In this document: positions 1 through 64,000 of the stretch, in pieces
Layout of the letters: every line of letters begins with the position of its first letter
Position numbering within the stretch: the stretch's first letter is position 1
NCBI GenBank assembly: GCA_964446235.1
Contig: CAYUNW010000003.1
Coordinates: 7,182 to 71,181 of the forward strand
DNA length: 64,000 nucleotides
Reading direction: 5' to 3'
Origin: an uncultured Gammaproteobacteria bacterium
Lineage (GTDB): Bacteria > Patescibacteriota > Microgenomatia > 2-02-FULL-39-11
Notes under the pieces: generated by a model
Database searches by the model: none
The model's input: only the letters and a program-made list of their open reading frames with translations
What the model was told of the DNA's origin: nothing
Made by a program: the position numbers and the translations under genes

Positions 1-1197
1 ATAAAAAAGGAAAATCCGCTTTTTTTTAACTTACCGGATAAACTTGAAGTATGGATGAGTCATGGGGACGAGGTCAAAAGTCCGCCAAAAGGAGCAGTTG
101 TTAGCGGTTGTACCCAAACGATAAAAGTAGCTTCATTTGCCTGGGAAGAAAAAAATTTTTATGGGGTTCAATTCCACCCCGAAGTACAGCATACCCCGAA
201 AGGGATGAAAATATTGGAAAATTTTGTATTCGGAATATGTCGGGAAATTGCCGTTGATAAAAAAATAGATATCAAAAATATTATTACTAAACTTAAAGAA
301 GATCTTAAAGGCAAGGCAGTCTGTGCATTATCCGGAGGTATAGATTCTGCTGTTGCAGCCGTGTTGTCTTCAAAGGCAATCGGTGATGACTTGACTTGTT
401 TTTATGTAGATACCGGACTTATGAGATATGAGGAAACTAAGCAAGTGGAGGATACTTTCAAAAAGCATTTCCGGCTTAATTTACAGGTAATTTATGCAAA
501 AAAAGAATTTCTTAAAGCGTTGAAAGGCGTTGTTGACCCAGAAGAAAAACGAAAAGTTGTTGGTGAAACATTTATCAGGATTTTTGAGAAAGAGGCAAAA
601 AAAATAAAAGCTAAATATCTTGTACAGGGGACGATTTATCCGGATGTGATCGAGAGCAAAGGAACAAAACATTCGGATAAAATCAAAACCCATCATAATG
701 TCGGTGGTATACCAGAATATCACAGTTTTACAATAGTTGAACCGCTTAAGTATTTTTATAAAGATGAGGTTAGAAGTATTGCCAAAGAATTATCATTCCC
801 CGAGACTATCATACATAGACATGTCTATCCCGGCCCTGGTTTGGCTGTTAGGGTAATCGGAGAAGTGACAGAGGAAAAACTGGATATACTGCGTCAGGCT
901 GATAGGATTGTGGTTGAAGAGATAAAGAAAGCCGGTATATATAATGATATTTGGATGGCTTTTGCGGTATTTAGCGGTATCAAAACTACCGGAGTCGGTG
1001 GAGATGAAAGAAAATACGGAGAAACCATTGCTGTCAGGGTTATCGAATCGAAAGACACAATGACAGCAGATTGGGTAAGATTACCCTATAAAGTACTAGC
1101 TAGAATTTCCAATAGAATTACCAACGAAGTTTTTCAGGTTGTCAGAGTAGTTTACGATATAACTACCAAACCTCCTTCAACAATGGAGTGGGAATAG
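1..1197 (+). CDS. guaA: GMP synthase (glutamine-hydrolysing), 5' end cut by window edge
   Basis: The frame is open from nt 1 (..LFFNLPDKLEVWMSHGD). It shows the GATase tail FHPEVQHTPKG, the PP-loop SGGIDS, and the conserved C-terminal end ..TKPPSTMEWE. Confidence 0.95.
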   Translation: MKKENPLFFNLPDKLEVWMSHGDEVKSPPKGAVVSGCTQTIKVASFAWEEKNFYGVQFHPEVQHTPKGMKILENFVFGICREIAVDKKIDIKNIITKLKEDLKGKAVCALSGGIDSAVAAVLSSKAIGDDLTCFYVDTGLMRYEETKQVEDTFKKHFRLNLQVIYAKKEFLKALKGVVDPEEKRKVVGETFIRIFEKEAKKIKAKYLVQGTIYPDVIESKGTKHSDKIKTHHNVGGIPEYHSFTIVEPLKYFYKDEVRSIAKELSFPETIIHRHVYPGPGLAVRVIGEVTEEKLDILRQADRIVVEEIKKAGIYNDIWMAFAVFSGIKTTGVGGDERKYGETIAVRVIESKDTMTADWVRLPYKVLARISNRITNEVFQVVRVVYDITTKPPSTMEWE

Positions 1198-1200
1198 AAA

Positions 1201-1926
1201 ATGAAAAAAATTTTAGAAATCCAAAAACTTAATAAAAATTTTAACGGTAAGAAAGCATTACATAATCTCGAGTTTTTTATAGAAGAAGGCCAAGTATTTG
1301 CTCTTATTGGTCCAAACGGTGCCGGTAAAACTACTGTAATCAAGATTATTGTCGGTTTATACCGTAAGGATACCGGTTCTGTTTTGTATAAAGGGGTGGA
1401 TATTACCGATCCTGATTCTTTGGAAAAAGCGTCAATAGGTTATATACCTGATGAACCCATTTTCCCAAATTTTCTTACCGGGATGGAGTTTTTAAACTAT
1501 ATTAGACTTGAATATAATGTATCCAAATCAGAATTTGAGAAAAGACTTAAAAATATTTTAGAATTGTATCCGATAAAAGATGTTCTTTTTGATTATCCGG
1601 AAAATTATTCCCGCGGAAATAAACAGAAACTATCAATTATTGCAGGTTTAATTCATAATCCTGATTTTTTGATTTTTGATGAACCGATTGTCGGATTAGA
1701 TCCGGAAAGTATTGAATCGACGGTAAAGCTTTTCCGGGATTTTAGTAAATCTGGGGGAACGATTTTGGTGTCATCTCATACTTTATCATTTATTGAAAGG
1801 GTAGCTTCAAAAATAGCCATTATTATAAAAGGTGAGATAGTGAAATCCGGCATGATCAAAGATATTGAAAAAATCACAAAAAACACAAATTTAACAAACG
1901 CTTATCTAAAAATAGCCAAAAAATAG
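1201..1926 (+). CDS. ABC transporter ATP-binding protein
   Basis: Walker A GPNGAGKTT, degenerate signature SRGNKQKLS, Walker B LIFDEP, H-loop SSHT. Confidence 0.9.
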   Translation: MKKILEIQKLNKNFNGKKALHNLEFFIEEGQVFALIGPNGAGKTTVIKIIVGLYRKDTGSVLYKGVDITDPDSLEKASIGYIPDEPIFPNFLTGMEFLNYIRLEYNVSKSEFEKRLKNILELYPIKDVLFDYPENYSRGNKQKLSIIAGLIHNPDFLIFDEPIVGLDPESIESTVKLFRDFSKSGGTILVSSHTLSFIERVASKIAIIIKGEIVKSGMIKDIEKITKNTNLTNAYLKIAKK

Positions 1927-1930
1927 AAAA

Positions 1931-3553
1931 ATGACTTTTTTTGATACTTCTGTAAAAACAGATTTTTATCTGATTACAAAAACATTTTTATTCCTTTTTA
2001 AAAGAAAAGACCCGGCTAGAATTTTTGTGGCAATGTTATTTTTCACACTGCTGCTGTTTTTGGTATATGTATCATACTTTGCAGGAAGTAAACTCAGTTT
2101 TTATTTTGACAGTTTCGGTAGTTTTACCGCTACATTGACGGATTATATCTTAGTGACGTTATCTACTTCTTTATCGATATTTGCCTTTTTCAGTTACGCC
2201 ATATCTTTTTATTTTATAGTAGCCGAAGAGAGTTACCGTAGTTATGTAATAAAAGGGGGTAAGAAATTAAATTTCATTTCTAATGTTTTTATCAAATCAT
2301 TTGTTTTTGGCAGTTGGCCTTATTTACTTATTTCCATTCCATTTTTCCTGCCATTTATGCTGAAAAACAACCCTTTTTATCTGGGTTTATTTCGGCTTGT
2401 ATTTTCCCAGATATTATTAGCCCTTATAGTCATGTCAATCGCTGCAATTATAGTCATAGTTACATATCCATATATACGAGTGATACTTAAGAAATATTAT
2501 TTTTTGTTTATTCCTTTAGTAATGATATTTATTTATTTGATTTTTTCAAAAATCGTTTTTCCCTATAACTTGCCGGAAATAGCCAAAAACGAAGATATCA
2601 GTATTGTGAAAATCAGATTGCTTGATACTCCTGTGTTTATTTCATACCAGCCGGCTTTGGTTTTTGTCAAAAGTCTTACAAACCGTTTTGAACTTTTTTT
2701 AATTACTTTGCAAGGGTTAATTTCATTTCTGGGATTTTTATTTATTTCAAAAAATAAAATAATTAGAATTTGGCAAGATTCATATGAGGAACGTTTCGGT
2801 TTAAGCTTCTATAAAGCCAAAAATATAAATATAAGTTACTTGACAAAAAAACTTAATTCAAAAATCAGCGTTTTGGTACTGAATGAAGTTTTGTTTATTT
2901 TAAGAAGCCCATATGCTTTCGGCTATTTAATTTTTGTATCGAGTTTATATGTAGTTTTATTATTTTTTCTTTCCAAAGCAACGATATTAACTTCGGATTA
3001 TAAACAGTTTGATAATATAGTGATGAGTGCTTCTTTTTTGTCCATAACATATTTGATACTACTTCTTAACATTCGTTTCATTTTTCCAGCTATTTCATTG
3101 GGGGAGAAATTCTTATGGAGCTCGATAACAGCCGAAAAGAAGAAAAGAAACTTCTTCCGTTTCAAATGGGTTTATAACTTTATGATATTGATATTTACGG
3201 TATATTTTCTATCGTTTTTGGCAATTATGAATAACCAAATTATCCGAAAAGCGGCTTCAGATATTTTGCCGCATCTCATATTCACCTCGATTTTGATAAT
3301 ATTTACCTCATTATTTATCGGCTCTTTATATCATAAAGCCATAAAGGATAGGGAAGTAGAAAAATTAGCAACGACAATTCCCGGTATAATAGTCACAATA
3401 GCCAGTTTGTTTTTTAGTATATTTTTCTTATGGGTTTTTTATAATCCGTGGTTAAACTGGCATTATATTGTAGTCTATATTTTGTCATTTCTTATAATGG
3501 CTAAACTATATATCTATGCAGAAAACAGATTTATCAGTGACGATTTGGGGTAA
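1931..3553 (+). CDS. Polytopic membrane protein, probable permease partner of the upstream ABC ATPase
   Basis: 540 aa, almost entirely hydrophobic helices. It starts 5 nt after the ATPase stop. No recognisable motif. Confidence 0.5.
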   Translation: MTFFDTSVKTDFYLITKTFLFLFKRKDPARIFVAMLFFTLLLFLVYVSYFAGSKLSFYFDSFGSFTATLTDYILVTLSTSLSIFAFFSYAISFYFIVAEESYRSYVIKGGKKLNFISNVFIKSFVFGSWPYLLISIPFFLPFMLKNNPFYLGLFRLVFSQILLALIVMSIAAIIVIVTYPYIRVILKKYYFLFIPLVMIFIYLIFSKIVFPYNLPEIAKNEDISIVKIRLLDTPVFISYQPALVFVKSLTNRFELFLITLQGLISFLGFLFISKNKIIRIWQDSYEERFGLSFYKAKNINISYLTKKLNSKISVLVLNEVLFILRSPYAFGYLIFVSSLYVVLLFFLSKATILTSDYKQFDNIVMSASFLSITYLILLLNIRFIFPAISLGEKFLWSSITAEKKKRNFFRFKWVYNFMILIFTVYFLSFLAIMNNQIIRKAASDILPHLIFTSILIIFTSLFIGSLYHKAIKDREVEKLATTIPGIIVTIASLFFSIFFLWVFYNPWLNWHYIVVYILSFLIMAKLYIYAENRFISDDLG

Positions 3554-3557
3554 TGAA

Positions 3558-3878
3558 TTAATTCAATTTAAAAAGAAATTGCAATATTTGCAGTATCCAA
3601 AAAGCAGCAAAAATCAGAAAAAAACCTAAAATTGCATTGGTGATTTTACCTTTTCCTACGGCTGCTTTTTTGGGATCACCCATGGCTAGCATATAGTCAA
3701 AACCTCCCCAAACAAGGTATAGAAGAAGGATTATACCGGCAATTGGAAACAGATAACCCATGGCTAAATTGACGATACTTGCTAGGTTGGTAAATTCAGG
3801 TTTCAGACCGGTTGGTCCGCATATCGGATCCTGACCAACCAAACCTACGCAATTTGGGTCTACAGCAAACACTTTCAT
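3558..3878 (-). CDS. Small two-TM protein, TrbC/VirB2 (T4SS pilin)-like
   Basis: TM - GDPKKAAVGKGKI - TM architecture. The same C-terminal module occurs in the two upstream paralogues. Confidence 0.5.
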   Translation of the reverse strand: MKVFAVDPNCVGLVGQDPICGPTGLKPEFTNLASIVNLAMGYLFPIAGIILLLYLVWGGFDYMLAMGDPKKAAVGKGKITNAILGFFLIFAAFWILQILQFLFKLN

Positions 3879-3895
3879 ATTTATATTTTAACAGA

Positions 3896-5386
3896 TTATT
3901 TGGCAAAAAACGGCAGATCAAGAATTTGTACACCAATAATATTTAATAGAAATACGGAAAATATAATCAGGATAAGTCCCGAAAGGGCAGAAACAATAAT
4001 TTCTTTGCCTTGTGTGACTTTTTCGGCGTTACCGGCGCTGGTCATAAAAAGGAAGGCTCCGTAAATAAAATACAGAAAAGCTATACCTCCGGCCATACCG
4101 ATGCCGACACCAAAAATTGCTTCGGTAAAAAACTTAGGACCTTCAACACTGACACAGCCCAAAGCGGTCCATACCTGTTCCGGCGAGCATTTTTTGCATT
4201 CACTGTCATATGGTGGTGGTAGTTTATCGCAAAGTAGTACCAAATCAGGTGCGCCTGGAACTGGAGTGTTTGATAGGATTGGAGAAGGAGAAAGGATTGG
4301 AGCAAGACATTTTGGGCATGTTTTACATTGAGAATAGTCACATCCATCCGCACGAATACACGGCTCAATTCCACAATCTGCTCCTGCTGCAGGTATGCAA
4401 CAGGCATTACTTGGTTGATTGCATGTATAGACAGTAGAGTAACTACCCGATGAACAGGCGCTTCCCATAGTCTTAGGTACACAATATAGAGGCGGTGGAC
4501 AAAATGGTAGCACCGGAGTAGGTGTTGGAAGCACTCCGCATCCTGTAGATACACAGCTTTCAAAACTGATTGAACAAGCTGTTTCAGTTTCGGTAAGATA
4601 CGCTTCTCCACCACCAGGGGATGCAATACGTCTTCCTAATGGTATTGAAGCGTTGATTTGATACTCACCTTCAATAAATTTACCGATATTATGACTAAAG
4701 GTAATATCATTGTTATAGTTATATGTAATATCCTGCGGTTTGATAAGAGTATTACCTCCTGAGTTATTAGAAATGCTTATACCCGAATCTGGATTTGCAC
4801 TAACTGCATTATTCGGCATAACTCTTAGAGTTGGATTAGGTGGATTGATATTTATAATGCCATTTAGGGTTATTGAAGTGTCAGGTTTAATGTCTGTTGA
4901 AGGATTAAGAGTCAAACTACAGCTTGTGGAATATGATAGTGTAGGACTAGGTGCTGTTAACCAGTCAGATGGTAAAATCGTATAATTGCATATTTCTGGA
5001 GGAGTATAAGTGCTATTTGTTACTACAAACTCGATAGTGCTACCAGTATTTGTACTGTCAAAACTCCAGGAGCTTTTAATTACTTCGTTTGCATCAGGTT
5101 TCCTATTTATACTGCTACAACCTAATCCTCCATGACAGACTACATCAATTTTATAAGTAAGATTTTTATCAGGAAGGTTGCCAATTTCGAAATTTATTTT
5201 TCCGTATGAGCTTGAGTTTTTCATAAAAGGCGGACCACTGTATCCATAATCATCTGTCATATTCCATGTGCACGGACCGGTGTTGGATGCAGAATATACG
5301 TTATTGAGGATGAGATTGTCCCGTTTCAAATTTATCATAAGAAAACCCATTATCAGAACGCTTATGATATAAGTAATTTTTTTCAT
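3896..5386 (-). CDS. Cys-rich surface protein with C-terminal T4SS-pilin-like two-TM module
   Basis: N-terminal signal/TM, beta-rich region, dense Cys/Pro block (CPPPLYCVPK..CCIPAAGADCGIEPC..CKTCPKC). The C-terminus TSAGNAEKVTQGKEII..LILIIFSVFLL matches the 5390-5887 protein. Confidence 0.5.
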   Translation of the reverse strand: MKKITYIISVLIMGFLMINLKRDNLILNNVYSASNTGPCTWNMTDDYGYSGPPFMKNSSSYGKINFEIGNLPDKNLTYKIDVVCHGGLGCSSINRKPDANEVIKSSWSFDSTNTGSTIEFVVTNSTYTPPEICNYTILPSDWLTAPSPTLSYSTSCSLTLNPSTDIKPDTSITLNGIININPPNPTLRVMPNNAVSANPDSGISISNNSGGNTLIKPQDITYNYNNDITFSHNIGKFIEGEYQINASIPLGRRIASPGGGEAYLTETETACSISFESCVSTGCGVLPTPTPVLPFCPPPLYCVPKTMGSACSSGSYSTVYTCNQPSNACCIPAAGADCGIEPCIRADGCDYSQCKTCPKCLAPILSPSPILSNTPVPGAPDLVLLCDKLPPPYDSECKKCSPEQVWTALGCVSVEGPKFFTEAIFGVGIGMAGGIAFLYFIYGAFLFMTSAGNAEKVTQGKEIIVSALSGLILIIFSVFLLNIIGVQILDLPFFAK

Positions 5387-5389
5387 TTT

Positions 5390-5887
5390 TTACTCAAATC
5401 CCGGTAATTGCAAAATGTCATAGCCGATTGTTCGAAGCAGGAATACGGAAAAAATAATCAAAAGCAAACCAAAAATTGATGAGGTGATGATATCCCTACC
5501 CATTTGCAGTCTTTGCGGATCGCCGGAAGAGGTCAATATTACGGTTGTCCCAAAAACCATGACCAGAAATGCTATACCGCCTGATATTCCAAAAAATATT
5601 GACAAAATTGATCGGACGAAATCGTTTGGATTTGTAGAAAAGCAGCCAAAGACAGTATAGACGTGAGGCGTAGGTTTAAGCACCCCACTTTGCATAGGGT
5701 CATAAATACAGTCATAACATTTTTGCCATCCCGGAGGAGTAGGTCCGTAAGGTCTATTACACCAACCGCAAAGATCACAGGTAGTATCATCAGTGCTTAA
5801 GGCATAGACCGGTTGGGAAAAACTCAGAAAAAAACCAAGCAAAAGAAAAAATATACTGATTAAAACTAAAAATTTTCCTTTGGGCAT
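5390..5887 (-). CDS. Cys-rich secreted protein with C-terminal T4SS-pilin-like two-TM module
   Basis: Start chosen at MPKGKFLVLISIFF.. (signal-peptide-like, ..PVYA/LS). The ORF is open up to 5950. C-terminus TSSGDPQRLQMGRDII..LLIIFSVFLL. Confidence 0.5.
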   Translation of the reverse strand: MPKGKFLVLISIFFLLLGFFLSFSQPVYALSTDDTTCDLCGWCNRPYGPTPPGWQKCYDCIYDPMQSGVLKPTPHVYTVFGCFSTNPNDFVRSILSIFFGISGGIAFLVMVFGTTVILTSSGDPQRLQMGRDIITSSIFGLLLIIFSVFLLRTIGYDILQLPGFE

Positions 5888-5981
5888 TGACTTAAGTGTA
5901 GCAAATTTGATTATAAGTATTAAGTACGAAAGAAAACAGGCGATAATCATAGCCGGGTCTGCTATAATATTTTTTACGAAA

Positions 5982-7760
5982 ATGTTTCAGAAATACAAAC
6001 AGATATTTATCATTTTATTATTACTGACAGTTTTTTTATCGGGAGCAATTTATCTAGGCAAAAATATCATTATTAATAATGTCTATGCAGGAGAGCTTGA
6101 AGATCTTGAAAAGCAGCTTTCTGATCTGAAAAGAGCTTTGGAAATGTCTGTTGCCGCCACCACTCCGTTGGAAAAAAATCTGGATAAACTGAATGACAAT
6201 CTCAATAAAATTAAAGATAGGATCGACTTGATAGAAAAAGATGTAGAAAATAAAGAAAAAGAAGTGAACGAAGGAGAAACATTACTAGTTTTTGCCCAGG
6301 AATTATTAAGTGAAAAAGTAAGAAAATTTTATAAGCATTATTATTCTACTCCTCAGCTTCTATACATTCTAACCGGTAAAAATCTGACTGACTCGTTCAG
6401 AAACCTAAGTTACCAAAAGGCAGTAATCGGTAATGACCGAGATACAATAGTCAAAGTAGTTTTGTATATCAAAGATTTGGAAGAGAAGAAAAAAAATCTT
6501 GAACTTGAAAAAGTTCAGCTGAGTAAGGTCAAAACTGAAACAGATGCTCAAGCGGCAATTTTGGATAAAGAAATTACCGGCGCCAAAAAATACCAATCAC
6601 AACTATCAAGTAAAATCGCCCAGCTTTCTGACAGACAAAAGCAGCTACTGGCTGAAAAATTATCAAGCCTAAATCTGCCTACGTCGTTGGGTGCTGGTCC
6701 GCTTTATTGTACTGACGATAGAAAAATCGACCCCGGTTTTGGAAACGCATTTGCATTTTTTACTTTCGGAATACCACACAGGGTTGGCATGAATCAGTAT
6801 GGAGCATACGGTAGGGCAAAAGCCGGACAGGATTATAAAAGCATTCTTAATGCTTATTTTAAAAATGTCAGAATGGAATGTAAAAGCACTAATAATAAAA
6901 AAATCAAGGTTGCAGGACACGGGGAAATGGAGCTGGAGAAATATTTATTGGGTATTTATGAAATCCCGGAAAGCTGGCCGATGGAATCTTTGAAGGCACA
7001 GGTAGTAGCAGCCAGAAGCTATGCTATAGCTTACACTGGAGGTGGAGAGAGAGAAATCTGTACCACCCAAAGCTGTCAAGTGTATAAGGGCGGTAACAAA
7101 GGAGGTCAGTGGGAGCAGGCGGTCAATCAAACAGGAAAAGATGCATGTTCTGATGGGAACGGGCAAGTATTGGTTTCCAACGATACAGGTGAAGTTATTA
7201 CCGCCTGGTATGCTTCCACGTCAGGCGGATATACATTCGAGTCGAGTGATGTTGGTTGGAACGGGAGGCCGTGGACGAAAAGACTTAGGGATACAACAGG
7301 GGATGTCAATAGTTTCAGTGATCTTTTTGACAAAGCATACGACAAAGAATCTCCGTGTTTTTATTCGGCACAGGGTTTTCGAAATGAATTTAACAAAAGT
7401 GCCTGGTTGAAAAATGAGGAAGTTGCCGATATTGTAAACGTTTTACTGCTTGCCAAAAAAGACTCATCTGTCCAAAGCCACCTTTCCCAAAAAGACAAAC
7501 CCAATCCTGACGGCACCGATACTTGGGATGAAGGTAGGGTTAAGCTGGAACTAAGAAATCGTGGGGTTACTCCTTACAATAGTATTTCATCGGTTTCCGT
7601 AGATTGGGATAAAGGGTTTGGTAGGACAAATACCGTGACTATAAACGGAGATGCAGGTTCAAACAGTTTTGACGGAAATGAATTTAAAAACTTCTTCAAT
7701 TTAAGAGCGCCGGCAAATATTCAGATTGTCGGTCCGTTGTATAATGTGGAAAGGCGATAA
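5982..7760 (+). CDS. SpoIID/LytB-domain protein with N-terminal TM and coiled coil
   Basis: Motifs VVAARSYA, CTTQSCQVYKG and WYASTSGGYT. ATG at 5982 avoids overlap with the divergent gene. TATAAT at 5964-5969. Confidence 0.85.
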   Translation: MFQKYKQIFIILLLLTVFLSGAIYLGKNIIINNVYAGELEDLEKQLSDLKRALEMSVAATTPLEKNLDKLNDNLNKIKDRIDLIEKDVENKEKEVNEGETLLVFAQELLSEKVRKFYKHYYSTPQLLYILTGKNLTDSFRNLSYQKAVIGNDRDTIVKVVLYIKDLEEKKKNLELEKVQLSKVKTETDAQAAILDKEITGAKKYQSQLSSKIAQLSDRQKQLLAEKLSSLNLPTSLGAGPLYCTDDRKIDPGFGNAFAFFTFGIPHRVGMNQYGAYGRAKAGQDYKSILNAYFKNVRMECKSTNNKKIKVAGHGEMELEKYLLGIYEIPESWPMESLKAQVVAARSYAIAYTGGGEREICTTQSCQVYKGGNKGGQWEQAVNQTGKDACSDGNGQVLVSNDTGEVITAWYASTSGGYTFESSDVGWNGRPWTKRLRDTTGDVNSFSDLFDKAYDKESPCFYSAQGFRNEFNKSAWLKNEEVADIVNVLLLAKKDSSVQSHLSQKDKPNPDGTDTWDEGRVKLELRNRGVTPYNSISSVSVDWDKGFGRTNTVTINGDAGSNSFDGNEFKNFFNLRAPANIQIVGPLYNVERR

Positions 7761-7775
7761 AAACATTTCATACCA

Positions 7776-8438
7776 ATGCCTGACATATTTAACCCTCAGA
7801 ATAAATTGGAAGAAAAAGAAAAAAAAGTAACACCAAGCATTGGTTCCCAATTATATTCCAAATCAGACAATGGTGGTATAAGCCATCTATTATCATCTTT
7901 TCTTTTTATGCCCCAAAATACCCGTTTTGAAACTCAGGAGGAAGGGGAAAACGTAGTACTTTTATTAAGGAAACATTGGATTACAAACGTCTCTTGGATA
8001 CTTACATGTGTCATATTTTTAGTAGCACCGATATTTATCCTACCGGCGTTATTTTTAAACGGACTGGTGCCGGTAGATTTTCCGGATAAAATTATAAACG
8101 CAGTAATAATATATTGGTATATGTCAGTATTTTCATATGCATTTGTAAGTTTTCTGATGTGGTATTTTACCGTATCGATTGTGACTGAAACGCGGGTGGT
8201 TGATGTGGATTTTATAAATATTTTGCATAAAAAAAGCGCTGAAACCAGAATCGCAAAAGTTGAGGATGTCACAGAAAGGACAGGCGGGTTTATCAGGTCT
8301 TTATTTGATTTTGGTGATGTATTTCTGCAAACTGCAGCCAAAGACGCTATGTTTCAGTTTGAAGCGGTACCCCATCCGGCCAGAATAGTCAAAATAGTCA
8401 ATAATTTGCTAGGTAAAAGCATCGAGGAGGAAGTCTAA
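7776..8438 (+). CDS. Membrane protein with bacterial PH (YdbS/YdbT-like) domain
   Basis: Two TM helices are followed by ..RVVDVDF..IAKVEDVT..FGDVFLQTA, a pattern typical of bPH_2-type domains. Confidence 0.4.
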   Translation: MPDIFNPQNKLEEKEKKVTPSIGSQLYSKSDNGGISHLLSSFLFMPQNTRFETQEEGENVVLLLRKHWITNVSWILTCVIFLVAPIFILPALFLNGLVPVDFPDKIINAVIIYWYMSVFSYAFVSFLMWYFTVSIVTETRVVDVDFINILHKKSAETRIAKVEDVTERTGGFIRSLFDFGDVFLQTAAKDAMFQFEAVPHPARIVKIVNNLLGKSIEEEV

Positions 8439-8440
8439 AA

Positions 8441-8671
8441 ATGGAAGGACTTGATAGTACTTTATTTTCAGGTCTGACAATGATGCTTTTTAAAACGTGC
8501 ATGATTACCGTGTCGTTGATGTATCTTGCATTTGCTGCTGTGGTTTTGAAACAGACGAAATTAATGCTGAAAGTGATTGAGGCAAATATGTCAGGAATAA
8601 TTTATACAATTGCTCTTCTGCATCTTTTCGCGTCCATTTTTATTCTAATTTGGGCTATACTGTATTTATAG
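8441..8671 (+). CDS. Small membrane protein, unknown function
   Basis: 76 aa with two hydrophobic helices, packed between neighbouring genes. Confidence 0.35.
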   Translation: MEGLDSTLFSGLTMMLFKTCMITVSLMYLAFAAVVLKQTKLMLKVIEANMSGIIYTIALLHLFASIFILIWAILYL

Positions 8672-8677
8672 GTTAAT

Positions 8678-10474
8678 TTGACACAGTGTATGCTGACTAT
8701 AGGTGAAAGCGCCAAAATTACATCTCAAACAGATGCCAATAATTGGAGTGGGGTATTTTCCGAGGACGGATTGTTTTTATCATTGGAAATTACTACCAGT
8801 GATTCAGATGCGCAAAAATTTGGGAAAAAGATATTTGAAGAAATTATTGATTTACTTCGAGAAGCCAGTGTTGAAGAAAGTTTACTCCCTCAAATAGTCT
8901 TAAAAATGTCACATTATGACGAAATTGTCTCTGCTGTTTTCGGTTTGGTAGGCAAAGACAAGCTATACATTGGCGGGATCAGAGAGGGTGCTGCCTATAT
9001 GTATAGAGACGGAAGAGCCGGTCAGATTTTGGATGGGGAAGAATATGCGGTTGGCAGTATCAGAGATAACGACCGGATTTTGATTTTAGGCAAAAGATTA
9101 CACGATAAAATTGGTCCTGATAATTTGATAGAGTTTTTAAAAGAAGATAATTTTGACGATGCTTATTCGCTTATTGTGTCCAGATTAAGTCAGGATGATG
9201 AAATAAAAGGGGCTGCAGCTTTGTTTTTTGCTGTTGAAGATAAAGTAATTGATAAAGATATTAATGATCAGGATTTAACTTCATCCCAAAAGAAAAAAAA
9301 TATCTTTTTAAACACTGTACTATTAAAAATAAAAAACATTACATCTTTTAGCCGTTTTAGTAATTTAAAGCAAAGGATATTGATACTGGCTGCTATTTTG
9401 GTTGTTTTGATCCTTTCAATAAATATTTTTTCCGGCATAAAACAGAATTCTCTAAACGAAAAGAGCAAAAGATTAGACGAAACGGTAAATATCGTTAATC
9501 ATCAGTATAAAGAAGCTCTCAATTTGATTGATTTAAACCCCCAACGGGCAAGAGCATTGTTGTCCGACAGTAAATTGAGTTTATCACCTTTTTTGTCAGA
9601 ATTTGCTAAAAACTCCCGGGAATACAAAAAAATATCGGAATTACTTGGAAAAATATCAGAAAGCGAGACGATCGCATATAAAATTTATAAAATTACCCAG
9701 GCACCGATATTTTTTGACATCGGTTTGATAAAACCAGAAGGCGAAGGGGTAAAAATCGCTTCATTTCGCAAGCAAAAAGCAATTTTGGATACAAAAAACA
9801 AAGTAGTTTACGCACTGGAAACGACTACAAAAAAAACCGGTATTATCGCCGGCAGCGAGATTGTTAAAGATGCTCAGAATATAGCTGTATATGATACATC
9901 AGCATATATTGTAAATTCCGATGGGATTTATGAAATTGATTTGGAAGATAAAGAAATTGAATTGGTAGTTAAAAAAGATGACGAGTGGGGTAATATCGCG
10001 GATATAGCAACATTTGCCGGAAATGTATATTTACTGGACAAAGGCAATAATATGATTTGGAAGTATATCAAGACCGATTTTGGATTGTCAGATAGGACCA
10101 GGTATCTGAATACCGGAGCAGGGCTTGATATCAGTGATTCTGTCGGTATGACAATTGACGGTTCAGTGTGGGTATATAATTCAAGTGATATTTTGAAGTT
10201 TACCCAAGGTAATTACACAAACTTTATTTTTCAGGGATTTTCTGAATCGTTTCATAATATTGCATCTGTTTCAACTAGTGATATCGATAAATATTTATAT
10301 ATTTTGGATAAGGACATGGCAAGAGTGGTGGTTTTTGATAAGGACGGATTGTATCTTTCGCAATATCAATGGGAAGGTTTGCAAGATGCAACTGATATAG
10401 TGGTAAGTGAAGATGAAGACAAGCTATTTGTTTTAGTGCAAAGCAAAATTTACGCCTTTGATTTGAAAGACTGA
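8678..10474 (+). CDS. Hypothetical protein: degenerate PP2C-like N-domain, TM, C-terminal beta-propeller-like repeats
   Basis: 598 aa. It has a mid-protein TM (ILILAAILVVLILSINIF) and C-terminal repeats of the type ..YILD..G..I. TTG start at 8678, alternative ATG at 8690. Confidence 0.4.
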   Translation: MTQCMLTIGESAKITSQTDANNWSGVFSEDGLFLSLEITTSDSDAQKFGKKIFEEIIDLLREASVEESLLPQIVLKMSHYDEIVSAVFGLVGKDKLYIGGIREGAAYMYRDGRAGQILDGEEYAVGSIRDNDRILILGKRLHDKIGPDNLIEFLKEDNFDDAYSLIVSRLSQDDEIKGAAALFFAVEDKVIDKDINDQDLTSSQKKKNIFLNTVLLKIKNITSFSRFSNLKQRILILAAILVVLILSINIFSGIKQNSLNEKSKRLDETVNIVNHQYKEALNLIDLNPQRARALLSDSKLSLSPFLSEFAKNSREYKKISELLGKISESETIAYKIYKITQAPIFFDIGLIKPEGEGVKIASFRKQKAILDTKNKVVYALETTTKKTGIIAGSEIVKDAQNIAVYDTSAYIVNSDGIYEIDLEDKEIELVVKKDDEWGNIADIATFAGNVYLLDKGNNMIWKYIKTDFGLSDRTRYLNTGAGLDISDSVGMTIDGSVWVYNSSDILKFTQGNYTNFIFQGFSESFHNIASVSTSDIDKYLYILDKDMARVVVFDKDGLYLSQYQWEGLQDATDIVVSEDEDKLFVLVQSKIYAFDLKD

Positions 10475-10480
10475 TTTTAT

Positions 10481-10918
10481 ATGAGAATTATCAACAAAAA
10501 AGCCCGTTTTGATTTTGAGATTTTGAACGAATATGAAACCGGTATTCAGTTAAACGGAGCAGAAGTAAAATCAGCCAAAAACGGTAAAATAAGTCTTGAT
10601 GGAGCATTTGTCAAAATAGTCGGTACGGAAATATTTCTTTTAAACGCTCAAATCCATCCGTATTTTTATGCCAGAACAGAAAATATTGATACCAAAAGAA
10701 CCAGGAAGCTTCTTATGCACAAAAAAGAGATTTTATCACTTAAAAACAAAATAGATACCCAGCGTTTGACCTTGGTTCCTTTGGAATGCTATAATCGCAA
10801 AGGCTTTGTGAAGCTGAAAATCGGTTTGGCAAGAGGTTTGAAGAAATACGAGAAGCGGGAAAAGATAAAAAAAGAAGATATTAAAAGACAAGTAGAAAGA
10901 GAGTTAAGAGGAAAATAA
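10481..10918 (+). CDS. smpB: SsrA-binding protein
   Basis: NKKARFDFEIL..GAEVKS..G..SL.GAFV and RKLLMHKKEI are typical of SmpB. It lies directly upstream of tmRNA. Confidence 0.95.
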   Translation: MRIINKKARFDFEILNEYETGIQLNGAEVKSAKNGKISLDGAFVKIVGTEIFLLNAQIHPYFYARTENIDTKRTRKLLMHKKEILSLKNKIDTQRLTLVPLECYNRKGFVKLKIGLARGLKKYEKREKIKKEDIKRQVERELRGK

Positions 10919-10934
10919 GTTGAAGTTTGAAATA

Positions 10935-11335
10935 GGGGATGCTTTGATCGACGGGAATGCACTTTGAAAAACAGCAAGCCGACTTTGATATACAGTCGTA
11001 AAACAAATATTGAAAAATAAATGCTAATAAAATAGCAGACAGGCTTTTTGCTTTAAACACCCTTACAGGTGGAAGGCAATTAGCTTATGCAACTGCTTGA
11101 ATAAAGTAGTTAGCATACGCTAGCAGTACTTTCTTCCGGTGAGGTAGGGCTAGTGTTTATTTAGCCGGAACGTCAGGTATCAATTGATTCGCTTGATACC
11201 GGAGAGAAAAAGAATCAAACTTTTTTTGGTTTATTTGTCGGTTATTGCCAAAAAAAGTAAATAAACCGACTAAGCTTGTAGAAGTTTTTTGAAAAGCTTC
11301 TTCGGACTCCGCCTCACTGGCGGACATCTCCACCA
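10935..11335 (+). ncRNA. ssrA: tmRNA (transfer-messenger RNA)
   Basis: The 5' end GGGGAUGCUUUGAUCGACGGG pairs with the 3' end AUCUCCACCA, including the G3:U pair. Putative tag frame 11023-11100 (ANKIADRLFALNTLTGGRQLAYATA*). Located after smpB. Confidence 0.85.
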
Positions 11336-11358
11336 GAAATTTGTAAATTGTATAATCA

Positions 11359-11384
11359 AGACAGCTTTAAAAGGCTGTCTTTTT
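11359..11384 (+). terminator. Intrinsic terminator after ssrA
   Basis: AGACAGC-tttaaaag-GCTGTCT hairpin followed by a TTTT run. Confidence 0.6.
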
Positions 11385-12050
11385 ATGAATTTATTCGATT
11401 TTATATTTCCCAAAAGGTGTGTCGGATGCAATCGTATCGGACGGTATCTTTGTCAAAGATGTATTCATGATTTGGAGAAAATTGATTTTCCGATTTGTCC
11501 GGTATGCGGAAAAAATGCAATTGGAGGATTCACGCATACAGGCTGTCATCGGCAGTATTCGCTTGACGGTTTATTTGCCGGTATAAGGTATCAGGGGATT
11601 GGTAAAAAATTGATTCATTCTTTAAAATATAAATCTGTTTACGATATATCAAAAACAATTGTCCAATTATTTTGGGAAAATGTCGGAAATGAATTGCCTT
11701 TTGTTGATTTTATTGTCCCCGTGCCGCTTCATAGAAAAAGACAGTTAGAAAGGGGATTTAACCAGAGTTTGTATCTAGGGAAAATATTATCCAGAAAAAT
11801 AAATATTCCATTGAGAAATATATTAGAAAGATCGGTAAATACCATACCTCAAGTTAGTTTTAAAAGAGATAAGCGTTTGAAAAATGTACGAAATTCATTC
11901 AAACTACGAGATAAAGCATATATCAAAGGGAAAATTATCGGTCTTGTAGATGATGTATCTACAACACAAGCTACATTATCGGAATGCGGAAATGTTTTGA
12001 AAAGAAACGGAGCCTTGAAAGTTTACGGAATGGTTATGGCTCATGGTTAG
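11385..12050 (+). CDS. comF: ComF-family phosphoribosyltransferase-fold protein
   Basis: N-terminal Zn-ribbon Cys pairs (CVGC..CQRC..CPVC) and a PRTase motif (IGLVDDVSTTQAT). The upstream part of the track ORF (11289-11384) overlaps tmRNA and is rejected. Confidence 0.8.
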   Translation: MNLFDFIFPKRCVGCNRIGRYLCQRCIHDLEKIDFPICPVCGKNAIGGFTHTGCHRQYSLDGLFAGIRYQGIGKKLIHSLKYKSVYDISKTIVQLFWENVGNELPFVDFIVPVPLHRKRQLERGFNQSLYLGKILSRKINIPLRNILERSVNTIPQVSFKRDKRLKNVRNSFKLRDKAYIKGKIIGLVDDVSTTQATLSECGNVLKRNGALKVYGMVMAHG

Positions 12051-12098
12051 AAGGTGATAAGCAAGAATTGATTTGATATAATCTGAAAGCGTGAATAT

Positions 12099-12185
12099 GG
12101 AGACGTCGCATAGTTGGTCCATTGCGAGGGTTTGCTAAACCCTTGAGCCGTAAGGCTCGCGTGGGTTCGAATCCCACCGTCTCCG
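12099..12185 (+). tRNA. tRNA-Ser (anticodon GCU)
   Basis: Hand-folded cloverleaf with 7-bp acceptor GGAGACG/CGTCTCC, anticodon loop TTGCTAA, long variable arm, and T-loop GGTTCGAATCC. Confidence 0.9.
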
Positions 12186-12206
12186 CACTTCGGCAAGCTC
12201 AGTGCT

Positions 12207-12512
12207 TTGCTTAAATACAAAATGACCTGGTATGTATATATTCTTCTTTGCGATCAGCAAACTTTTTACGTAGGCATTACTTCAGATATTGAAAAAAGAT
12301 TCCATAAACATAAATTGGGACTATCATTATTTACTAAAAAGTTTGCTGATATAAAGCTTGTTTATAAAGAAGAATTTAATAGTAAAGAAAAAGCATCAAG
12401 AAGAGAACTTCAACTAAAAAGGTGGTCACACGCAAAGAAGAAAGCGTTGATTGAGGGTAAAATACTTCAACTTCAAAATCTAGCAAGAAGCACTGGGTTT
12501 GGCGGAGTATGA
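12207..12512 (+). CDS. GIY-YIG nuclease-family small protein
   Basis: WYVYILLC..TFYVGIT..IEKRFHKH matches the GIY..YIG core. The start could be 12222. Confidence 0.8.
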   Translation: MLKYKMTWYVYILLCDQQTFYVGITSDIEKRFHKHKLGLSLFTKKFADIKLVYKEEFNSKEKASRRELQLKRWSHAKKKALIEGKILQLQNLARSTGFGGV

Positions 12513-12548
12513 AGTGGGATGAGAAGTATACAGTGAGCTCGTCGAACT

Positions 12549-12565
12549 GAATCCCACCGTCTCCG
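12549..12565 (+). repeat. Exact 17-nt copy of the tRNA-Ser(GCU) 3' end
   Basis: gaatcccaccgtctccg occurs at 12169-12185 and again at 12549-12565, bracketing the GIY-YIG ORF. Confidence 0.85.
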
Positions 12566-12687
12566 TATTTTCTGATAAAGGTTAAAAATATAGGTCGTTC
12601 CACAGTCTCAAAACTTACTTCAGGTTCTAACACTGTAACGGGTGGTGTTTTTCTATGAATTCAATTCAGATATAATATTCTTTTGTT

Positions 12688-13041
12688 ATGCATGAAATGC
12701 CAGTTATAAAAGAAATAATGAAAACGGTTAAAAGATATGCGAGAAAGAAATCGATTAGAAAAGTATCAAAAATCAACTTGGTGGTTGGTGAATTATCCAG
12801 TATCGTTGACGATTCTATGGAATATTACTTTCAAATCCTCAGTAAGAGCACAGTTGCTGAAAATGCTGTATTATCAATAAAAAGAACTCAAGCGATTGCT
12901 GTATGTAGTGTATGTAATTCAAAAATACCAACTTCATTACCTCTTCCTGATTCATGCTGTAAATGTCAGAGCAAGAATATTAAAATAGACGGTGGTTTGG
13001 AATTCTTTATTGATAGTATCGAGGTTGAAGATGAAAATTAG
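12688..13041 (+). CDS. hypA: Hydrogenase/urease nickel-insertion protein HypA
   Basis: MHEM N-terminus, CSVC..CCKC zinc site, ..IDSIEVE end. Confidence 0.85.
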   Translation: MHEMPVIKEIMKTVKRYARKKSIRKVSKINLVVGELSSIVDDSMEYYFQILSKSTVAENAVLSIKRTQAIAVCSVCNSKIPTSLPLPDSCCKCQSKNIKIDGGLEFFIDSIEVEDEN

Positions 13042-13666
13042 TATCAAAAAGCAGATATTTGAAGGTAACGATAAGGTCGCCCAAAGGAACAGGAAGATAT
13101 TTGATTCCCATAAAATTAAGGCGTTTAATATCATGGCTTCACCCGGAGCCGGAAAGACGAGTGTCATTCTTACCTTGGCAAAGCGGTTAAAACCAGATTT
13201 CCATATTGGCGTTATTGAGGGTGATATCGCTTCCCGGATAGATACAGATAAAATTATTAAAGAAGGATACCCGGCAGTACAAATAAATACAGGAGGTAAC
13301 TGTCACCTTGATGCAGTTATGGTTCAGAAAGCGATGGATAAATTACCCCTAAACAAGATCAATTTGCTATTTATAGAAAACGTAGGTAATCTCGTTTGTC
13401 CTGCTAATTTCAAATTAGGCACCCATAAAAATATTGTTATAGCATCTGTTCCTGAAGGTAGTGATAAACCGTATAAATATCCGGGGATGTTTGTTAAAGC
13501 TGATGCAATAATATTAAATAAAATAGACTTGATAAAGGTATTTGAATTTGATCTCAAATATTTTACTCATGGTTTGAATTCAATTAATCCTAAAGCTCCT
13601 TTATTTCTAGTTTCATGTAAGAAGATAAGCGGATTGAATAAAATGACCAATTGGATTACGGAATAA
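13031..13666 (+). CDS. hypB: Nickel-dependent GTPase HypB
   Basis: P-loop SPGAGKTS and ENVGNLVCP. ATG at 13031 overlaps the hypA stop by 11 nt. Confidence 0.9.
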   Translation: MKISIKKQIFEGNDKVAQRNRKIFDSHKIKAFNIMASPGAGKTSVILTLAKRLKPDFHIGVIEGDIASRIDTDKIIKEGYPAVQINTGGNCHLDAVMVQKAMDKLPLNKINLLFIENVGNLVCPANFKLGTHKNIVIASVPEGSDKPYKYPGMFVKADAIILNKIDLIKVFEFDLKYFTHGLNSINPKAPLFLVSCKKISGLNKMTNWITE

Positions 13667-13736
13667 GGACAGAAATTAAGTTTTTATATGGTGCCCAGTA
13701 GATTTTTATTTAATAAATTGGATAAGTAATTTATTA

Positions 13737-13970
13737 TTAATTTGGTATACAAGCCATCATCGTGCACATAACTCGGCCTTGTTGGCAACCGCAACTATTA
13801 CATCCGTCCGAAGCAGGGAAAGAATCTCCATCTTTATATTTTTTTCCTTCATAAACACAACTTTTAGGAATAATATTATTGATTGTTGGTATTATGTCAC
13901 GGATGAAATATCCTGATAAAAATCCAATGATAAGTGACCCTATGATGATGAAGGTAATATATTTTTTCAT
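13737..13970 (-). CDS. Small membrane-anchored Cys-rich protein (VWC-like cysteine spacing)
   Basis: N-terminal TM followed by CVYEGKKYKDGDSFPASDGCNSCGCQQGRVMCTMMAC. Confidence 0.5.
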   Translation of the reverse strand: MKKYITFIIIGSLIIGFLSGYFIRDIIPTINNIIPKSCVYEGKKYKDGDSFPASDGCNSCGCQQGRVMCTMMACIPN

Positions 13971-14100
13971 ATACTTTGTATTATATCAGATAGTTAATTT
14001 GATTTAGGCCTCATCTGAATAATTCGTAATATGAAATTCTGTTATTATATACATAATATTTTATCTGGATTTGTAATTTATTTGGTAATATAATAGGTAT

Positions 14101-14631
14101 ATGGTTTCTACTGTCCAAACATCTGCTAATTTTAAAGAGGATTTAAACGCTGTGCTATTGTTTTTCAAAGGCCCTTCCCATCCTTTCAAAAAAAGAAACA
14201 AGATTTTTTATCAGACTGTTGCTGCTATTACTTTTCTATTGAGTGTTATCGTATTTTTCATGCATGAATGGATCCTGATTGGTGTAATTTTATCGGTCGC
14301 TTTTGTCATCTATGTGATATCAACCGTGCCTCCGATAGATGTGGAACATAAATTTACTCCTCTAGGAGTAGAAAATGCCGGTGCTTTTTACCGGTGGATC
14401 GAATTGTATGCTTTCTGGTTTGAAAAAAAATGGGATTATGAGATATTAGTACTACAAACAAGATTGCCTATGCCGGCTCAGCTGAGAATTGTTTTGAAAG
14501 ACACTTCAAAAGATAAAGTGAAAGATATCATCGGAAAATACCTTCTTTATTATGAAAACCCACCAAAATCTTTCATTGACAATGTATCTGACTGGTTTTC
14601 GACAAAATTTCCTCTAGAGCCGATTACTTAA
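14101..14631 (+). CDS. Hypothetical membrane protein
   Basis: 176 aa with two central TM helices. No motif recognised. Confidence 0.4.
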   Translation: MVSTVQTSANFKEDLNAVLLFFKGPSHPFKKRNKIFYQTVAAITFLLSVIVFFMHEWILIGVILSVAFVIYVISTVPPIDVEHKFTPLGVENAGAFYRWIELYAFWFEKKWDYEILVLQTRLPMPAQLRIVLKDTSKDKVKDIIGKYLLYYENPPKSFIDNVSDWFSTKFPLEPIT

Positions 14632-14689
14632 TTACTTCATTTGGTTAAAACTAACCTAAATAATATAATATAGATTGGATTATTGTCGT

Positions 14690-14761
14690 GCGGCCATAGC
14701 TTAACGGATAGAGTAGAAGCTTGCGGAGCTTCTGGTCCCAGTTCGATTCTGGGTGGCCGCG
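14690..14761 (+). tRNA. tRNA-Arg (anticodon GCG)
   Basis: Acceptor GCGGCCA/TGGCCGC, anticodon stem GAAGC/GCTTC with loop TTGCGGA, T-loop AGTTCGATTCT. Confidence 0.85.
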
Positions 14762-14770
14762 CATTATATT

Positions 14771-14857
14771 GGAGGGATGCCGGAGCGGTTAAACGGCCAG
14801 GTCTCGAAAACCTTGGGGGATGAAAGTCCCACGTGGGTTCGAATCCCACTTCCTCCG
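14771..14857 (+). tRNA. tRNA-Ser (anticodon CGA)
   Basis: Acceptor GGAGGGA/TTCCTCC, anticodon loop CTCGAAA, long variable arm, T-loop GGTTCGAATCC. Confidence 0.85.
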
Positions 14858-14859
14858 CT

Positions 14860-15327
14860 ATGAAAAGAGAATTTTCTGCAGGTGGAATTGTTTATCAAAA
14901 AGTCAAAAGTCAAAAGTCAAAAGTCAAAAGTGACCTTTTATGGCTTGTTTGTCAGCATAGTCATCATAAAGGGTGGGTTTTCCCCAAAGGTTTAATTGGC
15001 GATCATAAAAAGGGAGAGTCAAGTGTTGATACGGCTGTCAGGGAAGTAGAGGAGGAGACGGGTGTGAAGGCAAAAATTATCACGAAATTACCAAAACCAG
15101 CTACTTATTTTTATGTTTGGGATAAAGAGAAAAGATTCAAAACTGTTATTTATTATCTAATGGAGTATGTATCTGAAGATGAAAAAAAGAAAGATAAAGA
15201 GATGAGCGCTGTAGAATGGCTCGATGAGGGTGAAATGAAAATTAGATTATCTTATAAATCAGACAAATTTGCTTTTGAGGAAGCACTGAAATTATTTAAT
15301 AATAATTCAAACGCGCCCATAGCTTAA
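14860..15327 (+). CDS. NUDIX hydrolase
   Basis: Nudix box GWVFPKGLIGDHKKGESSVDTAVREVEEETGV. The start is 3 nt after tRNA-Ser, and the last 15 nt overlap tRNA-Arg(CCG). Confidence 0.85.
   Translation: MKREFSAGGIVYQKVKSQKSKVKSDLLWLVCQHSHHKGWVFPKGLIGDHKKGESSVDTAVREVEEETGVKAKIITKLPKPATYFYVWDKEKRFKTVIYYLMEYVSEDEKKKDKEMSAVEWLDEGEMKIRLSYKSDKFAFEEALKLFNNNSNAPIA
14898..14931 (+). repeat. Heptanucleotide tandem repeat (AAAAGTC, about 4.9 copies) inside the NUDIX 5' region
   Basis: Period-7 repeat read directly from the sequence. It encodes KVKSQKSKVKS. Confidence 0.9.
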
Positions 15328-15384
15328 TGGATAGAGTAGCGGTTTCCGGAACCGCTGATGCCAGTTCGATTCTGGCTGGGCGTA
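15313..15384 (+). tRNA. tRNA-Arg (anticodon CCG)
   Basis: Acceptor GCGCCCA/TGGGCGT, anticodon stem GCGGT/ACCGC with loop TTCCGGA, T-loop AGTTCGATTCT. Confidence 0.85.
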
Positions 15385-15388
15385 CAAA

Positions 15389-15988
15389 ATGAAAAGTCAA
15401 AAGTCAAAAGTCAAAAGTCAAAAATTAGTTGATTTCATTTTTGAAGCCAGCACTTTAACCAGACTTAAAAGGACCGGTTGGCAAATTCTGGGAGCAGGTA
15501 ATTCGGAAACCATAGCCAGTCATACATTTATGGTTTCGATTATCAGTTTAGTTCTCGGGCAAATTATGAAAGCAAATATTGAAAAAGTCCTACTCATGTC
15601 CCTTTTACATGATTTTTCCGAAACAAGAACCGGTGATATTTATAAACTGGCTGATTATTATGTCAGCGCCAATACCCCAAAAGCGGATTTTGACTCCTTT
15701 TCCAATCTGCAAGATAGCCAGATATTTTTTTCACTAATTGAAGAATGTCATCTTAAAAAAAGTCTGGAAGCTCAAATTGTCAGTGACGCTGATGTATTAG
15801 CTTTAATCATAGAGCTTAAAATTTTAATCGAAAACGGTAACACTAACGCAAAAGAATGGTTAGATGCTAATCTGAACTTTTTGAAACTTGAAGAGTCGAA
15901 AAAATTAGGAATAGAAATCCAAAAAGGCAATTCTCAAAGATGGTGGGAGAAATACCGTAAACTGATTCACAAATCTACTGCAAAATAA
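15389..15988 (+). CDS. HD-domain phosphohydrolase (YfbR-like)
   Basis: H..HDFSETRTGD.. metal-binding pattern. Confidence 0.75.
   Translation: MKSQKSKVKSQKLVDFIFEASTLTRLKRTGWQILGAGNSETIASHTFMVSIISLVLGQIMKANIEKVLLMSLLHDFSETRTGDIYKLADYYVSANTPKADFDSFSNLQDSQIFFSLIEECHLKKSLEAQIVSDADVLALIIELKILIENGNTNAKEWLDANLNFLKLEESKKLGIEIQKGNSQRWWEKYRKLIHKSTAK
15392..15423 (+). repeat. Heptanucleotide tandem repeat (AAAAGTC, about 4.6 copies) at codons 2-12 of the HD gene
   Basis: Same unit as at 14898-14931. It begins immediately after the ATG. Confidence 0.9.
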
Positions 15989-16004
15989 TATAATTAAAGC
16001 CTTT

Positions 16005-16092
16005 GGAGAGGTCGCATAGTTGGTCTAGTGCGTTCGCTTGGAGAGCGAATACCACCGTAAGGTGGTCGCGAGTTCGAATCTCGCCCTCTCCG
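16005..16092 (+). tRNA. tRNA-Ser (anticodon GGA)
   Basis: Acceptor GGAGAGG/CCTCTCC, anticodon stem TTCGC/GCGAA with loop TTGGAGA, long variable arm, T-loop AGTTCGAATCT. Confidence 0.9.
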
Positions 16093-16196
16093 CACTGTTT
16101 GTTAATATTTTTGGTCCATATAAACGACATGCTTTTATTTACAGCTAAGTGGATATTATTTAAGCGATAGACAGACTCATTTAAGACATTTTATAT

Positions 16197-17198
16197 ATGA
16201 AGTTATCATCCGTTGATGTTTTGCTGACAAATTTTTGCAATCAAAGTTGCCCATTTTGTTTTGCCAGATTAGAAATGGCAAACTCCAAGAAAAAACAGAT
16301 GTTATATAAGGATTTTCGTTTTTTAGTGGCTAAACTTAGAGAAGCTCAGGCGGACTCGATAAATTTTTTGGGGGGTGAACCGACGTTGCATAAAGAATTT
16401 CCAAAAATTTTGGAATTAGCAATGAAAAATTTTATATTTGTCCGTATTTTTACAAACGGTATTTTCCCCAAAAATTCCAAACAGATAATCAGAAAGTACT
16501 TAAAAAGAATATATTTGAATTTTAACGTCAGTACACCGTCTTTTATAAATCAACCTAATATACGAGAGATTGTAATGAATAATATTTCGGAGTTTGTAGG
16601 TAAAACACAGGTTACTTTGGCTGTAACAGACGTTTTTCAGAACAATATGATAAAAAATAATGTATTTGCAAAATTTGATAGAGATATTATAAAAAAAGCA
16701 AATATCAGAATCGGCATCATGACTCCGATTGTAAATGATAAAAATCTTATTACCATAGAAGATTTCCCAAATATCGGAAACAATATCTGTCCGTTAATAA
16801 AATATTTAGAAGAGATAGGTCCTCCAAGGAGGATCGGTTTTAACACCGGTATGACTCCCTGTATGTTTAACGTTAATCAACGTAAGTTTTTGGCTGATAG
16901 GGGAATATCCATAAAACCTGATTGTCATTTGGGGTTTAATGATGTTTGGTTCAATGTGTCTACCGATTTATCGACGTTTAAGTGTTTTCCGTTATCTTCA
17001 ATAGATATTTTTAATATTACAAAAGATACTGATTTGAAGAAACTGCGTCTAAAATACCTTAATTTACAAAAGAGATACAATAAAATTCATTTATTACACT
17101 GTGAAGATTGTCCGGTAGATAAAAAAATACCGTGTAACGGGCCATGTATTGCTTTCAGAATCAATTCGCATAATAATATAATTAAGAGGGCTAATTAA
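16197..17198 (+). CDS. Radical SAM protein with C-terminal SPASM/twitch-like Cys cluster
   Basis: CNQSCPFC (CxxxCxxC) at residues 14-21, GGEPTL, and C-terminal HCEDCPVDKKIPCNGPC plus further Cys residues. Confidence 0.8.
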   Translation: MKLSSVDVLLTNFCNQSCPFCFARLEMANSKKKQMLYKDFRFLVAKLREAQADSINFLGGEPTLHKEFPKILELAMKNFIFVRIFTNGIFPKNSKQIIRKYLKRIYLNFNVSTPSFINQPNIREIVMNNISEFVGKTQVTLAVTDVFQNNMIKNNVFAKFDRDIIKKANIRIGIMTPIVNDKNLITIEDFPNIGNNICPLIKYLEEIGPPRRIGFNTGMTPCMFNVNQRKFLADRGISIKPDCHLGFNDVWFNVSTDLSTFKCFPLSSIDIFNITKDTDLKKLRLKYLNLQKRYNKIHLLHCEDCPVDKKIPCNGPCIAFRINSHNNIIKRAN

Positions 17199-17207
17199 AT
17201 ATATTAT

Positions 17208-17759
17208 ATGCGTATACTTAAAATTTCATTTTTACTGATAATTTTTATTGTAGCTTTAGAAACAGGAGTATTGATATATTTATACTATAAAAAACCTGAA
17301 ACAACATCGATTCAAAATGTTCCATTAGGAAAAACCGGTTTTGAAGCCAACACTATGAAAGCTTGGCTTTATAATGCTATTGACAGTATTCCTACCGATA
17401 CAGCAGTTCATCCAGATGCTTATGCTGTTGACAGCATAAAAGCATATTTTCACGCTTCTGCCAATTTCCGTAAAAAAATGCTATTAAGCATATCGGATAC
17501 AGGTAAGATAACCGCTCTAGATTTGGGTAAAAACATCGTTACATTACAATCTTTGGAAGGAGAAAAAATTGATACTTTTAAATTACCAACGGACGAGATA
17601 AATCAAATTACTAAGTATTATTTAATCGAGTCAAATTCCGGCAGTCAGAAAGATGCAAGTAAATCAGACATGAATATCGGTGATATAATTGAATTTAATT
17701 CAAACTATGATATGACTACGGGTAAATACACTTTAATGGATATCATAATAAAAAGATAA
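17208..17759 (+). CDS. Single-TM hypothetical protein
   Basis: 183 aa with an N-terminal TM. Coupled to the rSAM gene by a 9-nt gap. Confidence 0.4.
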   Translation: MRILKISFLLIIFIVALETGVLIYLYYKKPETTSIQNVPLGKTGFEANTMKAWLYNAIDSIPTDTAVHPDAYAVDSIKAYFHASANFRKKMLLSISDTGKITALDLGKNIVTLQSLEGEKIDTFKLPTDEINQITKYYLIESNSGSQKDASKSDMNIGDIIEFNSNYDMTTGKYTLMDIIIKR

Positions 17760-17761
17760 AA

Positions 17762-18018
17762 CATGAGAAAGAAAAAACAATATCAGAAACCTAAGGTAAA
17801 AATTCGTAAATTAAGTATCAATTTATTTATCAATGAACAGAATTTAAATTCTATGAATAGGATATTACTAGCTGCAGAACATCATTTAACATGAAAACCA
17901 AAAAAAATACCGAAAACCTAATGTTAAAATTCGTAAATTAAGCATCGATTTATTTATCAATGAATAGAATTTAAATTCTATGAATAGGATATTACTGGCT
18001 ACGGAACATCATTTGGAA
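17762..18018 (+). repeat. Tandem duplication (2 copies of about 128 bp) of the small-ORF region
   Basis: Copy 2 (17890-18018) aligns to copy 1 with scattered substitutions, one indel and a CAG-to-TAG change. The terminal MNRILLA(A/T)EHHL segment stays intact (17980-18024). Confidence 0.85.
17763..17894 (+). CDS. 43-aa small ORF, candidate precursor peptide
   Basis: MRKKKQYQKPKVKIRKLSINLFINEQNLNSMNRILLAAEHHLT. It starts 3 nt after the previous stop and is absent from the ORF track (below 60 aa). Confidence 0.4.
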   Translation: MRKKKQYQKPKVKIRKLSINLFINEQNLNSMNRILLAAEHHLT

Positions 18019-18026
18019 AAGTAAAA

Positions 18027-18872
18027 TCACTTAAAATAAATTTTTCTTGAAAGGCAACTTGGACAATTTCCACAATGAATATCAGAGTTTCTGTCGCAAC
18101 TGAAAGTTTTTGACAAGTCTAAACCGAAGTCTTGGGCAAAACGAACTAAATCATTTTTTGTATAATAAAAATTTTTAGCTTTTTCTACAGGTCCGCTCAA
18201 TTGCCATCTGTAATCACCCAATACCACGCAGAAAAACAGATTTATACTTCTAAGACATGTAAGGGTAGATTCTCTATTTACACGATTATTTTCCGGAATA
18301 AACCCGGTGAGTATTGTATTGACAGTTATACCTTTTTGATATTTCAAAAATAAGGCATATTCATAAATTCCGAATATATAATGCCCAAATCTAGCCGGAT
18401 TATTTGTGACGGAAACATAATCCTTTTTTGCTTGATGGTCGTGAATCAGATTAGGTAAGGAAGTTGGAAAATCATAAAAGATGTTTTTATCATTTTTAAT
18501 ATTTAGGAAGGAAAACAATTTATTGCCTTTTACTATAAAGACATCTTGATAATTTTTTGGAAATTTAGCTTTAAATAATTTGGAGTAATGACGTATAGAT
18601 TTTATCTGGCCGCTTCTTATATTTTTCCCAAAACAGAAATATACAGGATACACATTATAAGAGTATTTTTTCAGAAGCATATACCATAAACCGGTAGAAT
18701 CCAATCCTCCGGATAATGCTAAGATTACTGATGAGTTTTTCTTTGGCAGTTTGAAGGTATAATCTCTTTTATCAAGGAAAATTTGATCAATTTGTTTAAG
18801 TACTTTAGGATCTTCGAAATTGCCTTTTGAGCCAAATAGCACCTGATAATCCAAATTATAATTCATTTTCAT
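18027..18872 (-). CDS. QueC-like PP-loop ATPase
   Basis: LSGGLDSTG PP-loop and C-terminal zinc motif CGNCPSCLSRK, as in QueC. The rest is divergent. Confidence 0.6.
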   Translation of the reverse strand: MKMNYNLDYQVLFGSKGNFEDPKVLKQIDQIFLDKRDYTFKLPKKNSSVILALSGGLDSTGLWYMLLKKYSYNVYPVYFCFGKNIRSGQIKSIRHYSKLFKAKFPKNYQDVFIVKGNKLFSFLNIKNDKNIFYDFPTSLPNLIHDHQAKKDYVSVTNNPARFGHYIFGIYEYALFLKYQKGITVNTILTGFIPENNRVNRESTLTCLRSINLFFCVVLGDYRWQLSGPVEKAKNFYYTKNDLVRFAQDFGLDLSKTFSCDRNSDIHCGNCPSCLSRKIYFK

Positions 18873-19923
18873 AAATTACGGGATAAGATTCCTTGACAGA
18901 ATTTGGCGTGATAAATATAACTTTGGCATATTTTTTCAAATCTTCTATGTTAGTCACACCCTGATACCACATAGCTCGGGTAACGCCTGTAAGTAGTTTA
19001 CGTATAATATTTGATAAACTACCACAATAAGTAACTGATGATGTAATTCCTTCTTCAAAAACATCATTTGACATTTTTAAACGATTTGTATTTTTGGGTA
19101 AATTTGGCTTTAAAGCATTATATGTTGTTGAGCCGGCGCTTATTTTATACTTTTTTTTATCAACGGTTTTGACTTTACTACTTGCTTCATCAGTTCCTGC
19201 AAAAAGTCCACCGATCATGACTGAATCAGCTCCAAAGACCAGCGCTTTTACAATATCAGCCGGATTTCTTATCCCACCATCTGAAATAATTGGAATATTA
19301 TATTTTATAGCTACATCAGCACATTCTTTTATCGCCGATAATTGCGGTCTGCCGATAGCAGTCATGAGTCTAGTAGTACAGTGTGATCCTGCGCCTATAC
19401 CAACTCTTATGTTATCCGCTCCCGCATGAATAAGATCCAGAACTGCTTGTTTGGTAACTACCACGCCTGCAGAAATTATTGTTTTAGGATATCTTTTTTT
19501 AAATTCTTTAATAAATTGGAAAACTTCTATCGAGTGAGCTTGAGCAGAATCAAGCAATAAAATATCCGCGCCAGACTGAAGCAGTTTTTGGTATTTAGAA
19601 ATTTTTCGTATATCAAAATCAATAATTGTTGCTCCTACCTTAACATGATGCAGTTTTGTCTCAAAAATTTGTTCCAATTGTTTGTCAAAATTCTGGTAAG
19701 GATGGATAAAACCAATCCCTCCCATTTTTCCGATGGCTACGGCCATTTTGGTTTCAGTGATATTTTTCATCGGCGCTGATGATAAGGGGATATTCAGCTT
19801 GATGTTTTTGGATATATTTGTCGTAAGATCAAATTTATTGTTTTTGAAATTTTCCGATAATGTAGATTTTCTAGGTAAAAGTAAAACATCGTCAAATGTG
19901 AACTCAATATTTTTATTAATCAT
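18856..19923 (-). CDS. IMP dehydrogenase/GMP reductase-family TIM-barrel enzyme (no CBS insert)
   Basis: FDDVLLLPR start, catalytic loop GIGAGSHCTTR, ISDGGIR, GADSVMIGG. Confidence 0.75.
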   Translation of the reverse strand: MINKNIEFTFDDVLLLPRKSTLSENFKNNKFDLTTNISKNIKLNIPLSSAPMKNITETKMAVAIGKMGGIGFIHPYQNFDKQLEQIFETKLHHVKVGATIIDFDIRKISKYQKLLQSGADILLLDSAQAHSIEVFQFIKEFKKRYPKTIISAGVVVTKQAVLDLIHAGADNIRVGIGAGSHCTTRLMTAIGRPQLSAIKECADVAIKYNIPIISDGGIRNPADIVKALVFGADSVMIGGLFAGTDEASSKVKTVDKKKYKISAGSTTYNALKPNLPKNTNRLKMSNDVFEEGITSSVTYCGSLSNIIRKLLTGVTRAMWYQGVTNIEDLKKYAKVIFITPNSVKESYPVIYENEL

Positions 19924-19927
19924 AAAA

Positions 19928-21241
19928 TTATTTCATTGAATATACCGGTGCAATATCCGCTCCAAATCTTTGCGCAAGGGAATATGTATAGGCTCCCTGA
20001 TTTGTAATCATAACAATATCTCCAATCTTAAATTTTTTCGCGTAAGCATAAAATCCCCAAAGATCTAATTGCTGAGTACATAATGAACCGTATATCCGAT
20101 AATTAATTTCTGAATTTGAAGGATTTGAGAGGTTTATTATAGGAGTGTAATCATATGTTCGGCTTCCGATATTTACTAAATTAAGTGATCCATTCAATAT
20201 AATTATATTATCTTTTATATCGGCAACAGTGCATATGATATTCATCACGTCAGTAACAATTGACTTGCCAGGTTCATAAAATAATTTAATTTTATAATTA
20301 TTAGGTATATTTAATTTTATACTATCGGTAATTTCTTTAGCGTAAGTATCAATGTTTATTACGGGAGGAAAATCATACTTTTTACGAAAGTTAATATTTC
20401 CGTCAATAATACTATTTACCATGGGGGATATAGTTCCATTTAGTAATTTCCATGGATAATATCCATATGAATTTTCTGATCGAAATCCACCACCAATATC
20501 AATAAATTCAATATTTTCAATCATTTCACTTGAAAACTTATTTTTTAGATAAGATCCTATTCGTCTAATATTGTCATGATAATGACTGATGTTTCCATTG
20601 CCACTGGTATGAAAATGAATACCGCTTAAATTGAGGTAGGGAATTTGTTTAAGAAGTGTCCACGCTTGATAGAGTTCTTGAATATTTATTCCAAATTTAT
20701 CCCATGATTTCGACTTGGCATCCTTGATTCTTATTCCGACTGTGATTTTTTTATTTGACGGTTTTGTTGATTTTAATAAGTTAATTTCATTCAAACTGTC
20801 AATAATAAGAATAATATTATTTTTGAGAGAAATAATACGATTTATATCATCTAGTGTTTTGCCAGGTCCATTGATAATAATATTTTTTGCCTTGGAATCG
20901 ATTGCGTTTTGCAGTTCCCAAAGAGAACCAACCTCCAATCCATACTGTTTTTGAAGCACCTGATCCAAAATTAACTTATGATAATTAGCTTTGATAGAAT
21001 AATATCCTTGTGATAATGGGTAATATTTATGGAAAGCTTTTTGGAATTTTACTAAATTGGTTTTAAGAGCTGCAATATCCAATAAGTAGAATGGTGTTGG
21101 GTATTTTTTTGTTATGGAAAGGATTTTTTTACTTAACTTGGTGTATTTACTTATATTAAATGGAGATTGAGAATGGAAAACAGGGTCATTTATATGTTTA
21201 ACAATATTTTTAAAAGGTTTTTTTTTGTTTGAAATAATCAT
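19928..21241 (-). CDS. PLP-dependent decarboxylase, Orn/DAP/Arg decarboxylase family
   Basis: YYSIKAN (PLP Lys), HFHTSGNG, GGGF, EPGKSIV, GSLCTQQLD. Confidence 0.75.
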   Translation of the reverse strand: MIISNKKKPFKNIVKHINDPVFHSQSPFNISKYTKLSKKILSITKKYPTPFYLLDIAALKTNLVKFQKAFHKYYPLSQGYYSIKANYHKLILDQVLQKQYGLEVGSLWELQNAIDSKAKNIIINGPGKTLDDINRIISLKNNIILIIDSLNEINLLKSTKPSNKKITVGIRIKDAKSKSWDKFGINIQELYQAWTLLKQIPYLNLSGIHFHTSGNGNISHYHDNIRRIGSYLKNKFSSEMIENIEFIDIGGGFRSENSYGYYPWKLLNGTISPMVNSIIDGNINFRKKYDFPPVINIDTYAKEITDSIKLNIPNNYKIKLFYEPGKSIVTDVMNIICTVADIKDNIIILNGSLNLVNIGSRTYDYTPIINLSNPSNSEINYRIYGSLCTQQLDLWGFYAYAKKFKIGDIVMITNQGAYTYSLAQRFGADIAPVYSMK

Positions 21242-21243
21242 GC

Positions 21244-22083
21244 TTATATATTATTTAGCATATTAAATACCTCATTTTCATTTATATTGAAATATAATTC
21301 GTAAAAATCATACTTATATATGATACTGTTTAAGGTTTTTAAGTATTCAGATAAATCTTTTTTTGGATATTCAAGAAAATTTTTGTTATATGTTGTGAGT
21401 TTAATTAAATTATTTAATACAGTTAATTTATTTTTTACTTTTATTAATCTACAAACAGGTGATTTGTGGATAAAAAAAATACTATTTATGTGAATGGGAG
21501 TATTATTTTTTTTCTGATAAATATTTCTTTGAATAAATGGAGTTTGGAATAAAAAAAACTTATCTCCGATTTTTCTAATTACGGTCATGTCATCATTGAG
21601 GGGAAGATAAGTTTTTGCTAATAGTTTAGCAATCGTAGATTTGCCTGAATTGCTTTCCCCCAAAAAGACAAATGCCCCCTTTTTAGTTAAACAACTTGAA
21701 GCATGAAGCGTAAGGCCATGATTAACCAAGAGTAAAGAATTGAAAATATTCCGTAGAATGATATCAAAAAGATCCATGCTTAAATAATAAAAGGAAGTGA
21801 ATTCAAACGAATTTTCGTGTAATAAAAACTCCAATAAATATTTTTTTTCCAGGTTTATTTTTTTTATGAAAATATCATTGGGAATATCTTTGATATTTAT
21901 AATGCAATGGATTTTTTCAGGATTTTTTTGAGTTAAATAGTTTTTTAAATATTTTTTTATAATCTTGATCAGTTTATTTTTGGAAAGATTATATTTTGTT
22001 TCATAAAAGTTAATTCGGAAATTGAATTGCGCAATTCCTGCCGTAATTGTATAAATTATTCTCATCAATGGATAATTTAGCAC
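21244..22083 (-). CDS. HPr-kinase-related P-loop protein
   Basis: LHASSC..KGAFVFLGESNSGKSTIA is typical of the HprK C-terminal-like fold found next to PqqD-type proteins. Confidence 0.6.
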   Translation of the reverse strand: MLNYPLMRIIYTITAGIAQFNFRINFYETKYNLSKNKLIKIIKKYLKNYLTQKNPEKIHCIINIKDIPNDIFIKKINLEKKYLLEFLLHENSFEFTSFYYLSMDLFDIILRNIFNSLLLVNHGLTLHASSCLTKKGAFVFLGESNSGKSTIAKLLAKTYLPLNDDMTVIRKIGDKFFLFQTPFIQRNIYQKKNNTPIHINSIFFIHKSPVCRLIKVKNKLTVLNNLIKLTTYNKNFLEYPKKDLSEYLKTLNSIIYKYDFYELYFNINENEVFNMLNNI

Positions 22084-22119
22084 AAAAATATTATAGTTTT
22101 GAAGCAGAACTAAATAAAT

Positions 22120-22383
22120 CTATTCAATAACTTTTTTCTTTTTCAGAGTATTTATAAATTCTTTAACATCTTTAATTGCCTTCGTTTTTTCGACTGTATA
22201 AGATTTGGACAGTTTTTCGGCAATATTGTCAATATCTTCACCTCTTTTTAGGCAGTTGAAAATATATGATGCGGTGTCATTAAGATTCAAAAGACAGGAT
22301 TTTTCACTGTCAAAAATAACCGTTTGTTTATCCAGTTTTTGTACCAGTAACCCTTTTTTCAATTTAAACTTATTTTTTGCCAT
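22120..22383 (-). CDS. PqqD-family protein (RiPP recognition element-like)
   Basis: 87 aa. ..LLNLNDTASYIFNCLKRGEDIDNIAEKLSKSYTVEKTKAIKDVKEFINTLKKKKVI matches the PqqD size and pattern. Confidence 0.65.
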   Translation of the reverse strand: MAKNKFKLKKGLLVQKLDKQTVIFDSEKSCLLNLNDTASYIFNCLKRGEDIDNIAEKLSKSYTVEKTKAIKDVKEFINTLKKKKVIE

Positions 22384-22495
22384 AATTTATTAAAAAACAG
22401 GATAGCATTTATTGAATAAAATATAAAGCATAACACTTCATTTTTCTTTTTAAGTTAGACGTATTAAGATATAATACATTCTGTTTATTTAGATA

Positions 22496-22582
22496 GGAGA
22501 GGTGTCGGAGTGGTTGAACGAGCTGGTCTTGAAAACCAGTATAAGGGCAACCTTATCGCGAGTTCGAATCTCGCCCTCTCCG
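22496..22582 (+). tRNA. tRNA-Ser (anticodon UGA)
   Basis: Acceptor GGAGAGG/CCTCTCC, anticodon stem CTGGT/ACCAG with loop CTTGAAA, long variable arm, T-loop AGTTCGAATCT. Confidence 0.9.
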
Positions 22583-22672
22583 CAAAAAAACGTTATTCTA
22601 ATTTTAGCTATTGAATTTTTCCCGTCTTATGCTATAAGTATTTTATTAGGAAATTTATTAAGGGAGGTTTTT

Positions 22673-23491
22673 ATGGCAGAACATCATTCTTCTGACGATA
22701 TGCAAACTATAGATCTAACAAAAAATAAATTCGTCTGGATTATTGGAATTGTAGTTTTATTGGCAATAGCAGCTTTTGCGGTCAAGGCAATATTTTTTGC
22801 AGGCGGAGAATATCGGGTGACATTGATTGACGGTCCTAAAGAAGGTGCGGCTGGTAATGTCACTACTTTTACCTGGAGAGTAGATGGACCTCCGGCGGTG
22901 ATAAATCATACTTCCGTACATTATGGATTGGAATCTAATCCCGGAGAACTAGGTAAAGAAGTTAAACCTGCGGATACAAAATATACGGACTTCGTGAAAG
23001 ATTTTGCCAACGGATCATTTAATATCCCTTTGCAATTTATCGGCAACACAGTCATGCCACAGGCCGGAAAATATTATTTCAGAGTGCATGCTGTGATAAA
23101 GGATAAGAATTACTGGTCTGATGAATATACAATAGATGTCAAACCTGCAGAACATAGGGTTTCAGCTGTCAATATACCTGCAGAAATTGCTCCCGGAGTC
23201 GTAGCAACTTTCACTTGGAGAGTAGATGGACCTCCTACAAAAATTTCTTCTACGACAGTATATTACGGGGAGGCATCTGAAGCCGGTAAATTAGGTAAAG
23301 ATATCAAACCAGCCGATACGAGCTATACCGAAAGTGTCAAAGACTTTATCAAAGGGGAATATGATATTCCGCTTCAGTTTGTCGGTAACACAACCACTCC
23401 GAAAAAATCCGGTACATATTATTACAGAGTATATGCATTAGTGGGAAGTGATAATCTCTGGAGCGATGAGGGTACCTTCACTATCAAGTAA
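22673..23491 (+). CDS. Membrane-anchored protein with two copies of a roughly 105-aa beta-rich repeat
   Basis: AGGGAGG RBS and ATG at 22673. The repeat FTWRVDGPP..YYG..GKLGK..KPADT..VKDF..G.Y.IPLQF(I/V)GNT..G.YY.RV.A..W(S)DE occurs twice. Paralogue at 58577-59527. Confidence 0.6.
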   Translation: MAEHHSSDDMQTIDLTKNKFVWIIGIVVLLAIAAFAVKAIFFAGGEYRVTLIDGPKEGAAGNVTTFTWRVDGPPAVINHTSVHYGLESNPGELGKEVKPADTKYTDFVKDFANGSFNIPLQFIGNTVMPQAGKYYFRVHAVIKDKNYWSDEYTIDVKPAEHRVSAVNIPAEIAPGVVATFTWRVDGPPTKISSTTVYYGEASEAGKLGKDIKPADTSYTESVKDFIKGEYDIPLQFVGNTTTPKKSGTYYYRVYALVGSDNLWSDEGTFTIK

Positions 23492-23510
23492 TTTAATACA
23501 GTTATGTTTA

Positions 23511-23888
23511 TTAAGGTGAAGGAGTAATACTTATTACACCCCATTCACTACATATTCTGTATTGGACTGTTTTGATTTGGCTTTGAGTCATATTTGTGAC
23601 TTCGTTCTGCATTTTTTCCAGAACAGTTCTTTCTACCTCAATAATTTTTTGTGTTACAGTATCTTTTGCCGTGTTTAAAGAGCTTTGAATAGCCGCTTCA
23701 AATTCTTTTGGTTTTTCTTCAGGGTTTTGGATGGTTTTTATTATTTCTCCAAGCACACTGGGTTTTGACCCGCTATCATCTTTGGATAATTTTTCGATGA
23801 AGCGAGTTGTTATGATTCCAGCGATAAAAAATAGTAAAGCTATTGTCAGATATACAAAAATAGTTTGCGTTTTCTCTTTTTGTGCCAT
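23511..23888 (-). CDS. Single-TM hypothetical protein
   Basis: 125 aa with an N-terminal TM. Confidence 0.35.
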   Translation of the reverse strand: MAQKEKTQTIFVYLTIALLFFIAGIITTRFIEKLSKDDSGSKPSVLGEIIKTIQNPEEKPKEFEAAIQSSLNTAKDTVTQKIIEVERTVLEKMQNEVTNMTQSQIKTVQYRICSEWGVISITPSP

Positions 23889-23897
23889 AACAGTATT

Positions 23898-24659
23898 TTA
23901 CAATACTTGTTTAATATTTTTTAAGTTTTGTATCATTTTGTCATAAGCAGAATTCAAATTTTTTTTATTGTCGTATTTGTCCAATAGTTTATTCATATAA
24001 TAAGGTTTTTTTGATTTCAAATAGCTGATTTCTTCTATAAGTACAGGCATGGCTCTTGTGAGATTATCTACAATTGTGATATAGGCATTTCTGGCTGTTC
24101 TAGATAGGGGATTTAAGTCTACAGCTATTACTTTTTTACCTAGTTTTGAAAGCACTTCACATCTATCACCATCCTCAAGCGGTACAAATACCGTATCAGC
24201 TTTTTTGATACCGTTATTTAATACGATGGATCTGGGGCTTTGGATATTCGGTATGAAAGTTCTGTTTTTATAGGTACTTTGTAAAATAAATTTTCGGTCG
24301 AATTTTGATAGGTAATTTTCAATTAGTTTGACTCTTTTTTCACTTCTATGGAATAGATTGACTTCCACCTTTGAGTTAATCAGTTTTGCCAGTGTGACAA
24401 ACTCTTTGCCTGCTAAAGCAGCGGAATTGCCATTTATTGAGATGATTGGGGTTTTTGCTAAAAGCAAACATGCAGCAGCAGCTTTGATAGCCTTTATTGC
24501 AAAGTGGTTGGTTTTTTCGCCCAATAGATAGTCAAATGTTTCTCCTCTGCCGTGCGCAAGTAAACCCGCTTGGGAAGTAATGCCTTTTTTTAAACCATCT
24601 ACCAGTTTTTCTCTTATTACCAGGGAAGCATATCTTGGATGACTGGGATTGACTCTCAT
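23898..24659 (-). CDS. Archaeal-type phosphopantothenate synthetase (4-phosphopantoate--beta-alanine ligase)
   Basis: HPRYASLVIREKLV.G...GI....GLLAHGRGETFDYLLGEKT matches the conserved N-terminus of the archaeal PPS family. Confidence 0.7.
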   Translation of the reverse strand: MRVNPSHPRYASLVIREKLVDGLKKGITSQAGLLAHGRGETFDYLLGEKTNHFAIKAIKAAAACLLLAKTPIISINGNSAALAGKEFVTLAKLINSKVEVNLFHRSEKRVKLIENYLSKFDRKFILQSTYKNRTFIPNIQSPRSIVLNNGIKKADTVFVPLEDGDRCEVLSKLGKKVIAVDLNPLSRTARNAYITIVDNLTRAMPVLIEEISYLKSKKPYYMNKLLDKYDNKKNLNSAYDKMIQNLKNIKQVL

Positions 24660-25501
24660 AATCTAATTGAGTGATTTATATCGGTGATTTTTAATTTTTG
24701 GATAGGATAAGATAATTTTAGTTTGGGTTGCCGGTCTGTAATGATTACTTTTCCAAGCATATTTACCGAACAGGAAACCCCGTCTTTTTTAAGTAGTTTT
24801 ATGATATTTAACATTTCTTTATCAGTTAATATTTCCGATTTTATGGCAAATTCTAATGATTTGTCTAAAGCATCTGATAATGTTAGTTTGTCTTTATTTG
24901 CCAAAATATTACCCAAAATTTCCCGGGCAACCTTGTTTATCGTTTTAACTTTTTGATTATCGGTCAAAACGGTTGGTGTTTCAAGCTTGTCTATGATAAT
25001 TGCATACAGAAATTTATCACAAAAAGGAAAAGAGATAAATCTGGTAGGAATTCCCGGTTTGGTTTTGACCAAAAAACCACCGGTAATTTGGGTAGCCACA
25101 CTGCCAAGTCCGGTATGTTCTATAATTTCCGATTTGTGGGCAATAATGATAAGTTTTTGGGTTGATAAACCCAGCTTGAATAATTTATTGACTGCATCCA
25201 GGCTAGCAAGTGTTGCAGAGGCACTAATTCCGAATCCATAACCTAAAGGAAGCATCGAAGAGATTTCCAAACGGGTATTTTTCAGCCCGATCATTTTCAT
25301 TGCAGTTATTAAAGTGGGAAATCTGATTTTTCGTTTATTGAAGTAAATTTCCTGACTGGTATTTTTCTGGGCTAAGACTTGCACATTTTTGTCTACAGTA
25401 CAACCCATACCGATTGATCCTGCATGAACCAGATTTTTATGTGGTATGGACTGAAATATGAAACTTAAACTTGCCGGACAAACGGATATTTGACTGCTCA
25501 T
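24656..25501 (-). CDS. Archaeal-type pantoate kinase (GHMP family)
   Basis: GHMP motif LPLGYGFGISASATLA and EHTGLGSVATQITGG. 4-nt overlap with the PPS gene. Confidence 0.65.
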   Translation of the reverse strand: MSSQISVCPASLSFIFQSIPHKNLVHAGSIGMGCTVDKNVQVLAQKNTSQEIYFNKRKIRFPTLITAMKMIGLKNTRLEISSMLPLGYGFGISASATLASLDAVNKLFKLGLSTQKLIIIAHKSEIIEHTGLGSVATQITGGFLVKTKPGIPTRFISFPFCDKFLYAIIIDKLETPTVLTDNQKVKTINKVAREILGNILANKDKLTLSDALDKSLEFAIKSEILTDKEMLNIIKLLKKDGVSCSVNMLGKVIITDRQPKLKLSYPIQKLKITDINHSIRL

Positions 25502-25595
25502 TGCAGATGTTATTATACCTTGTAAGGCTTTTGCTTGTTTTCTTAAACAGTTATATTCAAATATCTGTGCTAAAATATTGTCGGATTGGGAGTAT

Positions 25596-27389
25596 ATGAC
25601 AGATATAGAGCTTATAAAATCAAAAATAGATATTGTTTCTTTTATCTCCGAATATGTTCAATTGAAAAAAAGCGGCCATAATTTCAAAGCCAGATGCCCT
25701 TTTCACGGTGAGAAAACCCCCTCATTTTATGTTTCCCCGGAGCGTCAGGCTTGGTATTGTTTCGGTGCCTGTGCTACAGGTGGTGACATCATATCTTTTT
25801 TACAGAAATGGGACAATTTGGAGTTTTTAGAAGCTTTGAAGATTTTAGCCGATAAGGCAGGAGTGCGTTTAAGCCGGATGGAACCGCCTCAAAGTACTCA
25901 AAAAAAAGAAAAAATATTTGAGATAAACCATCTGACCAGCGAATTTTTTCATTATCTGTTAACCCAGCATAAACTTGGTAAAAAAGCGATGGATTATCTG
26001 AAAGAGCGGGGAATAAGTGACAAAATTATTCAGACTTTCATGCTTGGATATGCACCTTTAAGCTGGGAAAGCACTTTGAAGTTTTTACAAAAAAAAGGAT
26101 TTTCCAATCAGGATATACAAAATTCCGGATTAATTGTATCTGGAAACCAGGGTAGATTTTACGATCGTTTTAGAGGTAGATTGATCTTTACCCTAAAAAA
26201 CGTTCATGGACAGATCATCGGATTTTCAGGTCGTGTTTTACCCGGTATGGATGAAAAGAGTGCTAAATATATAAATTCCCCGGAAACAGCGGTTTATAAC
26301 AAGGGAAGTACGCTATATGGTCTTGATGTGACACGGGATTTTATCAAAAAAGCCAACAGTGCAGTGGTAGTAGAGGGGGAGTTTGATCTTTTAAGTTCAT
26401 ATCAAGCCGGAGTTACCAATGTTGTAGCGATTAAAGGATCTGCTTTTACCGAACAGCAGGCTTTGCTTATCAAAAGGTACACTGAGAATTTAAAGCTTGC
26501 ACTGGATGCGGATTTTGCCGGAAACGAAGCTGCCAAAAGGGGCATAGAGATACTTGACGGTTTAGGTTTGGATGTTCGGGTGATCAAATTGCCTGTCGGA
26601 AAAGATCCGGCAGAATGTATAGAAAAAGGAATTTATTTATGGAAAGAGGCAGTTGAAAAACCGATACCGGTTTATGATTTCATCATTGAAAGTGCTTTTG
26701 CCAAATACAACCCAAAAGATCCGTCAGGCAAAAAAAAGATTTCAGGAGAGGCATTGGGTGTGATCTCAAAAATCAATAATCCTATCATTCAATCCCATTA
26801 TCTTCGGGATTTGGCTACTAGACTTGATGTAAATGAAGACTCTATAGTCAGTGCTATGAAAAAATTGGAAAAAGGTGAGAAGCCGCAAGTTATCAACTTC
26901 ACAAGTGTAAATAAAATCAAAAGGGAAGAGATGCTGGAGGAGCATTTGCTTGCTTTAGTCATGCAATCAGATCGTCCGAATGAATACTTGGAAGAAATTA
27001 ATCAAAGAATACAGCTTTCTGATTATTACAGTCCGGCTGTCAGAATGATCTATGAAAACCTGGTTTCATATTTTAAAACAAGGGAAGATATTGATTTAAG
27101 TGTATTCAGTAGTTCCTTATCTAAAGAAACCATTCCGATTTTTGACAAAATTTGTCTTTACGATCTGGAAAAGCTAAAAAAGGATCCAATCAGGTACAAA
27201 CAGGAGATTTTGTATACTGTTAAAGAAATAATCCGCCTTTCAACCAGAAGGAGAATTGAACAAATTACGACTAAAATAAGGGAAAACGAAAAGTCGGATC
27301 CGCAAAAAGATACAGACACACTAAATATTGAGTTGAAAGCGTTATTGGAAAGACTGAGCTTACTTGATAAAGAAAATCAATCCATGTAA
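25596..27389 (+). CDS. dnaG: DNA primase
   Basis: Zinc finger [18 protein letters not shown] and TOPRIM EGEFD..DAD.AG. ATG at 25596 (the track ORF starts at TTG 25578). Confidence 0.9.
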
Positions 27390-27405
27390 ACTAGGGAGAT
27401 TCTTT

Positions 27406-28497
27406 ATGGCAAAAATTAAACTGGACAAAGAAATAAAAGACTTAATAAAAAAAGGCAAATCATCAGGTTTTATCACTCAGGATGAGATTTTGTCAGTAAT
27501 TCCAAAACCGGAAAACAAGCTAGAAATAGTAGATGAATTGTTTGTTCATCTGATAAAAGCCGGAGTGGATGTATTTGAGACGACATCCGATGATGAAGAA
27601 CGTGAAGTTCAAAAAGCGGTTACCGAGCTAGAAAAGGAATTGGAGTCTTTGACAGTCATCCATGAAGGTGGTATTTCCGATCCCGTCAGGATGTATCTGA
27701 AAGAGATAGGTCGGACGCCTTTGTTGAAATTTGAACAGGAAATAGATTTGGCAAAAAGATATGAGAAAGGCGAACGGGCAGCCAAGCAGAAACTTATTGA
27801 GTCAAATTTGAGGCTGGTTGTTTCTATCGCTAAAAAATATATAGGTAGAGGTTTATCTTTGTTGGATTTGATCCAAGAGGGGAATCAGGGATTAATCAGG
27901 GCTGTTGAAAAATATGATTGGAGAAAAGGATATAAATTTTCTACTTATGCTACCTGGTGGATCAGGCAAGCTATCACCAGAGCTATTGCCGATCAAGCCA
28001 GAACGATCAGGATACCTGTGCACATGGTGGAAACCATTAACAGGTTTTTGAAAATCTCCAGAAAATTGATGCAGGAGCTTGGTCGGGAGCCGACTCCTGA
28101 GGAAATTGCAACTGTCATGGAGATAGAAGTATCCAAAGTCAGGGAAATTATGAAGGTGTCTCAGGAACCGACATCGCTTGCTACTCCGGTGGGAGATGAT
28201 GAAGATTCTTTTTTGGGAGATTTCATACAGGATACCAGTCAGCCGTCACCGGATGATGCCGCTTCTCGAGAATTACTCAAAGAACATCTGGAAGAAGTGC
28301 TTTATACACTTTCGGATAGGGAAAAAAGGGTATTGATATTGCGGTTTGGTCTTGAAGACGGTAAACCCAGAACGCTCGAAGAAGTTGGAATGGAATTTGG
28401 TGTCACCAGAGAGCGTATCAGGCAGATTGAAGCCAAAGCTCTACGTAAACTTCGACATCCATCAAGAAGCAAGAAACTTAAGGATTATCTAGAATAG
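27406..28497 (+). CDS. rpoD: RNA polymerase sigma-70 factor
   Basis: [55 protein letters not shown], and region 4 [18 protein letters not shown]. Confidence 0.95.
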
Positions 28498-28499
28498 CC

Positions 28500-29006
28500 T
28501 CATTTAGCCAATAGGTATATCGCTACAAGGGAAAGTAACACTCCGATAATTTTTGTCAAACTTAACTGTTCTTTTAAAAAAACTACAGCAAGCAGTATAG
28601 TCAAAGCAGGATACAAAGCAGTAAGAGGAGCAATGACAGATGCTTCCTGTTTGGCAATCAGATAATAATAGGTGATAGCACCTACAGAGCCGGTAACACC
28701 TGCTAGTATGGCTAGCATAATACCGTCTTTATTCAAATGAATATTGGCAATCAGATTTTTGGATTTAAATATCAAAAGGGAATATATAAGCACTGCCGGG
28801 ACATAACCGATGATATCCCAGAATATGCTTTGGGCTCCGATTTTGTTGGCTGCCATTTTGGCAAAAAACCCGCCCAAGCCCCAGCCTAAGAAGCATAGCA
28901 GAAAAACAAAAAAAGTGATTGCGTCCACGAATAGATTATATGTAAAAGAATTAGATTTTCCAACTGGAAACTGATAAATCAACTTTGTTTTTCTTAAATA
29001 CGACAC
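28500..29006 (-). CDS. EamA-like (DMT superfamily) small membrane transporter
   Basis: Five hydrophobic helices in a single EamA-type half. The start is uncertain because the ORF overlaps the ogt-like gene by 56 nt. Confidence 0.5.
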   Translation of the reverse strand: MSYLRKTKLIYQFPVGKSNSFTYNLFVDAITFFVFLLCFLGWGLGGFFAKMAANKIGAQSIFWDIIGYVPAVLIYSLLIFKSKNLIANIHLNKDGIMLAILAGVTGSVGAITYYYLIAKQEASVIAPLTALYPALTILLAVVFLKEQLSLTKIIGVLLSLVAIYLLAK

Positions 29007-29271
29007 CTTCCTTCATAAGCAATGTTTTCTTAGTCTTTATACCGCCTTTGCCGGAATAACCGGTCAAACTGCCGTCTGATGCCACTACCCGATGACAGGG
29101 GGTATGTGGGGCATTAGGATTGGTTCTCATAAATAATCCAACCACTCTGGCGGCTTTTGGCTTTCCAGCCAGTTTTGCCAATTGTCCGTATGTGGTTACT
29201 TTTCCGGCTGGAATTTTATTGGTCAGTTGATAGACTTTTTGTCTGAAAGAAGACATGGTATTAAAATACAA
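28951..29271 (-). CDS. ogt: Methylated-DNA--protein-cysteine methyltransferase (DNA-binding/active-site domain only)
   Basis: IPAGKVTTYGQLA..PCHRVV..G.L.GY. Confidence 0.85.
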   Translation of the reverse strand: MYFNTMSSFRQKVYQLTNKIPAGKVTTYGQLAKLAGKPKAARVVGLFMRTNPNAPHTPCHRVVASDGSLTGYSGKGGIKTKKTLLMKEGVVFKKNKVDLSVSSWKI

Positions 29272-29363
29272 TATATATGTTTCAATTGCAAAAAGAAGTT
29301 ATAATGAGATTTGTTGCAAGAAGAATCGAGAACGGTTAAAATACTCGGTACGTTAAAACATAT

Positions 29364-29435
29364 TCCCCTGTAGCTCAACGGTAGAGCAGGAAGCTGTTAA
29401 CTTCAAGGTTCGTGGTTCGAATCCACGCGGGGGAG
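29364..29435 (+). tRNA. tRNA-Asn (anticodon GUU)
   Basis: Acceptor TCCCCTG/CGGGGGA, anticodon loop CTGTTAA, T-arm CGTGGTTCGAATCCACG. Confidence 0.85.
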
Positions 29436-31112
29436 CACTAATGGATTTTGAGTCCAAATTGCCTCTAATTGTTCTGTTGTAAGGCTCTGTTTCTTAGGTT
29501 CGAACAATGCGGATGTCGTCGGTTCGTGTTTTACGATTTCTATAAAGTATTCATACGGTCGTTCCACGTCCAGACGCAATAATTTGTTGAATAATTTTAG
29601 GTTCGAACCGATCGTGATGAGAATCTCACGCTTCTCCTGTAGAGTTCCGTGTTCAAACCAATATCGTGCGTGAACGGCGAAATTAAACGCCTTTTCCGCA
29701 TCCTCCATCCACTTATCAATCCTAAGACTTGTGTTTTTCAATCGTTCCTCAAGCGCTGTCTTTTCTTGTGTCAGTGTCAATTTCTTAGCTTTGAATTCTT
29801 CGTCAGAAAGTAAGGATCCGTCCGAATTTTGTGGAGATATCTTGAGCTTCAATAAATTATCCATCTCGTTTACACAGAGATTATATGAGTTTTGGAGGGA
29901 TGATAGCGTGGCATTTCTATCAGTTACTTCCTGTTCGTTAAGCTCATTGAGATATTTGATCGCCCAATTCTTAAATTCCTCCGAAATGTTTATACGCGAT
30001 AGAATGGTATCGATTTGTGTCTCGATGTCTTTCAAGTGGACGCATCCTTGAGTACAATTCTTGTTTTTACGTTTCGTGCAATGGTAGTAGATGTAATGAA
30101 GAATAGTCGGGTCGTTCATCGATTGAATGGTCGTTTGACACTTCGGACATCGATCTCTGTTTATCGAGGCGAATTTTTGCTTACAATGAGCACAAATTGT
30201 CTGCCATTTTTCCTCTGCCGTTATCATTGCCCCGCATTCTCCGCATGCCATCACACCCGTAAAAGAGAATTCACGAGTATGTGGCTTCGGTGAACCTTTT
30301 CGCTTGAGAAACATCTGGACTCTTTCAAACTCTACTTTGGTAATCATCGGTTTATGGTTTCCTTTGAACCATAACCCGCCTCCTACCGGGAATTCGAATA
30401 GACCATAGTAGAAAGGATCCATAAACATCCTGTATATTTGACTTCTGCACATCGGCTTTCCGCCAATAGATTTTCTTACAGGAGTACGATAGCCCCACTC
30501 GTTATTTAATCTTTCAAGAATTGCCGGAGGTGTGTAAGCACCGGTAAGCATCAAATCCCAACATTTTCTGATTAGAGGGAAACGGTCTGGATCTTCCTTT
30601 ATTGTCTTATTTCCCTTCTCTGCAAACTTGTCGTTCATATAGCCGGGCTTTGCTCCGGATGGAAGCCAGCCCTTCTCCGCTTTAGTTTTCAGTCCTTCTT
30701 TCACATTCTCACCTTTATGATCATTCTCAAATTTTGCCTGCATCATAAAAAAGCCAAGCATAAACTTATCCATTGGGTTATTACGAAAAGTTTGTGTTGG
30801 AGTCCTGACTTCCAGTAGTTTTCCACTGTCCATCAATGAGATAATTGTTGCCGCATCTTGAGGATTTCTTGAGAGCCTGTCCGGATGCCAAACTAATATG
30901 CTGTTTATTTCACCCGTTTCAATGAAGCTAATGAGTTCTCCAAACCCCGGTCTGCCCAGATTTTTTGCAGATTTGGATTCCGAGATAGTGCGAACAATTT
31001 GCAGTTCGTGCTTTTTTGCGACTCCAATAAGCTCTCTTGTTTGAGATTCAATTGACAAAACTTGCCGATCTTCACTCTCCGACGATTTTCTGCAATAAAT
31101 GAAGTATTTCAT
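29403..31112 (-). CDS. Large serine recombinase
   Basis: Resolvase domain YCRKSSESEDRQ..SIESQ..DRLSRN, a recombinase domain, Zn-ribbon CGECG..CAHC..CPKC, and a coiled coil. The last 11 codons read through the tRNA-Asn 3' end. Confidence 0.9.
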   Translation of the reverse strand: MKYFIYCRKSSESEDRQVLSIESQTRELIGVAKKHELQIVRTISESKSAKNLGRPGFGELISFIETGEINSILVWHPDRLSRNPQDAATIISLMDSGKLLEVRTPTQTFRNNPMDKFMLGFFMMQAKFENDHKGENVKEGLKTKAEKGWLPSGAKPGYMNDKFAEKGNKTIKEDPDRFPLIRKCWDLMLTGAYTPPAILERLNNEWGYRTPVRKSIGGKPMCRSQIYRMFMDPFYYGLFEFPVGGGLWFKGNHKPMITKVEFERVQMFLKRKGSPKPHTREFSFTGVMACGECGAMITAEEKWQTICAHCKQKFASINRDRCPKCQTTIQSMNDPTILHYIYYHCTKRKNKNCTQGCVHLKDIETQIDTILSRINISEEFKNWAIKYLNELNEQEVTDRNATLSSLQNSYNLCVNEMDNLLKLKISPQNSDGSLLSDEEFKAKKLTLTQEKTALEERLKNTSLRIDKWMEDAEKAFNFAVHARYWFEHGTLQEKREILITIGSNLKLFNKLLRLDVERPYEYFIEIVKHEPTTSALFEPKKQSLTTEQLEAIWTQNPLVLPRVDSNHEP

Positions 31113-31130
31113 ATCTCTCCTTTCAAAATA

Positions 31131-31214
31131 AATGCCCTCACTGGGTGTGCTCAGACCTGTTAGGATCTGTCCACAATGAGGGCATTAAAAATCCCAACAG
31201 GAATATCTGAGCAC
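31131..31214 (-). promoter_or_regulatory. Interleaved inverted repeats between the HTH gene and the recombinase gene
   Basis: AATGCCCTCA (31131-40) pairs with TGAGGGCATT (31177-86). GTGCTCAGA (31147-55) pairs with TCTGAGCAC (31206-14). On the minus strand the first hairpin is followed by TATTTTG, then an AAAGGAGAG RBS and the ATG. Confidence 0.45.
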
Positions 31215-31221
31215 AAATTTA

Positions 31222-31605
31222 TTATACACCCTTTTTCAAGATCATATTGGTGTTATTTAGATGTATCAAGCCGGAGATTTCAGCCATAACCAACCAAGCA
31301 TTCAGGTTACGCCGGGCAAGTTGAAGACCAATCTTGAGAAGTTCGTGTTTCATCTCCCTCATAAATTCTTCCTCTTGCATTTTTAACCAATCCTTGAAGC
31401 CCGGAATAGCTAACCACGAATAGTAGGTATTTCGATGAATACCGATTTCATCGGCGATTCGAGTCTTCGACGATGTACGAAGCTCAATAGATTTTGCCCA
31501 CCACTTAAACATTGCAGAGGTAGGCACGAATTTGTCGTTTTTTGCACAATTTTGCACAGTTTCGCCCATTTTTGTTTCGATTTGTTCGTCACTCATAATA
31601 GTCAC
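31222..31605 (-). CDS. HTH DNA-binding protein (possible regulator or directionality factor)
   Basis: ..SKTRIADEIGIHRNTYYSWL.. helix-turn-helix, positioned next to the recombinase. Confidence 0.45.
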   Translation of the reverse strand: MTIMSDEQIETKMGETVQNCAKNDKFVPTSAMFKWWAKSIELRTSSKTRIADEIGIHRNTYYSWLAIPGFKDWLKMQEEEFMREMKHELLKIGLQLARRNLNAWLVMAEISGLIHLNNTNMILKKGV

Positions 31606-31662
31606 TGCTTACTTGGAATAGTAAATTTACTATTTATAGTTACTGTTACTATATAGTTACTA

Positions 31663-32037
31663 TCAAAACGGTATTTCATCCGGTGAAACATTTTCACCCA
31701 ATTGGTTCTTCTTGCGTTCACTACCTGTTTTTTCGCAAAAAGCATCAAGGATTGAATCCGCTAAAGTTCTCCATAAAATTTTATCGTCAATATAAAATGC
31801 TCTCTTATATCCATCCTTCCCCTTCTTTGAACGGAAGGCGGGAGGATCGACACATAGTACGGGATCTTTCAACTTATTGAACGTTTTTAGTTTTATAGTG
31901 AACCCGACGACCTTAAATATCATTTGTTCATCCTTATTGAGAAAAATTGCATCCGCAAAACCGACAAGATTTTCACTCTCAATAGCAGTTACTTTGATAT
32001 CAATTTTTTCTATATTCATTTTCATCTCAATTTGCAT
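31663..32037 (-). CDS. SpoVG-like protein
   Basis: IKVTAIESENLVGFADAIF...FKVVGFTI and a later basic segment resemble the SpoVG fold pattern. The resemblance is weak. Confidence 0.35.
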   Translation of the reverse strand: MQIEMKMNIEKIDIKVTAIESENLVGFADAIFLNKDEQMIFKVVGFTIKLKTFNKLKDPVLCVDPPAFRSKKGKDGYKRAFYIDDKILWRTLADSILDAFCEKTGSERKKNQLGENVSPDEIPF

Positions 32038-32045
32038 AGATTCTC

Positions 32046-32276
32046 CTAGTAAGAAAAAATCATTCCTTTAAGAGTTTTAATCGCATCGGCGTATTCCTTT
32101 GCATTGACTATTTCTTCTCGGAACATAAACTTTTTTTGCACCTCTTCGCATTTATGTTTTTCTTCGAAAACAAACCAACATTGTTTACCAACTCGTTCAA
32201 TATCAATCATCTTGATATGTTTGGCGTACCATAGGCTTGCTAGATAGAGATCTTTTGTTTTAGCCGTATCTTTCAT
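32046..32276 (-). CDS. Small hypothetical protein (DUF5659-like pattern)
   Basis: LASLWYAKHIKMIDIERVGKQCWFVFEEK..VNAKEYADAIKTLKGMI. Start chosen at ATG 32276. Confidence 0.35.
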   Translation of the reverse strand: MKDTAKTKDLYLASLWYAKHIKMIDIERVGKQCWFVFEEKHKCEEVQKKFMFREEIVNAKEYADAIKTLKGMIFSY

Positions 32277-32328
32277 ACTTTTATATCGATTCGCCCTTTC
32301 TATAATCACTTGAGACTTATTCTTAGCT

Positions 32329-32559
32329 TCAGGAAAATGCTTCACGCTTCTTTTCCTGAAACGTTTTGGTCTTAATAAGCGAGTTGTACTGTTGTTTGGT
32401 AGGAAAGAAGAGAAATAAAGGACATTGAGTACAAGTACAAACTTGATATCCGTCTGCGAAGTATCCGAAGCATTCAGCACATTTGAGGCGGATGAGGAAT
32501 TTGAGTTGCCTGTTTTCTTCCTTAATGCCGTAGAACTTTTTCAATTTTGCCTTTTTCAT
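32329..32559 (-). CDS. Small Cys-rich (zinc-ribbon-like) protein
   Basis: CAEC..CTCTQC in 76 aa. Confidence 0.3.
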   Translation of the reverse strand: MKKAKLKKFYGIKEENRQLKFLIRLKCAECFGYFADGYQVCTCTQCPLFLFFPTKQQYNSLIKTKTFQEKKREAFS

Positions 32560-32602
32560 ATTCGTTTTAATCTAAAATCGTTATACTTTTTATTATCCAG
32601 CC

Positions 32603-32776
32603 TCAATCCTTATTTTCCTGAGCATTGGGGATAAAGCTGGGAATAGGACGATATATTATTTGGAATAACCTGAAAAGTCTCGTTCCTTGCTCGTCTGCTT
32701 TTTCCGGAGATATTTCTTTGCCAAACGTGCGTTTATATATCCGCCGGTATTCATCTACAGCTTGCTTTGAAAGCAT
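32603..32776 (-). CDS. Small hypothetical protein
   Basis: 57 aa from ATG 32776. The longer track ORF would overlap the upstream gene. Confidence 0.3.
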   Translation of the reverse strand: MLSKQAVDEYRRIYKRTFGKEISPEKADEQGTRLFRLFQIIYRPIPSFIPNAQENKD

Positions 32777-32819
32777 AACTTTCAAATTGTATGATTGCCT
32801 GAATAGAAGGACTTGGAGG

Positions 32820-33629
32820 TTAGCTGGAGATAAGTTGCAAGTAAATTTGCAGATCACATAAACGTGGTAGACGATAGCGATCCTTTAATCTGTAGTAGCG
32901 ATCTTGGAGTTTTTTCACTTCTTGGTCGCTTGTATTCAATTTTTTATCTTCGAGAATAAGTACAATTGCCGGTCTGACAATTCCGAGTTCATCTTCTTTT
33001 TTCCTCGGTAAATTGCTTTTATTACTCTTTTCGTCTTTAATGCACTGCTGGATATTTTTCTCGATGAGTAAATAGTTTTCTATATCTCTATCTTCTTTTG
33101 CTCCTTTTTGTTGGCGAGGCTCTTTTATTGAAAAGAACTTTTTAAACATCGCTTTAGCAAATTCTAAATCCGATATCACCTCCTCTCTTTTTGTATTTGG
33201 AAATACTTGTATATAAATACCTGGTTCAATTATTGGGTTCCCCTGAGGGAATATCATTCTAACTTCGGATCCTAACGAAAAATCCTTAAGAATCATACCC
33301 GTTAGAATATATTCTTCTAGTAAATAAGGATTAAGTTTTATAGAAATAGCAATGACGTGAATGGGACGTAGTAATTCCGATTGAAATCGTTGGTGAGCAA
33401 ATTTATTTCTTTCGCTTTCGACAGTAATATAAGAGAGTTCTTTCTTTATCTGTTCAATTCTACCTTTTGAGTTTTTAAATACCCACTTTACATAGTTTTC
33501 CCGACCATTCTTCAATCCTTTCGAAGGTATTTTAAGTTTTCTTCTTAAAGCTTTAATTACTTCGATTCCTACATAACTTTTGACAAATAATTCGAATCGT
33601 ACAAGATTGTATGGTTTTTCATTTTGCAT
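32820..33629 (-). CDS. Hypothetical protein
   Basis: 269 aa with no motif recognised. Confidence 0.4.
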   Translation of the reverse strand: MQNEKPYNLVRFELFVKSYVGIEVIKALRRKLKIPSKGLKNGRENYVKWVFKNSKGRIEQIKKELSYITVESERNKFAHQRFQSELLRPIHVIAISIKLNPYLLEEYILTGMILKDFSLGSEVRMIFPQGNPIIEPGIYIQVFPNTKREEVISDLEFAKAMFKKFFSIKEPRQQKGAKEDRDIENYLLIEKNIQQCIKDEKSNKSNLPRKKEDELGIVRPAIVLILEDKKLNTSDQEVKKLQDRYYRLKDRYRLPRLCDLQIYLQLISS

Positions 33630-33722
33630 AGATATCTTAATCTAATTTGAGCGTATTATATTATACTGACTGATTATAAGCAGAAGTAGGCAATAGTATG
33701 CACGATTCGAGGCTGAATTGAT

Positions 33723-34382
33723 TTAAGAGAACTTAAGATAGTCCACTTCTTGTTCCCATACAGGATCCAGCTTATTCTCATTCCAGACGAAGCGAAATAA
33801 GTTGTATCCTTTTGAGCAACAAAGTCCCTCACTACCGACTTGATCTGTTTGAATATAAAATCCGTTACCGTCCTTTGATTGTATTATCTTTGCTCTGACT
33901 AAATCTTGGATAGTAAAGATCAGGGTATTTCCCTTATAAATATCTATTCCGTGAGGGGTATGATTCATCCCTTCATTGAAAAGTACCAAAGTTTCATCAA
34001 TACCGTCACTATCAATATCGAATTGTTCGATGGAATTGATCCGCTTTTGTGCTATGTCTCCACTTTTTGAATACTGTTCCTCAATATTTCCGGAAATTGC
34101 TTTATTCAGGTTTTGATAGTTTAATTTTGTTTCTACTTTATGCGGTTTGGATCGTGGGGAATACTGATTTGCATAAGCTGAAATGTCATCCGATCCCCAA
34201 ACTTGTTGGAGATCATCGAAATACTCTTTTGGAATATCAATAATCTCATTTTGTATAGTTGAGCTCAAAAACGACTGAGTTTTATTGAGTTTCACCAATC
34301 TGTGTCCATCATTTTTTCCAAGAGAATATCCAAACAATAATAGTAAAAAAGAACCAGATAGGATTATAAGTATATTCTTCAT
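33723..34382 (-). CDS. Secreted hypothetical protein
   Basis: Signal-peptide-like N-terminus and a DIDSDGIDE calcium-site-like motif. Confidence 0.4.
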   Translation of the reverse strand: MKNILIILSGSFLLLLFGYSLGKNDGHRLVKLNKTQSFLSSTIQNEIIDIPKEYFDDLQQVWGSDDISAYANQYSPRSKPHKVETKLNYQNLNKAISGNIEEQYSKSGDIAQKRINSIEQFDIDSDGIDETLVLFNEGMNHTPHGIDIYKGNTLIFTIQDLVRAKIIQSKDGNGFYIQTDQVGSEGLCCSKGYNLFRFVWNENKLDPVWEQEVDYLKFS

Positions 34383-34392
34383 TTACGTTGAA

Positions 34393-34620
34393 TTATTCTT
34401 TTTCTGGAAATAAGAATTTTTTTAAGTGGTGCCTCAGCCACTCTTTTATATCCTTATGAAAAACTGAATCAACCAAAATAGTCAATGATATTAAAGCTAT
34501 TACAAAAACTACAAAAAGAGATGTTCCGTTTGCGATTGCTTTATCGGCGAAGAGAAAAATACTTATAGACCAAAATATAAGAATGATTATGAGTAATAGA
34601 AGTCCGGACGATAGTTTCAT
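34393..34620 (-). CDS. Small two-TM protein
   Basis: 75 aa with two hydrophobic helices. Confidence 0.35.
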   Translation of the reverse strand: MKLSSGLLLLIIILIFWSISIFLFADKAIANGTSLFVVFVIALISLTILVDSVFHKDIKEWLRHHLKKFLFPEKE

Positions 34621-34649
34621 AAAGAAAGGGACAGCCCTCCTCTCGCTAT

Positions 34650-34734
34650 CAGCCGGTCAGCTTCAAGGTCATCGAGGAAGAGCTGCCCCTTCCGTTGACC
34701 TTGAAGCCACATAAAACGTGCAGCTGACCGGCTG
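34650..34734. other. GC-rich nested inverted-repeat element (candidate structured RNA or DNA site)
   Basis: Three nested stems: CAGCCGGTCAGC/GCTGACCGGCTG, TTCAAGGTCA/TGACCTTGAA and GGAAG/CTTCC, with a 17-nt asymmetric bulge containing CAC..GTG. It sits between divergent genes. Confidence 0.6.
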
Positions 34735-34820
34735 TGTACTTGGATTATACACCAGAAATAACATCGGGAGCATAATATTAGTCTCAAAGCAGTATAATAA
34801 GAGCGAAATTTAGCATTATT

Positions 34821-37800
34821 ATGTTGAACTTAAAAACACCAATTTCGGTTTTACAATTATTAGAATTCCTACAAGAAAAAAGCAGCGTATTCTTGCGTCA
34901 ATTTAGGTATCAAGCGAAGAAAAAAATAAGCCCTCAAGACTTTCTTTCGGGTCGTGTACAAGGTGGTAAATTCCCAAAAGTGATTCGTAGAGATAGGATT
35001 AGTGTTCTTCCACAAAGTTTATCGGATCGATTATTCTTATTCATTTTTAGTCTTTTATTTATTTTTCTGACCGATATTTTAATCAAGCAATGGTTTTCTA
35101 CAAACCTTAAAATCTATTTGGATGGGATTGGATCCTTGGGAAATTTGGGAGCAGCTGCTTGGCAAGTGCTTGCCACTGTAATTTCTGTTGGTTTAGCTAC
35201 GATCGGCATTATATTACAAGCAATTAGCCAAGAAAAAAATGAATATAAACGGAAATTACTATTGCATCATTACTTTACAGTTCAACAGCTTGACTTCAAG
35301 ATTCTTTATTCTTTTTTTGTTTTGATATTAGCTGGTTTAGTACTTCTCTTTAAGGAAAAGATGTTCTTATATCCCTTCTTAAGTGAGCATATTTTTGTTG
35401 TTTTCGCTTTAATAGTTATTTTTGTATATATTTTTGCTCGGTTGATTATAAAGAGTTTTGACTATCTGTTTCCAGAAAACCAGAGTAAATATTTCGACTA
35501 TTCGCTTCAAAATAGATTGTTGTATTTAATCCAAGAATCAGCAAGGAGTTTAATTCTAATTGACGTGCTCCAATTGCAATTAAATTCATTAGAAATGGGG
35601 ATAAGATACTTATATGATGAGCAGGATAAGAAGAAACTAAATATGGCTGTTATAGAAACTTCACAAAAAGGAAGTATCGAAGATATTGATCTTGCATTAT
35701 TAAAAAGTCTGTCTAAATTATTAGGCAAGAAATACATCAAAGAAGAAAAGGGTAAATCACCAGTTAAAGCAGAGTTGTATATTGAATACGGTAGACAAGA
35801 ACAACGTATAAAACAACCTTTAGCTATCGTCCACAAAGATAATTACTCAGATAAAATTGTTCATCTTTTCAAACAAGCAATAATACTATCGACACTTCTT
35901 CCACCTAAAATCGAATATGACTTACAAGAATATCTTGATTGGATATGGGATCAAGTTAGAGAGGATCTGAAAAATGAAAAAGTCGGGGTTATAAAAGATA
36001 ATCTTAGAAATCTATATGACTTTTTTGAAAACTCTTTGACTATTTTTGGTAGTTACAAAAAAGAGTATAAAATCGAGGATGGTGCATCCATAGATAACTG
36101 GGATTTTCTTAATAAGCTTCGTAGACAATATTTCGTAATCCTTGACTCTGCATACGGCAATAAAAGTGCTTTTGAACCGTTATTTTCACTAAATTATTTT
36201 CCGTTCGCGTTGATGCAGAGAGCTATATATCAAAATAATAAAACTCAATTTACTCAATCTTCGGAACTTATTGTTTGGGTGTATAAGTATCTTTTTAAAT
36301 TTAATCATCCGAGACAGAATGATCTAAGAGAAAACTTCTTCTTGACCAACCTTAATTTTGCTCAATTTTATTTACTTGGAGGTCGAGAAGATTTTAAGGA
36401 GAATTTTAATAAGCGGAAATTCTACCTTTGGGTGTATCTAAGAACACAAATAAATATTATTAGAAGAGCATTAGAATTCGGCGACAATAGGACTGTAACT
36501 GAGATTTTATCAATTATTGAAAAACTAATTAAAGAAACATCTTATTGGCAGGAGCAAATACCTTATATAGATCTCAAAGAAAACGTATTAACACCACAAG
36601 AGGAATTTAGGTCAAATTGGTATGCAATGATTCTTGGGGTACAAGCGTGGGTTTTTCAACAATATGAAACCGGGGGTATCGATAGAGATAAATTTAATAT
36701 TCTTGCTTCTGTTTCTTTATGGTCTGATATCTTTAGTTTAACTAACACATTTTCCGTAGCAATTGGGCAAGATCTTGAACACATTATGAGTTGGGACTGG
36801 TGGAGTTTTGAAAAGCGCTCATATCTTAATGATGGAGGTAGTTTTGGTGGGTTTGAAAATGAGATATGCAAATGGTATGTAATTCAGGCAATCAAGCTAT
36901 TATCAAAAGTTCAAGAGAGTGAGATCCCAACACAAAAGAGATTGCTGAAAGATAAAGATACATATTTTAAACTCCTTATATCTCCCAACGGAACAATTTA
37001 TGCATTTCTTGAGTTGTTAAAGAAAGATGGTGATAAATATCTATTTTTATTTAATGATCTCGATAAGAATAGTTTAAACAAAAATATCGAGAAGCTCAAA
37101 AACTACCTAAAACTGACTCTAGAAGATAATGAGGTCTCGAAGAAAAACGCTCTTATTAGCGCTTCGATTGAAAATAGCAAAATAAACAAGTTCAAACAGA
37201 GTTTTATCTCAGGATATGAAAAGAATTCAAAAATTAGAAAAATTGCCAAAACCAAGAAAATTGTTACTTTAGCTTTGAAACAAACAGGGAAACCCTTTTT
37301 TGGTATCCACGTCCTATTAGACAAAGAACCCTTTACTTCATTATCTATAATGGATTATGACACTATAGCAGAGCATTACGGTCAGCAAATGGCTGATGTT
37401 GAAGATTACTTGATTATTAAAGAAATCTTCAACTCTAAAAATCCAACTACCAAACTCTCATACAATGCTTCAAATGTAAAATTAAAGCTGGATGCATATT
37501 TATCAACGATTGATAAAAACCAAATAAAAAGCACGTATATTTTAATCTTAGGGAGTGCGACTCTTCGTCACGAACTTCATAGAGATCCTGAATATAAGTG
37601 GTCAGGAGGTAAAAGCAATAGAATCACATTCGATGAATATAAAGGTATTAAAATATATTGGACAAATATTGGTAAGGAAAACGGCGTAGTTGTGGTGGAT
37701 ATGAAAAATGCGTTTAAAGTAGTCCAGAAAAAGCCCAATATAGAGAAGGGTGAAATGATTTCAAAAGACAAGCATATAGCTTTTCTTATAGCTCAACTAA

Positions 37801-37976
37801 CGGATAATGAGGTCGATGAGATATTTAAGAATAGACCTCAAGATAGTAATAAAGATCAAATAAAAACGAATGTTCGCTTTTGGAGTTTTGTCAATGCTGA
37901 GGTTGAAATTGTAAAACCCTCTTTGGTATTTAAGATAGCGATGCAAACAGATGAGATGGTGGCTACAAAGAGTTAA
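34821..37976 (+). CDS. 1051-aa orphan protein, N-terminal multi-TM region plus large helical soluble region
   Basis: Long uninterrupted ORF. TM helices lie within roughly residues 70-215. No P-loop or nuclease motif was seen. Confidence 0.6.
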   Translation: MLNLKTPISVLQLLEFLQEKSSVFLRQFRYQAKKKISPQDFLSGRVQGGKFPKVIRRDRISVLPQSLSDRLFLFIFSLLFIFLTDILIKQWFSTNLKIYLDGIGSLGNLGAAAWQVLATVISVGLATIGIILQAISQEKNEYKRKLLLHHYFTVQQLDFKILYSFFVLILAGLVLLFKEKMFLYPFLSEHIFVVFALIVIFVYIFARLIIKSFDYLFPENQSKYFDYSLQNRLLYLIQESARSLILIDVLQLQLNSLEMGIRYLYDEQDKKKLNMAVIETSQKGSIEDIDLALLKSLSKLLGKKYIKEEKGKSPVKAELYIEYGRQEQRIKQPLAIVHKDNYSDKIVHLFKQAIILSTLLPPKIEYDLQEYLDWIWDQVREDLKNEKVGVIKDNLRNLYDFFENSLTIFGSYKKEYKIEDGASIDNWDFLNKLRRQYFVILDSAYGNKSAFEPLFSLNYFPFALMQRAIYQNNKTQFTQSSELIVWVYKYLFKFNHPRQNDLRENFFLTNLNFAQFYLLGGREDFKENFNKRKFYLWVYLRTQINIIRRALEFGDNRTVTEILSIIEKLIKETSYWQEQIPYIDLKENVLTPQEEFRSNWYAMILGVQAWVFQQYETGGIDRDKFNILASVSLWSDIFSLTNTFSVAIGQDLEHIMSWDWWSFEKRSYLNDGGSFGGFENEICKWYVIQAIKLLSKVQESEIPTQKRLLKDKDTYFKLLISPNGTIYAFLELLKKDGDKYLFLFNDLDKNSLNKNIEKLKNYLKLTLEDNEVSKKNALISASIENSKINKFKQSFISGYEKNSKIRKIAKTKKIVTLALKQTGKPFFGIHVLLDKEPFTSLSIMDYDTIAEHYGQQMADVEDYLIIKEIFNSKNPTTKLSYNASNVKLKLDAYLSTIDKNQIKSTYILILGSATLRHELHRDPEYKWSGGKSNRITFDEYKGIKIYWTNIGKENGVVVVDMKNAFKVVQKKPNIEKGEMISKDKHIAFLIAQLTDNEVDEIFKNRPQDSNKDQIKTNVRFWSFVNAEVEIVKPSLVFKIAMQTDEMVATKS

Positions 37977-38018
37977 TTTCAATGCTATTAGTAGAACTAA
38001 TTCAAAATGAGGATATTT

Positions 38019-38489
38019 TTACAGATCTTTATTGGCAAGCATATCACGAACTTTGATTCCTGCTTTTTTGTATCTCTCCCAACCTACGATTCCCTCATTA
38101 ATTTTACTCAATCGATCGTGTTCTTCTTCGGTAACAAGGTATCCGATTGCTCTCTGTAGGATTTTCTCAAGGTTATCCGGATTATCAAGTATTTCAGAAA
38201 TAAGTTGTTTTCTGGTGTAGACGTGTTCGTGTTGAACCTTACCATCCTTTTCATTTAATACTCCTTCTGATCTATACCTTATCCTATACTTTCCATTCGT
38301 ACTGTTGCCGTGGGCTTCCGTAATCTTCCAGATCATAACGGAAATGACTTCTTTTTTGTGCCGGAGGATTACGTTCTTATTCTTAACGACAGATCGGATA
38401 ACTTCGCTTGCGCTCTGTTTGGTTTTCTCTGTTTCCAGATCTTCGATATACATTTCTTTCAGACCTTTGAGCTTGGATTTATACGGCAT
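38019..38489 (-). CDS. Hypothetical protein coupled to the upstream nuclease gene
   Basis: 156 aa with conserved-looking ..VQHEHVYTRKQL.. and ..LVTEEEHDRL..GWERYKKAGI segments. 3-nt gap to the 38493-39461 gene. Confidence 0.4.
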   Translation of the reverse strand: MPYKSKLKGLKEMYIEDLETEKTKQSASEVIRSVVKNKNVILRHKKEVISVMIWKITEAHGNSTNGKYRIRYRSEGVLNEKDGKVQHEHVYTRKQLISEILDNPDNLEKILQRAIGYLVTEEEHDRLSKINEGIVGWERYKKAGIKVRDMLANKDL

Positions 38490-38492
38490 AGG

Positions 38493-39461
38493 TTATTTCC
38501 CATCTTTAGTATCTCGATAAAGAAACTTGTAAGATTCGACCGACAGCCTAACCGCTTCTGGTATTTGTGATTCAGCATTTAAATAAATGTAGCTGATACC
38601 ATTGGTCCAATGCCCCTTTTTACTGCAATCCTCGATTATTAGGGTGGATTCCAAGTATTTAACCGGGAAGCGGTAATAAATTTTCAATCCCTGTTGCTGG
38701 GGAACGATCTCAACATAATTCACCCATTCTTTCCCTCTGTGCCCGGAATACGCGATGTACTGTTTCGTGTATTTTGTGCGGGTTTCAATATTATTTTTGA
38801 GCAGTTGATTCTCAAACTCCTCAAGAAGTTCCCGGCTATCTGTCCAGCTTGGTTTCGCTACATCATCAAGGGTATATACTTTGACTTCCTTGAGTACATT
38901 TTGCGTGGTTTTGTCTTTCGAGAATTTCCCAATGGGCTCGCTAGTCCTGTATGGTTTTATAGGGTTGTAGAGAATAGTATGATTATCGTACAGTTTTGCT
39001 TCATAAAGATAGATTGGTAGATCCTTGAAGTTGATGGCGTTTTTCTGATAATTGGTGAATTCTGGGGAGACAAAAATTACACGGGATGACTCCCAATCGA
39101 TATCCTTCTTTGTGAAGTTTTTATGAAGCCTTTCGTTCAACTCAAGAACGAAATCTGCTTTGTGGTTAAGCATAGCGGAAAGATACGCAAATCCCTGATC
39201 TATAACACTAAAACTTTTGTCTTTTTTGTATTCGATGATGATAAACGACTTTTGTGCTTCATCGAAAGCGAGGGTATCGATATAGAAGTCCTGTTCTTGT
39301 GCTCGAATACTGAATTCTTGATTGAGTGATCCGCTCACAAATTTTAAACCGAAGATTGTATCGAGATTCTTTTCAGTCAGACTTTGAATGTCGTTTTCAA
39401 GATTAAACTTCTTTTCCGAAATCTCCTTTAACTTGTCATTGCTGATAGAAAAGATAGACAT
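38493..39461 (-). CDS. PD-(D/E)xK nuclease-fold protein (NucS/DUF4268-like)
   Basis: YIDTLAFDEAQKSFIIIEYKKDKSFSVIDQGFAYLSAM gives the D..ExK..Q..Y core. Confidence 0.55.
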   Translation of the reverse strand: MSIFSISNDKLKEISEKKFNLENDIQSLTEKNLDTIFGLKFVSGSLNQEFSIRAQEQDFYIDTLAFDEAQKSFIIIEYKKDKSFSVIDQGFAYLSAMLNHKADFVLELNERLHKNFTKKDIDWESSRVIFVSPEFTNYQKNAINFKDLPIYLYEAKLYDNHTILYNPIKPYRTSEPIGKFSKDKTTQNVLKEVKVYTLDDVAKPSWTDSRELLEEFENQLLKNNIETRTKYTKQYIAYSGHRGKEWVNYVEIVPQQQGLKIYYRFPVKYLESTLIIEDCSKKGHWTNGISYIYLNAESQIPEAVRLSVESYKFLYRDTKDGK

Positions 39462-39599
39462 ATAGGGTGTATTATACCCTTTTCCCTATCAGGAGACTAA
39501 GATGAGTTGAATTATTCAAGAACGTTCAACTTTCGAATAGGTAAAACTTATATAAAGACATACTAAGATTATATAAATAATTGCAATCCTTACATCAAT

Positions 39600-39827
39600 A
39601 TGGTAGAGTATCTTACGATGGAAACAAGACATTTAAGATTCAAAAGACTTGCTTTAAGGCGAACGAATATGATCTTGGAAAAATTGAGAATACTGGGAAA
39701 TCTGGCAAATAAAAGTTCTTACAGCTATTCCGATCAAGAAGTAGATAAGATATTTAAGGCGATCGAAGATCAGCTTAGAACGGTCAAGGCAAGATTTAAG
39801 CCGAGAAAAAGACGATTTAAGTTTTAA
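39600..39827 (+). CDS. Small basic protein
   Basis: 75 aa, Arg/Lys-rich. First gene of the plus-strand operon. Confidence 0.35.
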   Translation: MVEYLTMETRHLRFKRLALRRTNMILEKLRILGNLANKSSYSYSDQEVDKIFKAIEDQLRTVKARFKPRKRRFKF

Positions 39828-39853
39828 AACCTATAATTGATTATTAAATTAAG

Positions 39854-40486
39854 ATGAAAATGAAATTTCCAGAAGAAAACCTACCTCGGTGGCAAAAAAT
39901 ACTCCTTGTGCTTTATGAGTTGTCCGGAGAACATAAAAAACAGTTAAAGTTCGAAGATATTGTAGTTGCGGCATATAAACGATTCCCCGAAACATTTCAC
40001 TTGAGAGGATATAAAGAGTATCCCGATTCCGGGGATTTGATTCATAAGCCACTTTACGATATGCGACCCCGAGGTTTTTTAACAGCCAATCAAAAAATGT
40101 TCTCTTTGACGGAAAAAGGAATACTTGCGGCAAAACAACTCAATAAGGCGATTAAAAGAGGCGGAGAAGCCCATTTCAAACCTTCGAGAGAAATAGGCAA
40201 AGAGATAGAACGTATTCTTTCGACAGATGCTTTCATATTTTTCAAAGAGAAAAAGACGGATAAAATCCTCGACACCGATTTTTTGCAATATCTCGGAGTT
40301 AGCGTGCACACCAGCAAAAACGAATTCCGAAACAGACTGGATACGGTAAAATATGCCGTCGATTCAGCCAAATCATTCTATCCGACACAAACTTGTAAGA
40401 GTTTATCGGAATATCACGGGTTTATGTTGCGACGATTCGATCAGTTAATGAGAGAAATGTCGGAACAAAAGGAAAGAAACGTATGA
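39854..40486 (+). CDS. Hypothetical protein (winged-helix-like N-terminus)
   Basis: 210 aa. Its stop overlaps the next start (ATGA). Confidence 0.4.
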   Translation: MKMKFPEENLPRWQKILLVLYELSGEHKKQLKFEDIVVAAYKRFPETFHLRGYKEYPDSGDLIHKPLYDMRPRGFLTANQKMFSLTEKGILAAKQLNKAIKRGGEAHFKPSREIGKEIERILSTDAFIFFKEKKTDKILDTDFLQYLGVSVHTSKNEFRNRLDTVKYAVDSAKSFYPTQTCKSLSEYHGFMLRRFDQLMREMSEQKERNV

Positions 40487-42312
40487 GTATTCAGACATAC
40501 AAAATCGTTGAAGAGAAAAATGAAATGGACGATCATTTTCTCGATATTATCGGTAACGAGTTTAAATTCGATCACCAGAAAGGAATGGCGGAACTGATCA
40601 AAAACTCGGTTGCCGCTTATATCAGAGAAGAGATGCCTTCTGAAAAACAATTTCTCTTTTTAAGATATACGGACAGTGATAACGGTAATGCTCTTATGGA
40701 ATGTGTCGATTTTGTCGGTATGTCTTCCGATCATATCGTATTGGCATTCAAACGTTGGGGCGACCCTAAGGCGGCTTCTTATGGTTATGGAAAGAGAGTA
40801 CCTGGCGGACACGGTAACGGAGGCAAGTTTTATATGCGCCAAATGTTTAAGGAGTCTTATTTTATAACCTATAAGAACGGAAAACTGAATATATACGGAT
40901 TCAGTCCCAATAGAAAATACGGATTTGCCAATCAATTTAAAGACGTATCGATGCGTCCGATCGAGGCAATAAAATTCGCCGGGCTCTCCTCATTGCCGAT
41001 TCCGAAAGAAGTGGTTGACAAAATTTTGCAGGGGAAAACAGGTTTTACAGTTGTAAGAGGAATAGGACCCTTTCAAATGGTGAACAAAATTCAGGCTTAT
41101 CGTATTTCGGAGAAGTTGCGGAATCATCCTCAGGTCAGAAAACACTTGGAAAGAATAAACACTACGGTTATTCATAACGGAAAGGTAATTTTCGATCGAT
41201 TAGTACCAGATAAATTAGCCCCTAAGCCCGGTTTCGAAGGACCGTATGTATATGAAATACCCGAGGAATTATCTTACACCGAAGGCGGTGAAGTGAATAA
41301 AGTAGTTATGGCGAATAAAAAGTATCCTCGGGGGAAACTGATATTGCATACTTCCGATGAGGCTTTGGAACGAGGTGGAAGATTCGGAGAGTTAAATAGA
41401 ATAGATGTCTTGGGAGAAACAGGTCCCATCGCTTCCTATCATATGTATGAGTTGGGAGTAAATCTTTATCCCCAGTACGTATTTATTCACGGTGACTGCG
41501 AGTGTCTTATTCTCGAAGATCCGGACGACGATTGTGTTAAGAACGACAGATCAAAGTTGATAGCCGAAAATCCAAAAACCAAAGCGCTTTTACAGTGGCT
41601 CGGAGAAAGGGTAAACGAATTGGCGGAAAAAATCCTCGATAAAGAAAGAGAAGAACAGAAAAAAATGGAAAAGGAACAGTCTAAATCCTATAACGATTTG
41701 CTGAATCGATGGAGTGCGAAATTCTTAAATAGAATAAGAGCGGAATTATTGGTCGGACCCGGTATCGGACCGGGAATAGGATTCGGAACAGAAGGATCTT
41801 CAGGCGGATTGGGAGAGGGAAAGGGAGGCGAGAACGGGGATAAAGGTGGAGGAGAAGGAAATAAAGAAGGAGGCGGAAATACGGTAAAAAGACAGTCAAG
41901 ATCTCCTAAAGTATTATTATCAGGTATCGATACGGACCCGTTTAATCCGAGCAACGAACCTTTATTTCTTGATCCCCGGCAAGGAATTATTTATCAGCGA
42001 ATACAAGATGTTCGTGAAGGAATCTATTGGATAAATACCGCAAGTCCTTTGGCAAAGGCGGTGCTGGACAAATTTACGGAAAAATCGCAGCAATGGAGAT
42101 CGTATCTTTTTCAAAGACACGTGGATATTCTGATTAAAGAAGAAATGCGTAATCTATACAAGCGGGATTCCGAACGCTTCAACCCCGATGCCATAGATGC
42201 TGAGATATTCGGCGGTTTTATGCTGAAAATACAAGAAGCAGCCTCAAAAGACCTGGAAAGTTTCCTGCTCGCAGAACAATATGACCCAGAAAGAGAAAAC
42301 AAGAAGATATAA
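40483..42312 (+). CDS. GHKL-type (HATPase_c_3/MORC-like) ATPase with Gly-rich low-complexity segment
   Basis: N-box-like AELIKNSVAA, DFVGMS, and G2-like GGHGNGGKFYMRQMF. Residues about 425-465 read GPGIGPGIGFGTEGSSGGLGEGKGGENGDKGGGEGNKEGGGN. Confidence 0.55.
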   Translation: MSIQTYKIVEEKNEMDDHFLDIIGNEFKFDHQKGMAELIKNSVAAYIREEMPSEKQFLFLRYTDSDNGNALMECVDFVGMSSDHIVLAFKRWGDPKAASYGYGKRVPGGHGNGGKFYMRQMFKESYFITYKNGKLNIYGFSPNRKYGFANQFKDVSMRPIEAIKFAGLSSLPIPKEVVDKILQGKTGFTVVRGIGPFQMVNKIQAYRISEKLRNHPQVRKHLERINTTVIHNGKVIFDRLVPDKLAPKPGFEGPYVYEIPEELSYTEGGEVNKVVMANKKYPRGKLILHTSDEALERGGRFGELNRIDVLGETGPIASYHMYELGVNLYPQYVFIHGDCECLILEDPDDDCVKNDRSKLIAENPKTKALLQWLGERVNELAEKILDKEREEQKKMEKEQSKSYNDLLNRWSAKFLNRIRAELLVGPGIGPGIGFGTEGSSGGLGEGKGGENGDKGGGEGNKEGGGNTVKRQSRSPKVLLSGIDTDPFNPSNEPLFLDPRQGIIYQRIQDVREGIYWINTASPLAKAVLDKFTEKSQQWRSYLFQRHVDILIKEEMRNLYKRDSERFNPDAIDAEIFGGFMLKIQEAASKDLESFLLAEQYDPERENKKI

Positions 42313-43204
42313 GAAGCGGAAAAAGTCGCCGGAAGTGTACGGTTTGAATCTCGCAAGAGATGAAGAAGTAACGGCTTTATACCGAAGCGGTTTAACACTA
42401 CAACAAATAGGAAATAAATACGGAATCACAAGATCACGTATTCAACAAATCGTTTTTAGGACTCTACGCAGAAAGATTGTAAGCGAAATAAGACACCGCC
42501 TTAGAACAAACCCTGATAGAATGCCCATAAAGATCTTGGTTAAAGAGGAAATTAAGAGAATTCGAAACACGAAGCGAGAAAAGTGGTTAAAAACCAAGTT
42601 GATTGAAAAAGCGGAAAAAGGAATCGTCCCCGAAAAATTCACTTCGGAATTGAAGTTTGCTTCCGCGTTGGGTCTTCCGATTGAAATAATACGAGAATTT
42701 GCTCCGGATTTGATTACCGTGATCAAAAATAATAAAACCACGGGATATGGAGGTAGAAAATGGAGTAGACATTATTTACGTTGCAGAATGTGCGGCACAA
42801 TTAGTGTTCCTCATAAAATGTGGGGATGTTGCGAAAACTGTTATTATAAAACTGAAAATTTTAAAGAAATACAAGCTGCTTCGAGGTTAAGGAACCTGCA
42901 TAGATGGCTTCCAAAACAGCGAAAGTATCAATTGGAACATTACGATAAAGTAAACTATGGAGGAAATAGAAAAAAGGTGCTCGATCGAGACGGGTATAAA
43001 TGCATAAAATGTTCGGTTACGGAAGAAGAGAGTATAGAACGATACGACGAGAGACTAAGAGTAGTTCATTTGGGAGCGATTGAAAATAACGAATTGGACA
43101 ATTTGGCAACATTTTGTCGAAATTGTTGGATGAAACAACTGAGGAAAAGAAGGACAATCAAGCAAACCGATACGCAAAATCGTCAATCACCGGCGATTCG
43201 ATAG
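42281..43204 (+). CDS. Sigma-70 region-4-like HTH fused to an HNH endonuclease domain
   Basis: N-terminus LYRSGLTLQQIGNKYGITRSRIQQIV. C-terminus DRDGYKCIKC..LRVVHL..N..DNLATFCRNCW. Confidence 0.6.
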   Translation: MTQKEKTRRYKKRKKSPEVYGLNLARDEEVTALYRSGLTLQQIGNKYGITRSRIQQIVFRTLRRKIVSEIRHRLRTNPDRMPIKILVKEEIKRIRNTKREKWLKTKLIEKAEKGIVPEKFTSELKFASALGLPIEIIREFAPDLITVIKNNKTTGYGGRKWSRHYLRCRMCGTISVPHKMWGCCENCYYKTENFKEIQAASRLRNLHRWLPKQRKYQLEHYDKVNYGGNRKKVLDRDGYKCIKCSVTEEESIERYDERLRVVHLGAIENNELDNLATFCRNCWMKQLRKRRTIKQTDTQNRQSPAIR

Positions 43205-44195
43205 ATTCCGCCTTTATTTGTTTCTTAGACGGCTTCAAAAATCTGATTATTCTTCGTGCAATAGCTTCAACTACCGGAACGGAAACGGTATTGCCGAATT
43301 GTTTGTATGCCTGATTGTCGGAAACGGGGATTTTATAATCTTCCGGAAAGCCTTGTAATCTTGCGCATTCTCTTGGAGTAAGTGTTCTGAGTCCCAAACA
43401 GTTCTTTGCAGATTTATTCATTCCTTCCCTGTAGAAATATTCTCTGATCGGTTCTTTAATCAGATTTCTTTCCCTTCCCATTCGTCCGACTACGAGAGAG
43501 TTCGCAGTTCCGTTCAGATCGACCACTTCGTAACCCCAACCGTGACCCTTCGCTCTATGGTAGGCTTTATGTCGAGCCAAACACTCATAATATCTTTGAG
43601 ATATAAAGTATTTTACGTCTGCTTCTTCCTTTTCCAAAATATCCCCGACCTTTAATTTTTCGCCCGTCGGTTCGGGAAAATCGAAATTCACCTTTTTACT
43701 GAAACCTACAATATAAATGCGTTCTCTATTTTGCGGCAACCCGAAGTCTTTGCTGTTTATAACCTTATAAAATATATGATAACCCAATTTGTTCACCAAA
43801 ATATCTTTAATCACTCCGAATGTTTCTCCTCGATGGTGTCTCTCAAGAAACTTAACATTCTCGAGGAAAAATGCTTTAGGTATCTTATCGGTTAAAATAC
43901 GCTCGATTTGAAAGAACAAATTTCCTCTGGGGTCTTCAAACCCCTTTTTTCCTCCCGCCAAGGAGAAGGGTTGACAGGGAAAGCCAGCAAGCAGGATATC
44001 GAAATCCGGTATTTCGGAAGAAGGAACATCTTTTATATCCCTTTGATCGATATCTCCGAAATTTGTACGGTAGGTTTGACAACAATAGCGATCGATTTCG
44101 TTCGAATATGCGATTTTGAATCCCGCACGTTCGAATCCCAAACGTATCCCTCCTATTCCGGCAAATAAATCGACAGCTTTTAACCTATGGATCAT
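43158..44195 (-). CDS. dcm: DNA (cytosine-5)-methyltransferase
   Basis: DLFAGIGG, GFPCQPFS, ENV, QNRERIY, TPRECARLQGFP. Confidence 0.95.
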   Translation of the reverse strand: MIHRLKAVDLFAGIGGIRLGFERAGFKIAYSNEIDRYCCQTYRTNFGDIDQRDIKDVPSSEIPDFDILLAGFPCQPFSLAGGKKGFEDPRGNLFFQIERILTDKIPKAFFLENVKFLERHHRGETFGVIKDILVNKLGYHIFYKVINSKDFGLPQNRERIYIVGFSKKVNFDFPEPTGEKLKVGDILEKEEADVKYFISQRYYECLARHKAYHRAKGHGWGYEVVDLNGTANSLVVGRMGRERNLIKEPIREYFYREGMNKSAKNCLGLRTLTPRECARLQGFPEDYKIPVSDNQAYKQFGNTVSVPVVEAIARRIIRFLKPSKKQIKAESIESPVIDDFAYRFA

Positions 44196-44230
44196 AAAAC
44201 TATAATATACCTTAAAAATAACCAGTTCAA

Positions 44231-44665
44231 TTGACCAATTTGATTATGAGCGATATATTTTCCTCTCAAAAAAGAAGCGAAATAATGTCAAAGGTTAAGT
44301 CCAGAAATACTAATATTGAACTTCTCCTCAGACGGGCATTGTTTAGAAAAGGATACCGATTCAGATTGCATTATCGTATCTCCGGTACTCCGGACATTGT
44401 ATTGCCTTCCAAAAAGATTGCTATATTTTGTGATGGTGATTTTTGGCATGGTAAACATTTTAAACGAGAAAACATAAATTACAAAAAATTCTGGAAAAAT
44501 AAAATAAAAGCCAACATAATACGAGATAAAAAAGTGAATACCAAATTGCGTAAAGATGGGTGGAAAGTGATAAGATTTTGGAAGTCGGAAATTCTCAAGA
44601 ATCTCGATCGTTGTGTGGATACAATCGAACAAACTCTTGAGAAATTAAATAATAGCAAAGCTTGA
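44231..44665 (+). CDS. vsr: Very-short-patch repair endonuclease
   Basis: RSEIMSKVKSRNT.IE, PDIVLP..KIAIFCDGDFWHG. Confidence 0.9.
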   Translation: MTNLIMSDIFSSQKRSEIMSKVKSRNTNIELLLRRALFRKGYRFRLHYRISGTPDIVLPSKKIAIFCDGDFWHGKHFKRENINYKKFWKNKIKANIIRDKKVNTKLRKDGWKVIRFWKSEILKNLDRCVDTIEQTLEKLNNSKA

Positions 44666-44733
44666 TTAAACACGTTTATGACCTTCATTTCTTGGAATAG
44701 TATTGTTCTCAATGGTTAAAAAGAAATGTCTGT

Positions 44734-44825
44734 AAAAGTTTCGGATGTTATCCATCTCCCGGAGCTAACAAATTGGGAGCAATACAACGCTCCTTTTTTT
44801 TGTAACCCAATAGGACGATAAAATT
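44734..44825 (+). repeat. Intergenic repeat family, copy A
   Basis: aaaagtttcggatgttatcc..gggagcaatacaacgctccTTTTTTTTgt..taggacgataaaatt. Confidence 0.75.
44776..44801 (+). terminator. Intrinsic terminator within repeat copy A
   Basis: GGAGC-aatacaac-GCTCC followed by T8, downstream of vsr. Confidence 0.6.
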
Positions 44826-44999
44826 AGTTTAGTATTTTCTCACAGTTTGTTTCTTCTTCTATTATTTACCAGTGAACTTAATCACAGGAGATTTATACAG
44901 CAACATGGATGATTTCATACGAGGAAAAAAAGTACTAGTGAGGTATAATATGGTGGTTGCGATGAAGCTCGCATAATCCCAAATTATAATCTGGGTGAT

Positions 45000-45031
45000 A
45001 GCTTCTACTTTTTACGGTAGAAGCTTTTTTT
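45000..45031 (+). terminator. Strong hairpin plus T-run ending 8 nt before the dynamin-like start codon
   Basis: AGCTTCTAC-tttttacg-GTAGAAGCT followed by a T-run. Confidence 0.6.
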
Positions 45032-45038
45032 CTATCAT

Positions 45039-46772
45039 ATGCAGAACAATAAATTAGAAAATACCCTATCTTCACTATCTGATTTGCCTATTGTCAGGGA
45101 AAATTCACTCCTTTCTAAAAGAATAGACAGTTTGAAGAAAAGACTGGAAAAGAACGAATTCCAGCTTGTGATACTTGGCCAGTTTAAAAGAGGGAAAAGC
45201 ACCCTGATAAATTCCCTACTTGGCGAACAGATATTACCAACGTCAATTGTACCTTTGACTTCAATTATTACCGTCCTTAAATATAATAAAACCCAAAATA
45301 TTACTGTTTTATTTATTGATAACCATACGAAAAAAATAACCTTCTCCCAATTACCTGATTATGTGACAGAAGGAAAAAATCCAAACAATATTAAACAAGT
45401 TGAGCAGGTTATTATTGAATACCCATCAGAATACCTTAAAAATGGCATCCAGATAATTGATACACCAGGAGTAGGTTCTGTTTACCAGCACAATACGGAT
45501 GTTGCCTATGACTTTGTCCCAAAAGCTGACGCTGGAATTTTTCTCTTTACCGCTGACCCCCCAATCAGTGAATCTGAACTGAAATTTCTGACAGCCATAA
45601 AAGATTATCTGGGTAAGATTATATTTGTCCAAAACAAAATAGACCAGATTTCAGAAAAGGATAGGGAGGAATCACTGGAATTTACCAAAAAAATCATAAA
45701 AGAAACTGTAGGAGCAAAAGAGTTGGTATTTTACCAAATATCGGCAAAATTAGGCTTTGAAGGAAAAAAGGGCAAAGACAGTAAGAAACTAATGGAAAGC
45801 AAATTGCCAATGTTTGAGGAAGGACTAAACCATATTTTCACCAGCCAAAAAGCACACATAATCACAAAATCAATAACAAAAAAGTTGCTTTTAGCAGTAA
45901 AAGAAATAAATCTGATGCTTGCCATTGAGGAGCAGTCTGTCTCCATGCCAATTGCCATCTTGAAAGAGAAAATTACCGCTTTTAATAAAGAACTTACGGT
46001 AATAAAACAGGAAAAGGAAGATAATGATTATATTCTTCAGGGCAAGCTGGAAAAACTGGTCAATCAGACTTTGATTGATGACATTGAAATCCTGAAAGAG
46101 AAAGAACTTCCAGCAATACTGTGTGCATTTGAGCAGTTTTTCAAATCCCACCAGGATAAAAGCGGAATAGAACTATCCGCACTCCTTGATAAATTCCTGG
46201 AAAAATCAATCAAGAAAATATTTGGAAGCTGGAGGATAGAAGAAGAAAGGAAACTTCAGAAATCCCTTGAATCCATTTTGGACAGGTTTTCTTCCCAGAC
46301 CAACAATTTTATAAGTAGAGCAATTGAATTATCCGCAAGTCTATTTAACTTAAAAATTGGAGAACTAAAAACAGAGACCAGCTTTAAAGAAGAGTACGAA
46401 TTCAAATTTTCCTTTGACGAATATCAGGTTGACTTGGATTTTTATACTCCTGTCGTATCAAGACTGCCTAAGTTTCTTTCCCATAAACTTCTTTATAAAA
46501 ACATGAGGGATAAGGTTATCCAGGAATTTGATAAACACTCTGGACGAAGCAGGTATGATTTCCATCAGCGTGTTTTACAGAGTATAAATGAATTTAGGGA
46601 TAACCTTGACGAAAGACTGAATGAAATTATTGAAGGAATCAATATTGCTATGAAAAAGGGGTTGTTACAAAGGGAGAAAGCAGAAAGTACAGAGAAAGAA
46701 GTAGCTAAGTCCTTACGAGCCCAGAAAAGCATTCTTTCCCAGATTTCAACTCACTTATATTTATTTGGATAA
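45039..46772 (+). CDS. Bacterial dynamin-like GTPase
   Basis: G1 GQFKRGKST, G3 DTPGVGS, G4 QNKID, followed by a long helical stalk. Confidence 0.75.
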   Translation: MQNNKLENTLSSLSDLPIVRENSLLSKRIDSLKKRLEKNEFQLVILGQFKRGKSTLINSLLGEQILPTSIVPLTSIITVLKYNKTQNITVLFIDNHTKKITFSQLPDYVTEGKNPNNIKQVEQVIIEYPSEYLKNGIQIIDTPGVGSVYQHNTDVAYDFVPKADAGIFLFTADPPISESELKFLTAIKDYLGKIIFVQNKIDQISEKDREESLEFTKKIIKETVGAKELVFYQISAKLGFEGKKGKDSKKLMESKLPMFEEGLNHIFTSQKAHIITKSITKKLLLAVKEINLMLAIEEQSVSMPIAILKEKITAFNKELTVIKQEKEDNDYILQGKLEKLVNQTLIDDIEILKEKELPAILCAFEQFFKSHQDKSGIELSALLDKFLEKSIKKIFGSWRIEEERKLQKSLESILDRFSSQTNNFISRAIELSASLFNLKIGELKTETSFKEEYEFKFSFDEYQVDLDFYTPVVSRLPKFLSHKLLYKNMRDKVIQEFDKHSGRSRYDFHQRVLQSINEFRDNLDERLNEIIEGINIAMKKGLLQREKAESTEKEVAKSLRAQKSILSQISTHLYLFG

Positions 46773-46848
46773 AAAAATATAGCAAACATGAACTATTTCG
46801 TATCAAAATTTAAATATAATCTTTGAATATGAATAGAATTAATTGAAT

Positions 46849-46922
46849 AAAAGTAGTTCCTGATTTCGTACATCAGGTGGAATACAAGATTTAAAGGGAA
46901 TGTTACAACGCTCCTTTTTGTT
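46849..46922 (+). repeat. Intergenic repeat family, copy C
   Basis: aaaagtagttcc-CCTGATttcgtacATCAGG-..gggaatgttacaacgctccTTTTTgtt. Confidence 0.7.
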
Positions 46923-46944
46923 ATATTTTTGATATAATAAGTTA

Positions 46945-47496
46945 ATGAAACCGGAATTTGAAGATGCTTATTTGCCACAAGAACAATTATTGAGAAAAAT
47001 ATTGGGAGATTACAAATCTTTTACCCTTGATTTACTTCAAAGATTAGCGGATGCGGGTATTGGTGTTCAAGATTATCCAATTGACCATGTGTGTTTCAAG
47101 GTTTCCAGTATAAAGAATTACCACATTATGTTGGTTTTATTGACGCCGCATATTCAGGGAATCTGTGAGACAGTTCATCACGGAAGGCCTTTTGCAAAAC
47201 TACTATTATCAAACCCGCTTCAGGTTGATAAATATACAATTCCTGTAATAGAAATTCCAGCTCCTAAAGAAGGGGAGGAAACAAAAGATGGACTTGATCA
47301 TATTGAGATGGTTGTGGGTGATAATTACCAAAGTTTACATCAAGCTCATAATAGTTTATAGTTCGGAATTGTTGACAGTGGGCCTTTCAATAAACTGTAT
47401 TTCATTACTTTTGATAACGGGAAAACTGTCCGATTTCATGAAATGTCAATTACTGACGTGATGCGGAATGAAGGTAATAGTTTCACTGCGATTTAG
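46945..47496 (+). pseudogene. YecM-like (VOC-fold) gene interrupted by an in-frame TAG at 47359-47361
   Basis: DHVCFKV, HHGRPFAKLLL and VIEIPAPKEGEE..GLDHIEMVV lie before the stop. The same frame continues ..FDNGKTVRFHEMSITDVM, matching the YecM C-terminus. Confidence 0.65.
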
Positions 47497-47507
47497 ACAG
47501 TAATCCC

Positions 47508-47612
47508 TTAAGTAGTTCCTTATTTCATCCACTGGATCGGACTAGGTAATAAGCAAGACTAGCGGGAATCAAATTAAACGCGGGAGAAATATTTACGGGA
47601 TAATTAGTTTAT
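47508..47612 (+). repeat. Intergenic repeat family, copy D
   Basis: ttaagtagttcc..ATCCAcTGGAT..cgcgggag..gggataattagtttatt. Confidence 0.6.
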
Positions 47613-47643
47613 TACTATACTACTCTTGACTAATCGTCTCAAA

Positions 47644-48714
47644 ATGATACGATTATTGTATATGAATGAGACGATAACTCCTAGACAGGCACGAATATTG
47701 AATATTATAATTTCATCAAGCGGGATTACAAGAGATGCAATTCTATCCGATATTGAAAGAATTTATGCAATATCCAGACCAACTTTGATACGTGATTTAA
47801 ATGTATTACTAAGTCAAAAAAGGATAAAAAGTGTTGGGAAGGGACCGGTAACCAAATACGTTTCGATTGAAGAAAATCCGTTGTTTAAAAAATTTGATTT
47901 AAATGCATATTTTTCAACGGATCCGGATCAAAGAAGTGCTAAAAGGGTATTTGATTTTTCAGTTTTCAACAGACTAAAAAACCTTTTTAATCAGGAAGAA
48001 ACTGCAAGTCTTGAAAAAATTAAAAAAAGTTTCTCTATGTCCGCATCGCGACTTGATCCAGGAATTTTGAAGCGGGAGCTTGAAAGGTTTGTGATCGAGC
48101 TTTCATGGAAATCATCCAAAATCGAAGGGAATACCTATACGCTTCTGGAGACAGAATCGCTTATAAAGGAAAGGATTGAAGCAAAAGGTAAAAGAAAAGA
48201 TGAGGCTATTATGATTCTAAATCATAAAGCCGTGTTTGACGTCATTTTAAGGAATAAAGATGATTTTATTACAATGAATTTATCAAAAATAAATCAGTTG
48301 CATAATGTTCTGATAAAAGATTTGAATATTAGTGCAGGTTTAAGAAATCAGGCTGTCGGAATAACCGGCACGATATATATTCCGCTTGAAAATCATCATC
48401 AGTTAAGAGAGGCAATGGAAAAAATGACTGATTTGGTAAATAAAACAAAAAATCCATTGGAAAAAGCAATGATTATCCACATAATGATTCCTTATATCCA
48501 ACCGTTTGTTGACGGAAATAAACGGACAGGAAGAATGCTTACCAACGCAGTTCTTCTTGCTCATGATATGTTTCCGCTGTCATACAGAAGCATGGATGTG
48601 GACGAATTTAAAAAAGCATTGATTCTTTTCTATGAACAACAAAGTATATTGGCGGTAAAGAAAATATTTATTGAACAGTTCCGTTTTGCAAACGACACAT
48701 ATTTCAAGTCATAA
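47644..48714 (+). CDS. Fic-family protein with N-terminal HTH, non-canonical active-site motif
   Basis: The Fic core reads IQPFVDGNKRTGR, whereas the canonical form is HPFxDGNGRxxR. Confidence 0.7.
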   Translation: MIRLLYMNETITPRQARILNIIISSSGITRDAILSDIERIYAISRPTLIRDLNVLLSQKRIKSVGKGPVTKYVSIEENPLFKKFDLNAYFSTDPDQRSAKRVFDFSVFNRLKNLFNQEETASLEKIKKSFSMSASRLDPGILKRELERFVIELSWKSSKIEGNTYTLLETESLIKERIEAKGKRKDEAIMILNHKAVFDVILRNKDDFITMNLSKINQLHNVLIKDLNISAGLRNQAVGITGTIYIPLENHHQLREAMEKMTDLVNKTKNPLEKAMIIHIMIPYIQPFVDGNKRTGRMLTNAVLLAHDMFPLSYRSMDVDEFKKALILFYEQQSILAVKKIFIEQFRFANDTYFKS

Positions 48715-48770
48715 TAACTATAAAAATTTATGCTTTTTTCTCAACGGTAACTATTTTGATGATTATTATT

Positions 48771-48861
48771 CCTAACAGTTCGGATAATATCCACTAGGGG
48801 GAGCCAAATAATTAGGAGCATTACGACGGTCTTTTTTTGTTCCCTAGTAGGACGATAGAAC
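48771..48861 (+). repeat. Intergenic repeat family, copy B
   Basis: cctaacagttcggataatatccactagggggagcc..aggagcattacgacggtcTTTTTTTgt..taggacgatagaac. Its 5' part resembles the tRNA-Asn 3' end. Confidence 0.75.
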
Positions 48862-48899
48862 TTTTTTCATTGACTTGTATCTAATTATCTATATAATAT

Positions 48900-49223
48900 A
48901 TGAACATGGGTTCATATAATTGCTGTACTTCCAATAAAAAAGAAGAGAGAGATGTTTCTCAATTATCACCACTACTCAAACTAGTGGCAGAAGAAAGCAG
49001 ATTGAAGTTGCTTTGTGTATTAAGACAAGGAAAGCACTGTGTCTGCGAGTTGATTGAACATGGAAATATGTCCCAAAGCCTTATATCTCATCATCTTAAA
49101 GATTTGAAAGATACAGGACTAATAAAGGACGAAAAAAGAGGACAATGGGTTTATTACTCTTTAACAGCCATGGGTAAAAGAACAACGGATTTATTATTCA
49201 GGATAAACAGAAAGGAGTCTTAA
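48900..49223 (+). CDS. ArsR/SmtB-family transcriptional regulator
   Basis: CVCEL..MSQSLISHHLKDLKDTGLI...RGQWVYYSL. Confidence 0.85.
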   Translation: MNMGSYNCCTSNKKEERDVSQLSPLLKLVAEESRLKLLCVLRQGKHCVCELIEHGNMSQSLISHHLKDLKDTGLIKDEKRGQWVYYSLTAMGKRTTDLLFRINRKES

Positions 49224-49225
49224 TT

Positions 49226-49483
49226 ATGAAAATACAAGTATTAGGTTCAGGTTGCACTACATGTAAAAATCTTTATGAAATAACCCAAAAAGCTGTAAAG
49301 GAAATGAGCAATAGTGCAGAAGTGGAATATATTACAGGCGATGAAGGAATGAGAAAAATTATTGAACTGGGAGCAATGAACAGCCCTGTTTTGTTGGTAA
49401 ACGGAAAAATTGCCATGACTGGATTTACTTCTGATATAGAGAAAATAAAGGAAAAGATAAAAGTAGTTTTTGAAGAAAAATAA
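49226..49483 (+). CDS. Small thioredoxin-fold protein (Thioredoxin_3 type)
   Basis: MKIQVLGSGCTTCKNL.. CxxC motif, 85 aa. Confidence 0.75.
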   Translation: MKIQVLGSGCTTCKNLYEITQKAVKEMSNSAEVEYITGDEGMRKIIELGAMNSPVLLVNGKIAMTGFTSDIEKIKEKIKVVFEEK

Positions 49484-49486
49484 CTT

Positions 49487-50467
49487 ATGGATATATTTTC
49501 CCCGATTCAATTATTTGCTGATACTGTTACTTATAAGTGGTTGGGGATTGTCCCTAATACCTATATTGGCGATACTGTCAATTTTTTCATTTACGATATT
49601 ATAAAAATTGGGATACTTCTTATAGTTATCAACTACATTATGGCATTCATTAGGTACTACTTTCCTATGGAAAAGGTCAGAGATATTCTGACCAAAAGAA
49701 GGTGGTACGGATTGGATTATTTACTTGCAGCACTTCTTGGTGTTATCACGCCTTTCTGTTCCTGCTCCTCAATTCCGCTTTTCATTGGTTTTCTATCAGC
49801 AGGTATACCTCTTGGAGTGACTTTTGCCTTTCTTATCAGTTCACCTCTGATAAACGAATCATCCCTTTATATTTTTCCTGCTATATTTGGATTAAGAATT
49901 ACGGTTCTTTATAATCTTGTTGGGCTTGTAATAAGTGTAATTGGAGGAATGATTATCCAAAGGATGAATATGGAGAAATTTATCCAACCTGAATTCCTGA
50001 AATTCAAATCAAGAAAGCAAGTAGAGGCAAAGTATGAAGACCAGAAAGTACCATTCAATGACCTAGTAAAACACTGGTCAAGCGAGGCAATGGAAATAAC
50101 CAAAAAGATATTTCCCTATGTTGTTTTGGGTGTAGGGTTTGGGGCAATAATACATGGTTTTGTCCCTGAAGAATTGATTACTAAGTACTTATCAGTAAGA
50201 AGCTGGTATACCATTCCGATTGCAGTTATTCTTGGTATTCCGCTTTATGCTAACTCTGTTAGCATTATTCCTGTTATTGAAGCCTTAGTTGGAAAAGGTA
50301 TTCCAATAGGTACTGCGCTTTCTTTTATGACGGCAACGGTAACATTATCGCTTCCTGAAGCATTAATGCTTAAAAAGGTTATGAAGATTCCTCTACTTGC
50401 TACATTCTTCATAATTACGACATTAGGGATTATACTTATCGGATACTTGTTGAATATAGTGGGTTAA
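49487..50467 (+). CDS. ArsP_1-type permease
   Basis: Polytopic protein with the ITPFCSCSSIPLF motif. ArsR - Trx_3 - permease is a recurrent operon arrangement. Confidence 0.7.
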   Translation: MDIFSPIQLFADTVTYKWLGIVPNTYIGDTVNFFIYDIIKIGILLIVINYIMAFIRYYFPMEKVRDILTKRRWYGLDYLLAALLGVITPFCSCSSIPLFIGFLSAGIPLGVTFAFLISSPLINESSLYIFPAIFGLRITVLYNLVGLVISVIGGMIIQRMNMEKFIQPEFLKFKSRKQVEAKYEDQKVPFNDLVKHWSSEAMEITKKIFPYVVLGVGFGAIIHGFVPEELITKYLSVRSWYTIPIAVILGIPLYANSVSIIPVIEALVGKGIPIGTALSFMTATVTLSLPEALMLKKVMKIPLLATFFIITTLGIILIGYLLNIVG

Positions 50468-50483
50468 GTAAATATTGCGGTTG

Positions 50484-50537
50484 AAAAGTAGTAAAGCAGT
50501 TGCTTATGTAGTCTACCACTTTGGAGCACGATCAATG
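50484..50537 (+). repeat. Intergenic repeat family, partial copy E
   Basis: aaaagtagt..AGCAgtTGCT..ggagcacgatcaatg. Confidence 0.4.
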
Positions 50538-50999
50538 TGTATAGGTTGTTAGTTTCTGTAGCCTATCGATATAGGCATATTTCCAGAAGAGAAGGGTGGG
50601 TTTTCCGATTAACATTTTGGCAAATATTTGCAAAAGATTATTCTTGATTTGAACCTCGTTTCGGTAGATAATTCTTGTTCCGGAGGAAACTTCCTCCAAT
50701 ATAAAACTTTCATTTTCAGTTGCCAAAACAGAAGTATTAACTGATTTAAATCCTTTATTGGGTAATAATTGTGTGCTCATCAAAACATGAAACGGAATAC
50801 CAAACGTTTTTGATACGGCATCAATGGTTAAATTATTACCTTGTTTATTGATAATCTTTAATGATTTTGCCACTAATGGAAAATACTTCGGAGCATTTTC
50901 AAAATCGGTAATTATTTCATAAATTTTTTGTTGTGGAGCATTAATGATCCATGACCCTTTCAAAATAATCGATCTCATGTAATTATTATACGTTAACAA
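50532..50999 (-). CDS. SRPBCC (START/polyketide-cyclase-like) protein
   Basis: ..I.APQQKIYEIITDFENAPKYFP.. pattern. The start may be 50978. Confidence 0.55.
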   Translation of the reverse strand: MLTYNNYMRSIILKGSWIINAPQQKIYEIITDFENAPKYFPLVAKSLKIINKQGNNLTIDAVSKTFGIPFHVLMSTQLLPNKGFKSVNTSVLATENESFILEEVSSGTRIIYRNEVQIKNNLLQIFAKMLIGKPTLLFWKYAYIDRLQKLTTYTH

Positions 51000-51050
51000 G
51001 TTAAATAACTGTTAAGTAATATAGGTAAAAGAGGTTTTTTTCTTCTTTGA

Positions 51051-51100
51051 GTCGGAGTGTACGATTTTTAAAAAGAAGCGTTACAGCGCTCCCTTTTTCG
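51051..51100 (+). repeat. Intergenic repeat family, partial copy F
   Basis: gaagcgttacagcgctcccTTTTTcg. Confidence 0.45.
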
Positions 51101-51115
51101 TGATAAAATATCAGT

Positions 51116-51385
51116 ATGACAAAGTTGGAGGAGTTAGAATTGGAGATTCAGGAAATTAAAGGTAGAAACAAAAGAGTTGAATCTGATAAAGCTTGGGAGA
51201 CAAGTGGGACAAGAAGAGTGTTATTAGCAATTTTTACTTATTTGGCAATCAGTCTTTATATGTATACTATCTCTTTACCCAGTCCTTGGGTGAATGCTAT
51301 TGTGCCAAGCATAGGTTTTCTTCTTTCTACATTGACGCTTCCAACGTTTAAAAGACTCTGGCAAAGGTATATTTATAAGAAATAG
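51116..51385 (+). CDS. Small two-TM protein with N-terminal coiled coil
   Basis: 89 aa, ..RVESDKAWETSGTRR.. followed by two helices. Confidence 0.45.
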   Translation: MTKLEELELEIQEIKGRNKRVESDKAWETSGTRRVLLAIFTYLAISLYMYTISLPSPWVNAIVPSIGFLLSTLTLPTFKRLWQRYIYKK

Positions 51386-51520
51386 CCAATAAGAAGATCT
51401 CAACTTCTAATCATTTTTATATCATAAAGATAAATTCCCATTCTATTTTTAGTAGTTTGACAACACTCTTAAATTGTTATATATTTATAACATATTGTTA
51501 TAAATATTTAACTAACTTAT

Positions 51521-51949
51521 ATGATTGCAAATACTGCTTGGTTCAACAGAAGAAAATATACCGGTTGGGGGTTAACGCCAAAAACATGGCAGGGTGTAGT
51601 CTATATCTTAATAATCGCCGGGACTACCATTTTCATCCAAAGCATTTCTTTGGATGAAACCTTAAAAATGGTTTTAACTGCAGTTTGGGTAGTTTTTGTT
51701 TTGATAGATTTACTTCAAGTTATGGCTTTGATAAAACTAGACGAAAGAGAAAAGAAAATCGAGGCTATTGCCGAAAGAAATGCGTCCTGGACTATGGTTA
51801 CTTCGATTGCTTTGATACTCCTTTATGTTTCAACAATCGGAAAAGAGCTTCAAGGTCAGGAACTTATACCTTTGCTTATTTTACCTATGATTGCAGGAGT
51901 GGTAGTCAAAGGAATTTCAAATATTTTATTGGAAAAAAAAGGAATTTAA
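51521..51949 (+). CDS. Four-TM membrane protein (DUF2178-like partner of the downstream HTH gene)
   Basis: 142 aa. Adjacent to a 63-aa XRE regulator, which is a common pairing. Confidence 0.45.
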   Translation: MIANTAWFNRRKYTGWGLTPKTWQGVVYILIIAGTTIFIQSISLDETLKMVLTAVWVVFVLIDLLQVMALIKLDEREKKIEAIAERNASWTMVTSIALILLYVSTIGKELQGQELIPLLILPMIAGVVVKGISNILLEKKGI

Positions 51950-51957
51950 TTATATAA

Positions 51958-52149
51958 ATGAAAACCAGAATAAAAGAATTCAGGGCAAAATATAACTTAA
52001 CCCAGGAAGCGTTGGCTGAAAAAGTTAATGTCAGACGGGAAACGATTGTTTTTTTGGAAAAAGGTAAATACAATCCGTCTTTGAAACTTGCTTACGATAT
52101 TTCCAAAGTCCTGAAAACCACAATAGAAGAATTATTTTTGTTCGGTTAG
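51958..52149 (+). CDS. XRE-family HTH transcriptional regulator
   Basis: [34 protein letters not shown]. Confidence 0.85.
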
Positions 52150-52170
52150 AAAAATTACTGAGATTTCTAT

Positions 52171-52220
52171 ACGGATTCGATAATATCAAAACCTCTTATC
52201 TCCAGCTGATTGAAATGTTA
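52171..52220 (+). repeat. Intergenic repeat family, degenerate copy G
   Basis: acggattcgataatatc..tatctccagctgattgaaatg aligns with the 5' halves of copies A and B. Confidence 0.35.
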
Positions 52221-52341
52221 TTTATCGGAATAATTATTCGATGAATTGAAAGATAAAATATTTCTGAATTACGAAAGAACTTTTTTAAGCTTATTTAGTA
52301 AAATTTTGTATTTTATTGTTGTTTTCTTATATAGTTAAAAT

Positions 52342-52950
52342 ATGTCTGAAACCAATAAAAAAGGATTGTTTCTTTCACTTTTTACCGTGGTTTATAATTT
52401 AATCGAAGGTTCTATATCAGTAGGAGTGGGAAATATATTCGGAAGTATATCATTGGTGGGGTTTGGACTTGATAGTTTTATAGAAAGTCTTTCAGGAATG
52501 ATTCTTGTTTGGAGGTTTACCAGGAGTAATAAAAGTGCAGATGTGCATAATGATAAAACCGAACAAAAAGCAATAAGAATGATTTCCTATACGTTTTTTA
52601 TTCTCGCTTTTTATATAGTCTATGAATCCACATACAAACTTTTGAGCAATAAACCTCCACAAGAGAGTGTTTTCGGCATCATTATCGCAATGATTTCAAT
52701 TATAGTAATGACATTTCTATACAGAAGTAAAAAGACATTGGGATTTGATAAACATATCCGAAGTCTGGTGGCTGATTCCAAACAAACGCTAGCCTGTATT
52801 TGGCTGTCAATTATCATGCTTTTTGGAGTGGGACTGAATTACTTTTTTAATATCTGGTGGAGTGATGCGGTGGCAGGTTTGGTAATTGCAGGTTTTTTAC
52901 TGAAAGAAGGGTATAAGACATATAAGGAGAAAGATCTTTGCGGTTGTTAA
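52342..52950 (+). CDS. Cation-diffusion-facilitator-like membrane protein (TM domain only)
   Basis: Six helices with ..LVGFGLDSFIESLSG.. Ends in CGC. Confidence 0.4.
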   Translation: MSETNKKGLFLSLFTVVYNLIEGSISVGVGNIFGSISLVGFGLDSFIESLSGMILVWRFTRSNKSADVHNDKTEQKAIRMISYTFFILAFYIVYESTYKLLSNKPPQESVFGIIIAMISIIVMTFLYRSKKTLGFDKHIRSLVADSKQTLACIWLSIIMLFGVGLNYFFNIWWSDAVAGLVIAGFLLKEGYKTYKEKDLCGC

Positions 52951-53035
52951 TAAGTAAATCTGTTTTGAATCATTACAATATTTTACTGAAAGATTATCAG
53001 TTATTAAAATTAGAACAGCAAAAACTTTTAATTGT

Positions 53036-53293
53036 ATGAATAAACCTACAATTACCGGGAGAATTTACTTAAAAATATTTGAAATACTGGAAAAACATCC
53101 ATTGGGTATCAGATGGACGGATTTAATTTCAAAAATTATATTTTCAGATCCTAAGCTTCACCCAAAAACAGTCAATGGATGTGTTTGGAAAATAGTAGAA
53201 AAATTTCCGGATAAAGTTTATAAACCGTCCAAAGGCATTTTTCGTCTTGTAAAATTTAAATTTAGTGATAAAAGTGACACAGGAATAGATTGA
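53036..53293 (+). CDS. Small hypothetical protein (winged-helix-like)
   Basis: 85 aa with no motif recognised. Confidence 0.3.
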   Translation: MNKPTITGRIYLKIFEILEKHPLGIRWTDLISKIIFSDPKLHPKTVNGCVWKIVEKFPDKVYKPSKGIFRLVKFKFSDKSDTGID

Positions 53294-53371
53294 CTAGTAA
53301 GATATAAATTTTTTTCTTTCCATACTTAATAGTTTAGTAATTTAAAACTTGTGTAATGCTATAATCATATT

Positions 53372-53677
53372 ATGTCAAAAAACCCTTTTATAAATGCCTT
53401 TAGCGCTTCGGCTTATATAATTTTTATTGTCTCAGTGATGACATATATCACCTAACCTTTAAAAAACAAACCTGACACCTTTGCTGCTCCAATAGTATTT
53501 TTGTCCGTACTTACCTTATCTGTAGCAGTCATGGCATTTTTATTTTTTTATCAACCGCTTCTTTTCTTGATTGAGGGTAAGCAAAAAAATGCAGTGAACC
53601 TATTTGTAAAAACAGTTGGTATTTTTGCATTATTGACAGCTATAGCTTTAACCCTTCTTTTTTCGGGAATATTATAA
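53372..53677 (+). pseudogene. Small membrane-protein gene interrupted by an in-frame TAA at 53453-53455
   Basis: MSKNPFINAFSASAYIIFIVSVMTYIT * PLKNKPDTFAAPIVFLSVLTLSVAVMAFLFF..ALLTAIALTLLFSGIL lies in one frame. Hydrophobic helices occur on both sides of the stop. Confidence 0.5.
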
Positions 53678-53773
53678 TCATTGAATAATTCCAAGTAGTA
53701 TTTTTCTAAAATACTAATTCCTCGATAAGTCAAGCGGAAAGTTGGACATTTTCCATAATGGAATATTTCACTA

Positions 53774-54175
53774 TTATTGTATCAGAGGTTGGATGAAGTC
53801 CAGATAAACACCTAAAATTAAGGCTACAGCAGAAAAGATAAATATACAAATATAATTCCATTTTTCCTTGGATGATTGAAGTGTTTGAAATATATATTTC
53901 ATTACATTTCGATCATCTTCATTCAGTTCGGTAAGTTTACCTACTTTTTCTTCAAGATTTCTCTCTTTTATCAATTTTGCTCTTTTTTCCGAGATAAGAA
54001 AACGGTGGTAAAAATATATTACAAAACCTATAGTTCCGATATACCAGGCAATTATTGCTCCGGTATTGGTAAAGTGATTGAGGATGACGATGATTCGGTA
54101 AGCGATTGTGGCAATTATACCGGTGATAAAAAACAGATTTCTGATGACTGGAGAGTGAAGCTTAGGGTTTTCCAT
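53774..54175 (-). CDS. Membrane protein, unknown function
   Basis: 133 aa with three helices. Confidence 0.4.
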   Translation of the reverse strand: MENPKLHSPVIRNLFFITGIIATIAYRIIVILNHFTNTGAIIAWYIGTIGFVIYFYHRFLISEKRAKLIKERNLEEKVGKLTELNEDDRNVMKYIFQTLQSSKEKWNYICIFIFSAVALILGVYLDFIQPLIQ

Positions 54176-54229
54176 TTATAAATTATATCAGAATTTTTCG
54201 CGGTTATTATAAAGAAAATAGGTAGAGTT

Positions 54230-54952
54230 TCATTTAGGAATATTTTTTGCCTGACAAATATAAGTCCGTATTCTATTGGCAAAATGCAATATACATGCCG
54301 TGCCAAATATCACTGATAATTCTACATGATGATAAAGCATTTGATTGTAGCGAAGTGATTTGAAAAAGGGATATTGAAACGACAAAATCATGATAATTCC
54401 ATAAATAAATGAAGGTATCAACCCTATAAGCATGACGCTATTCCAGATGAAATTATGGGTATTTTTTCCCAATATTTTCATGCTGATTAAATATGCAAAT
54501 AAGGTAAAGAGAAATGGAATATAAAAGTCATAAGGATTTGATGAATTTATCGAAATTTTTTCTTGGTCTTGTGTTACGGTTTTTGTATTGTTGAGTTGAT
54601 TAATACTTGGTTGTTCGGATGGTTTTAAATCAAGATCACCGATATAATATTCCTCCAGCATGGTATAGGCTTTGCTGCTATGGTCTTTGTTCCTTCCGGC
54701 TTTGTCCTGAAAATCTTTTGTGGCTTCCTTCCCGCACCAGGGTCTGATGTTTAGCTTATCGTCATGATCTTCTAAGTAGTTACCAAGATCGTATACTTTT
54801 TGGTTGATACTCATCCAACAGTCAGCGGGCTTATTATGCTTTGAAACATCTTCTAAAGTATATGAAGACTGGCTATAAGTTTTAGACGGATACGAAAGGA
54901 GAAACAAAAAAGAAATCATTAATACAAAAAGGGGTTTGAAAATATTACTCAT
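54230..54952 (-). CDS. Cytochrome b5-like heme-binding domain protein with C-terminal TM region
   Basis: Signal peptide followed by ..VSKHNKPADCWMSINQKVYDL..YL..H.. and C-terminal helices. Confidence 0.6.
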   Translation of the reverse strand: MSNIFKPLFVLMISFLFLLSYPSKTYSQSSYTLEDVSKHNKPADCWMSINQKVYDLGNYLEDHDDKLNIRPWCGKEATKDFQDKAGRNKDHSSKAYTMLEEYYIGDLDLKPSEQPSINQLNNTKTVTQDQEKISINSSNPYDFYIPFLFTLFAYLISMKILGKNTHNFIWNSVMLIGLIPSFIYGIIMILSFQYPFFKSLRYNQMLYHHVELSVIFGTACILHFANRIRTYICQAKNIPK

Positions 54953-55072
54953 AAAAATAAATGATACTTATTGCAATTCCAATATAAATAGTATATAACT
55001 AGTACAGAAATAGTATCTGTTATAAGAGATTTGTTCTTATTTATCATTTAAATCGGACATTTCAAAAATCCT

Positions 55073-56152
55073 ATGAGAAAGATTATATTTGGTATTTTCA
55101 TTTTTTCCTTATTTTTCGGCGGGATTTTTACTTTCAGCAAATTTTCTGCAAATAAATCTAATACGTTTGAAATTGTTAAAAATTATGAGAATGAAGGCGG
55201 TCCGGATATCAATCCGCATCCTTTATCCATTGAAACCCTTAGAAACGGTGAATATCCCGGAAGTGAAATTGTATATGAACAAACATTAAGCCGTGGTAGT
55301 AATTATGGCAAATATGTTGCGTCTTATCGTTCCGAAGGGCTTAAAATATATGCTTTGTTGACTATACCGGAAGGTGAAAAGCCGGTGGATGGTTATCCGG
55401 CGGTCATCTTCAATCACGGTTATATTTCTCCTTCAATTTATAAAACGACGGAAAGATATATTGCCTATCAGGACGCTTTTGCCAGAAACGGATATGTTAC
55501 TTTCAAATCAGACTATAGAGGACATGGTAATTCCGAAGGACAGGCCAGGGGAGGATATAGTCAAAATGATTATACGATAGATATATTAAATGCCGTAACT
55601 TCAATCAAAATGCTGAAATTACCAAATCAGGAGTCAATTGGAGGTGAAATTGTTGACTCAAATAATATCGGAATGTGGGGACATAGCATGGGAGGCCATA
55701 TGACATTGGAAGCTATGGTAGTCACAAAAGATATCAAAGCCGGAGTGATTTGGGCAGGGGTAGTAGGATCATATCAGGATTTGGTTGAAAACTGGAGAAG
55801 GAATAGACCCACTCCGATAGGCGTGCCTACGGGACGTGGCAGCTGGAGACAGGAATTGATTTTGTCATACGGTATGCCTCAAGAAAATCCGCAGTTTTGG
55901 AACTCTCTTTCGGCTACTAATTATCTAAATGATCTATCCGGCCCCATACAACTGCATCATGGGGAAGCTGATACTTCCGTACCGGTGGAATTTTCCCAAA
56001 AATTATATGAAAGGATTTTAAACATCGGTAAATACGCCGAAATCTATACTTATCCGGGCGATGATCATAATATCAGTACTAATTTAAGTTTAGCCTTGAA
56101 AAGATCTGTTGATTTTTTCGATAAGTATCTGAAAGACTATCAGACAGATTAA
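55073..56152 (+). CDS. Alpha/beta hydrolase (S9 peptidase/dienelactone-hydrolase-like)
   Basis: Nucleophile elbow GHSMGG, later D and H (GDDH). Confidence 0.7.
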   Translation: MRKIIFGIFIFSLFFGGIFTFSKFSANKSNTFEIVKNYENEGGPDINPHPLSIETLRNGEYPGSEIVYEQTLSRGSNYGKYVASYRSEGLKIYALLTIPEGEKPVDGYPAVIFNHGYISPSIYKTTERYIAYQDAFARNGYVTFKSDYRGHGNSEGQARGGYSQNDYTIDILNAVTSIKMLKLPNQESIGGEIVDSNNIGMWGHSMGGHMTLEAMVVTKDIKAGVIWAGVVGSYQDLVENWRRNRPTPIGVPTGRGSWRQELILSYGMPQENPQFWNSLSATNYLNDLSGPIQLHHGEADTSVPVEFSQKLYERILNIGKYAEIYTYPGDDHNISTNLSLALKRSVDFFDKYLKDYQTD

Positions 56153-56215
56153 TATCTGCTGGCATTTTCATATATTAAATATTTATAATTTTTCAAAATA
56201 AGATATAATAAACTT

Positions 56216-56722
56216 GTGGCAAAAGATATAGAGGAAAAACCAATTCAAAAAAATGAAGCTGAAATTCAATCCCAACCATCTCAATTCACCCGGTTACGGT
56301 ATAACAGAAAGTTCAGACTGATTTTAATATTGGTTTTACTGGCTATAGTGGCAGTACTATTCGTATTTTGGAAAAAAGCCAGAATTGGATTGGTGGTAGC
56401 ATTTATTGCCCTTCTTGCAGCATTAGGTCTTGAAGTAACCCAGAATGATTGGGATTTGGGTAAACTTTGGGAAACGAAATCTTTTCAGGAGTCCAAAGTC
56501 AGCCGTGATACTCAAGGCAATATTCTTTTTGATAAGCTGGGAAATATTGTCACTGACAGTAGTATAGGGAAAAAAGCAGACGATTATAACTGTGATGATT
56601 TTTCCACTCAAAATGAAGCCCAGGTGTTTTTTGAAAAAGTCGGTGGGGTGGGGAATGATGTAAATAGATTGGACGGAGATAAAGACGGGGAAGCATGTGA
56701 AAGTTTGCCGATAAGTAAATAA
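56216..56722 (+). CDS. Membrane-anchored protein with C-terminal Excalibur calcium-binding domain
   Basis: NCDDFSTQNEAQVFF....DVNRLDGDKDGEACESL. GTG start. Confidence 0.7.
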   Translation: MAKDIEEKPIQKNEAEIQSQPSQFTRLRYNRKFRLILILVLLAIVAVLFVFWKKARIGLVVAFIALLAALGLEVTQNDWDLGKLWETKSFQESKVSRDTQGNILFDKLGNIVTDSSIGKKADDYNCDDFSTQNEAQVFFEKVGGVGNDVNRLDGDKDGEACESLPISK

Positions 56723-56771
56723 CTCTTTTTCATCTTACAAATTTAACTCTTCAGACTATCATAAACGAAAA

Positions 56772-56795
56772 CCCCCGTTAACAAACGGGGATTTT
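56772..56795. terminator. Bidirectional intrinsic terminator
   Basis: An A-run, then CCCCGTT-aaca-AACGGGG, then TTTT. Confidence 0.6.
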
Positions 56796-56953
56796 CAAGA
56801 GCTTGCTATTTTTTACGGTACGATATAGTTTATACCGGAAGCAGTATAAACACCTGCGCTTTGATCTCCAACAGCTTTTTCCATGAGTTTGACTTTTGCA
56901 TATATTCCCAATACATAAGTATTAAGTATCTGCGTTTATATCTCAAAATAGGA

Positions 56954-58468
56954 TCATCGGAAATGGATGCCGAGTTCAATAGTTTTATCATGAGTCACTT
57001 GCTGTTCTTTTTCATCCAAAAAATATTCCTCGATTGTATAACCGTTATCGAATTTTTTCGTCCATACCGGATCTTTGGTGATTTTAACGGGATTTTTACG
57101 CCACCAGTCATGCGTCATATAAGGGTCGTTTGGTGGTGGCGGGGCGGCAATAACATATGTGGTTGATTTTTTCTGATATTCAAAGGCGGGACTTTGAGTT
57201 TTTTTGAAATTATAGATCATGGCATAGCGTGGACCGTAGGCAAATGCATCGGGGGAGAACACATAGTATCCATAAGGGTTATCTTTTTGTCTGGATACTA
57301 CTTCCAAAGCTACTTTTGAAAGTCCCCGCCAGGATTCAAAATTTTTGTCCATGAAATTTCTTTCCAAAGAATTTTTATGATTATATGCAAACCGGATATT
57401 TATGATGACAATAAAAAACAAAAGAGGCAAAAGGAGATATTTTCTATTTTTTTTGAAGAAAGTTGAAAACCAGAATGTTGTTAAAGGTGATAGAAAATAA
57501 ATGAAATGGGAGAGAATGACTCCCTTATTGAAAAACGATAACAACATATAACCAAAGTAAAAGTAGATGATAGTCAGATAAAGACTTCTAAGTTTTTGAG
57601 AATACCTGATTTCTTTATAGGTAAAAAATATGACTATTAAAAAAATAAAAAATACAAATGCAAAATTACCGGTTTGCCCAACTCGTAAATCTATTGTTGA
57701 TTCAAATCTGTTTTTAATAAAAAAAGAAGTTGACAGGGGATGCCAGTATTTTTGAAATTCTGCAAAGGCTAATGCAGACTTTGTCAGTAAAAATTCATGT
57801 CGTAGGTCAAAAACGGCAAAATTTGATAAAAATACCCCAATTAAGGGAAACAGCAATAAATGTTTCCAGTTGCGGTTAAATACTATTTGAATTAAGGAAA
57901 AGATAATTGAGAGAAAAACTATCGGTATACCTACTCCTACATTCAGCTGCATGATCATTGTTGCAGTGAAAAATAGGCACAAAAGAGCATACCACTTTTT
58001 GTTTTTAAGGTAATAAAAGGCGCTAAAAAATAAAATAGGTGTCCAAAATACAGGGGCATCAGAATGAAACATACCATTTATATGAGTTAGGAAATTTGAA
58101 GAATAAGTGAAAATAAATACCAAACCGGCTGTTTTTCCGACTGTTTTATTCGCTAAATAAAAGCCAATAGTAAGGGAAATGAGGGATAAAAATATCCAAA
58201 ACCAACCTACTATCACGGGATTACCTTCAGAAATTAAATATACCGGATAATTTAAATAAGACCATAACGGTCCATGGAAAAGTCCGCTGGCATTTGAACG
58301 CGGACCAATTAACATAATCTTTTTATTATCAAGTTCTTTCAAAAGCAGGAAATCCCTGGCAACATCATTAAAAAAATATATTTCCCCCTTTAATACAGAA
58401 AATGAAAAAAAGTAAATATTTAATCCAATCAATATAATTAAAGATAAATGAATTAGCTTTTTAATCAT
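56954..58468 (-). CDS. Polytopic glycosyltransferase-like membrane protein (ArnT/PMT, GT-C fold-like)
   Basis: 504 aa with at least 10 helices and a soluble C-terminal domain. The call rests on architecture only. Confidence 0.45.
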   Translation of the reverse strand: MIKKLIHLSLIILIGLNIYFFSFSVLKGEIYFFNDVARDFLLLKELDNKKIMLIGPRSNASGLFHGPLWSYLNYPVYLISEGNPVIVGWFWIFLSLISLTIGFYLANKTVGKTAGLVFIFTYSSNFLTHINGMFHSDAPVFWTPILFFSAFYYLKNKKWYALLCLFFTATMIMQLNVGVGIPIVFLSIIFSLIQIVFNRNWKHLLLFPLIGVFLSNFAVFDLRHEFLLTKSALAFAEFQKYWHPLSTSFFIKNRFESTIDLRVGQTGNFAFVFFIFLIVIFFTYKEIRYSQKLRSLYLTIIYFYFGYMLLSFFNKGVILSHFIYFLSPLTTFWFSTFFKKNRKYLLLPLLFFIVIINIRFAYNHKNSLERNFMDKNFESWRGLSKVALEVVSRQKDNPYGYYVFSPDAFAYGPRYAMIYNFKKTQSPAFEYQKKSTTYVIAAPPPPNDPYMTHDWWRKNPVKITKDPVWTKKFDNGYTIEEYFLDEKEQQVTHDKTIELGIHFR

Positions 58469-58576
58469 AAGATGATTAACAGTAAGTATATTACATAACT
58501 AGATTTAAGGAAAAATTCGGACAAAAACGATCTCTTATATCAATAGATTTTTTATTTATATATAATACTTTCATCA

Positions 58577-59527
58577 GTGAAAATTAAGAAACGAACCTTT
58601 ATACGAATATTATTGATTTTTCCGACGATATTTTTGATTCTTGTGTTTGGCGTTTTTATCGGTTTGTCATTTGGTAAAAATGAAAAATTGGAGATTGCCG
58701 GTAAAACTATTGGATTTGGCAATCTAATAGCAAAAATTTCCATGAATGAAGGTAGTGTTTTGGGAGATGTGTTACAAAAGACGGTTAGAAATATAATCAA
58801 TCCAACTGTTACTCCTGTACCGACAATTACACCGACACCTATAGAAGATAAATTATTTTTCCTGGATTTGACAAAAGAAATAACAGAAAATGGTCAGGCA
58901 ACTTTTACCTGGTCAATCGAAGGATTACCAAAAACTATAAACAAAACAACCATATATTACGGCACAACTAGTACACCTGGGAAATTTGGTAAAGATGTAG
59001 ATCCTCAAGACACAGAATACAAGAATAATGTCAAGGATTTTTTAGAGGGAAACTACAATGTTCCTATGCGATTTATCGGTAATACAGTAATAGACATTCC
59101 TGGTACTTATTATGCCCGGGCATACGCATATATAAAAGGTGAAAATATATGGTCAGACGAAAAAGTTTTTATTGTCAATAAAATTCCCAAGCATGATATC
59201 AGAATTATCAGCTATCCTGAAAAGGTAAAAAAAGGGGAAAATGTCACAATAACCTGGGAAATACTTGGTCCGGAAACAACGACCGGTTTCACAACAATTG
59301 TGATTTCAAAAGTATCAAAACCGGGTACTTTAGATGAAACAATAGTGATTCCACAAACTCCATATACGATTTTTATCAAGGATTTTACCAACGGGACGTT
59401 CTTTGTACCATACAGATTTATAGGTAATGGTTCAATCTCAGAAAGCGGTACATATTATTTTCGAGCTTTGGCTTTTGTGAATAATAAAAATATTTGGTCC
59501 GATGAACAGACTTTCACGGTGGAATAA
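58577..59527 (+). CDS. Paralogue of 22673-23491: membrane-anchored protein with two beta-rich repeats
   Basis: FTWSIEGLPKTINKTTIYYG..PGKFGKDV.PQDTEY...VKDF..GNY.VPMRFIGNT...GTYY.RAYA....IWSDE. GTG start. Confidence 0.6.
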   Translation: MKIKKRTFIRILLIFPTIFLILVFGVFIGLSFGKNEKLEIAGKTIGFGNLIAKISMNEGSVLGDVLQKTVRNIINPTVTPVPTITPTPIEDKLFFLDLTKEITENGQATFTWSIEGLPKTINKTTIYYGTTSTPGKFGKDVDPQDTEYKNNVKDFLEGNYNVPMRFIGNTVIDIPGTYYARAYAYIKGENIWSDEKVFIVNKIPKHDIRIISYPEKVKKGENVTITWEILGPETTTGFTTIVISKVSKPGTLDETIVIPQTPYTIFIKDFTNGTFFVPYRFIGNGSISESGTYYFRALAFVNNKNIWSDEQTFTVE

Positions 59528-59627
59528 ATTAAAATCTCATTAACTCATTGTTGACAAACTGTTATCAAAATGATACTAGTTATGATATTTACTATTATCA
59601 ATAATTTTTTATTAGGAGAATCAATTT

Positions 59628-60089
59628 ATGAACTATAAAAATATCCTGTTTATAATCATTGCTTTTATAATCGTTGGGGGATTAGTAATGTTTTTTATGT
59701 CACAAAATCAATCTGTACCAACGATGTCAGATAACACAATGATGGACGATAATACTGTGACATTACAGATGGCAAAAGATAATCAAAATTCCGATCAAAC
59801 TGAAGGAATGATTCAAGACCAGGAAATTATCGTCACCGCGTCAAATTTCAAATTTGACCAAACGACAATTAAAGTAAAAGAAGGCCAAACAGTCAAAATA
59901 ACCTTCAAAAATATTGAGGGTACTCATGATTTTGTTTTGGATGAATTCAACGTCAGAACAAAAATTATCAAAGACAGCGGTGAGGAGAAAATTGAATTTG
60001 TCGCTGATAAAAAAGGTAGTTTTGAATACTATTGTTCAGTTGGTAGCCATAGACAAATGGGAATGAAAGGAACCTTGATAGTAGAATAA
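59628..60089 (+). CDS. Cupredoxin (plastocyanin/azurin-family blue copper protein), membrane-anchored
   Basis: Type-1 copper ligand pattern ..GTHDF.. and ..YYCSVGSHRQMGMKG. Confidence 0.8.
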   Translation: MNYKNILFIIIAFIIVGGLVMFFMSQNQSVPTMSDNTMMDDNTVTLQMAKDNQNSDQTEGMIQDQEIIVTASNFKFDQTTIKVKEGQTVKITFKNIEGTHDFVLDEFNVRTKIIKDSGEEKIEFVADKKGSFEYYCSVGSHRQMGMKGTLIVE

Positions 60090-60312
60090 CCCAATTCCTT
60101 CAATGTAATCCTATAGTATTGAATAATTAAGCAAGTTGTGTTATAATTAATATATAAACAGATTTAAATTTATTAATCTGTTTAAATTTGATTTTGAATT
60201 AAAAGGCTAAGAAAAAGATACCCAATATTTCTTCGTATCTTTCTTTTTCCTCTTAAAGCCATTTCTCATTTAGACAGTTTCATCACTTTAAAATCATAAA
60301 AATTATCATTTT

Positions 60313-61509
60313 ATGTTTAAACAATCATTTAATAACCAAAGTTTCAGAAAAAATAGGGTATATCCAAAATTCCGTTTCAACAAAGGAAATAATTATCCTA
60401 AAAAATCCATATCAAATTCACAATATATAAACAAAATTGATATACAATTACATAGCCAAAATAAAAATCCAAATCAAGGAAGTTTTACTAATCTGGATAT
60501 CGATCCAAGATTGAAGCAAAACATTGCCTCTCGGGGTTATCATGCACCGACACCTATTCAAAATCAGGCAATTGGATATATTTTGAAAGGAAGGGATTTG
60601 GTTGGAATAGCAAATACCGGTACTGGGAAGACTGCAGCGTTTTTGATTCCATTAATAGATAAAATTATTAAGAACCGTACTGAGAAAGTGTTGATAATAG
60701 TTCCAACCAGAGAATTGGCCATGCAAATTAATGATGAAGTTATCGAATTTGCCAAAGGTCTTAATATTTTTTCATTACTTTGTATAGGTGGAGCAAGTAT
60801 GCAAAGACAGATACATATACTTAAACGTCATCCAAGTATTATCGTAGCTGCCCCCGGTAGACTTAAAGATCTGATGCAGCGCGGATATATAAATTTAAAC
60901 AATTTTAAAAATATCGTTTTAGATGAGGTTGATCGGATGCTTGATATCGGTTTTCTGCCCGAGATTAAATATATAATTTCCTATTTACCAGAAAAACGAC
61001 AGTCTTTATTTTTTTCCGCTACAGTATCTGCTGATATAAATAATATTATCAGTACATTTACAAAGGATCATATTACAGTCAGTGTCAAAGCTAAGGAAAC
61101 TGCACAAAATATTGATCAAGATATTATAAAAGTCAGAGATAAAAAGGAAAAAATAGACAAACTAATCGACATGTTGAAACAACCCGGATACAATAAAATT
61201 CTTGTTTTTGGCCGGACAAAATGGGGTGTAGAAAAATTGGCAAAAATTCTAAAACAGAACGGTTTTTTGGCAGCGGATATTCACGGTAAAAAAACGCAAG
61301 GTCAAAGATTTAAAGCATTAAACCAGTTTAAGAACAACCAGCTTCAGGTATTAGTAGCTACGGATATTGCAGCCAGAGGTTTGGATATTGATAACGTATC
61401 GCATGTTATCAATTTCGATGAGCCTGCTTCGTACAATGATTATATCCATAGAATCGGCAGGACTGGTAGAGCACATAAAATAGGTAAAGCGCTGACTTTT
61501 GTAATATAA
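60313..61509 (+). CDS. DEAD-box RNA helicase
   Basis: Q-motif TPIQ, AxTGTGKT, DEVD, SAT, HRIGRTGR. Confidence 0.9.
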   Translation: MFKQSFNNQSFRKNRVYPKFRFNKGNNYPKKSISNSQYINKIDIQLHSQNKNPNQGSFTNLDIDPRLKQNIASRGYHAPTPIQNQAIGYILKGRDLVGIANTGTGKTAAFLIPLIDKIIKNRTEKVLIIVPTRELAMQINDEVIEFAKGLNIFSLLCIGGASMQRQIHILKRHPSIIVAAPGRLKDLMQRGYINLNNFKNIVLDEVDRMLDIGFLPEIKYIISYLPEKRQSLFFSATVSADINNIISTFTKDHITVSVKAKETAQNIDQDIIKVRDKKEKIDKLIDMLKQPGYNKILVFGRTKWGVEKLAKILKQNGFLAADIHGKKTQGQRFKALNQFKNNQLQVLVATDIAARGLDIDNVSHVINFDEPASYNDYIHRIGRTGRAHKIGKALTFVI

Positions 61510-61522
61510 AAAAATATAAAAA

Positions 61523-62500
61523 ATGAACTATAATTTTCAATTTTGTAATCAAAACTTATGGATTAAACTAGCTTCATTGAAAAAAGAAGTAGATAAAAAA
61601 AGAAAATCAGCATTAAAAAAACGAATAACCAATAATCCTTATATCAGTAATGAGGAATATATCCTTGGGGCATTTATAGAAATGTATGAGCCGCATTTGA
61701 AAGAAATCGTCAAAGAATTATTGGTAAAAGGATATATTTTGGATAAATCCAGCGGATTTGGCGGCAAATGTTTTGAATACCAGACTATTAGCGGTTATTT
61801 TACTATTGATTATGTTTTAAAAAATAAGATTGAAAAAGAAGGGGTAAAAATTCGTGACGGAAAATATTTTAAACAGCTTATATTTTGGCCGGAAAAAGCT
61901 GAATTAAAAGATATTATCAAAAAATGGAGAGAAATTGTACAGATTTTACCGAAAAAAAAGGACGTTGAAAATAATCCTATCAGAAGTTATTCTACAGAGG
62001 AATTCCGTAGAAAATATAAATTAAAAGATAAAACACTGCAAAAACAGCAACTTTTCGAAAATCTGCGCTTTAATATTTGGAAGAAAGTAAACACTAACAT
62101 AAAAAATAGAAAAGCAAGGAAGATTCTTCCGGATACGGTAGAATCTTGTTTAGGGTTATTTCTCGAGGAATTGGAAACACAGGTCAAAGATGCTGTTTTG
62201 AATCTCTATACCAAAGGTTACAGTATTGATAAATCGGGATTTACAGAAGATCCGCAAGGTCAAATGATTGAGGGAGACTTCCAATTAAGCGATAAAACGG
62301 TAAAGGATCTGCAAAAATGTGGTATAGAAGTTGTAACTAATCCAAGCGGATATACCAAAATTTAATTTTTATCAAAAGAAGCAAGTCTTGTCAATATAAA
62401 AAAAGAATGGCAGAAAGCTGTTTCCATGATTCCTTACACAAAACAAAAAGCTGCTCAATCTATGACAAGTAAGGCAAGAGAATTCAGAAATAATAACTAA
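61523..62500 (+). pseudogene. Internally duplicated hypothetical gene with an in-frame TAA at 62363-62365
   Basis: After the stop the same frame continues FLSKEASLVNIKKEWQKAVSMIP.., which parallels the first-half segment FWPEKAELKDIIKKWREIVQILP. The extended frame ends 3 nt before the convergent gene. Confidence 0.55.
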
Positions 62501-62503
62501 ATA

Positions 62504-63043
62504 CTATTTTATACAATTTTGCCAAGCATTTATTCCACCTGTTGATATTTTGAAGGCCGCGGTTTTTATGGATTCTTCAGGATTGAACCTTAGGTCGGGA
62601 TTTTGATCTAAATTCATTGTTCTTCTGGTGTTTATCCAGGTATTGGTAGAAAATTGGTAAAGTCCTCCATAATCCAAGCTTCTGGCATATGGATTAAGTT
62701 TGGATTCGCATACCGCTATTTTAACAAGCATATTGCGGTCAATGCTGAAAAGATTGGCATATTTAGAAAACCAGTTATCCAAATCTGTATTTGATACTTT
62801 TATGGGGGTAGGCGTTTTTGTTGGTGTGGCAGTCGGTTTTCTGGTGGGAGTAGGAATAGGGGTTGAAGTAGGAGTGAGTGAGGGGGTGGGGGAGCTGGTA
62901 ATGAGAATATATGTAATCGGCAGAGATTTAGGGTGTTGTGGATATTGTATGAACTGGGGATAAAAATCTGATTTTAAAAAGATTTTTGTTATAAGAAACA
63001 GACTGATTAAAAAGGCAGATATGAGAAATATCTTTATTTTCAT
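62504..63043 (-). CDS. Secreted transglycosylase-like (Rpf/SLT-type) protein with Pro/Thr linker
   Basis: Signal/TM, PTPSLTPTSTPIPTPT linker, IAVCESKLNP..YGGLYQFSTNTW. Confidence 0.7.
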   Translation of the reverse strand: MKIKIFLISAFLISLFLITKIFLKSDFYPQFIQYPQHPKSLPITYILITSSPTPSLTPTSTPIPTPTRKPTATPTKTPTPIKVSNTDLDNWFSKYANLFSIDRNMLVKIAVCESKLNPYARSLDYGGLYQFSTNTWINTRRTMNLDQNPDLRFNPEESIKTAAFKISTGGINAWQNCIK

Positions 63044-63130
63044 CTTTCCGGCAGAAGTATTATAGTGTTTATATTAAAATATCTAAAATATAATAATCAT
63101 AATTAGTATCCGGTATTTATCAATCCATAA

Positions 63131-64000
63131 ATGAACACTCAACAATATAACAGAAAGTTACTGAAAAAGTTATCCGATATAAAAATATTGGATACTATAT
63201 ATAACTTAACCCATGTTTTTTATGATGAGCCGAAAGCATACCATTACGGTGCAAAAATCAATATACCAAAAGGGTTTACTGACGGTTATAAACAAACCTC
63301 TGATGTGACAGCGGGTGGAGTATCATTTTTTTCAAAAAACTCCGCTTTATTAAAATGCCTAGTAGAAACAATTGAAAGATTTTCTTTTTATACTTACAAA
63401 AATCACCAATTGGAATTTGCATCTTTCAGTCAGCTTCAGAAAAAAAACAGAAATCCGATTGATTTAAAGCCTTACGGAATTGAAGCGAGTTTCCATGATT
63501 TGAAAATCGGTTGGGTAATGGGGCGTAATCTTATTGAAAATAAAGATTGTTTTATACCGGCTCAACTGGTTTATGTAAATTATAAGAATACTAAAAACGA
63601 AAAACATTTATCACCGATTATTACCACAGGCGGGGCAGCCGCAAATACATTGACGGAAAGCTTAATTTCAGGAATTTATGAATTAATAGAAAGAGATGCC
63701 TATATGACAATGTATCTTACAAGTTCGATGCCTCAGCTTATCAACACGAAAACGATAAAAAATCAGAAAATTAAAGACATAATTAGTTCGTATGAAAGGT
63801 ATTGTCTTTTGCCTTATGTTTTTGAAATCACCAATGATTTAGAGGTTCCGGTTATAATGACGATCGTGATAGATAGTACCGGTTTAGGGCCACGTATAAC
63901 TGTAGGTTTGAAGTCAAACTTTGATAAAGATATTGCTATAATCGGGAGTCTTAACGAGGCGTATGCGACAAGGACCTGGTTAAGGGAGGAAATTATGGAG
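63131..64000 (+). CDS. YcaO-domain protein, 3' end cut by window edge
   Basis: ATG at 63131 and open to nt 64000 (290 codons). ALLKCLVETIERF and GGAAANTLTESLISGIYELIERDA are YcaO hallmarks. Not in the supplied track. Confidence 0.75.
   Translation, partial: MNTQQYNRKLLKKLSDIKILDTIYNLTHVFYDEPKAYHYGAKINIPKGFTDGYKQTSDVTAGGVSFFSKNSALLKCLVETIERFSFYTYKNHQLEFASFSQLQKKNRNPIDLKPYGIEASFHDLKIGWVMGRNLIENKDCFIPAQLVYVNYKNTKNEKHLSPIITTGGAAANTLTESLISGIYELIERDAYMTMYLTSSMPQLINTKTIKNQKIKDIISSYERYCLLPYVFEITNDLEVPVIMTIVIDSTGLGPRITVGLKSNFDKDIAIIGSLNEAYATRTWLREEIME

Follow-up and report, generated by a model that had tools for sequence, protein, structure and literature searches.

The window that we analyzed, a 64,000-nt (64-kb) stretch of DNA, contains a leftward operon in which all genes from position 34620 down to that of a serine recombinase are on the minus strand. 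Its first member is a 75-aa open reading frame (ORF) with two TM segments (34393 to 34620, minus strand), which shows a weak match to a PHROG holin (E = 0.007) and, though it lies behind a strong, conserved translation initiation region (TIR), does not appear in the gene calls displayed for the JGI and Logan contigs of identical sequence. The rest of the backbone (29403 to 34382, minus strand), recognized by its synteny with related loci (L022, L034/L037, and L038 to L048), encodes in order proteins of 219, 269, and 84 aa, a 76-aa Zn finger protein, a DUF5659 protein, a 124-aa protein, a TerS-like HTH protein, and the large serine recombinase (29403 to 31112). Between the last two genes, a GC-rich stem at ~31131 to 31186 (minus strand; AAUGCCCUCA...UGAGGGCAUU, then UAUUUU; z = -3.4) precedes UUUAUUUU just before the recombinase SD and looks like a terminator or an attenuator. 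The 3' end of the recombinase gene runs antisense over the 3' half of an intact tRNA-Asn gene (29364 to 29436; overlap, 29403 to 29436), which forms the left junction of an island. Since the recombinase 3' end overlaps the tRNA in antisense, the element supplies the recombinase C terminus together with part of the tRNA; similarly, at a related locus (L009, 13820 to 13928) the recombinase is antisense over a tRNA-Ser(gga). A decayed tRNA-Asn-like sequence at 48729 to 48806 (plus strand), in which the D-arm (CTCAACGGTA) and the 3' end (ATCCAC..GGGGGAGC) match tRNA-Asn and the middle has diverged, is probably the displaced attachment site at the right end of the ~19-kb island. Given the recombinase/tRNA-Asn overlap and this remnant, the island probably spans ~29.4 to 48.8 kb.

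To the right of the leftward operon, and divergent from it, is an orphan gene (34821 to 37976, plus strand) encoding a 1,051-aa protein with N-terminal TM segments, for which no Pfam, PADLOC, or PHROG match was found. The island further carries defense-like cargo on this side, namely, a PDC-S18 candidate (38493 to 39461, minus strand; E = 5e-87), a C5 DNA methylase with a divergent Vsr, and a LeoA/LeoBC-like dynamin GTPase (43158 to 44665 and 45039 to 46772). Four terminator-like sequences that are 72 to 78% identical (44771 to 44802, 46892 to 46923, 48810 to 48841, and 49365 to 49396), each consisting of GGGAGCAATACAACGCTCC and a T-run, stand behind one consecutive gene after another, at the island's right end and immediately outside it.

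The start codons of the 75-aa ORF (34620, minus strand) and the 1,051-aa gene (34821, plus strand), as well as a TATAAT at 34793 to 34798, lie where an earlier sequence-only reading of this DNA had placed them. Between the two genes is a GC-rich element at 34650 to 34734, and inspection of its sequence yields 27 perfect pairs in three stems, exactly as that reading had described: 12 pairs between CAGCCGGTCAGC (34650 to 34661) and GCTGACCGGCTG (34723 to 34734), 10 between TTCAAGGTCA (34662 to 34671) and TGACCTTGAA (34696 to 34705), and 5 between GGAAG (34676 to 34680) and CTTCC (34689 to 34693). Folding shows the element to be a three-way junction of stems P1, P2, and P3, and the stretch with CAC..GTG that had been taken for a bulge of 17 nt folds into P2 (34708 to 34720, minus strand), a side hairpin that is small and conserved and reads CACGU-UUU-AUGUG in the window and ACGC-UUUU-GCGU in the two homologues described below (L022 and L034). 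On minus-strand RNA, the 5' and 3' arms of P1 read CAGCCGGUCAGC (34723 to 34734) and GCUGACCGGCUG (34650 to 34661) and those of P3a read UUCAAGGUCA (34696 to 34705) and UGACCUUGAA (34662 to 34671). The apical hairpin P3b (34672 to 34695, minus strand; GGAAGGG-GCAG-CUCUUCC plus internal-loop bases), in which the apical stem grows on this strand from 5 to 7 pairs by way of a G·U pair, is complementary to positions 34621 to 34645 and is designated the "anti-TIR."

The hairpin is real, and its stability is exceptional for the window. The 200-nt interval containing it folds with z scores of -4.0 (plus strand) and -5.3 (minus strand), with 0 of 200 shuffles folding as well, and the z scores of the minus-strand folds range from -5.3 to -7.1. 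Among 6,390 windows of 100 nt covering both strands of the 64 kb, the most stable fold is that of the hairpin (-51.7 kcal/mol, minus strand; window mean, -14.6; standard deviation [sd], 5.4), and every tRNA gene in the window is less stable. A search of the 64 kb at up to 3 mismatches recovered no second copy; the element is single copy in the window.

A metagenome scan for both P1 arms at a distance of 45 to 75 nt recovered 22 loci, of which 2 (L022 and L034), both on low-GC groundwater metagenome contigs, are true homologues, and the remaining 20 are unrelated high-GC sequences that match by chance. Some of these high-GC loci (L014, L015, L024, L026, L028, L031, and L032) contain short GCTGA/TCAGC-type runs in both orientations around the CAGCCGGTCAGC arms, which may represent a separate repeat family of soil bacteria. 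A further contig (L037), from a metagenome-assembled genome (MAG) assigned to Patescibacteria in GTDB, carries the same element as L034 and breaks just past the hairpin. Searches with the 219-aa protein recovered only the identical protein, which occurs on three contigs whose intergenic region matches that of the window at 100%; the window-identical contigs come from JGI and Logan metagenomes, and related elements are found in Patescibacteria MAGs. The window itself has the appearance of a groundwater Patescibacteria genome of low GC content. We therefore aligned three independent copies, those of the window, L022, and L034 (alignments A1 and A4). A covariance model built from them (R1) found no further copies in ~350 kb of related loci, where the conserved sequence occurs only at the same operon head (the window, L022, and L034/L037). 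Scans of genomes with the inner stem recovered nothing, those of viral contigs (four DNA patterns and one protein query) gave chance matches or nothing, and a blastn search against a phage collection gave no match.

The alignments delimit a conserved cassette of ~130 nt (34618 to 34749, minus strand) that comprises, in order on the minus strand, a -10-like hexamer, 5 variable nt, TACA, the P1/P2/P3 junction, a linker, the SD, a mini-hairpin, a U-run, and the AUG. It is this cassette, and not the hairpin by itself, that is conserved as a unit, which the sequence-only reading had missed along with the junction and the match between the hairpin tip and the ribosome-binding region. Its pairwise identity across the three copies is 76 to 89% (mean column identity in A4, 90%). 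The flanks are far less conserved: the upstream flank is 35 to 42% identical among the three copies, and the downstream flank is 33 to 36% identical between the window and the other two, which share 87% with each other. Of the backbone proteins, the Zn finger is 64% and the 269-aa protein 24% identical between the window and L022. Conservation stops at the ATG; the first gene encodes the 75-aa protein in the window, and in L022 and L034 the same TIR precedes a gene for a TM/coiled-coil protein of 152 aa. The genes downstream of the cassette differ between the three elements and are not metabolic. Within the cassette, variation falls mostly in loops and junctions, where the bases are C or A in J1/2 and G or A in J2/3, the linker has the consensus A(U/A)AGCGAGA, and the SD is GGAGG(G), with GAGAGGAUUGGG at this place in L022. 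The invariance of P1 in all three copies is due in part to the use of its arm as the search key. The cassette defines a conserved, previously undescribed, and rare motif, most likely a leader RNA, and the rarity (three copies in very large collections) limits the breadth of the finding. It heads an operon whose products range from small membrane proteins to the serine recombinase and which is part of a rare family of Patescibacteria elements that integrate at tRNA genes.

Several observations favor an RNA transcribed from the minus strand. The minus-strand fold is better than the plus-strand fold by 8.6 to 9.1 kcal/mol in 3 of 3 copies. Each pair that forms outside the Watson-Crick set is G·U when read on the minus strand, for which the plus strand would have A·C; such pairs occupy alignment columns 59-66 in all three copies, columns 29-36 of P2 in the window, where L022 and L034 have G-C instead, and columns 54-72 in L022. 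Just one pair is broken, at a position of P3a where L022 and L034 have G·G. Overall, 98% of the alignment cells are paired, and this value falls to 27 to 52% when the partners are slid by 1 to 3 columns. The earlier reading had proposed a covariation analysis of homologous regions as a check. Covariation of the nested helices among these three sequences is not significant, as the single compensatory change (at the basal pair of P3, from U-A in the window to C-G in the other two copies) is matched in 170 of 500 shuffles.

The -10-like hexamer (34744 to 34749, minus strand; TATAAT in the window, CATAAT in L022, and CACAAT in L034) always lies 9 nt before P1. From this, we infer that there is probably a promoter whose -10 element sits 9 nt upstream of P1, with transcription predicted to start near 34735 to 34738, within the conserved TACA. 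A consensus promoter scan made no minus-strand call at the cassette, where a good -35 element is absent, and nothing upstream of the -10-like hexamer is conserved in the three-copy alignment.

On its other side, the hairpin is followed by the TIR (34618 to 34649, minus strand), which consists of the linker AUAGCGAGA, the SD GGAGG (34636 to 34640), a mini-hairpin (GGG-CUGU-CCC, 34628 to 34637), UUUCUUU, and the AUG (34618 to 34620); on the minus strand, the GGAGG is 9 nt past the hairpin, closer than the about 15 nt first estimated. By itself, the TIR folds at -5.6 to -8.4 kcal/mol with the SD partly sequestered. The P3b apex and the TIR are inverted repeats of each other in DNA, and as RNA they can pair over ~21 nt (21 pairs and -37.5 kcal/mol for the window in RNAduplex). 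When the apex was compared to both strands of the 64 kb, its own antisense aside, the TIR was its best target, at -37.5 kcal/mol versus -28.9 for the next unrelated site (mean, -10.2; sd, 3.7). The cognate duplexes of L034 and L022 reach -33.7 and -29.0 kcal/mol, respectively. For the window and L034, exchanging partners between copies weakens the duplex by 8 to 9 kcal/mol relative to the cognate one, while the cognate duplex of L022 is no better than the pairing of L022 with the TIR of the window. The two loops (apex/TIR) read GCAG/CUGU in the window, GCAG/UUGU in L022, and GUGA/UUAC in L034, such that the four loop-loop pairs are intact in all three copies (12 of 12 cells); each of the four varies between copies, two of them with changes on both sides. 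In L034, CGAGAGGAGGGTTACCCCTTTATG, which comprises the SD, the mini-hairpin, and the ATG, precedes both the first and the second genes of the operon (8586 to 8610 and 9066 to 9090, minus strand). A simple switch in cis is unlikely, since a nested alternative fold in which the apex is paired to the TIR is 9 to 14 kcal/mol worse than the junction fold; this difference makes a loop-loop contact or pairing in trans the more likely mode of any interaction, though at 4 nt the complementary loops are short for kissing.

We also compared the hairpin with known classes of elements. In the Rfam/Infernal comparison that the sequence-only reading had suggested, it matched no family of Rfam 15: nothing overlapped it at an E value of ≤10 in the interval 33000 to 36500, 151-nt scans gave only miRNA-precursor-like matches of 11 to 18 bits (versus thresholds of 48 to 108), and the C4 model did not match it at an E value of ≤10 on either strand. 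The Rfam gathering scan of the window recovered only tRNAs and one tmRNA (10935 to 11335, plus strand; 120.6 bits), for which ARAGORN gave no call. That the hairpin is not a terminator for either adjacent gene had been anticipated from its position, and this holds: neither strand has a U-tract after it, it sits between diverging genes with no co-oriented gene upstream, and a terminator scan made no call. An attachment site of the serine integrase was rejected, as the hairpin is internal and the junctions lie at the tRNA-Asn gene and its remnant (~48729 to 48806); likewise rejected was a tRNA-derived attachment site, because a 9-nt match to tRNA-Asn (CTTCAAGGT) is at chance level, with many 9-mers of the window matching equally. 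Comparison with integron attC sites and ssoA-like origins revealed neither R'/R'' core sites nor an IntI or Rep protein; TAGCGA beside the hairpin reads AAGCGA in L034. A dispersed repeat of the REP/MITE type is not consistent with one copy in 64 kb and occurrence in related loci only at the same operon head.

The 1,051-aa protein has nine homologues in 5.8 billion clusters, and the hairpin was found in none of the six homologue loci that were fetched (within L002 to L010 and L058 to L060), which led us to reject a link between the hairpin and this gene. Relatives with the same synteny (L009, L059, L038 to L041, and L058) have at the equivalent divergent junction a gene for a cI-like HTH_31 protein and no hairpin; in L009 and L059, this gene adjoins true homologues of the 1,051-aa gene on the recombinase-distal side. 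The 1,115-aa protein of L038 was considered as a further homologue, but the similarity was not significant, and that locus supports only the synteny of the backbone. Elements of the window type are without such an HTH gene at the divergent junction.

Our preferred interpretation, which we hold with moderate confidence, is that the hairpin, as a three-way junction, forms the core of a cis-acting 5' leader RNA of ~130 nt, which is conserved, is made from the minus strand, heads the leftward operon, and acts on translation initiation or mRNA stability. A structured leader of the minus-strand operon was among the options listed in the sequence-only reading, and it is favored by the fixed distance of the hairpin from the SD, the ATG, and the -10-like hexamer, by the wobble pairs confined to the minus strand, and by the ~9 kcal/mol advantage of the minus-strand fold. 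An independent noncoding RNA, another of those options, would be retained only as a processed product of this leader. In the mechanism that we propose, the long clamp formed by P1 and P3a would give the mRNA a very stable structure at its 5' end, or close to it, and thereby protect it, and would also present the P3b apex. The apex could then contact the mini-hairpin of the TIR, whether through kissing of the two loops in cis or, once the RNA has been processed, through more extensive pairing in trans, and such contact would set the accessibility of the first gene's SD and AUG; in L034, its effect could extend to the second gene as well. Translation-coupled polarity might in turn set the expression of the whole operon.

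The alternative that survives best, though we consider it unlikely, is that the junction is a plain 5'-terminal stabilizer that blocks 5'-end-dependent decay, the match between the apex and the TIR being an incidental product of hairpins built from purine and pyrimidine runs. The fixed 9-nt spacing of the -10-like hexamer would indeed put P1 only a few nt from the 5' end, and the very high stability of the junction and its 9- to 14-kcal/mol advantage over the fold with apex-TIR pairing are what such a stabilizer would display. Yet it would need structure and not sequence, and the sequence is 76 to 89% conserved versus 24 to 64% for the neighboring proteins; moreover, the apex and TIR loops stay complementary through changes, and the TIR stands out as the top target of the apex in the window.

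A bolder form of the leader hypothesis, which we find rather doubtful, would make the RNA a switch, or a form of RNA-based immunity, that replaces the cI-like HTH_31 repressor of the relatives. The apex of the junction RNA, which might first be processed, would pair with the hairpin at the ribosome-binding site (RBS) of the first gene or genes and silence the operon, including the recombinase, when the element is integrated, by a logic like that of P4 CI and P1 C4 that would have evolved independently in Patescibacteria.

Quite unlikely, in our view, is a function at the DNA level, which the sequence-only reading had offered as a site for recombination, replication, or transfer of the island. 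The apex and the TIR would then be two inverted, near-palindromic operators of ~20 bp, ~50 bp apart, bound by a protein of the element, or else the locus would adopt a cruciform or single-strand structure for replication or transfer. The inverted DNA repeat of the apex and TIR, with its spacing of about five helical turns, would suit a pair of operators, and strong sequence conservation is also expected of a protein-binding site; the concerted changes in the apex and TIR could reflect two copies of such a site or gene conversion, and an element without the cI-like HTH of its relatives would be expected to have another control site. Against this, every departure from perfect pairing gives G·U on a single strand, the minus strand folds better in each copy, and the asymmetric P2 arm and the 22 bp of the P1/P3a stems make no sense as operators. 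Neither relaxase, Rep, nor HUH protein was detected. The recombination, replication, or transfer site is thus weakened by a hairpin that is internal, away from the island ends, has arms unrepeated elsewhere in the window, and is asymmetric.

The terminator-like hairpin before the recombinase gene prompted us to consider an antiterminator RNA like put of HK022, in which the leader would modify the polymerase for processive read-through, including that of this hairpin; we regard this as improbable. The cassette is promoter proximal at the head of a ~5-kb unidirectional operon, a GC-rich stem and UUUAUUUU do occur at ~31131 to 31186 (minus strand) between the HTH and recombinase genes, and an RNA that contacts the polymerase would show high sequence conservation. 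However, the leader has no similarity to any Rfam family and forms a closed three-way junction in place of two free stem-loops, and antitermination leaves the apex-TIR complementarity unexplained. Finally, a chance palindrome or a selfish REP/MITE-type repeat with no role in the element is very hard to credit, for although the arm pattern matched 20 unrelated high-GC contigs by chance, the hairpin is present in a single copy in 64 kb, lies at the same place relative to the SD and ATG in three elements, and folds better than all 200 shuffles.

We return to the cis-acting leader. To our knowledge, almost nothing is known of gene regulation in Patescibacteria and their mobile elements, and we know of no cis-regulatory RNA in Rfam that is specific to Patescibacteria. 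The cassette offers a compact candidate, a junction leader whose tip matches the RBS, with the match kept through loop changes in three elements. If the leader does regulate the operon, whose last gene encodes the integrase, then the excision and maintenance of these elements would be controlled at this point, and the leader would also exemplify the use of an RNA where relatives use a protein repressor.

The arrangement invites comparison with several known systems. The same four-segment logic of anti-SD, SD, and anti-anti-SD found in ermC-type attenuators, riboswitch expression platforms, and RNA thermometers can be laid over this leader: the 5' strand of P3b pairs with its 3' strand and the SD pairs with the pyrimidine run before the AUG, and cross-pairing of the P3b 3' strand with the SD and of the P3b 5' strand with the pre-AUG run is also possible. 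Unlike in attenuators, a 22-bp clamp (P1 and P3a) locks the first pairing here, with the alternative being 9 to 14 kcal/mol worse, and neither a leader peptide nor a recognizable ligand-binding junction is apparent. Stem-loops that act as 5'-terminal stabilizers are known from the ompA 5' untranslated region and the ermC and aprE leaders of Bacillus. These share with our cassette a very stable stem a few nt from the (here predicted) 5' end, followed by a strong SD, but here sequence and not structure alone is conserved, and in its branching and its match to the TIR the leader is more elaborate than a stabilizer. The put sequences of HK022 act as antiterminator RNA and resemble the present leader as a promoter-proximal structured RNA heading the long operon of a temperate element; the topology here differs.

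The C4 RNA of P1 and P7 and the CI RNA of the satellite phage P4 are co-transcribed, processed antisense RNAs with targets in the same transcript. In P4, it is the CI RNA, and not a protein, that keeps the replication genes from being expressed during lysogeny (PMC4825925), and both CI and C4 are hairpin-like substrates of RNase P (PMC5499578). The present leader differs from them in that it is a three-way junction with no Rfam match, has complementary loops of only 4 nt, and belongs to a Patescibacterium host. Although membership in their family is not supported, C4 and CI appear to be its closest functional analogues. As in those systems, a regulator and its complementary target would share one transcript and one orientation at the operon head of a mobile element; the apex is complementary to an RBS-containing target downstream on the same predicted transcript, the target overlaps the ribosome-binding region, and in the relative L034 there are two copies of it.

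Follow-up and report, generated by a model that had tools for sequence, protein, structure and literature searches.

The question raised by this locus is how a row of short accessory-gene units, set apart by similar repeats, came to lie downstream of a tRNA-Asn gene in a patescibacterial genome. For the 64-kb stretch of DNA analysed here (the window), we consider it likely that large serine recombinases (LSRs) of one family inserted elements at the tRNA-Asn 3′ end and that the repeats are the attachment-site scars of these elements. The initial annotation had favoured relic att sites from serial integration at this tRNA, an idea that is supported by an LSR gene that ends in the tRNA and a repeat (unit A) that closes the adjoining 15-kb island, by four further genomes in which homologous recombinases sit at tRNA-Asn, two of these genomes having tandem islands and a relic, as well as by a circular element that has such a core as its attP. 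Other bacteria are already known to build variable gene regions by serial integration.

Whereas at least seven repeat copies had originally been proposed, four are real, namely A (44734-44830), B (48771-48867), C (46849-46925) and F (51040-51105), all on the + strand. A and B can be aligned across about 97 nt, while C and F have the box GGGAGCAATACAACGCTCC and a T-run in common, and the degenerate pattern RGRARYRWTACRRCGSTCYYTTTT has four matches in the window, exactly A, B, C and F, with 0.00 expected in shuffled sequence. The units are confined to a 6.4-kb cluster (44.7-51.1 kb), and an nhmmer profile of the four copies detected no additional one across the remaining ~57 kb of the window. 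Independent profiles, made solely of units from other metagenomes and searched against the window, gave the same picture: the box profile retrieved C, A, F and B (E 1e-6 to 3e-5) and the core profile B (1e-4) and A (2e-3), followed by C, the true 3′ end of tRNA-Asn and D (E 0.85-1.4), none of the three being individually significant. That C and D lack individual significance with the independent core profile counts against our reading. D (47508-47612, + strand; E 1.4) is a plausible but weak fifth copy, since it comprises a 5′ box (AGTAGTTCC, 47511-47519), ATCCAC (47527-47532), GGACT (47539-47543), a decayed box and a distal GATAATTAGTTTA. The proposed copies E (50484-50537) and G (52171-52220) were not recovered significantly with any profile, the best match to E (E 2.9) coming from a profile that took in the window copies, and are not supported as repeats.

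The common layout of the units is a core resembling a tRNA 3′ end (AGTTCS .. ATCCAY .. GGAGC), followed after 9-12 nt (about 16 nt in F) by a terminator-like hairpin and a T-run. In A, which was identified by alignment, nhmmer, pattern search and independent profiles alike, the P-arm core AGTTTCGG..ATCCAT occupies 44737-44755, the crossover core GGAGC 44761-44765 and the box hairpin with its T-run 44775-44802, and a distal box ends at 44830. B has the core AGTTCGG..ATCCACTAGGGGGAGC (ATCCAC to GGAGC, 48789-48804), box and T-run at 48814-48837 and the distal box TAGGACGATAGAA; in C, the core runs from AGTTCC (46855-46860) to GGAAT (46879-46883), with box and T-run at 46896-46919, and in F a degenerate core (..GAGTCGGAGT) precedes a well-preserved box and T-run (51074-51097). 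The conserved box to the right of the crossover is a terminator-like hairpin (GGGAGC-N8-GCTCC plus T8), i.e., a G+C-rich stem-loop directly before a T-run, which probably acts as a terminator. Folding of eight units with RNAalifold retained only this hairpin, with a conserved stem of nine pairs, and revealed no conserved structure in the units beyond the box and no conserved pairing in the cores. An earlier suggestion of a further hairpin with compensating changes at a conserved position thus had to be abandoned, as the hairpins named for it are placed differently relative to the conserved motifs.

The presumed target, tRNA-Asn (GTT; 29364-29436, + strand; ARAGORN, Rfam tRNA 63.6 bits), lies 15 kb upstream of the repeats and on the same strand. 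Adjoining it is the gene of a 569-aa LSR (29403-31112, − strand), identified by Pfam Resolvase (3.9e-27) together with Recombinase (0.00044) and Zn_ribbon_recom (0.0006), the latter two slightly under their curated cut-offs; the enzyme is a serine and not a tyrosine recombinase. The stop codon of the LSR gene falls within the tRNA, and its last 11 codons plus stop (C-terminus ..LVLPRVDSNHEP) are antisense to the variable loop, T arm and acceptor, the T arm and the acceptor 3′ strand being the B arm of attL. From the 3′ end of the tRNA to the GGAGC of unit A extends an integrative island of about 15.3 kb (29437-44765), with Dcm and Vsr genes (Pfam) distally, whose boundaries were deduced from attL, unit A and analogous islands in two other genomes (L089 and L091). 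Unit A comes after vsr, the final gene, and sits exactly at the far end of the island as its attR. That B resembles the 3′ end of tRNA-Asn, as noticed already in the initial annotation, was borne out: ATCCAYNNNNNGGAGC has three occurrences in the 64 kb (0.01 expected), all on the + strand, one being the 3′ end of the tRNA and the other two belonging to A and B, and B differs from the tRNA end at two of 16 positions. In the alignment of the units with the tRNA, AGTTCS corresponds to the T loop, ATCCAY to the 3′ strand of the T stem and GGAGC to the acceptor end.

Similar arrangements in relatives make the nature of these cores clearer. A circular contig (L096; 9,588 nt, closed by a 23-nt non-repetitive terminal overlap) represents a 9.6-kb element that contains no tRNA and carries AAGTTCCGGCGTTATCCATTAAGCGGAGCA fused to an LSR tail, which, going by its sequence, is the attP. 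Its inverted repeat ATCCAT (14 nt) ATGGAT is centred between the GG and AG of GGAGC, and the same holds for ATCCAY (14 nt) ATGGAT in attL of the window. The LSR reading frame spans attP, so that the last residues of the enzyme change upon integration. While the T-loop-like motif is 18 nt from GGAGC in six tRNA-Asn genes and three tRNA-spaced relics, it amounts to 22-25 nt, with a mode of 23, in 18 further units, including the L096 attP; moreover, the cores contain a recurrent CTAG that is absent from real tRNA-Asn. According to Rutherford et al. 2013 (PMC3783163), the zinc-ribbon-domain motif of an LSR attB is 5 bp nearer the centre than that of attP. As the extra ~5 bp of the cores match this published geometry, the units are best read as attR-type scars. 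The shift is seen in left arms only, the right halves (boxes) showing no spacing difference between attP and attB, which counts against our reading. An LSR gene at the end of the island, an attP on a circular element and an arm shifted by 5 bp are thus all found, as for LSR att sites in general. With respect to the first proposal that the cores derive from the tRNA, the resemblance stands, but they mostly represent the element's own tRNA-mimicking P arm rather than displaced host tRNA.

Four genomes of related Patescibacteria likewise have homologous recombinases next to tRNA-Asn: in L088 and L090, LSR homologues (61-66% identity) adjoin the tRNA near rpoD-dnaG, as in the window, and in L089 and L092 a second, shorter LSR type (495-496 aa) does so. 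Near the C-terminus, ..LLPR(V/E/L)DSN.., the T loop translated antisense, is present in many of the 120 homologues among the matches listed. L089 and L092 each have two tandem islands, between which, within the tail of the outer recombinase gene, lies a core-like relic with the ..CTACTAGGGGGAGC end and no T-loop-like motif. In L089 and L091, the islands end distally in a core with +5 spacing. The recombinase-proximal site of L091 is likewise a +5 core, however preceded by housekeeping genes instead of a tRNA, an arrangement that the simple model does not predict and that counts against it. In L093, tRNA-Asn is accompanied by a 19-nt repeat that copies its 3′ end exactly and by more units around a homologue of the window's Fic gene; profile support for this array is modest (four matches at E ≤ 1, one of them on the opposite strand, compared to 1.1 in shuffles). 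As its exact repeat begins in the T loop, a more 5′ crossover suits that element; both points weigh against our reading. Same-orientation target repeats that lie only downstream and bound accessory genes, as expected of tandem accretion, are accordingly found in the window, L089, L092 and L093. In a metagenome collection, four loci matched the units, three of which proved to be relatives, and no locus in viral contigs matched.

Going outwards from the tRNA, the LSR island and unit A are followed by a dynamin-like GTPase gene (45039-46772, + strand; Pfam Dynamin_N, 1.1e-29), unit C, an interrupted YecM-like gene (46945-47461, + strand), unit D, a Fic-family gene (47662-48714, + strand; Pfam Fic, 4e-16), unit B, an operon for an ArsR regulator, a thioredoxin-like protein and an ArsP-type permease (48900-50467, + strand; Pfam), a gene for an SRPBCC/polyketide-cyclase-like protein (50532-50999, − strand; Pfam) and unit F. 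The YecM-like gene is split into overlapping ORFs (46945-47361 and 47288-47461), its Pfam match covers 3-121 of 180 profile positions, and it is probably a pseudogene. The units between the repeats are short (0.5-2 kb), without recombinase and chiefly consist of one gene, and most repeats are 3′ of a same-strand gene. The Fic protein has a 74% homologue in the tRNA-Asn-linked array of L093 and a 92% homologue whose neighbours differ from those in the window. For the window genome, no empty site, excised circle or cassette-lacking strain was found, contigs with these genes being all alike, and this, too, counts against our reading.

We propose that each unit would be an attR-type junction between the P arm of an element and the sequence that was then downstream of the tRNA. 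Its left part (AGTTCS, about 11 nt, ATCCAY, 5 nt) would be the P arm from the far end of the left-hand element, imitating the T arm and acceptor strand of the tRNA with the distal motif ~5 bp farther out, as in an LSR attP. GGAGC would be the crossover region, with the exchange itself presumably near the boundary of GG and AG, and whatever is right of it would have been directly 3′ of the tRNA at the time of arrival, here the GGGAGC-N8-GCTCC hairpin and T-run. Each newcomer would enter between the tRNA and the previous arrival, displacing older units outwards, from which the order of integration events may be deduced. The recombinase-less single-gene units presumably took the same route as small elements with the box as right arm; alternatively, they could be reduced remnants of larger ones. 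By the LSR rules as far as they are set out in PMC3783163, a core-plus-box site would act as attR and should not integrate alone, and it counts against the model that it does not account for the origin of recombinase-less cassettes each bearing a box.

A live, integron-like cassette platform is a minority reading that descends from the cassette-recombination site also considered initially and that we regard as unlikely. Here, each core plus box would form the recombination site of a single-gene cassette, the LSR would act in trans to capture, excise and reshuffle cassettes, and tRNA-Asn would serve as attI. The short one-gene units devoid of recombinase would fit well, as would the fixed site orientation despite variable gene orientation in the window and in L083 (seven units on a single strand, between which genes change orientation), the reappearance of composite core-plus-box units in separate metagenomes and of core variants across genomes (B and L084 share an identical CAGTTCGGATAATATCC, and a B-like core recurs in L093), and the occurrence of the Fic gene in arrays with differing neighbours. 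However, no single cassette was seen to move, no cargo was found to be shared by two genomes with matching sites to its left and right, and decay is suggested by the YecM pseudogene and by the degenerate state of D, F and E. Furthermore, internal cassettes are flanked by two attR-like sites, which known LSRs, to the extent that PMC3783163 treats them, do not recombine. The sites also lack an attC palindrome and GTTRRRY core (no GTTRRRY/RYYYAAC pair was seen), and a scan of 40 ORFs between 22.5 and 63 kb brought up neither an IntI tyrosine recombinase nor attI or Pc; in these respects the array differs from an integron, although it shares with integron cassette arrays the polarity, the short, mostly promoterless accessory-gene units and sites that all point in the same direction.

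It is even less probable that the cores are displaced true tRNA 3′ ends, with crossover in the T or anticodon loop and each element bringing a functional end, as in classical tRNA-targeting islands and as was concluded for the ssrA islands of Dehalococcoides (PMC3146451). The near-identity of B with the tRNA end, the exact repeat from the T loop onwards in L093 and the LSR stop codon 5′ of the T arm speak for it, but in unit A, which adjoins an island that is intact, pairing of the acceptor strand (CTCCCGGAGC) with TCCCCTG is impossible, the +5 spacing and the CTAG common to the cores are found in no real tRNA-Asn, the circular element has such a core without any tRNA, and host-specific T stems are still perfectly paired beside related LSRs. 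We give hardly any credence to the units being intrinsic terminators of a generic kind, dispersed repeats of REP/MITE type or structured regulatory RNAs of 3′ untranslated regions. The box alone does look like an intrinsic terminator by its sequence, and most units follow a same-strand gene; yet the rest of the window has zero copies, the wider searches yielded only the few loci given above, orientation is constant where adjacent genes flip (at F in the window; in L083), no unit matched a known structured RNA in Rfam at gathering or E ≤ 10 thresholds, and there is no conserved structure outside the box. The MITE/REP alternative of the initial annotation is rejected because the copies are clustered, on one strand and without terminal inverted repeats; within the 64 kb, they are not a dispersed repeat.

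The favoured reading, LSR attachment-site scars at tRNA-Asn, has counterparts in several known systems. ICEs, IMEs and CIMEs of Streptococcus show tandem site-specific accretion, including integrase-less units that retain att sites, and are conjugative or mobilizable elements of tens of kilobases; the window units are far smaller, and no transfer genes were seen in them. In Prochlorococcus, serial tRNA integration of tycheposons displaces older elements and leaves partial tRNAs and degraded elements in a streamlined host (Hackl et al., bioRxiv 10.1101/2020.12.28.424599). Both cases thus involve serial integration at a tRNA in a streamlined genome, but 910 of 937 elements there rely on tyrosine recombinases and the partial tRNAs are genuine tRNA fragments; the window, by contrast, has an LSR and repeats that for the most part are tRNA mimics carried by the elements. 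The sites of the A118/LI integrase (PMC3783163) are likewise quasi-palindromic around a short crossover, with the distal motif of attP 5 bp farther out; by comparison, in the present family only left arms show the shift and the recombinase frame crosses attP. The closest known system is that of the ssrA islands of Dehalococcoides, a tandem series that follows a small RNA gene and in which each island is bounded by a repeat of the 3′ end of this gene (McMurdie et al. 2011, PMC3146451). They encode a serine recombinase of roughly 540 aa on the reverse strand beside attL, have a conserved motif without match to the RNA gene immediately upstream of the repeat, and include integrase-less islands proposed to be cis-mobilizable (PMC3146451). 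They differ in that the target is tmRNA instead of tRNA-Asn and the host does not belong to the Patescibacteria; in the window, units are mostly single genes, the repeat is far more diverged from its target and has a terminator box, and no second small recombinase of the DsiA/CcrA type was seen adjoining the LSR. Tandem islands, recombinase orientation, a non-matching motif and integrase-less units are nevertheless features that the two systems share.

The repeat units A, C, D, B and F, which lie at about 44.7-51.1 kb of the window and follow one another outward from a tRNA-Asn gene, are probably attachment-site scars that a large serine recombinase (LSR) left at this gene. The initial annotation had likewise proposed relic att sites from serial integration at tRNA-Asn, a proposal now backed by an LSR gene that ends within the tRNA and by a unit core on a circular contig. 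The window has a G+C content of about 34 %, is matched in a 69.6-kb metagenome contig (JGI 3300037501), and its RpoD is nearest to those of Patescibacteria MAGs (71 % for 'Patescibacteria group bacterium', 62 % for Candidatus Roizmanbacteria). Here, dnaG, rpoD, an EamA gene and an MGMT-like gene precede tRNA-Asn(GTT) (29364-29436, + strand), which overlaps the LSR gene on the opposite strand (29403-31112, −; 569 aa) with a clear Resolvase domain and with Recombinase and zinc-ribbon matches just under the Pfam cut-offs. Because the LSR reading frame stops immediately 3' of the tRNA anticodon loop, the codons of its last 11 residues (PRVDSNHEP..) are antisense to the variable loop, T arm and acceptor. 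The genes up to vsr (44231-44665) resemble those of an integrative element (HTH/terminase-small-like protein, DUF5659, Dcm and Vsr), and unit A starts 69 nt beyond vsr. Past A follow accessory genes, unrelated to one another and in short blocks; they encode a dynamin-like GTPase, YecM (interrupted), Fic, ArsR-thioredoxin-ArsP and, on the opposite strand, SRPBCC. The YecM-like gene (46945-47461) is split into two overlapping ORFs covering 121 of the 180 Pfam profile positions and is probably a pseudogene. No tyrosine recombinase was detected among the 40 window ORFs scanned. A sub-threshold match to RF01734, the fluoride riboswitch (44949-45014, +; 26.5 bits vs a gathering threshold of 34, E 4e-4), lies just 5' of the gene for the dynamin-like GTPase, an unusual target for this riboswitch, and overlaps a strong terminator-like hairpin (45000-45025, 10-bp stem and T-run). 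RNA genes are also dense at 10935-23000, where the tmRNA gene (10935-11335) is accompanied by six tRNA genes (Ser x4, Arg x2).

The kinship claimed for A and B extends over an alignment of about 97 nt, and C and F, also claimed as copies, have the 3' box in common; the claimed copies E and G find no support by MAFFT or nhmmer. The degenerate box pattern RGRARYRWTACRRCGSTCYYTTTT matches exactly A, C, B and F (expected 0.00), and a profile of these four units retrieved no further copies in the 64-kb window. As a safeguard against circularity, independent profiles were made solely from units of other metagenomes and then run on the window. The box profile retrieved C, A, F and B with E-values of 1e-6 to 3e-5, and the core profile B (1e-4) and A (2e-3); its next three matches were C, the real tRNA-Asn 3' end and D, none of them individually significant. 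The window contains three occurrences of ATCCAYNNNNNGGAGC (0.01 expected), one each in A, in B and at the 3' end of tRNA-Asn, so that the resemblance of B to the tRNA that had been pointed out is real and is shared by A. When units and tRNA are aligned, the T loop (GGTTCGA) is the counterpart of AGTTCS, the 3' T-stem strand that of ATCCAY and the acceptor end that of GGAGC. The units were also considered as relics of a tmRNA 3' end, and this was rejected, the terminus of the window tmRNA (..GGCGGACATCTCCACCA) being unlike them. The hairpin described as differing between copies is not one conserved element, its position with respect to the conserved motifs varying from copy to copy. The idea of a conserved core hairpin, in RNA or DNA, was rejected as well, RNAalifold giving no consensus pairing and single folds beating shuffles for A only; RNAalifold retains solely the stem-loop of the box, which together with its T-run was flagged as terminator-like.

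A box-pattern scan of a metagenome collection returned four loci, three of which are true relatives (G+C about 30-34 %). One of these, the 4.9-kb contig L083, is a second array with seven units on a single strand, between which lie genes for DHFR, a GIY-YIG-like protein, a small membrane protein, three opposite-strand genes and a flavin-reductase-like gene. While the genes flip, the orientation of the L083 units stays constant, which argues for recombination sites and against terminators attached to genes, terminator-like as the box may be; the REP- or MITE-like alternative that had also been raised does not fit the distribution of the units in the window. Two L083 units (c1 and c5) and that of the contig L086 show a plain tRNA likeness (GGTTCGAATCC..GGGGAGCA) and are the best non-tRNA matches to a profile of the tRNA-Asn 3' half (E 0.02-0.19); in L083c1 and L086, the box is also present 12 nt downstream. 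The locus L084 holds CAGTTCGGATAATATCC, identical to part of B. Furthermore, a conserved module of about 70 nt (CCCGCAAGCTATTGTCCTGAGT..TCGAAGG..TTTACATTGTTTAAGAATTGAGGCTAA) lies 5' of the tRNA-spaced units in L083 (about 4262-4335, 1640-1775 and 140-225, −) and L086 (about 2068-2125, −); the window lacks this module, which has no Rfam match and weakly resembles the tandem repeat CCCTGAGTTTACCGAAGG that ends a small insert in the locus L093. A forced MAFFT alignment with the group I intron of tRNA-Asn appeared suggestive only, and the reading of the module as the decayed 3' part of this intron was withdrawn because neither nhmmer nor Rfam showed an intron match. The unit patterns had no matches in viral contigs. 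A synteny search via RpoD in 185k species genomes gave only two close Patescibacteria matches, neither near a tRNA-Asn or repeat, and among metagenome contigs of this genome, every one with the RpoD or dynamin-like gene has an identical layout.

Homologues of the LSR number in the thousands, and those with a named source belong to Microgenomates-type Patescibacteria; viral contigs contained no close relative, and distant ones (≤47 % identity) added little. In L088 (66 %) and L090 (61 %), the LSR is again encoded near rpoD-dnaG and ends against the end of tRNA-Asn exon 2. These tRNA genes, which ARAGORN overlooks, are interrupted in the anticodon loop after CTGT by a group I intron (L088 11672-11851, −, with 59 bits to Rfam Intron_gpI; L090 about 11720-11925, −, from its readable exon-intron layout), as is that of L093 (about 5385-5683, +); the window tRNA-Asn lacks it. 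In L089 and L092, a second LSR type (495-496 aa) terminates inside tRNA-Asn and the first type sits one island farther in, its frame crossing a core-like relic (..CGTCTACTAGGGGGAGCA) into a longer, different tail. This arrangement shows tandem accretion at tRNA-Asn directly. Units with the same core also close the distal ends of first-type islands (L089 2578-2615, L091 3769-3802). Among the 120 matches listed, many homologues carry ..LLPR(V/E/L)DSN(H/L/Q).. near the C-terminus, which is the T loop GGTTCGAATCC read antisense and flanked by host-specific, perfectly paired T stems, and in others the frame continues into core-like sequence. The LSR-proximal site of L091 (11675-11712, −) is not expected under the simple tRNA-target model, as here an attP-type (+5) core lies over the stop codon of a CBU_0592-like gene, followed by housekeeping genes (L21, L27, ParB, FtsW) and no tRNA-Asn.

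L093 contains a 74 % Fic homologue in an array 4.3 kb downstream of tRNA-Asn, sharing the promoter region TTGACWAATCGTCTCAAAATGATACGAT with the window Fic. Past it come four more genes with a core-like stretch (at about 14370) and then a second recognisable, B-like core (15186; GATTCGGATAGTATCCCACAAAGGGAGCA). Fic, promoter and B-like core together hint at the identity of the element, the profile support for the L093 units being modest. Directly after the tRNA-Asn of L093, there is an insert of about 560 bp (5722-6305) that terminates with 19 nt repeating the tRNA 3' end exactly and carries a small GIY-YIG-like ORF and tandem GAGTTTACCCTGAGTTTACCGAAGG copies, which span an assembly gap; small GIY-YIG genes also occur beside L083 units and beside tRNA-Asn in L089.

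The free form of such an element is represented by L096, a contig of 9,588 nt that is circular, as judged from its non-repetitive terminal overlap of 23 nt, and contains the usual island genes and an LSR gene, yet no tRNA. Beside the LSR tail it carries AAGTTCCGGCGTTATCCATTAAGCGGAGCA/AAGATGGATTTTG (here and below, a slash marks the junction), with an E-value of 4e-7 for the core by a combined core profile that includes the window copies. A core adjoining the LSR tail on a circular, tRNA-less molecule must therefore be the P arm of the element itself. In this attP, ATCCAT(14 nt)ATGGAT forms an inverted repeat centred on GG/AG, the window attL has the same layout (ATCCAC GCGGGGG/AGCACTA ATGGAT), and in the LSR tail the half ATGGATT corresponds to the conserved 'QNP' codons. 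GGAGC lies 18 nt from the T-loop-like motif in L083c1, L083c5, L086 and six real tRNA-Asn genes, and 22-25 nt (mode 23) from it in A-D of the window and 14 units elsewhere, including the L096 attP. In the A118/LI integrase, the motif for the zinc-ribbon domain lies 5 bp nearer the centre in attB than in attP (Rutherford et al., PMC3783163), and by this rule the spacing difference marks the cores as P arms and the tRNA as a B arm. As the LSR frame crosses the attachment site, integration alters the C-terminus of the recombinase; the integrated tail (29403-29436) is antisense tRNA (..PRVDSNHEP and stop), and it is longer and different in the reconstructed and observed attP and in tandem arrays.

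Where strands are exchanged can be read in two ways. In the less favoured one, the crossover lies in the T loop and the part of each unit to its right would be a displaced, once-functional tRNA end. The 19-nt repeat in L093 starts in the T loop, and at least one other element may thus cross farther 5'. For A, however, which lies next to an island that is still intact, an origin as a displaced tRNA end is impossible, its CTCCCGGAGC failing to pair with the 5' acceptor strand (TCCCCTG). If the units are indeed scars, a crossover at GG/AG that leaves the tRNA whole is, on sequence grounds, somewhat favoured. An exchange at GG/AG would give an attB consisting of tRNA-Asn, 9 nt and then the box hairpin and T-run, a sensible native locus, and an attP encoding the LSR tail LREMDNIRNFY.., like those of the homologues P0016, P0061 and P0100.

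Outward from the tRNA, each unit would then be the P arm of the element to its left joined to what was at that time the downstream sequence of the tRNA. The box lies to the right of GGAGC in every unit A-D and F, so that each recombinase-less block must have supplied a tRNA-proximal box. Small elements with a 'core/box' site could do so, as their insertion would restore 'tRNA/box' for the next arrival. Known LSRs, however, recombine attP with attB only (PMC3783163), and the core/box site resembles an attR, which leaves a gap in the array model. The recombinase-less blocks may be mini-elements mobilised in trans, may be what is left of larger islands or may result from composite excision. Signs of decay are the putative YecM pseudogene and the degenerate state of D, F and possibly E.

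Together with four related loci, the window locus indicates a single hot spot (tRNA-Asn near rpoD-dnaG) and a single recombinase family, which build a variable region with genes for defence, stress and metal handling. Little of the mobile DNA in candidate-phyla-radiation bacteria has been charted, and their small genomes are usually taken to be static. Such arrays may mark accessory-gene regions in fragmented metagenome assemblies. Serine integrases with a tRNA target are wanted for genome engineering, and the attP, attL and attR sequences provide concrete substrates for a new one. A bolder and rather unlikely reading is that tRNA-Asn serves as the landing pad of a serine-recombinase cassette-capture system in Microgenomates-type Patescibacteria, with single-gene cassettes that bear composite sites. 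In that case, a tRNA-mimic P arm plus terminator box would restore a usable target with each insertion, arrays would grow and perhaps reshuffle in an integron-like manner by unrelated chemistry, and the recombinase, its frame crossing attP, would alter its own C-terminal tail on integration.

That elements accrete in tandem at tRNA or tmRNA genes is an established principle. The units do not belong to integrons, from which they differ in both recombinase and site structure. The closest known case is that of the ssrA islands of Dehalococcoides, which lie in tandem downstream of tmRNA between 20-bp repeats of its 3' end and have a reverse-strand serine recombinase gene at attL and a conserved non-ssrA motif upstream of each repeat; those without an integrase are proposed to be cis-mobilizable (PMC3146451). 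In another streamlined genome, tycheposons likewise combine serial integration at tRNAs with partial tRNAs that lie scattered (Hackl et al., bioRxiv 10.1101/2020.12.28.424599).
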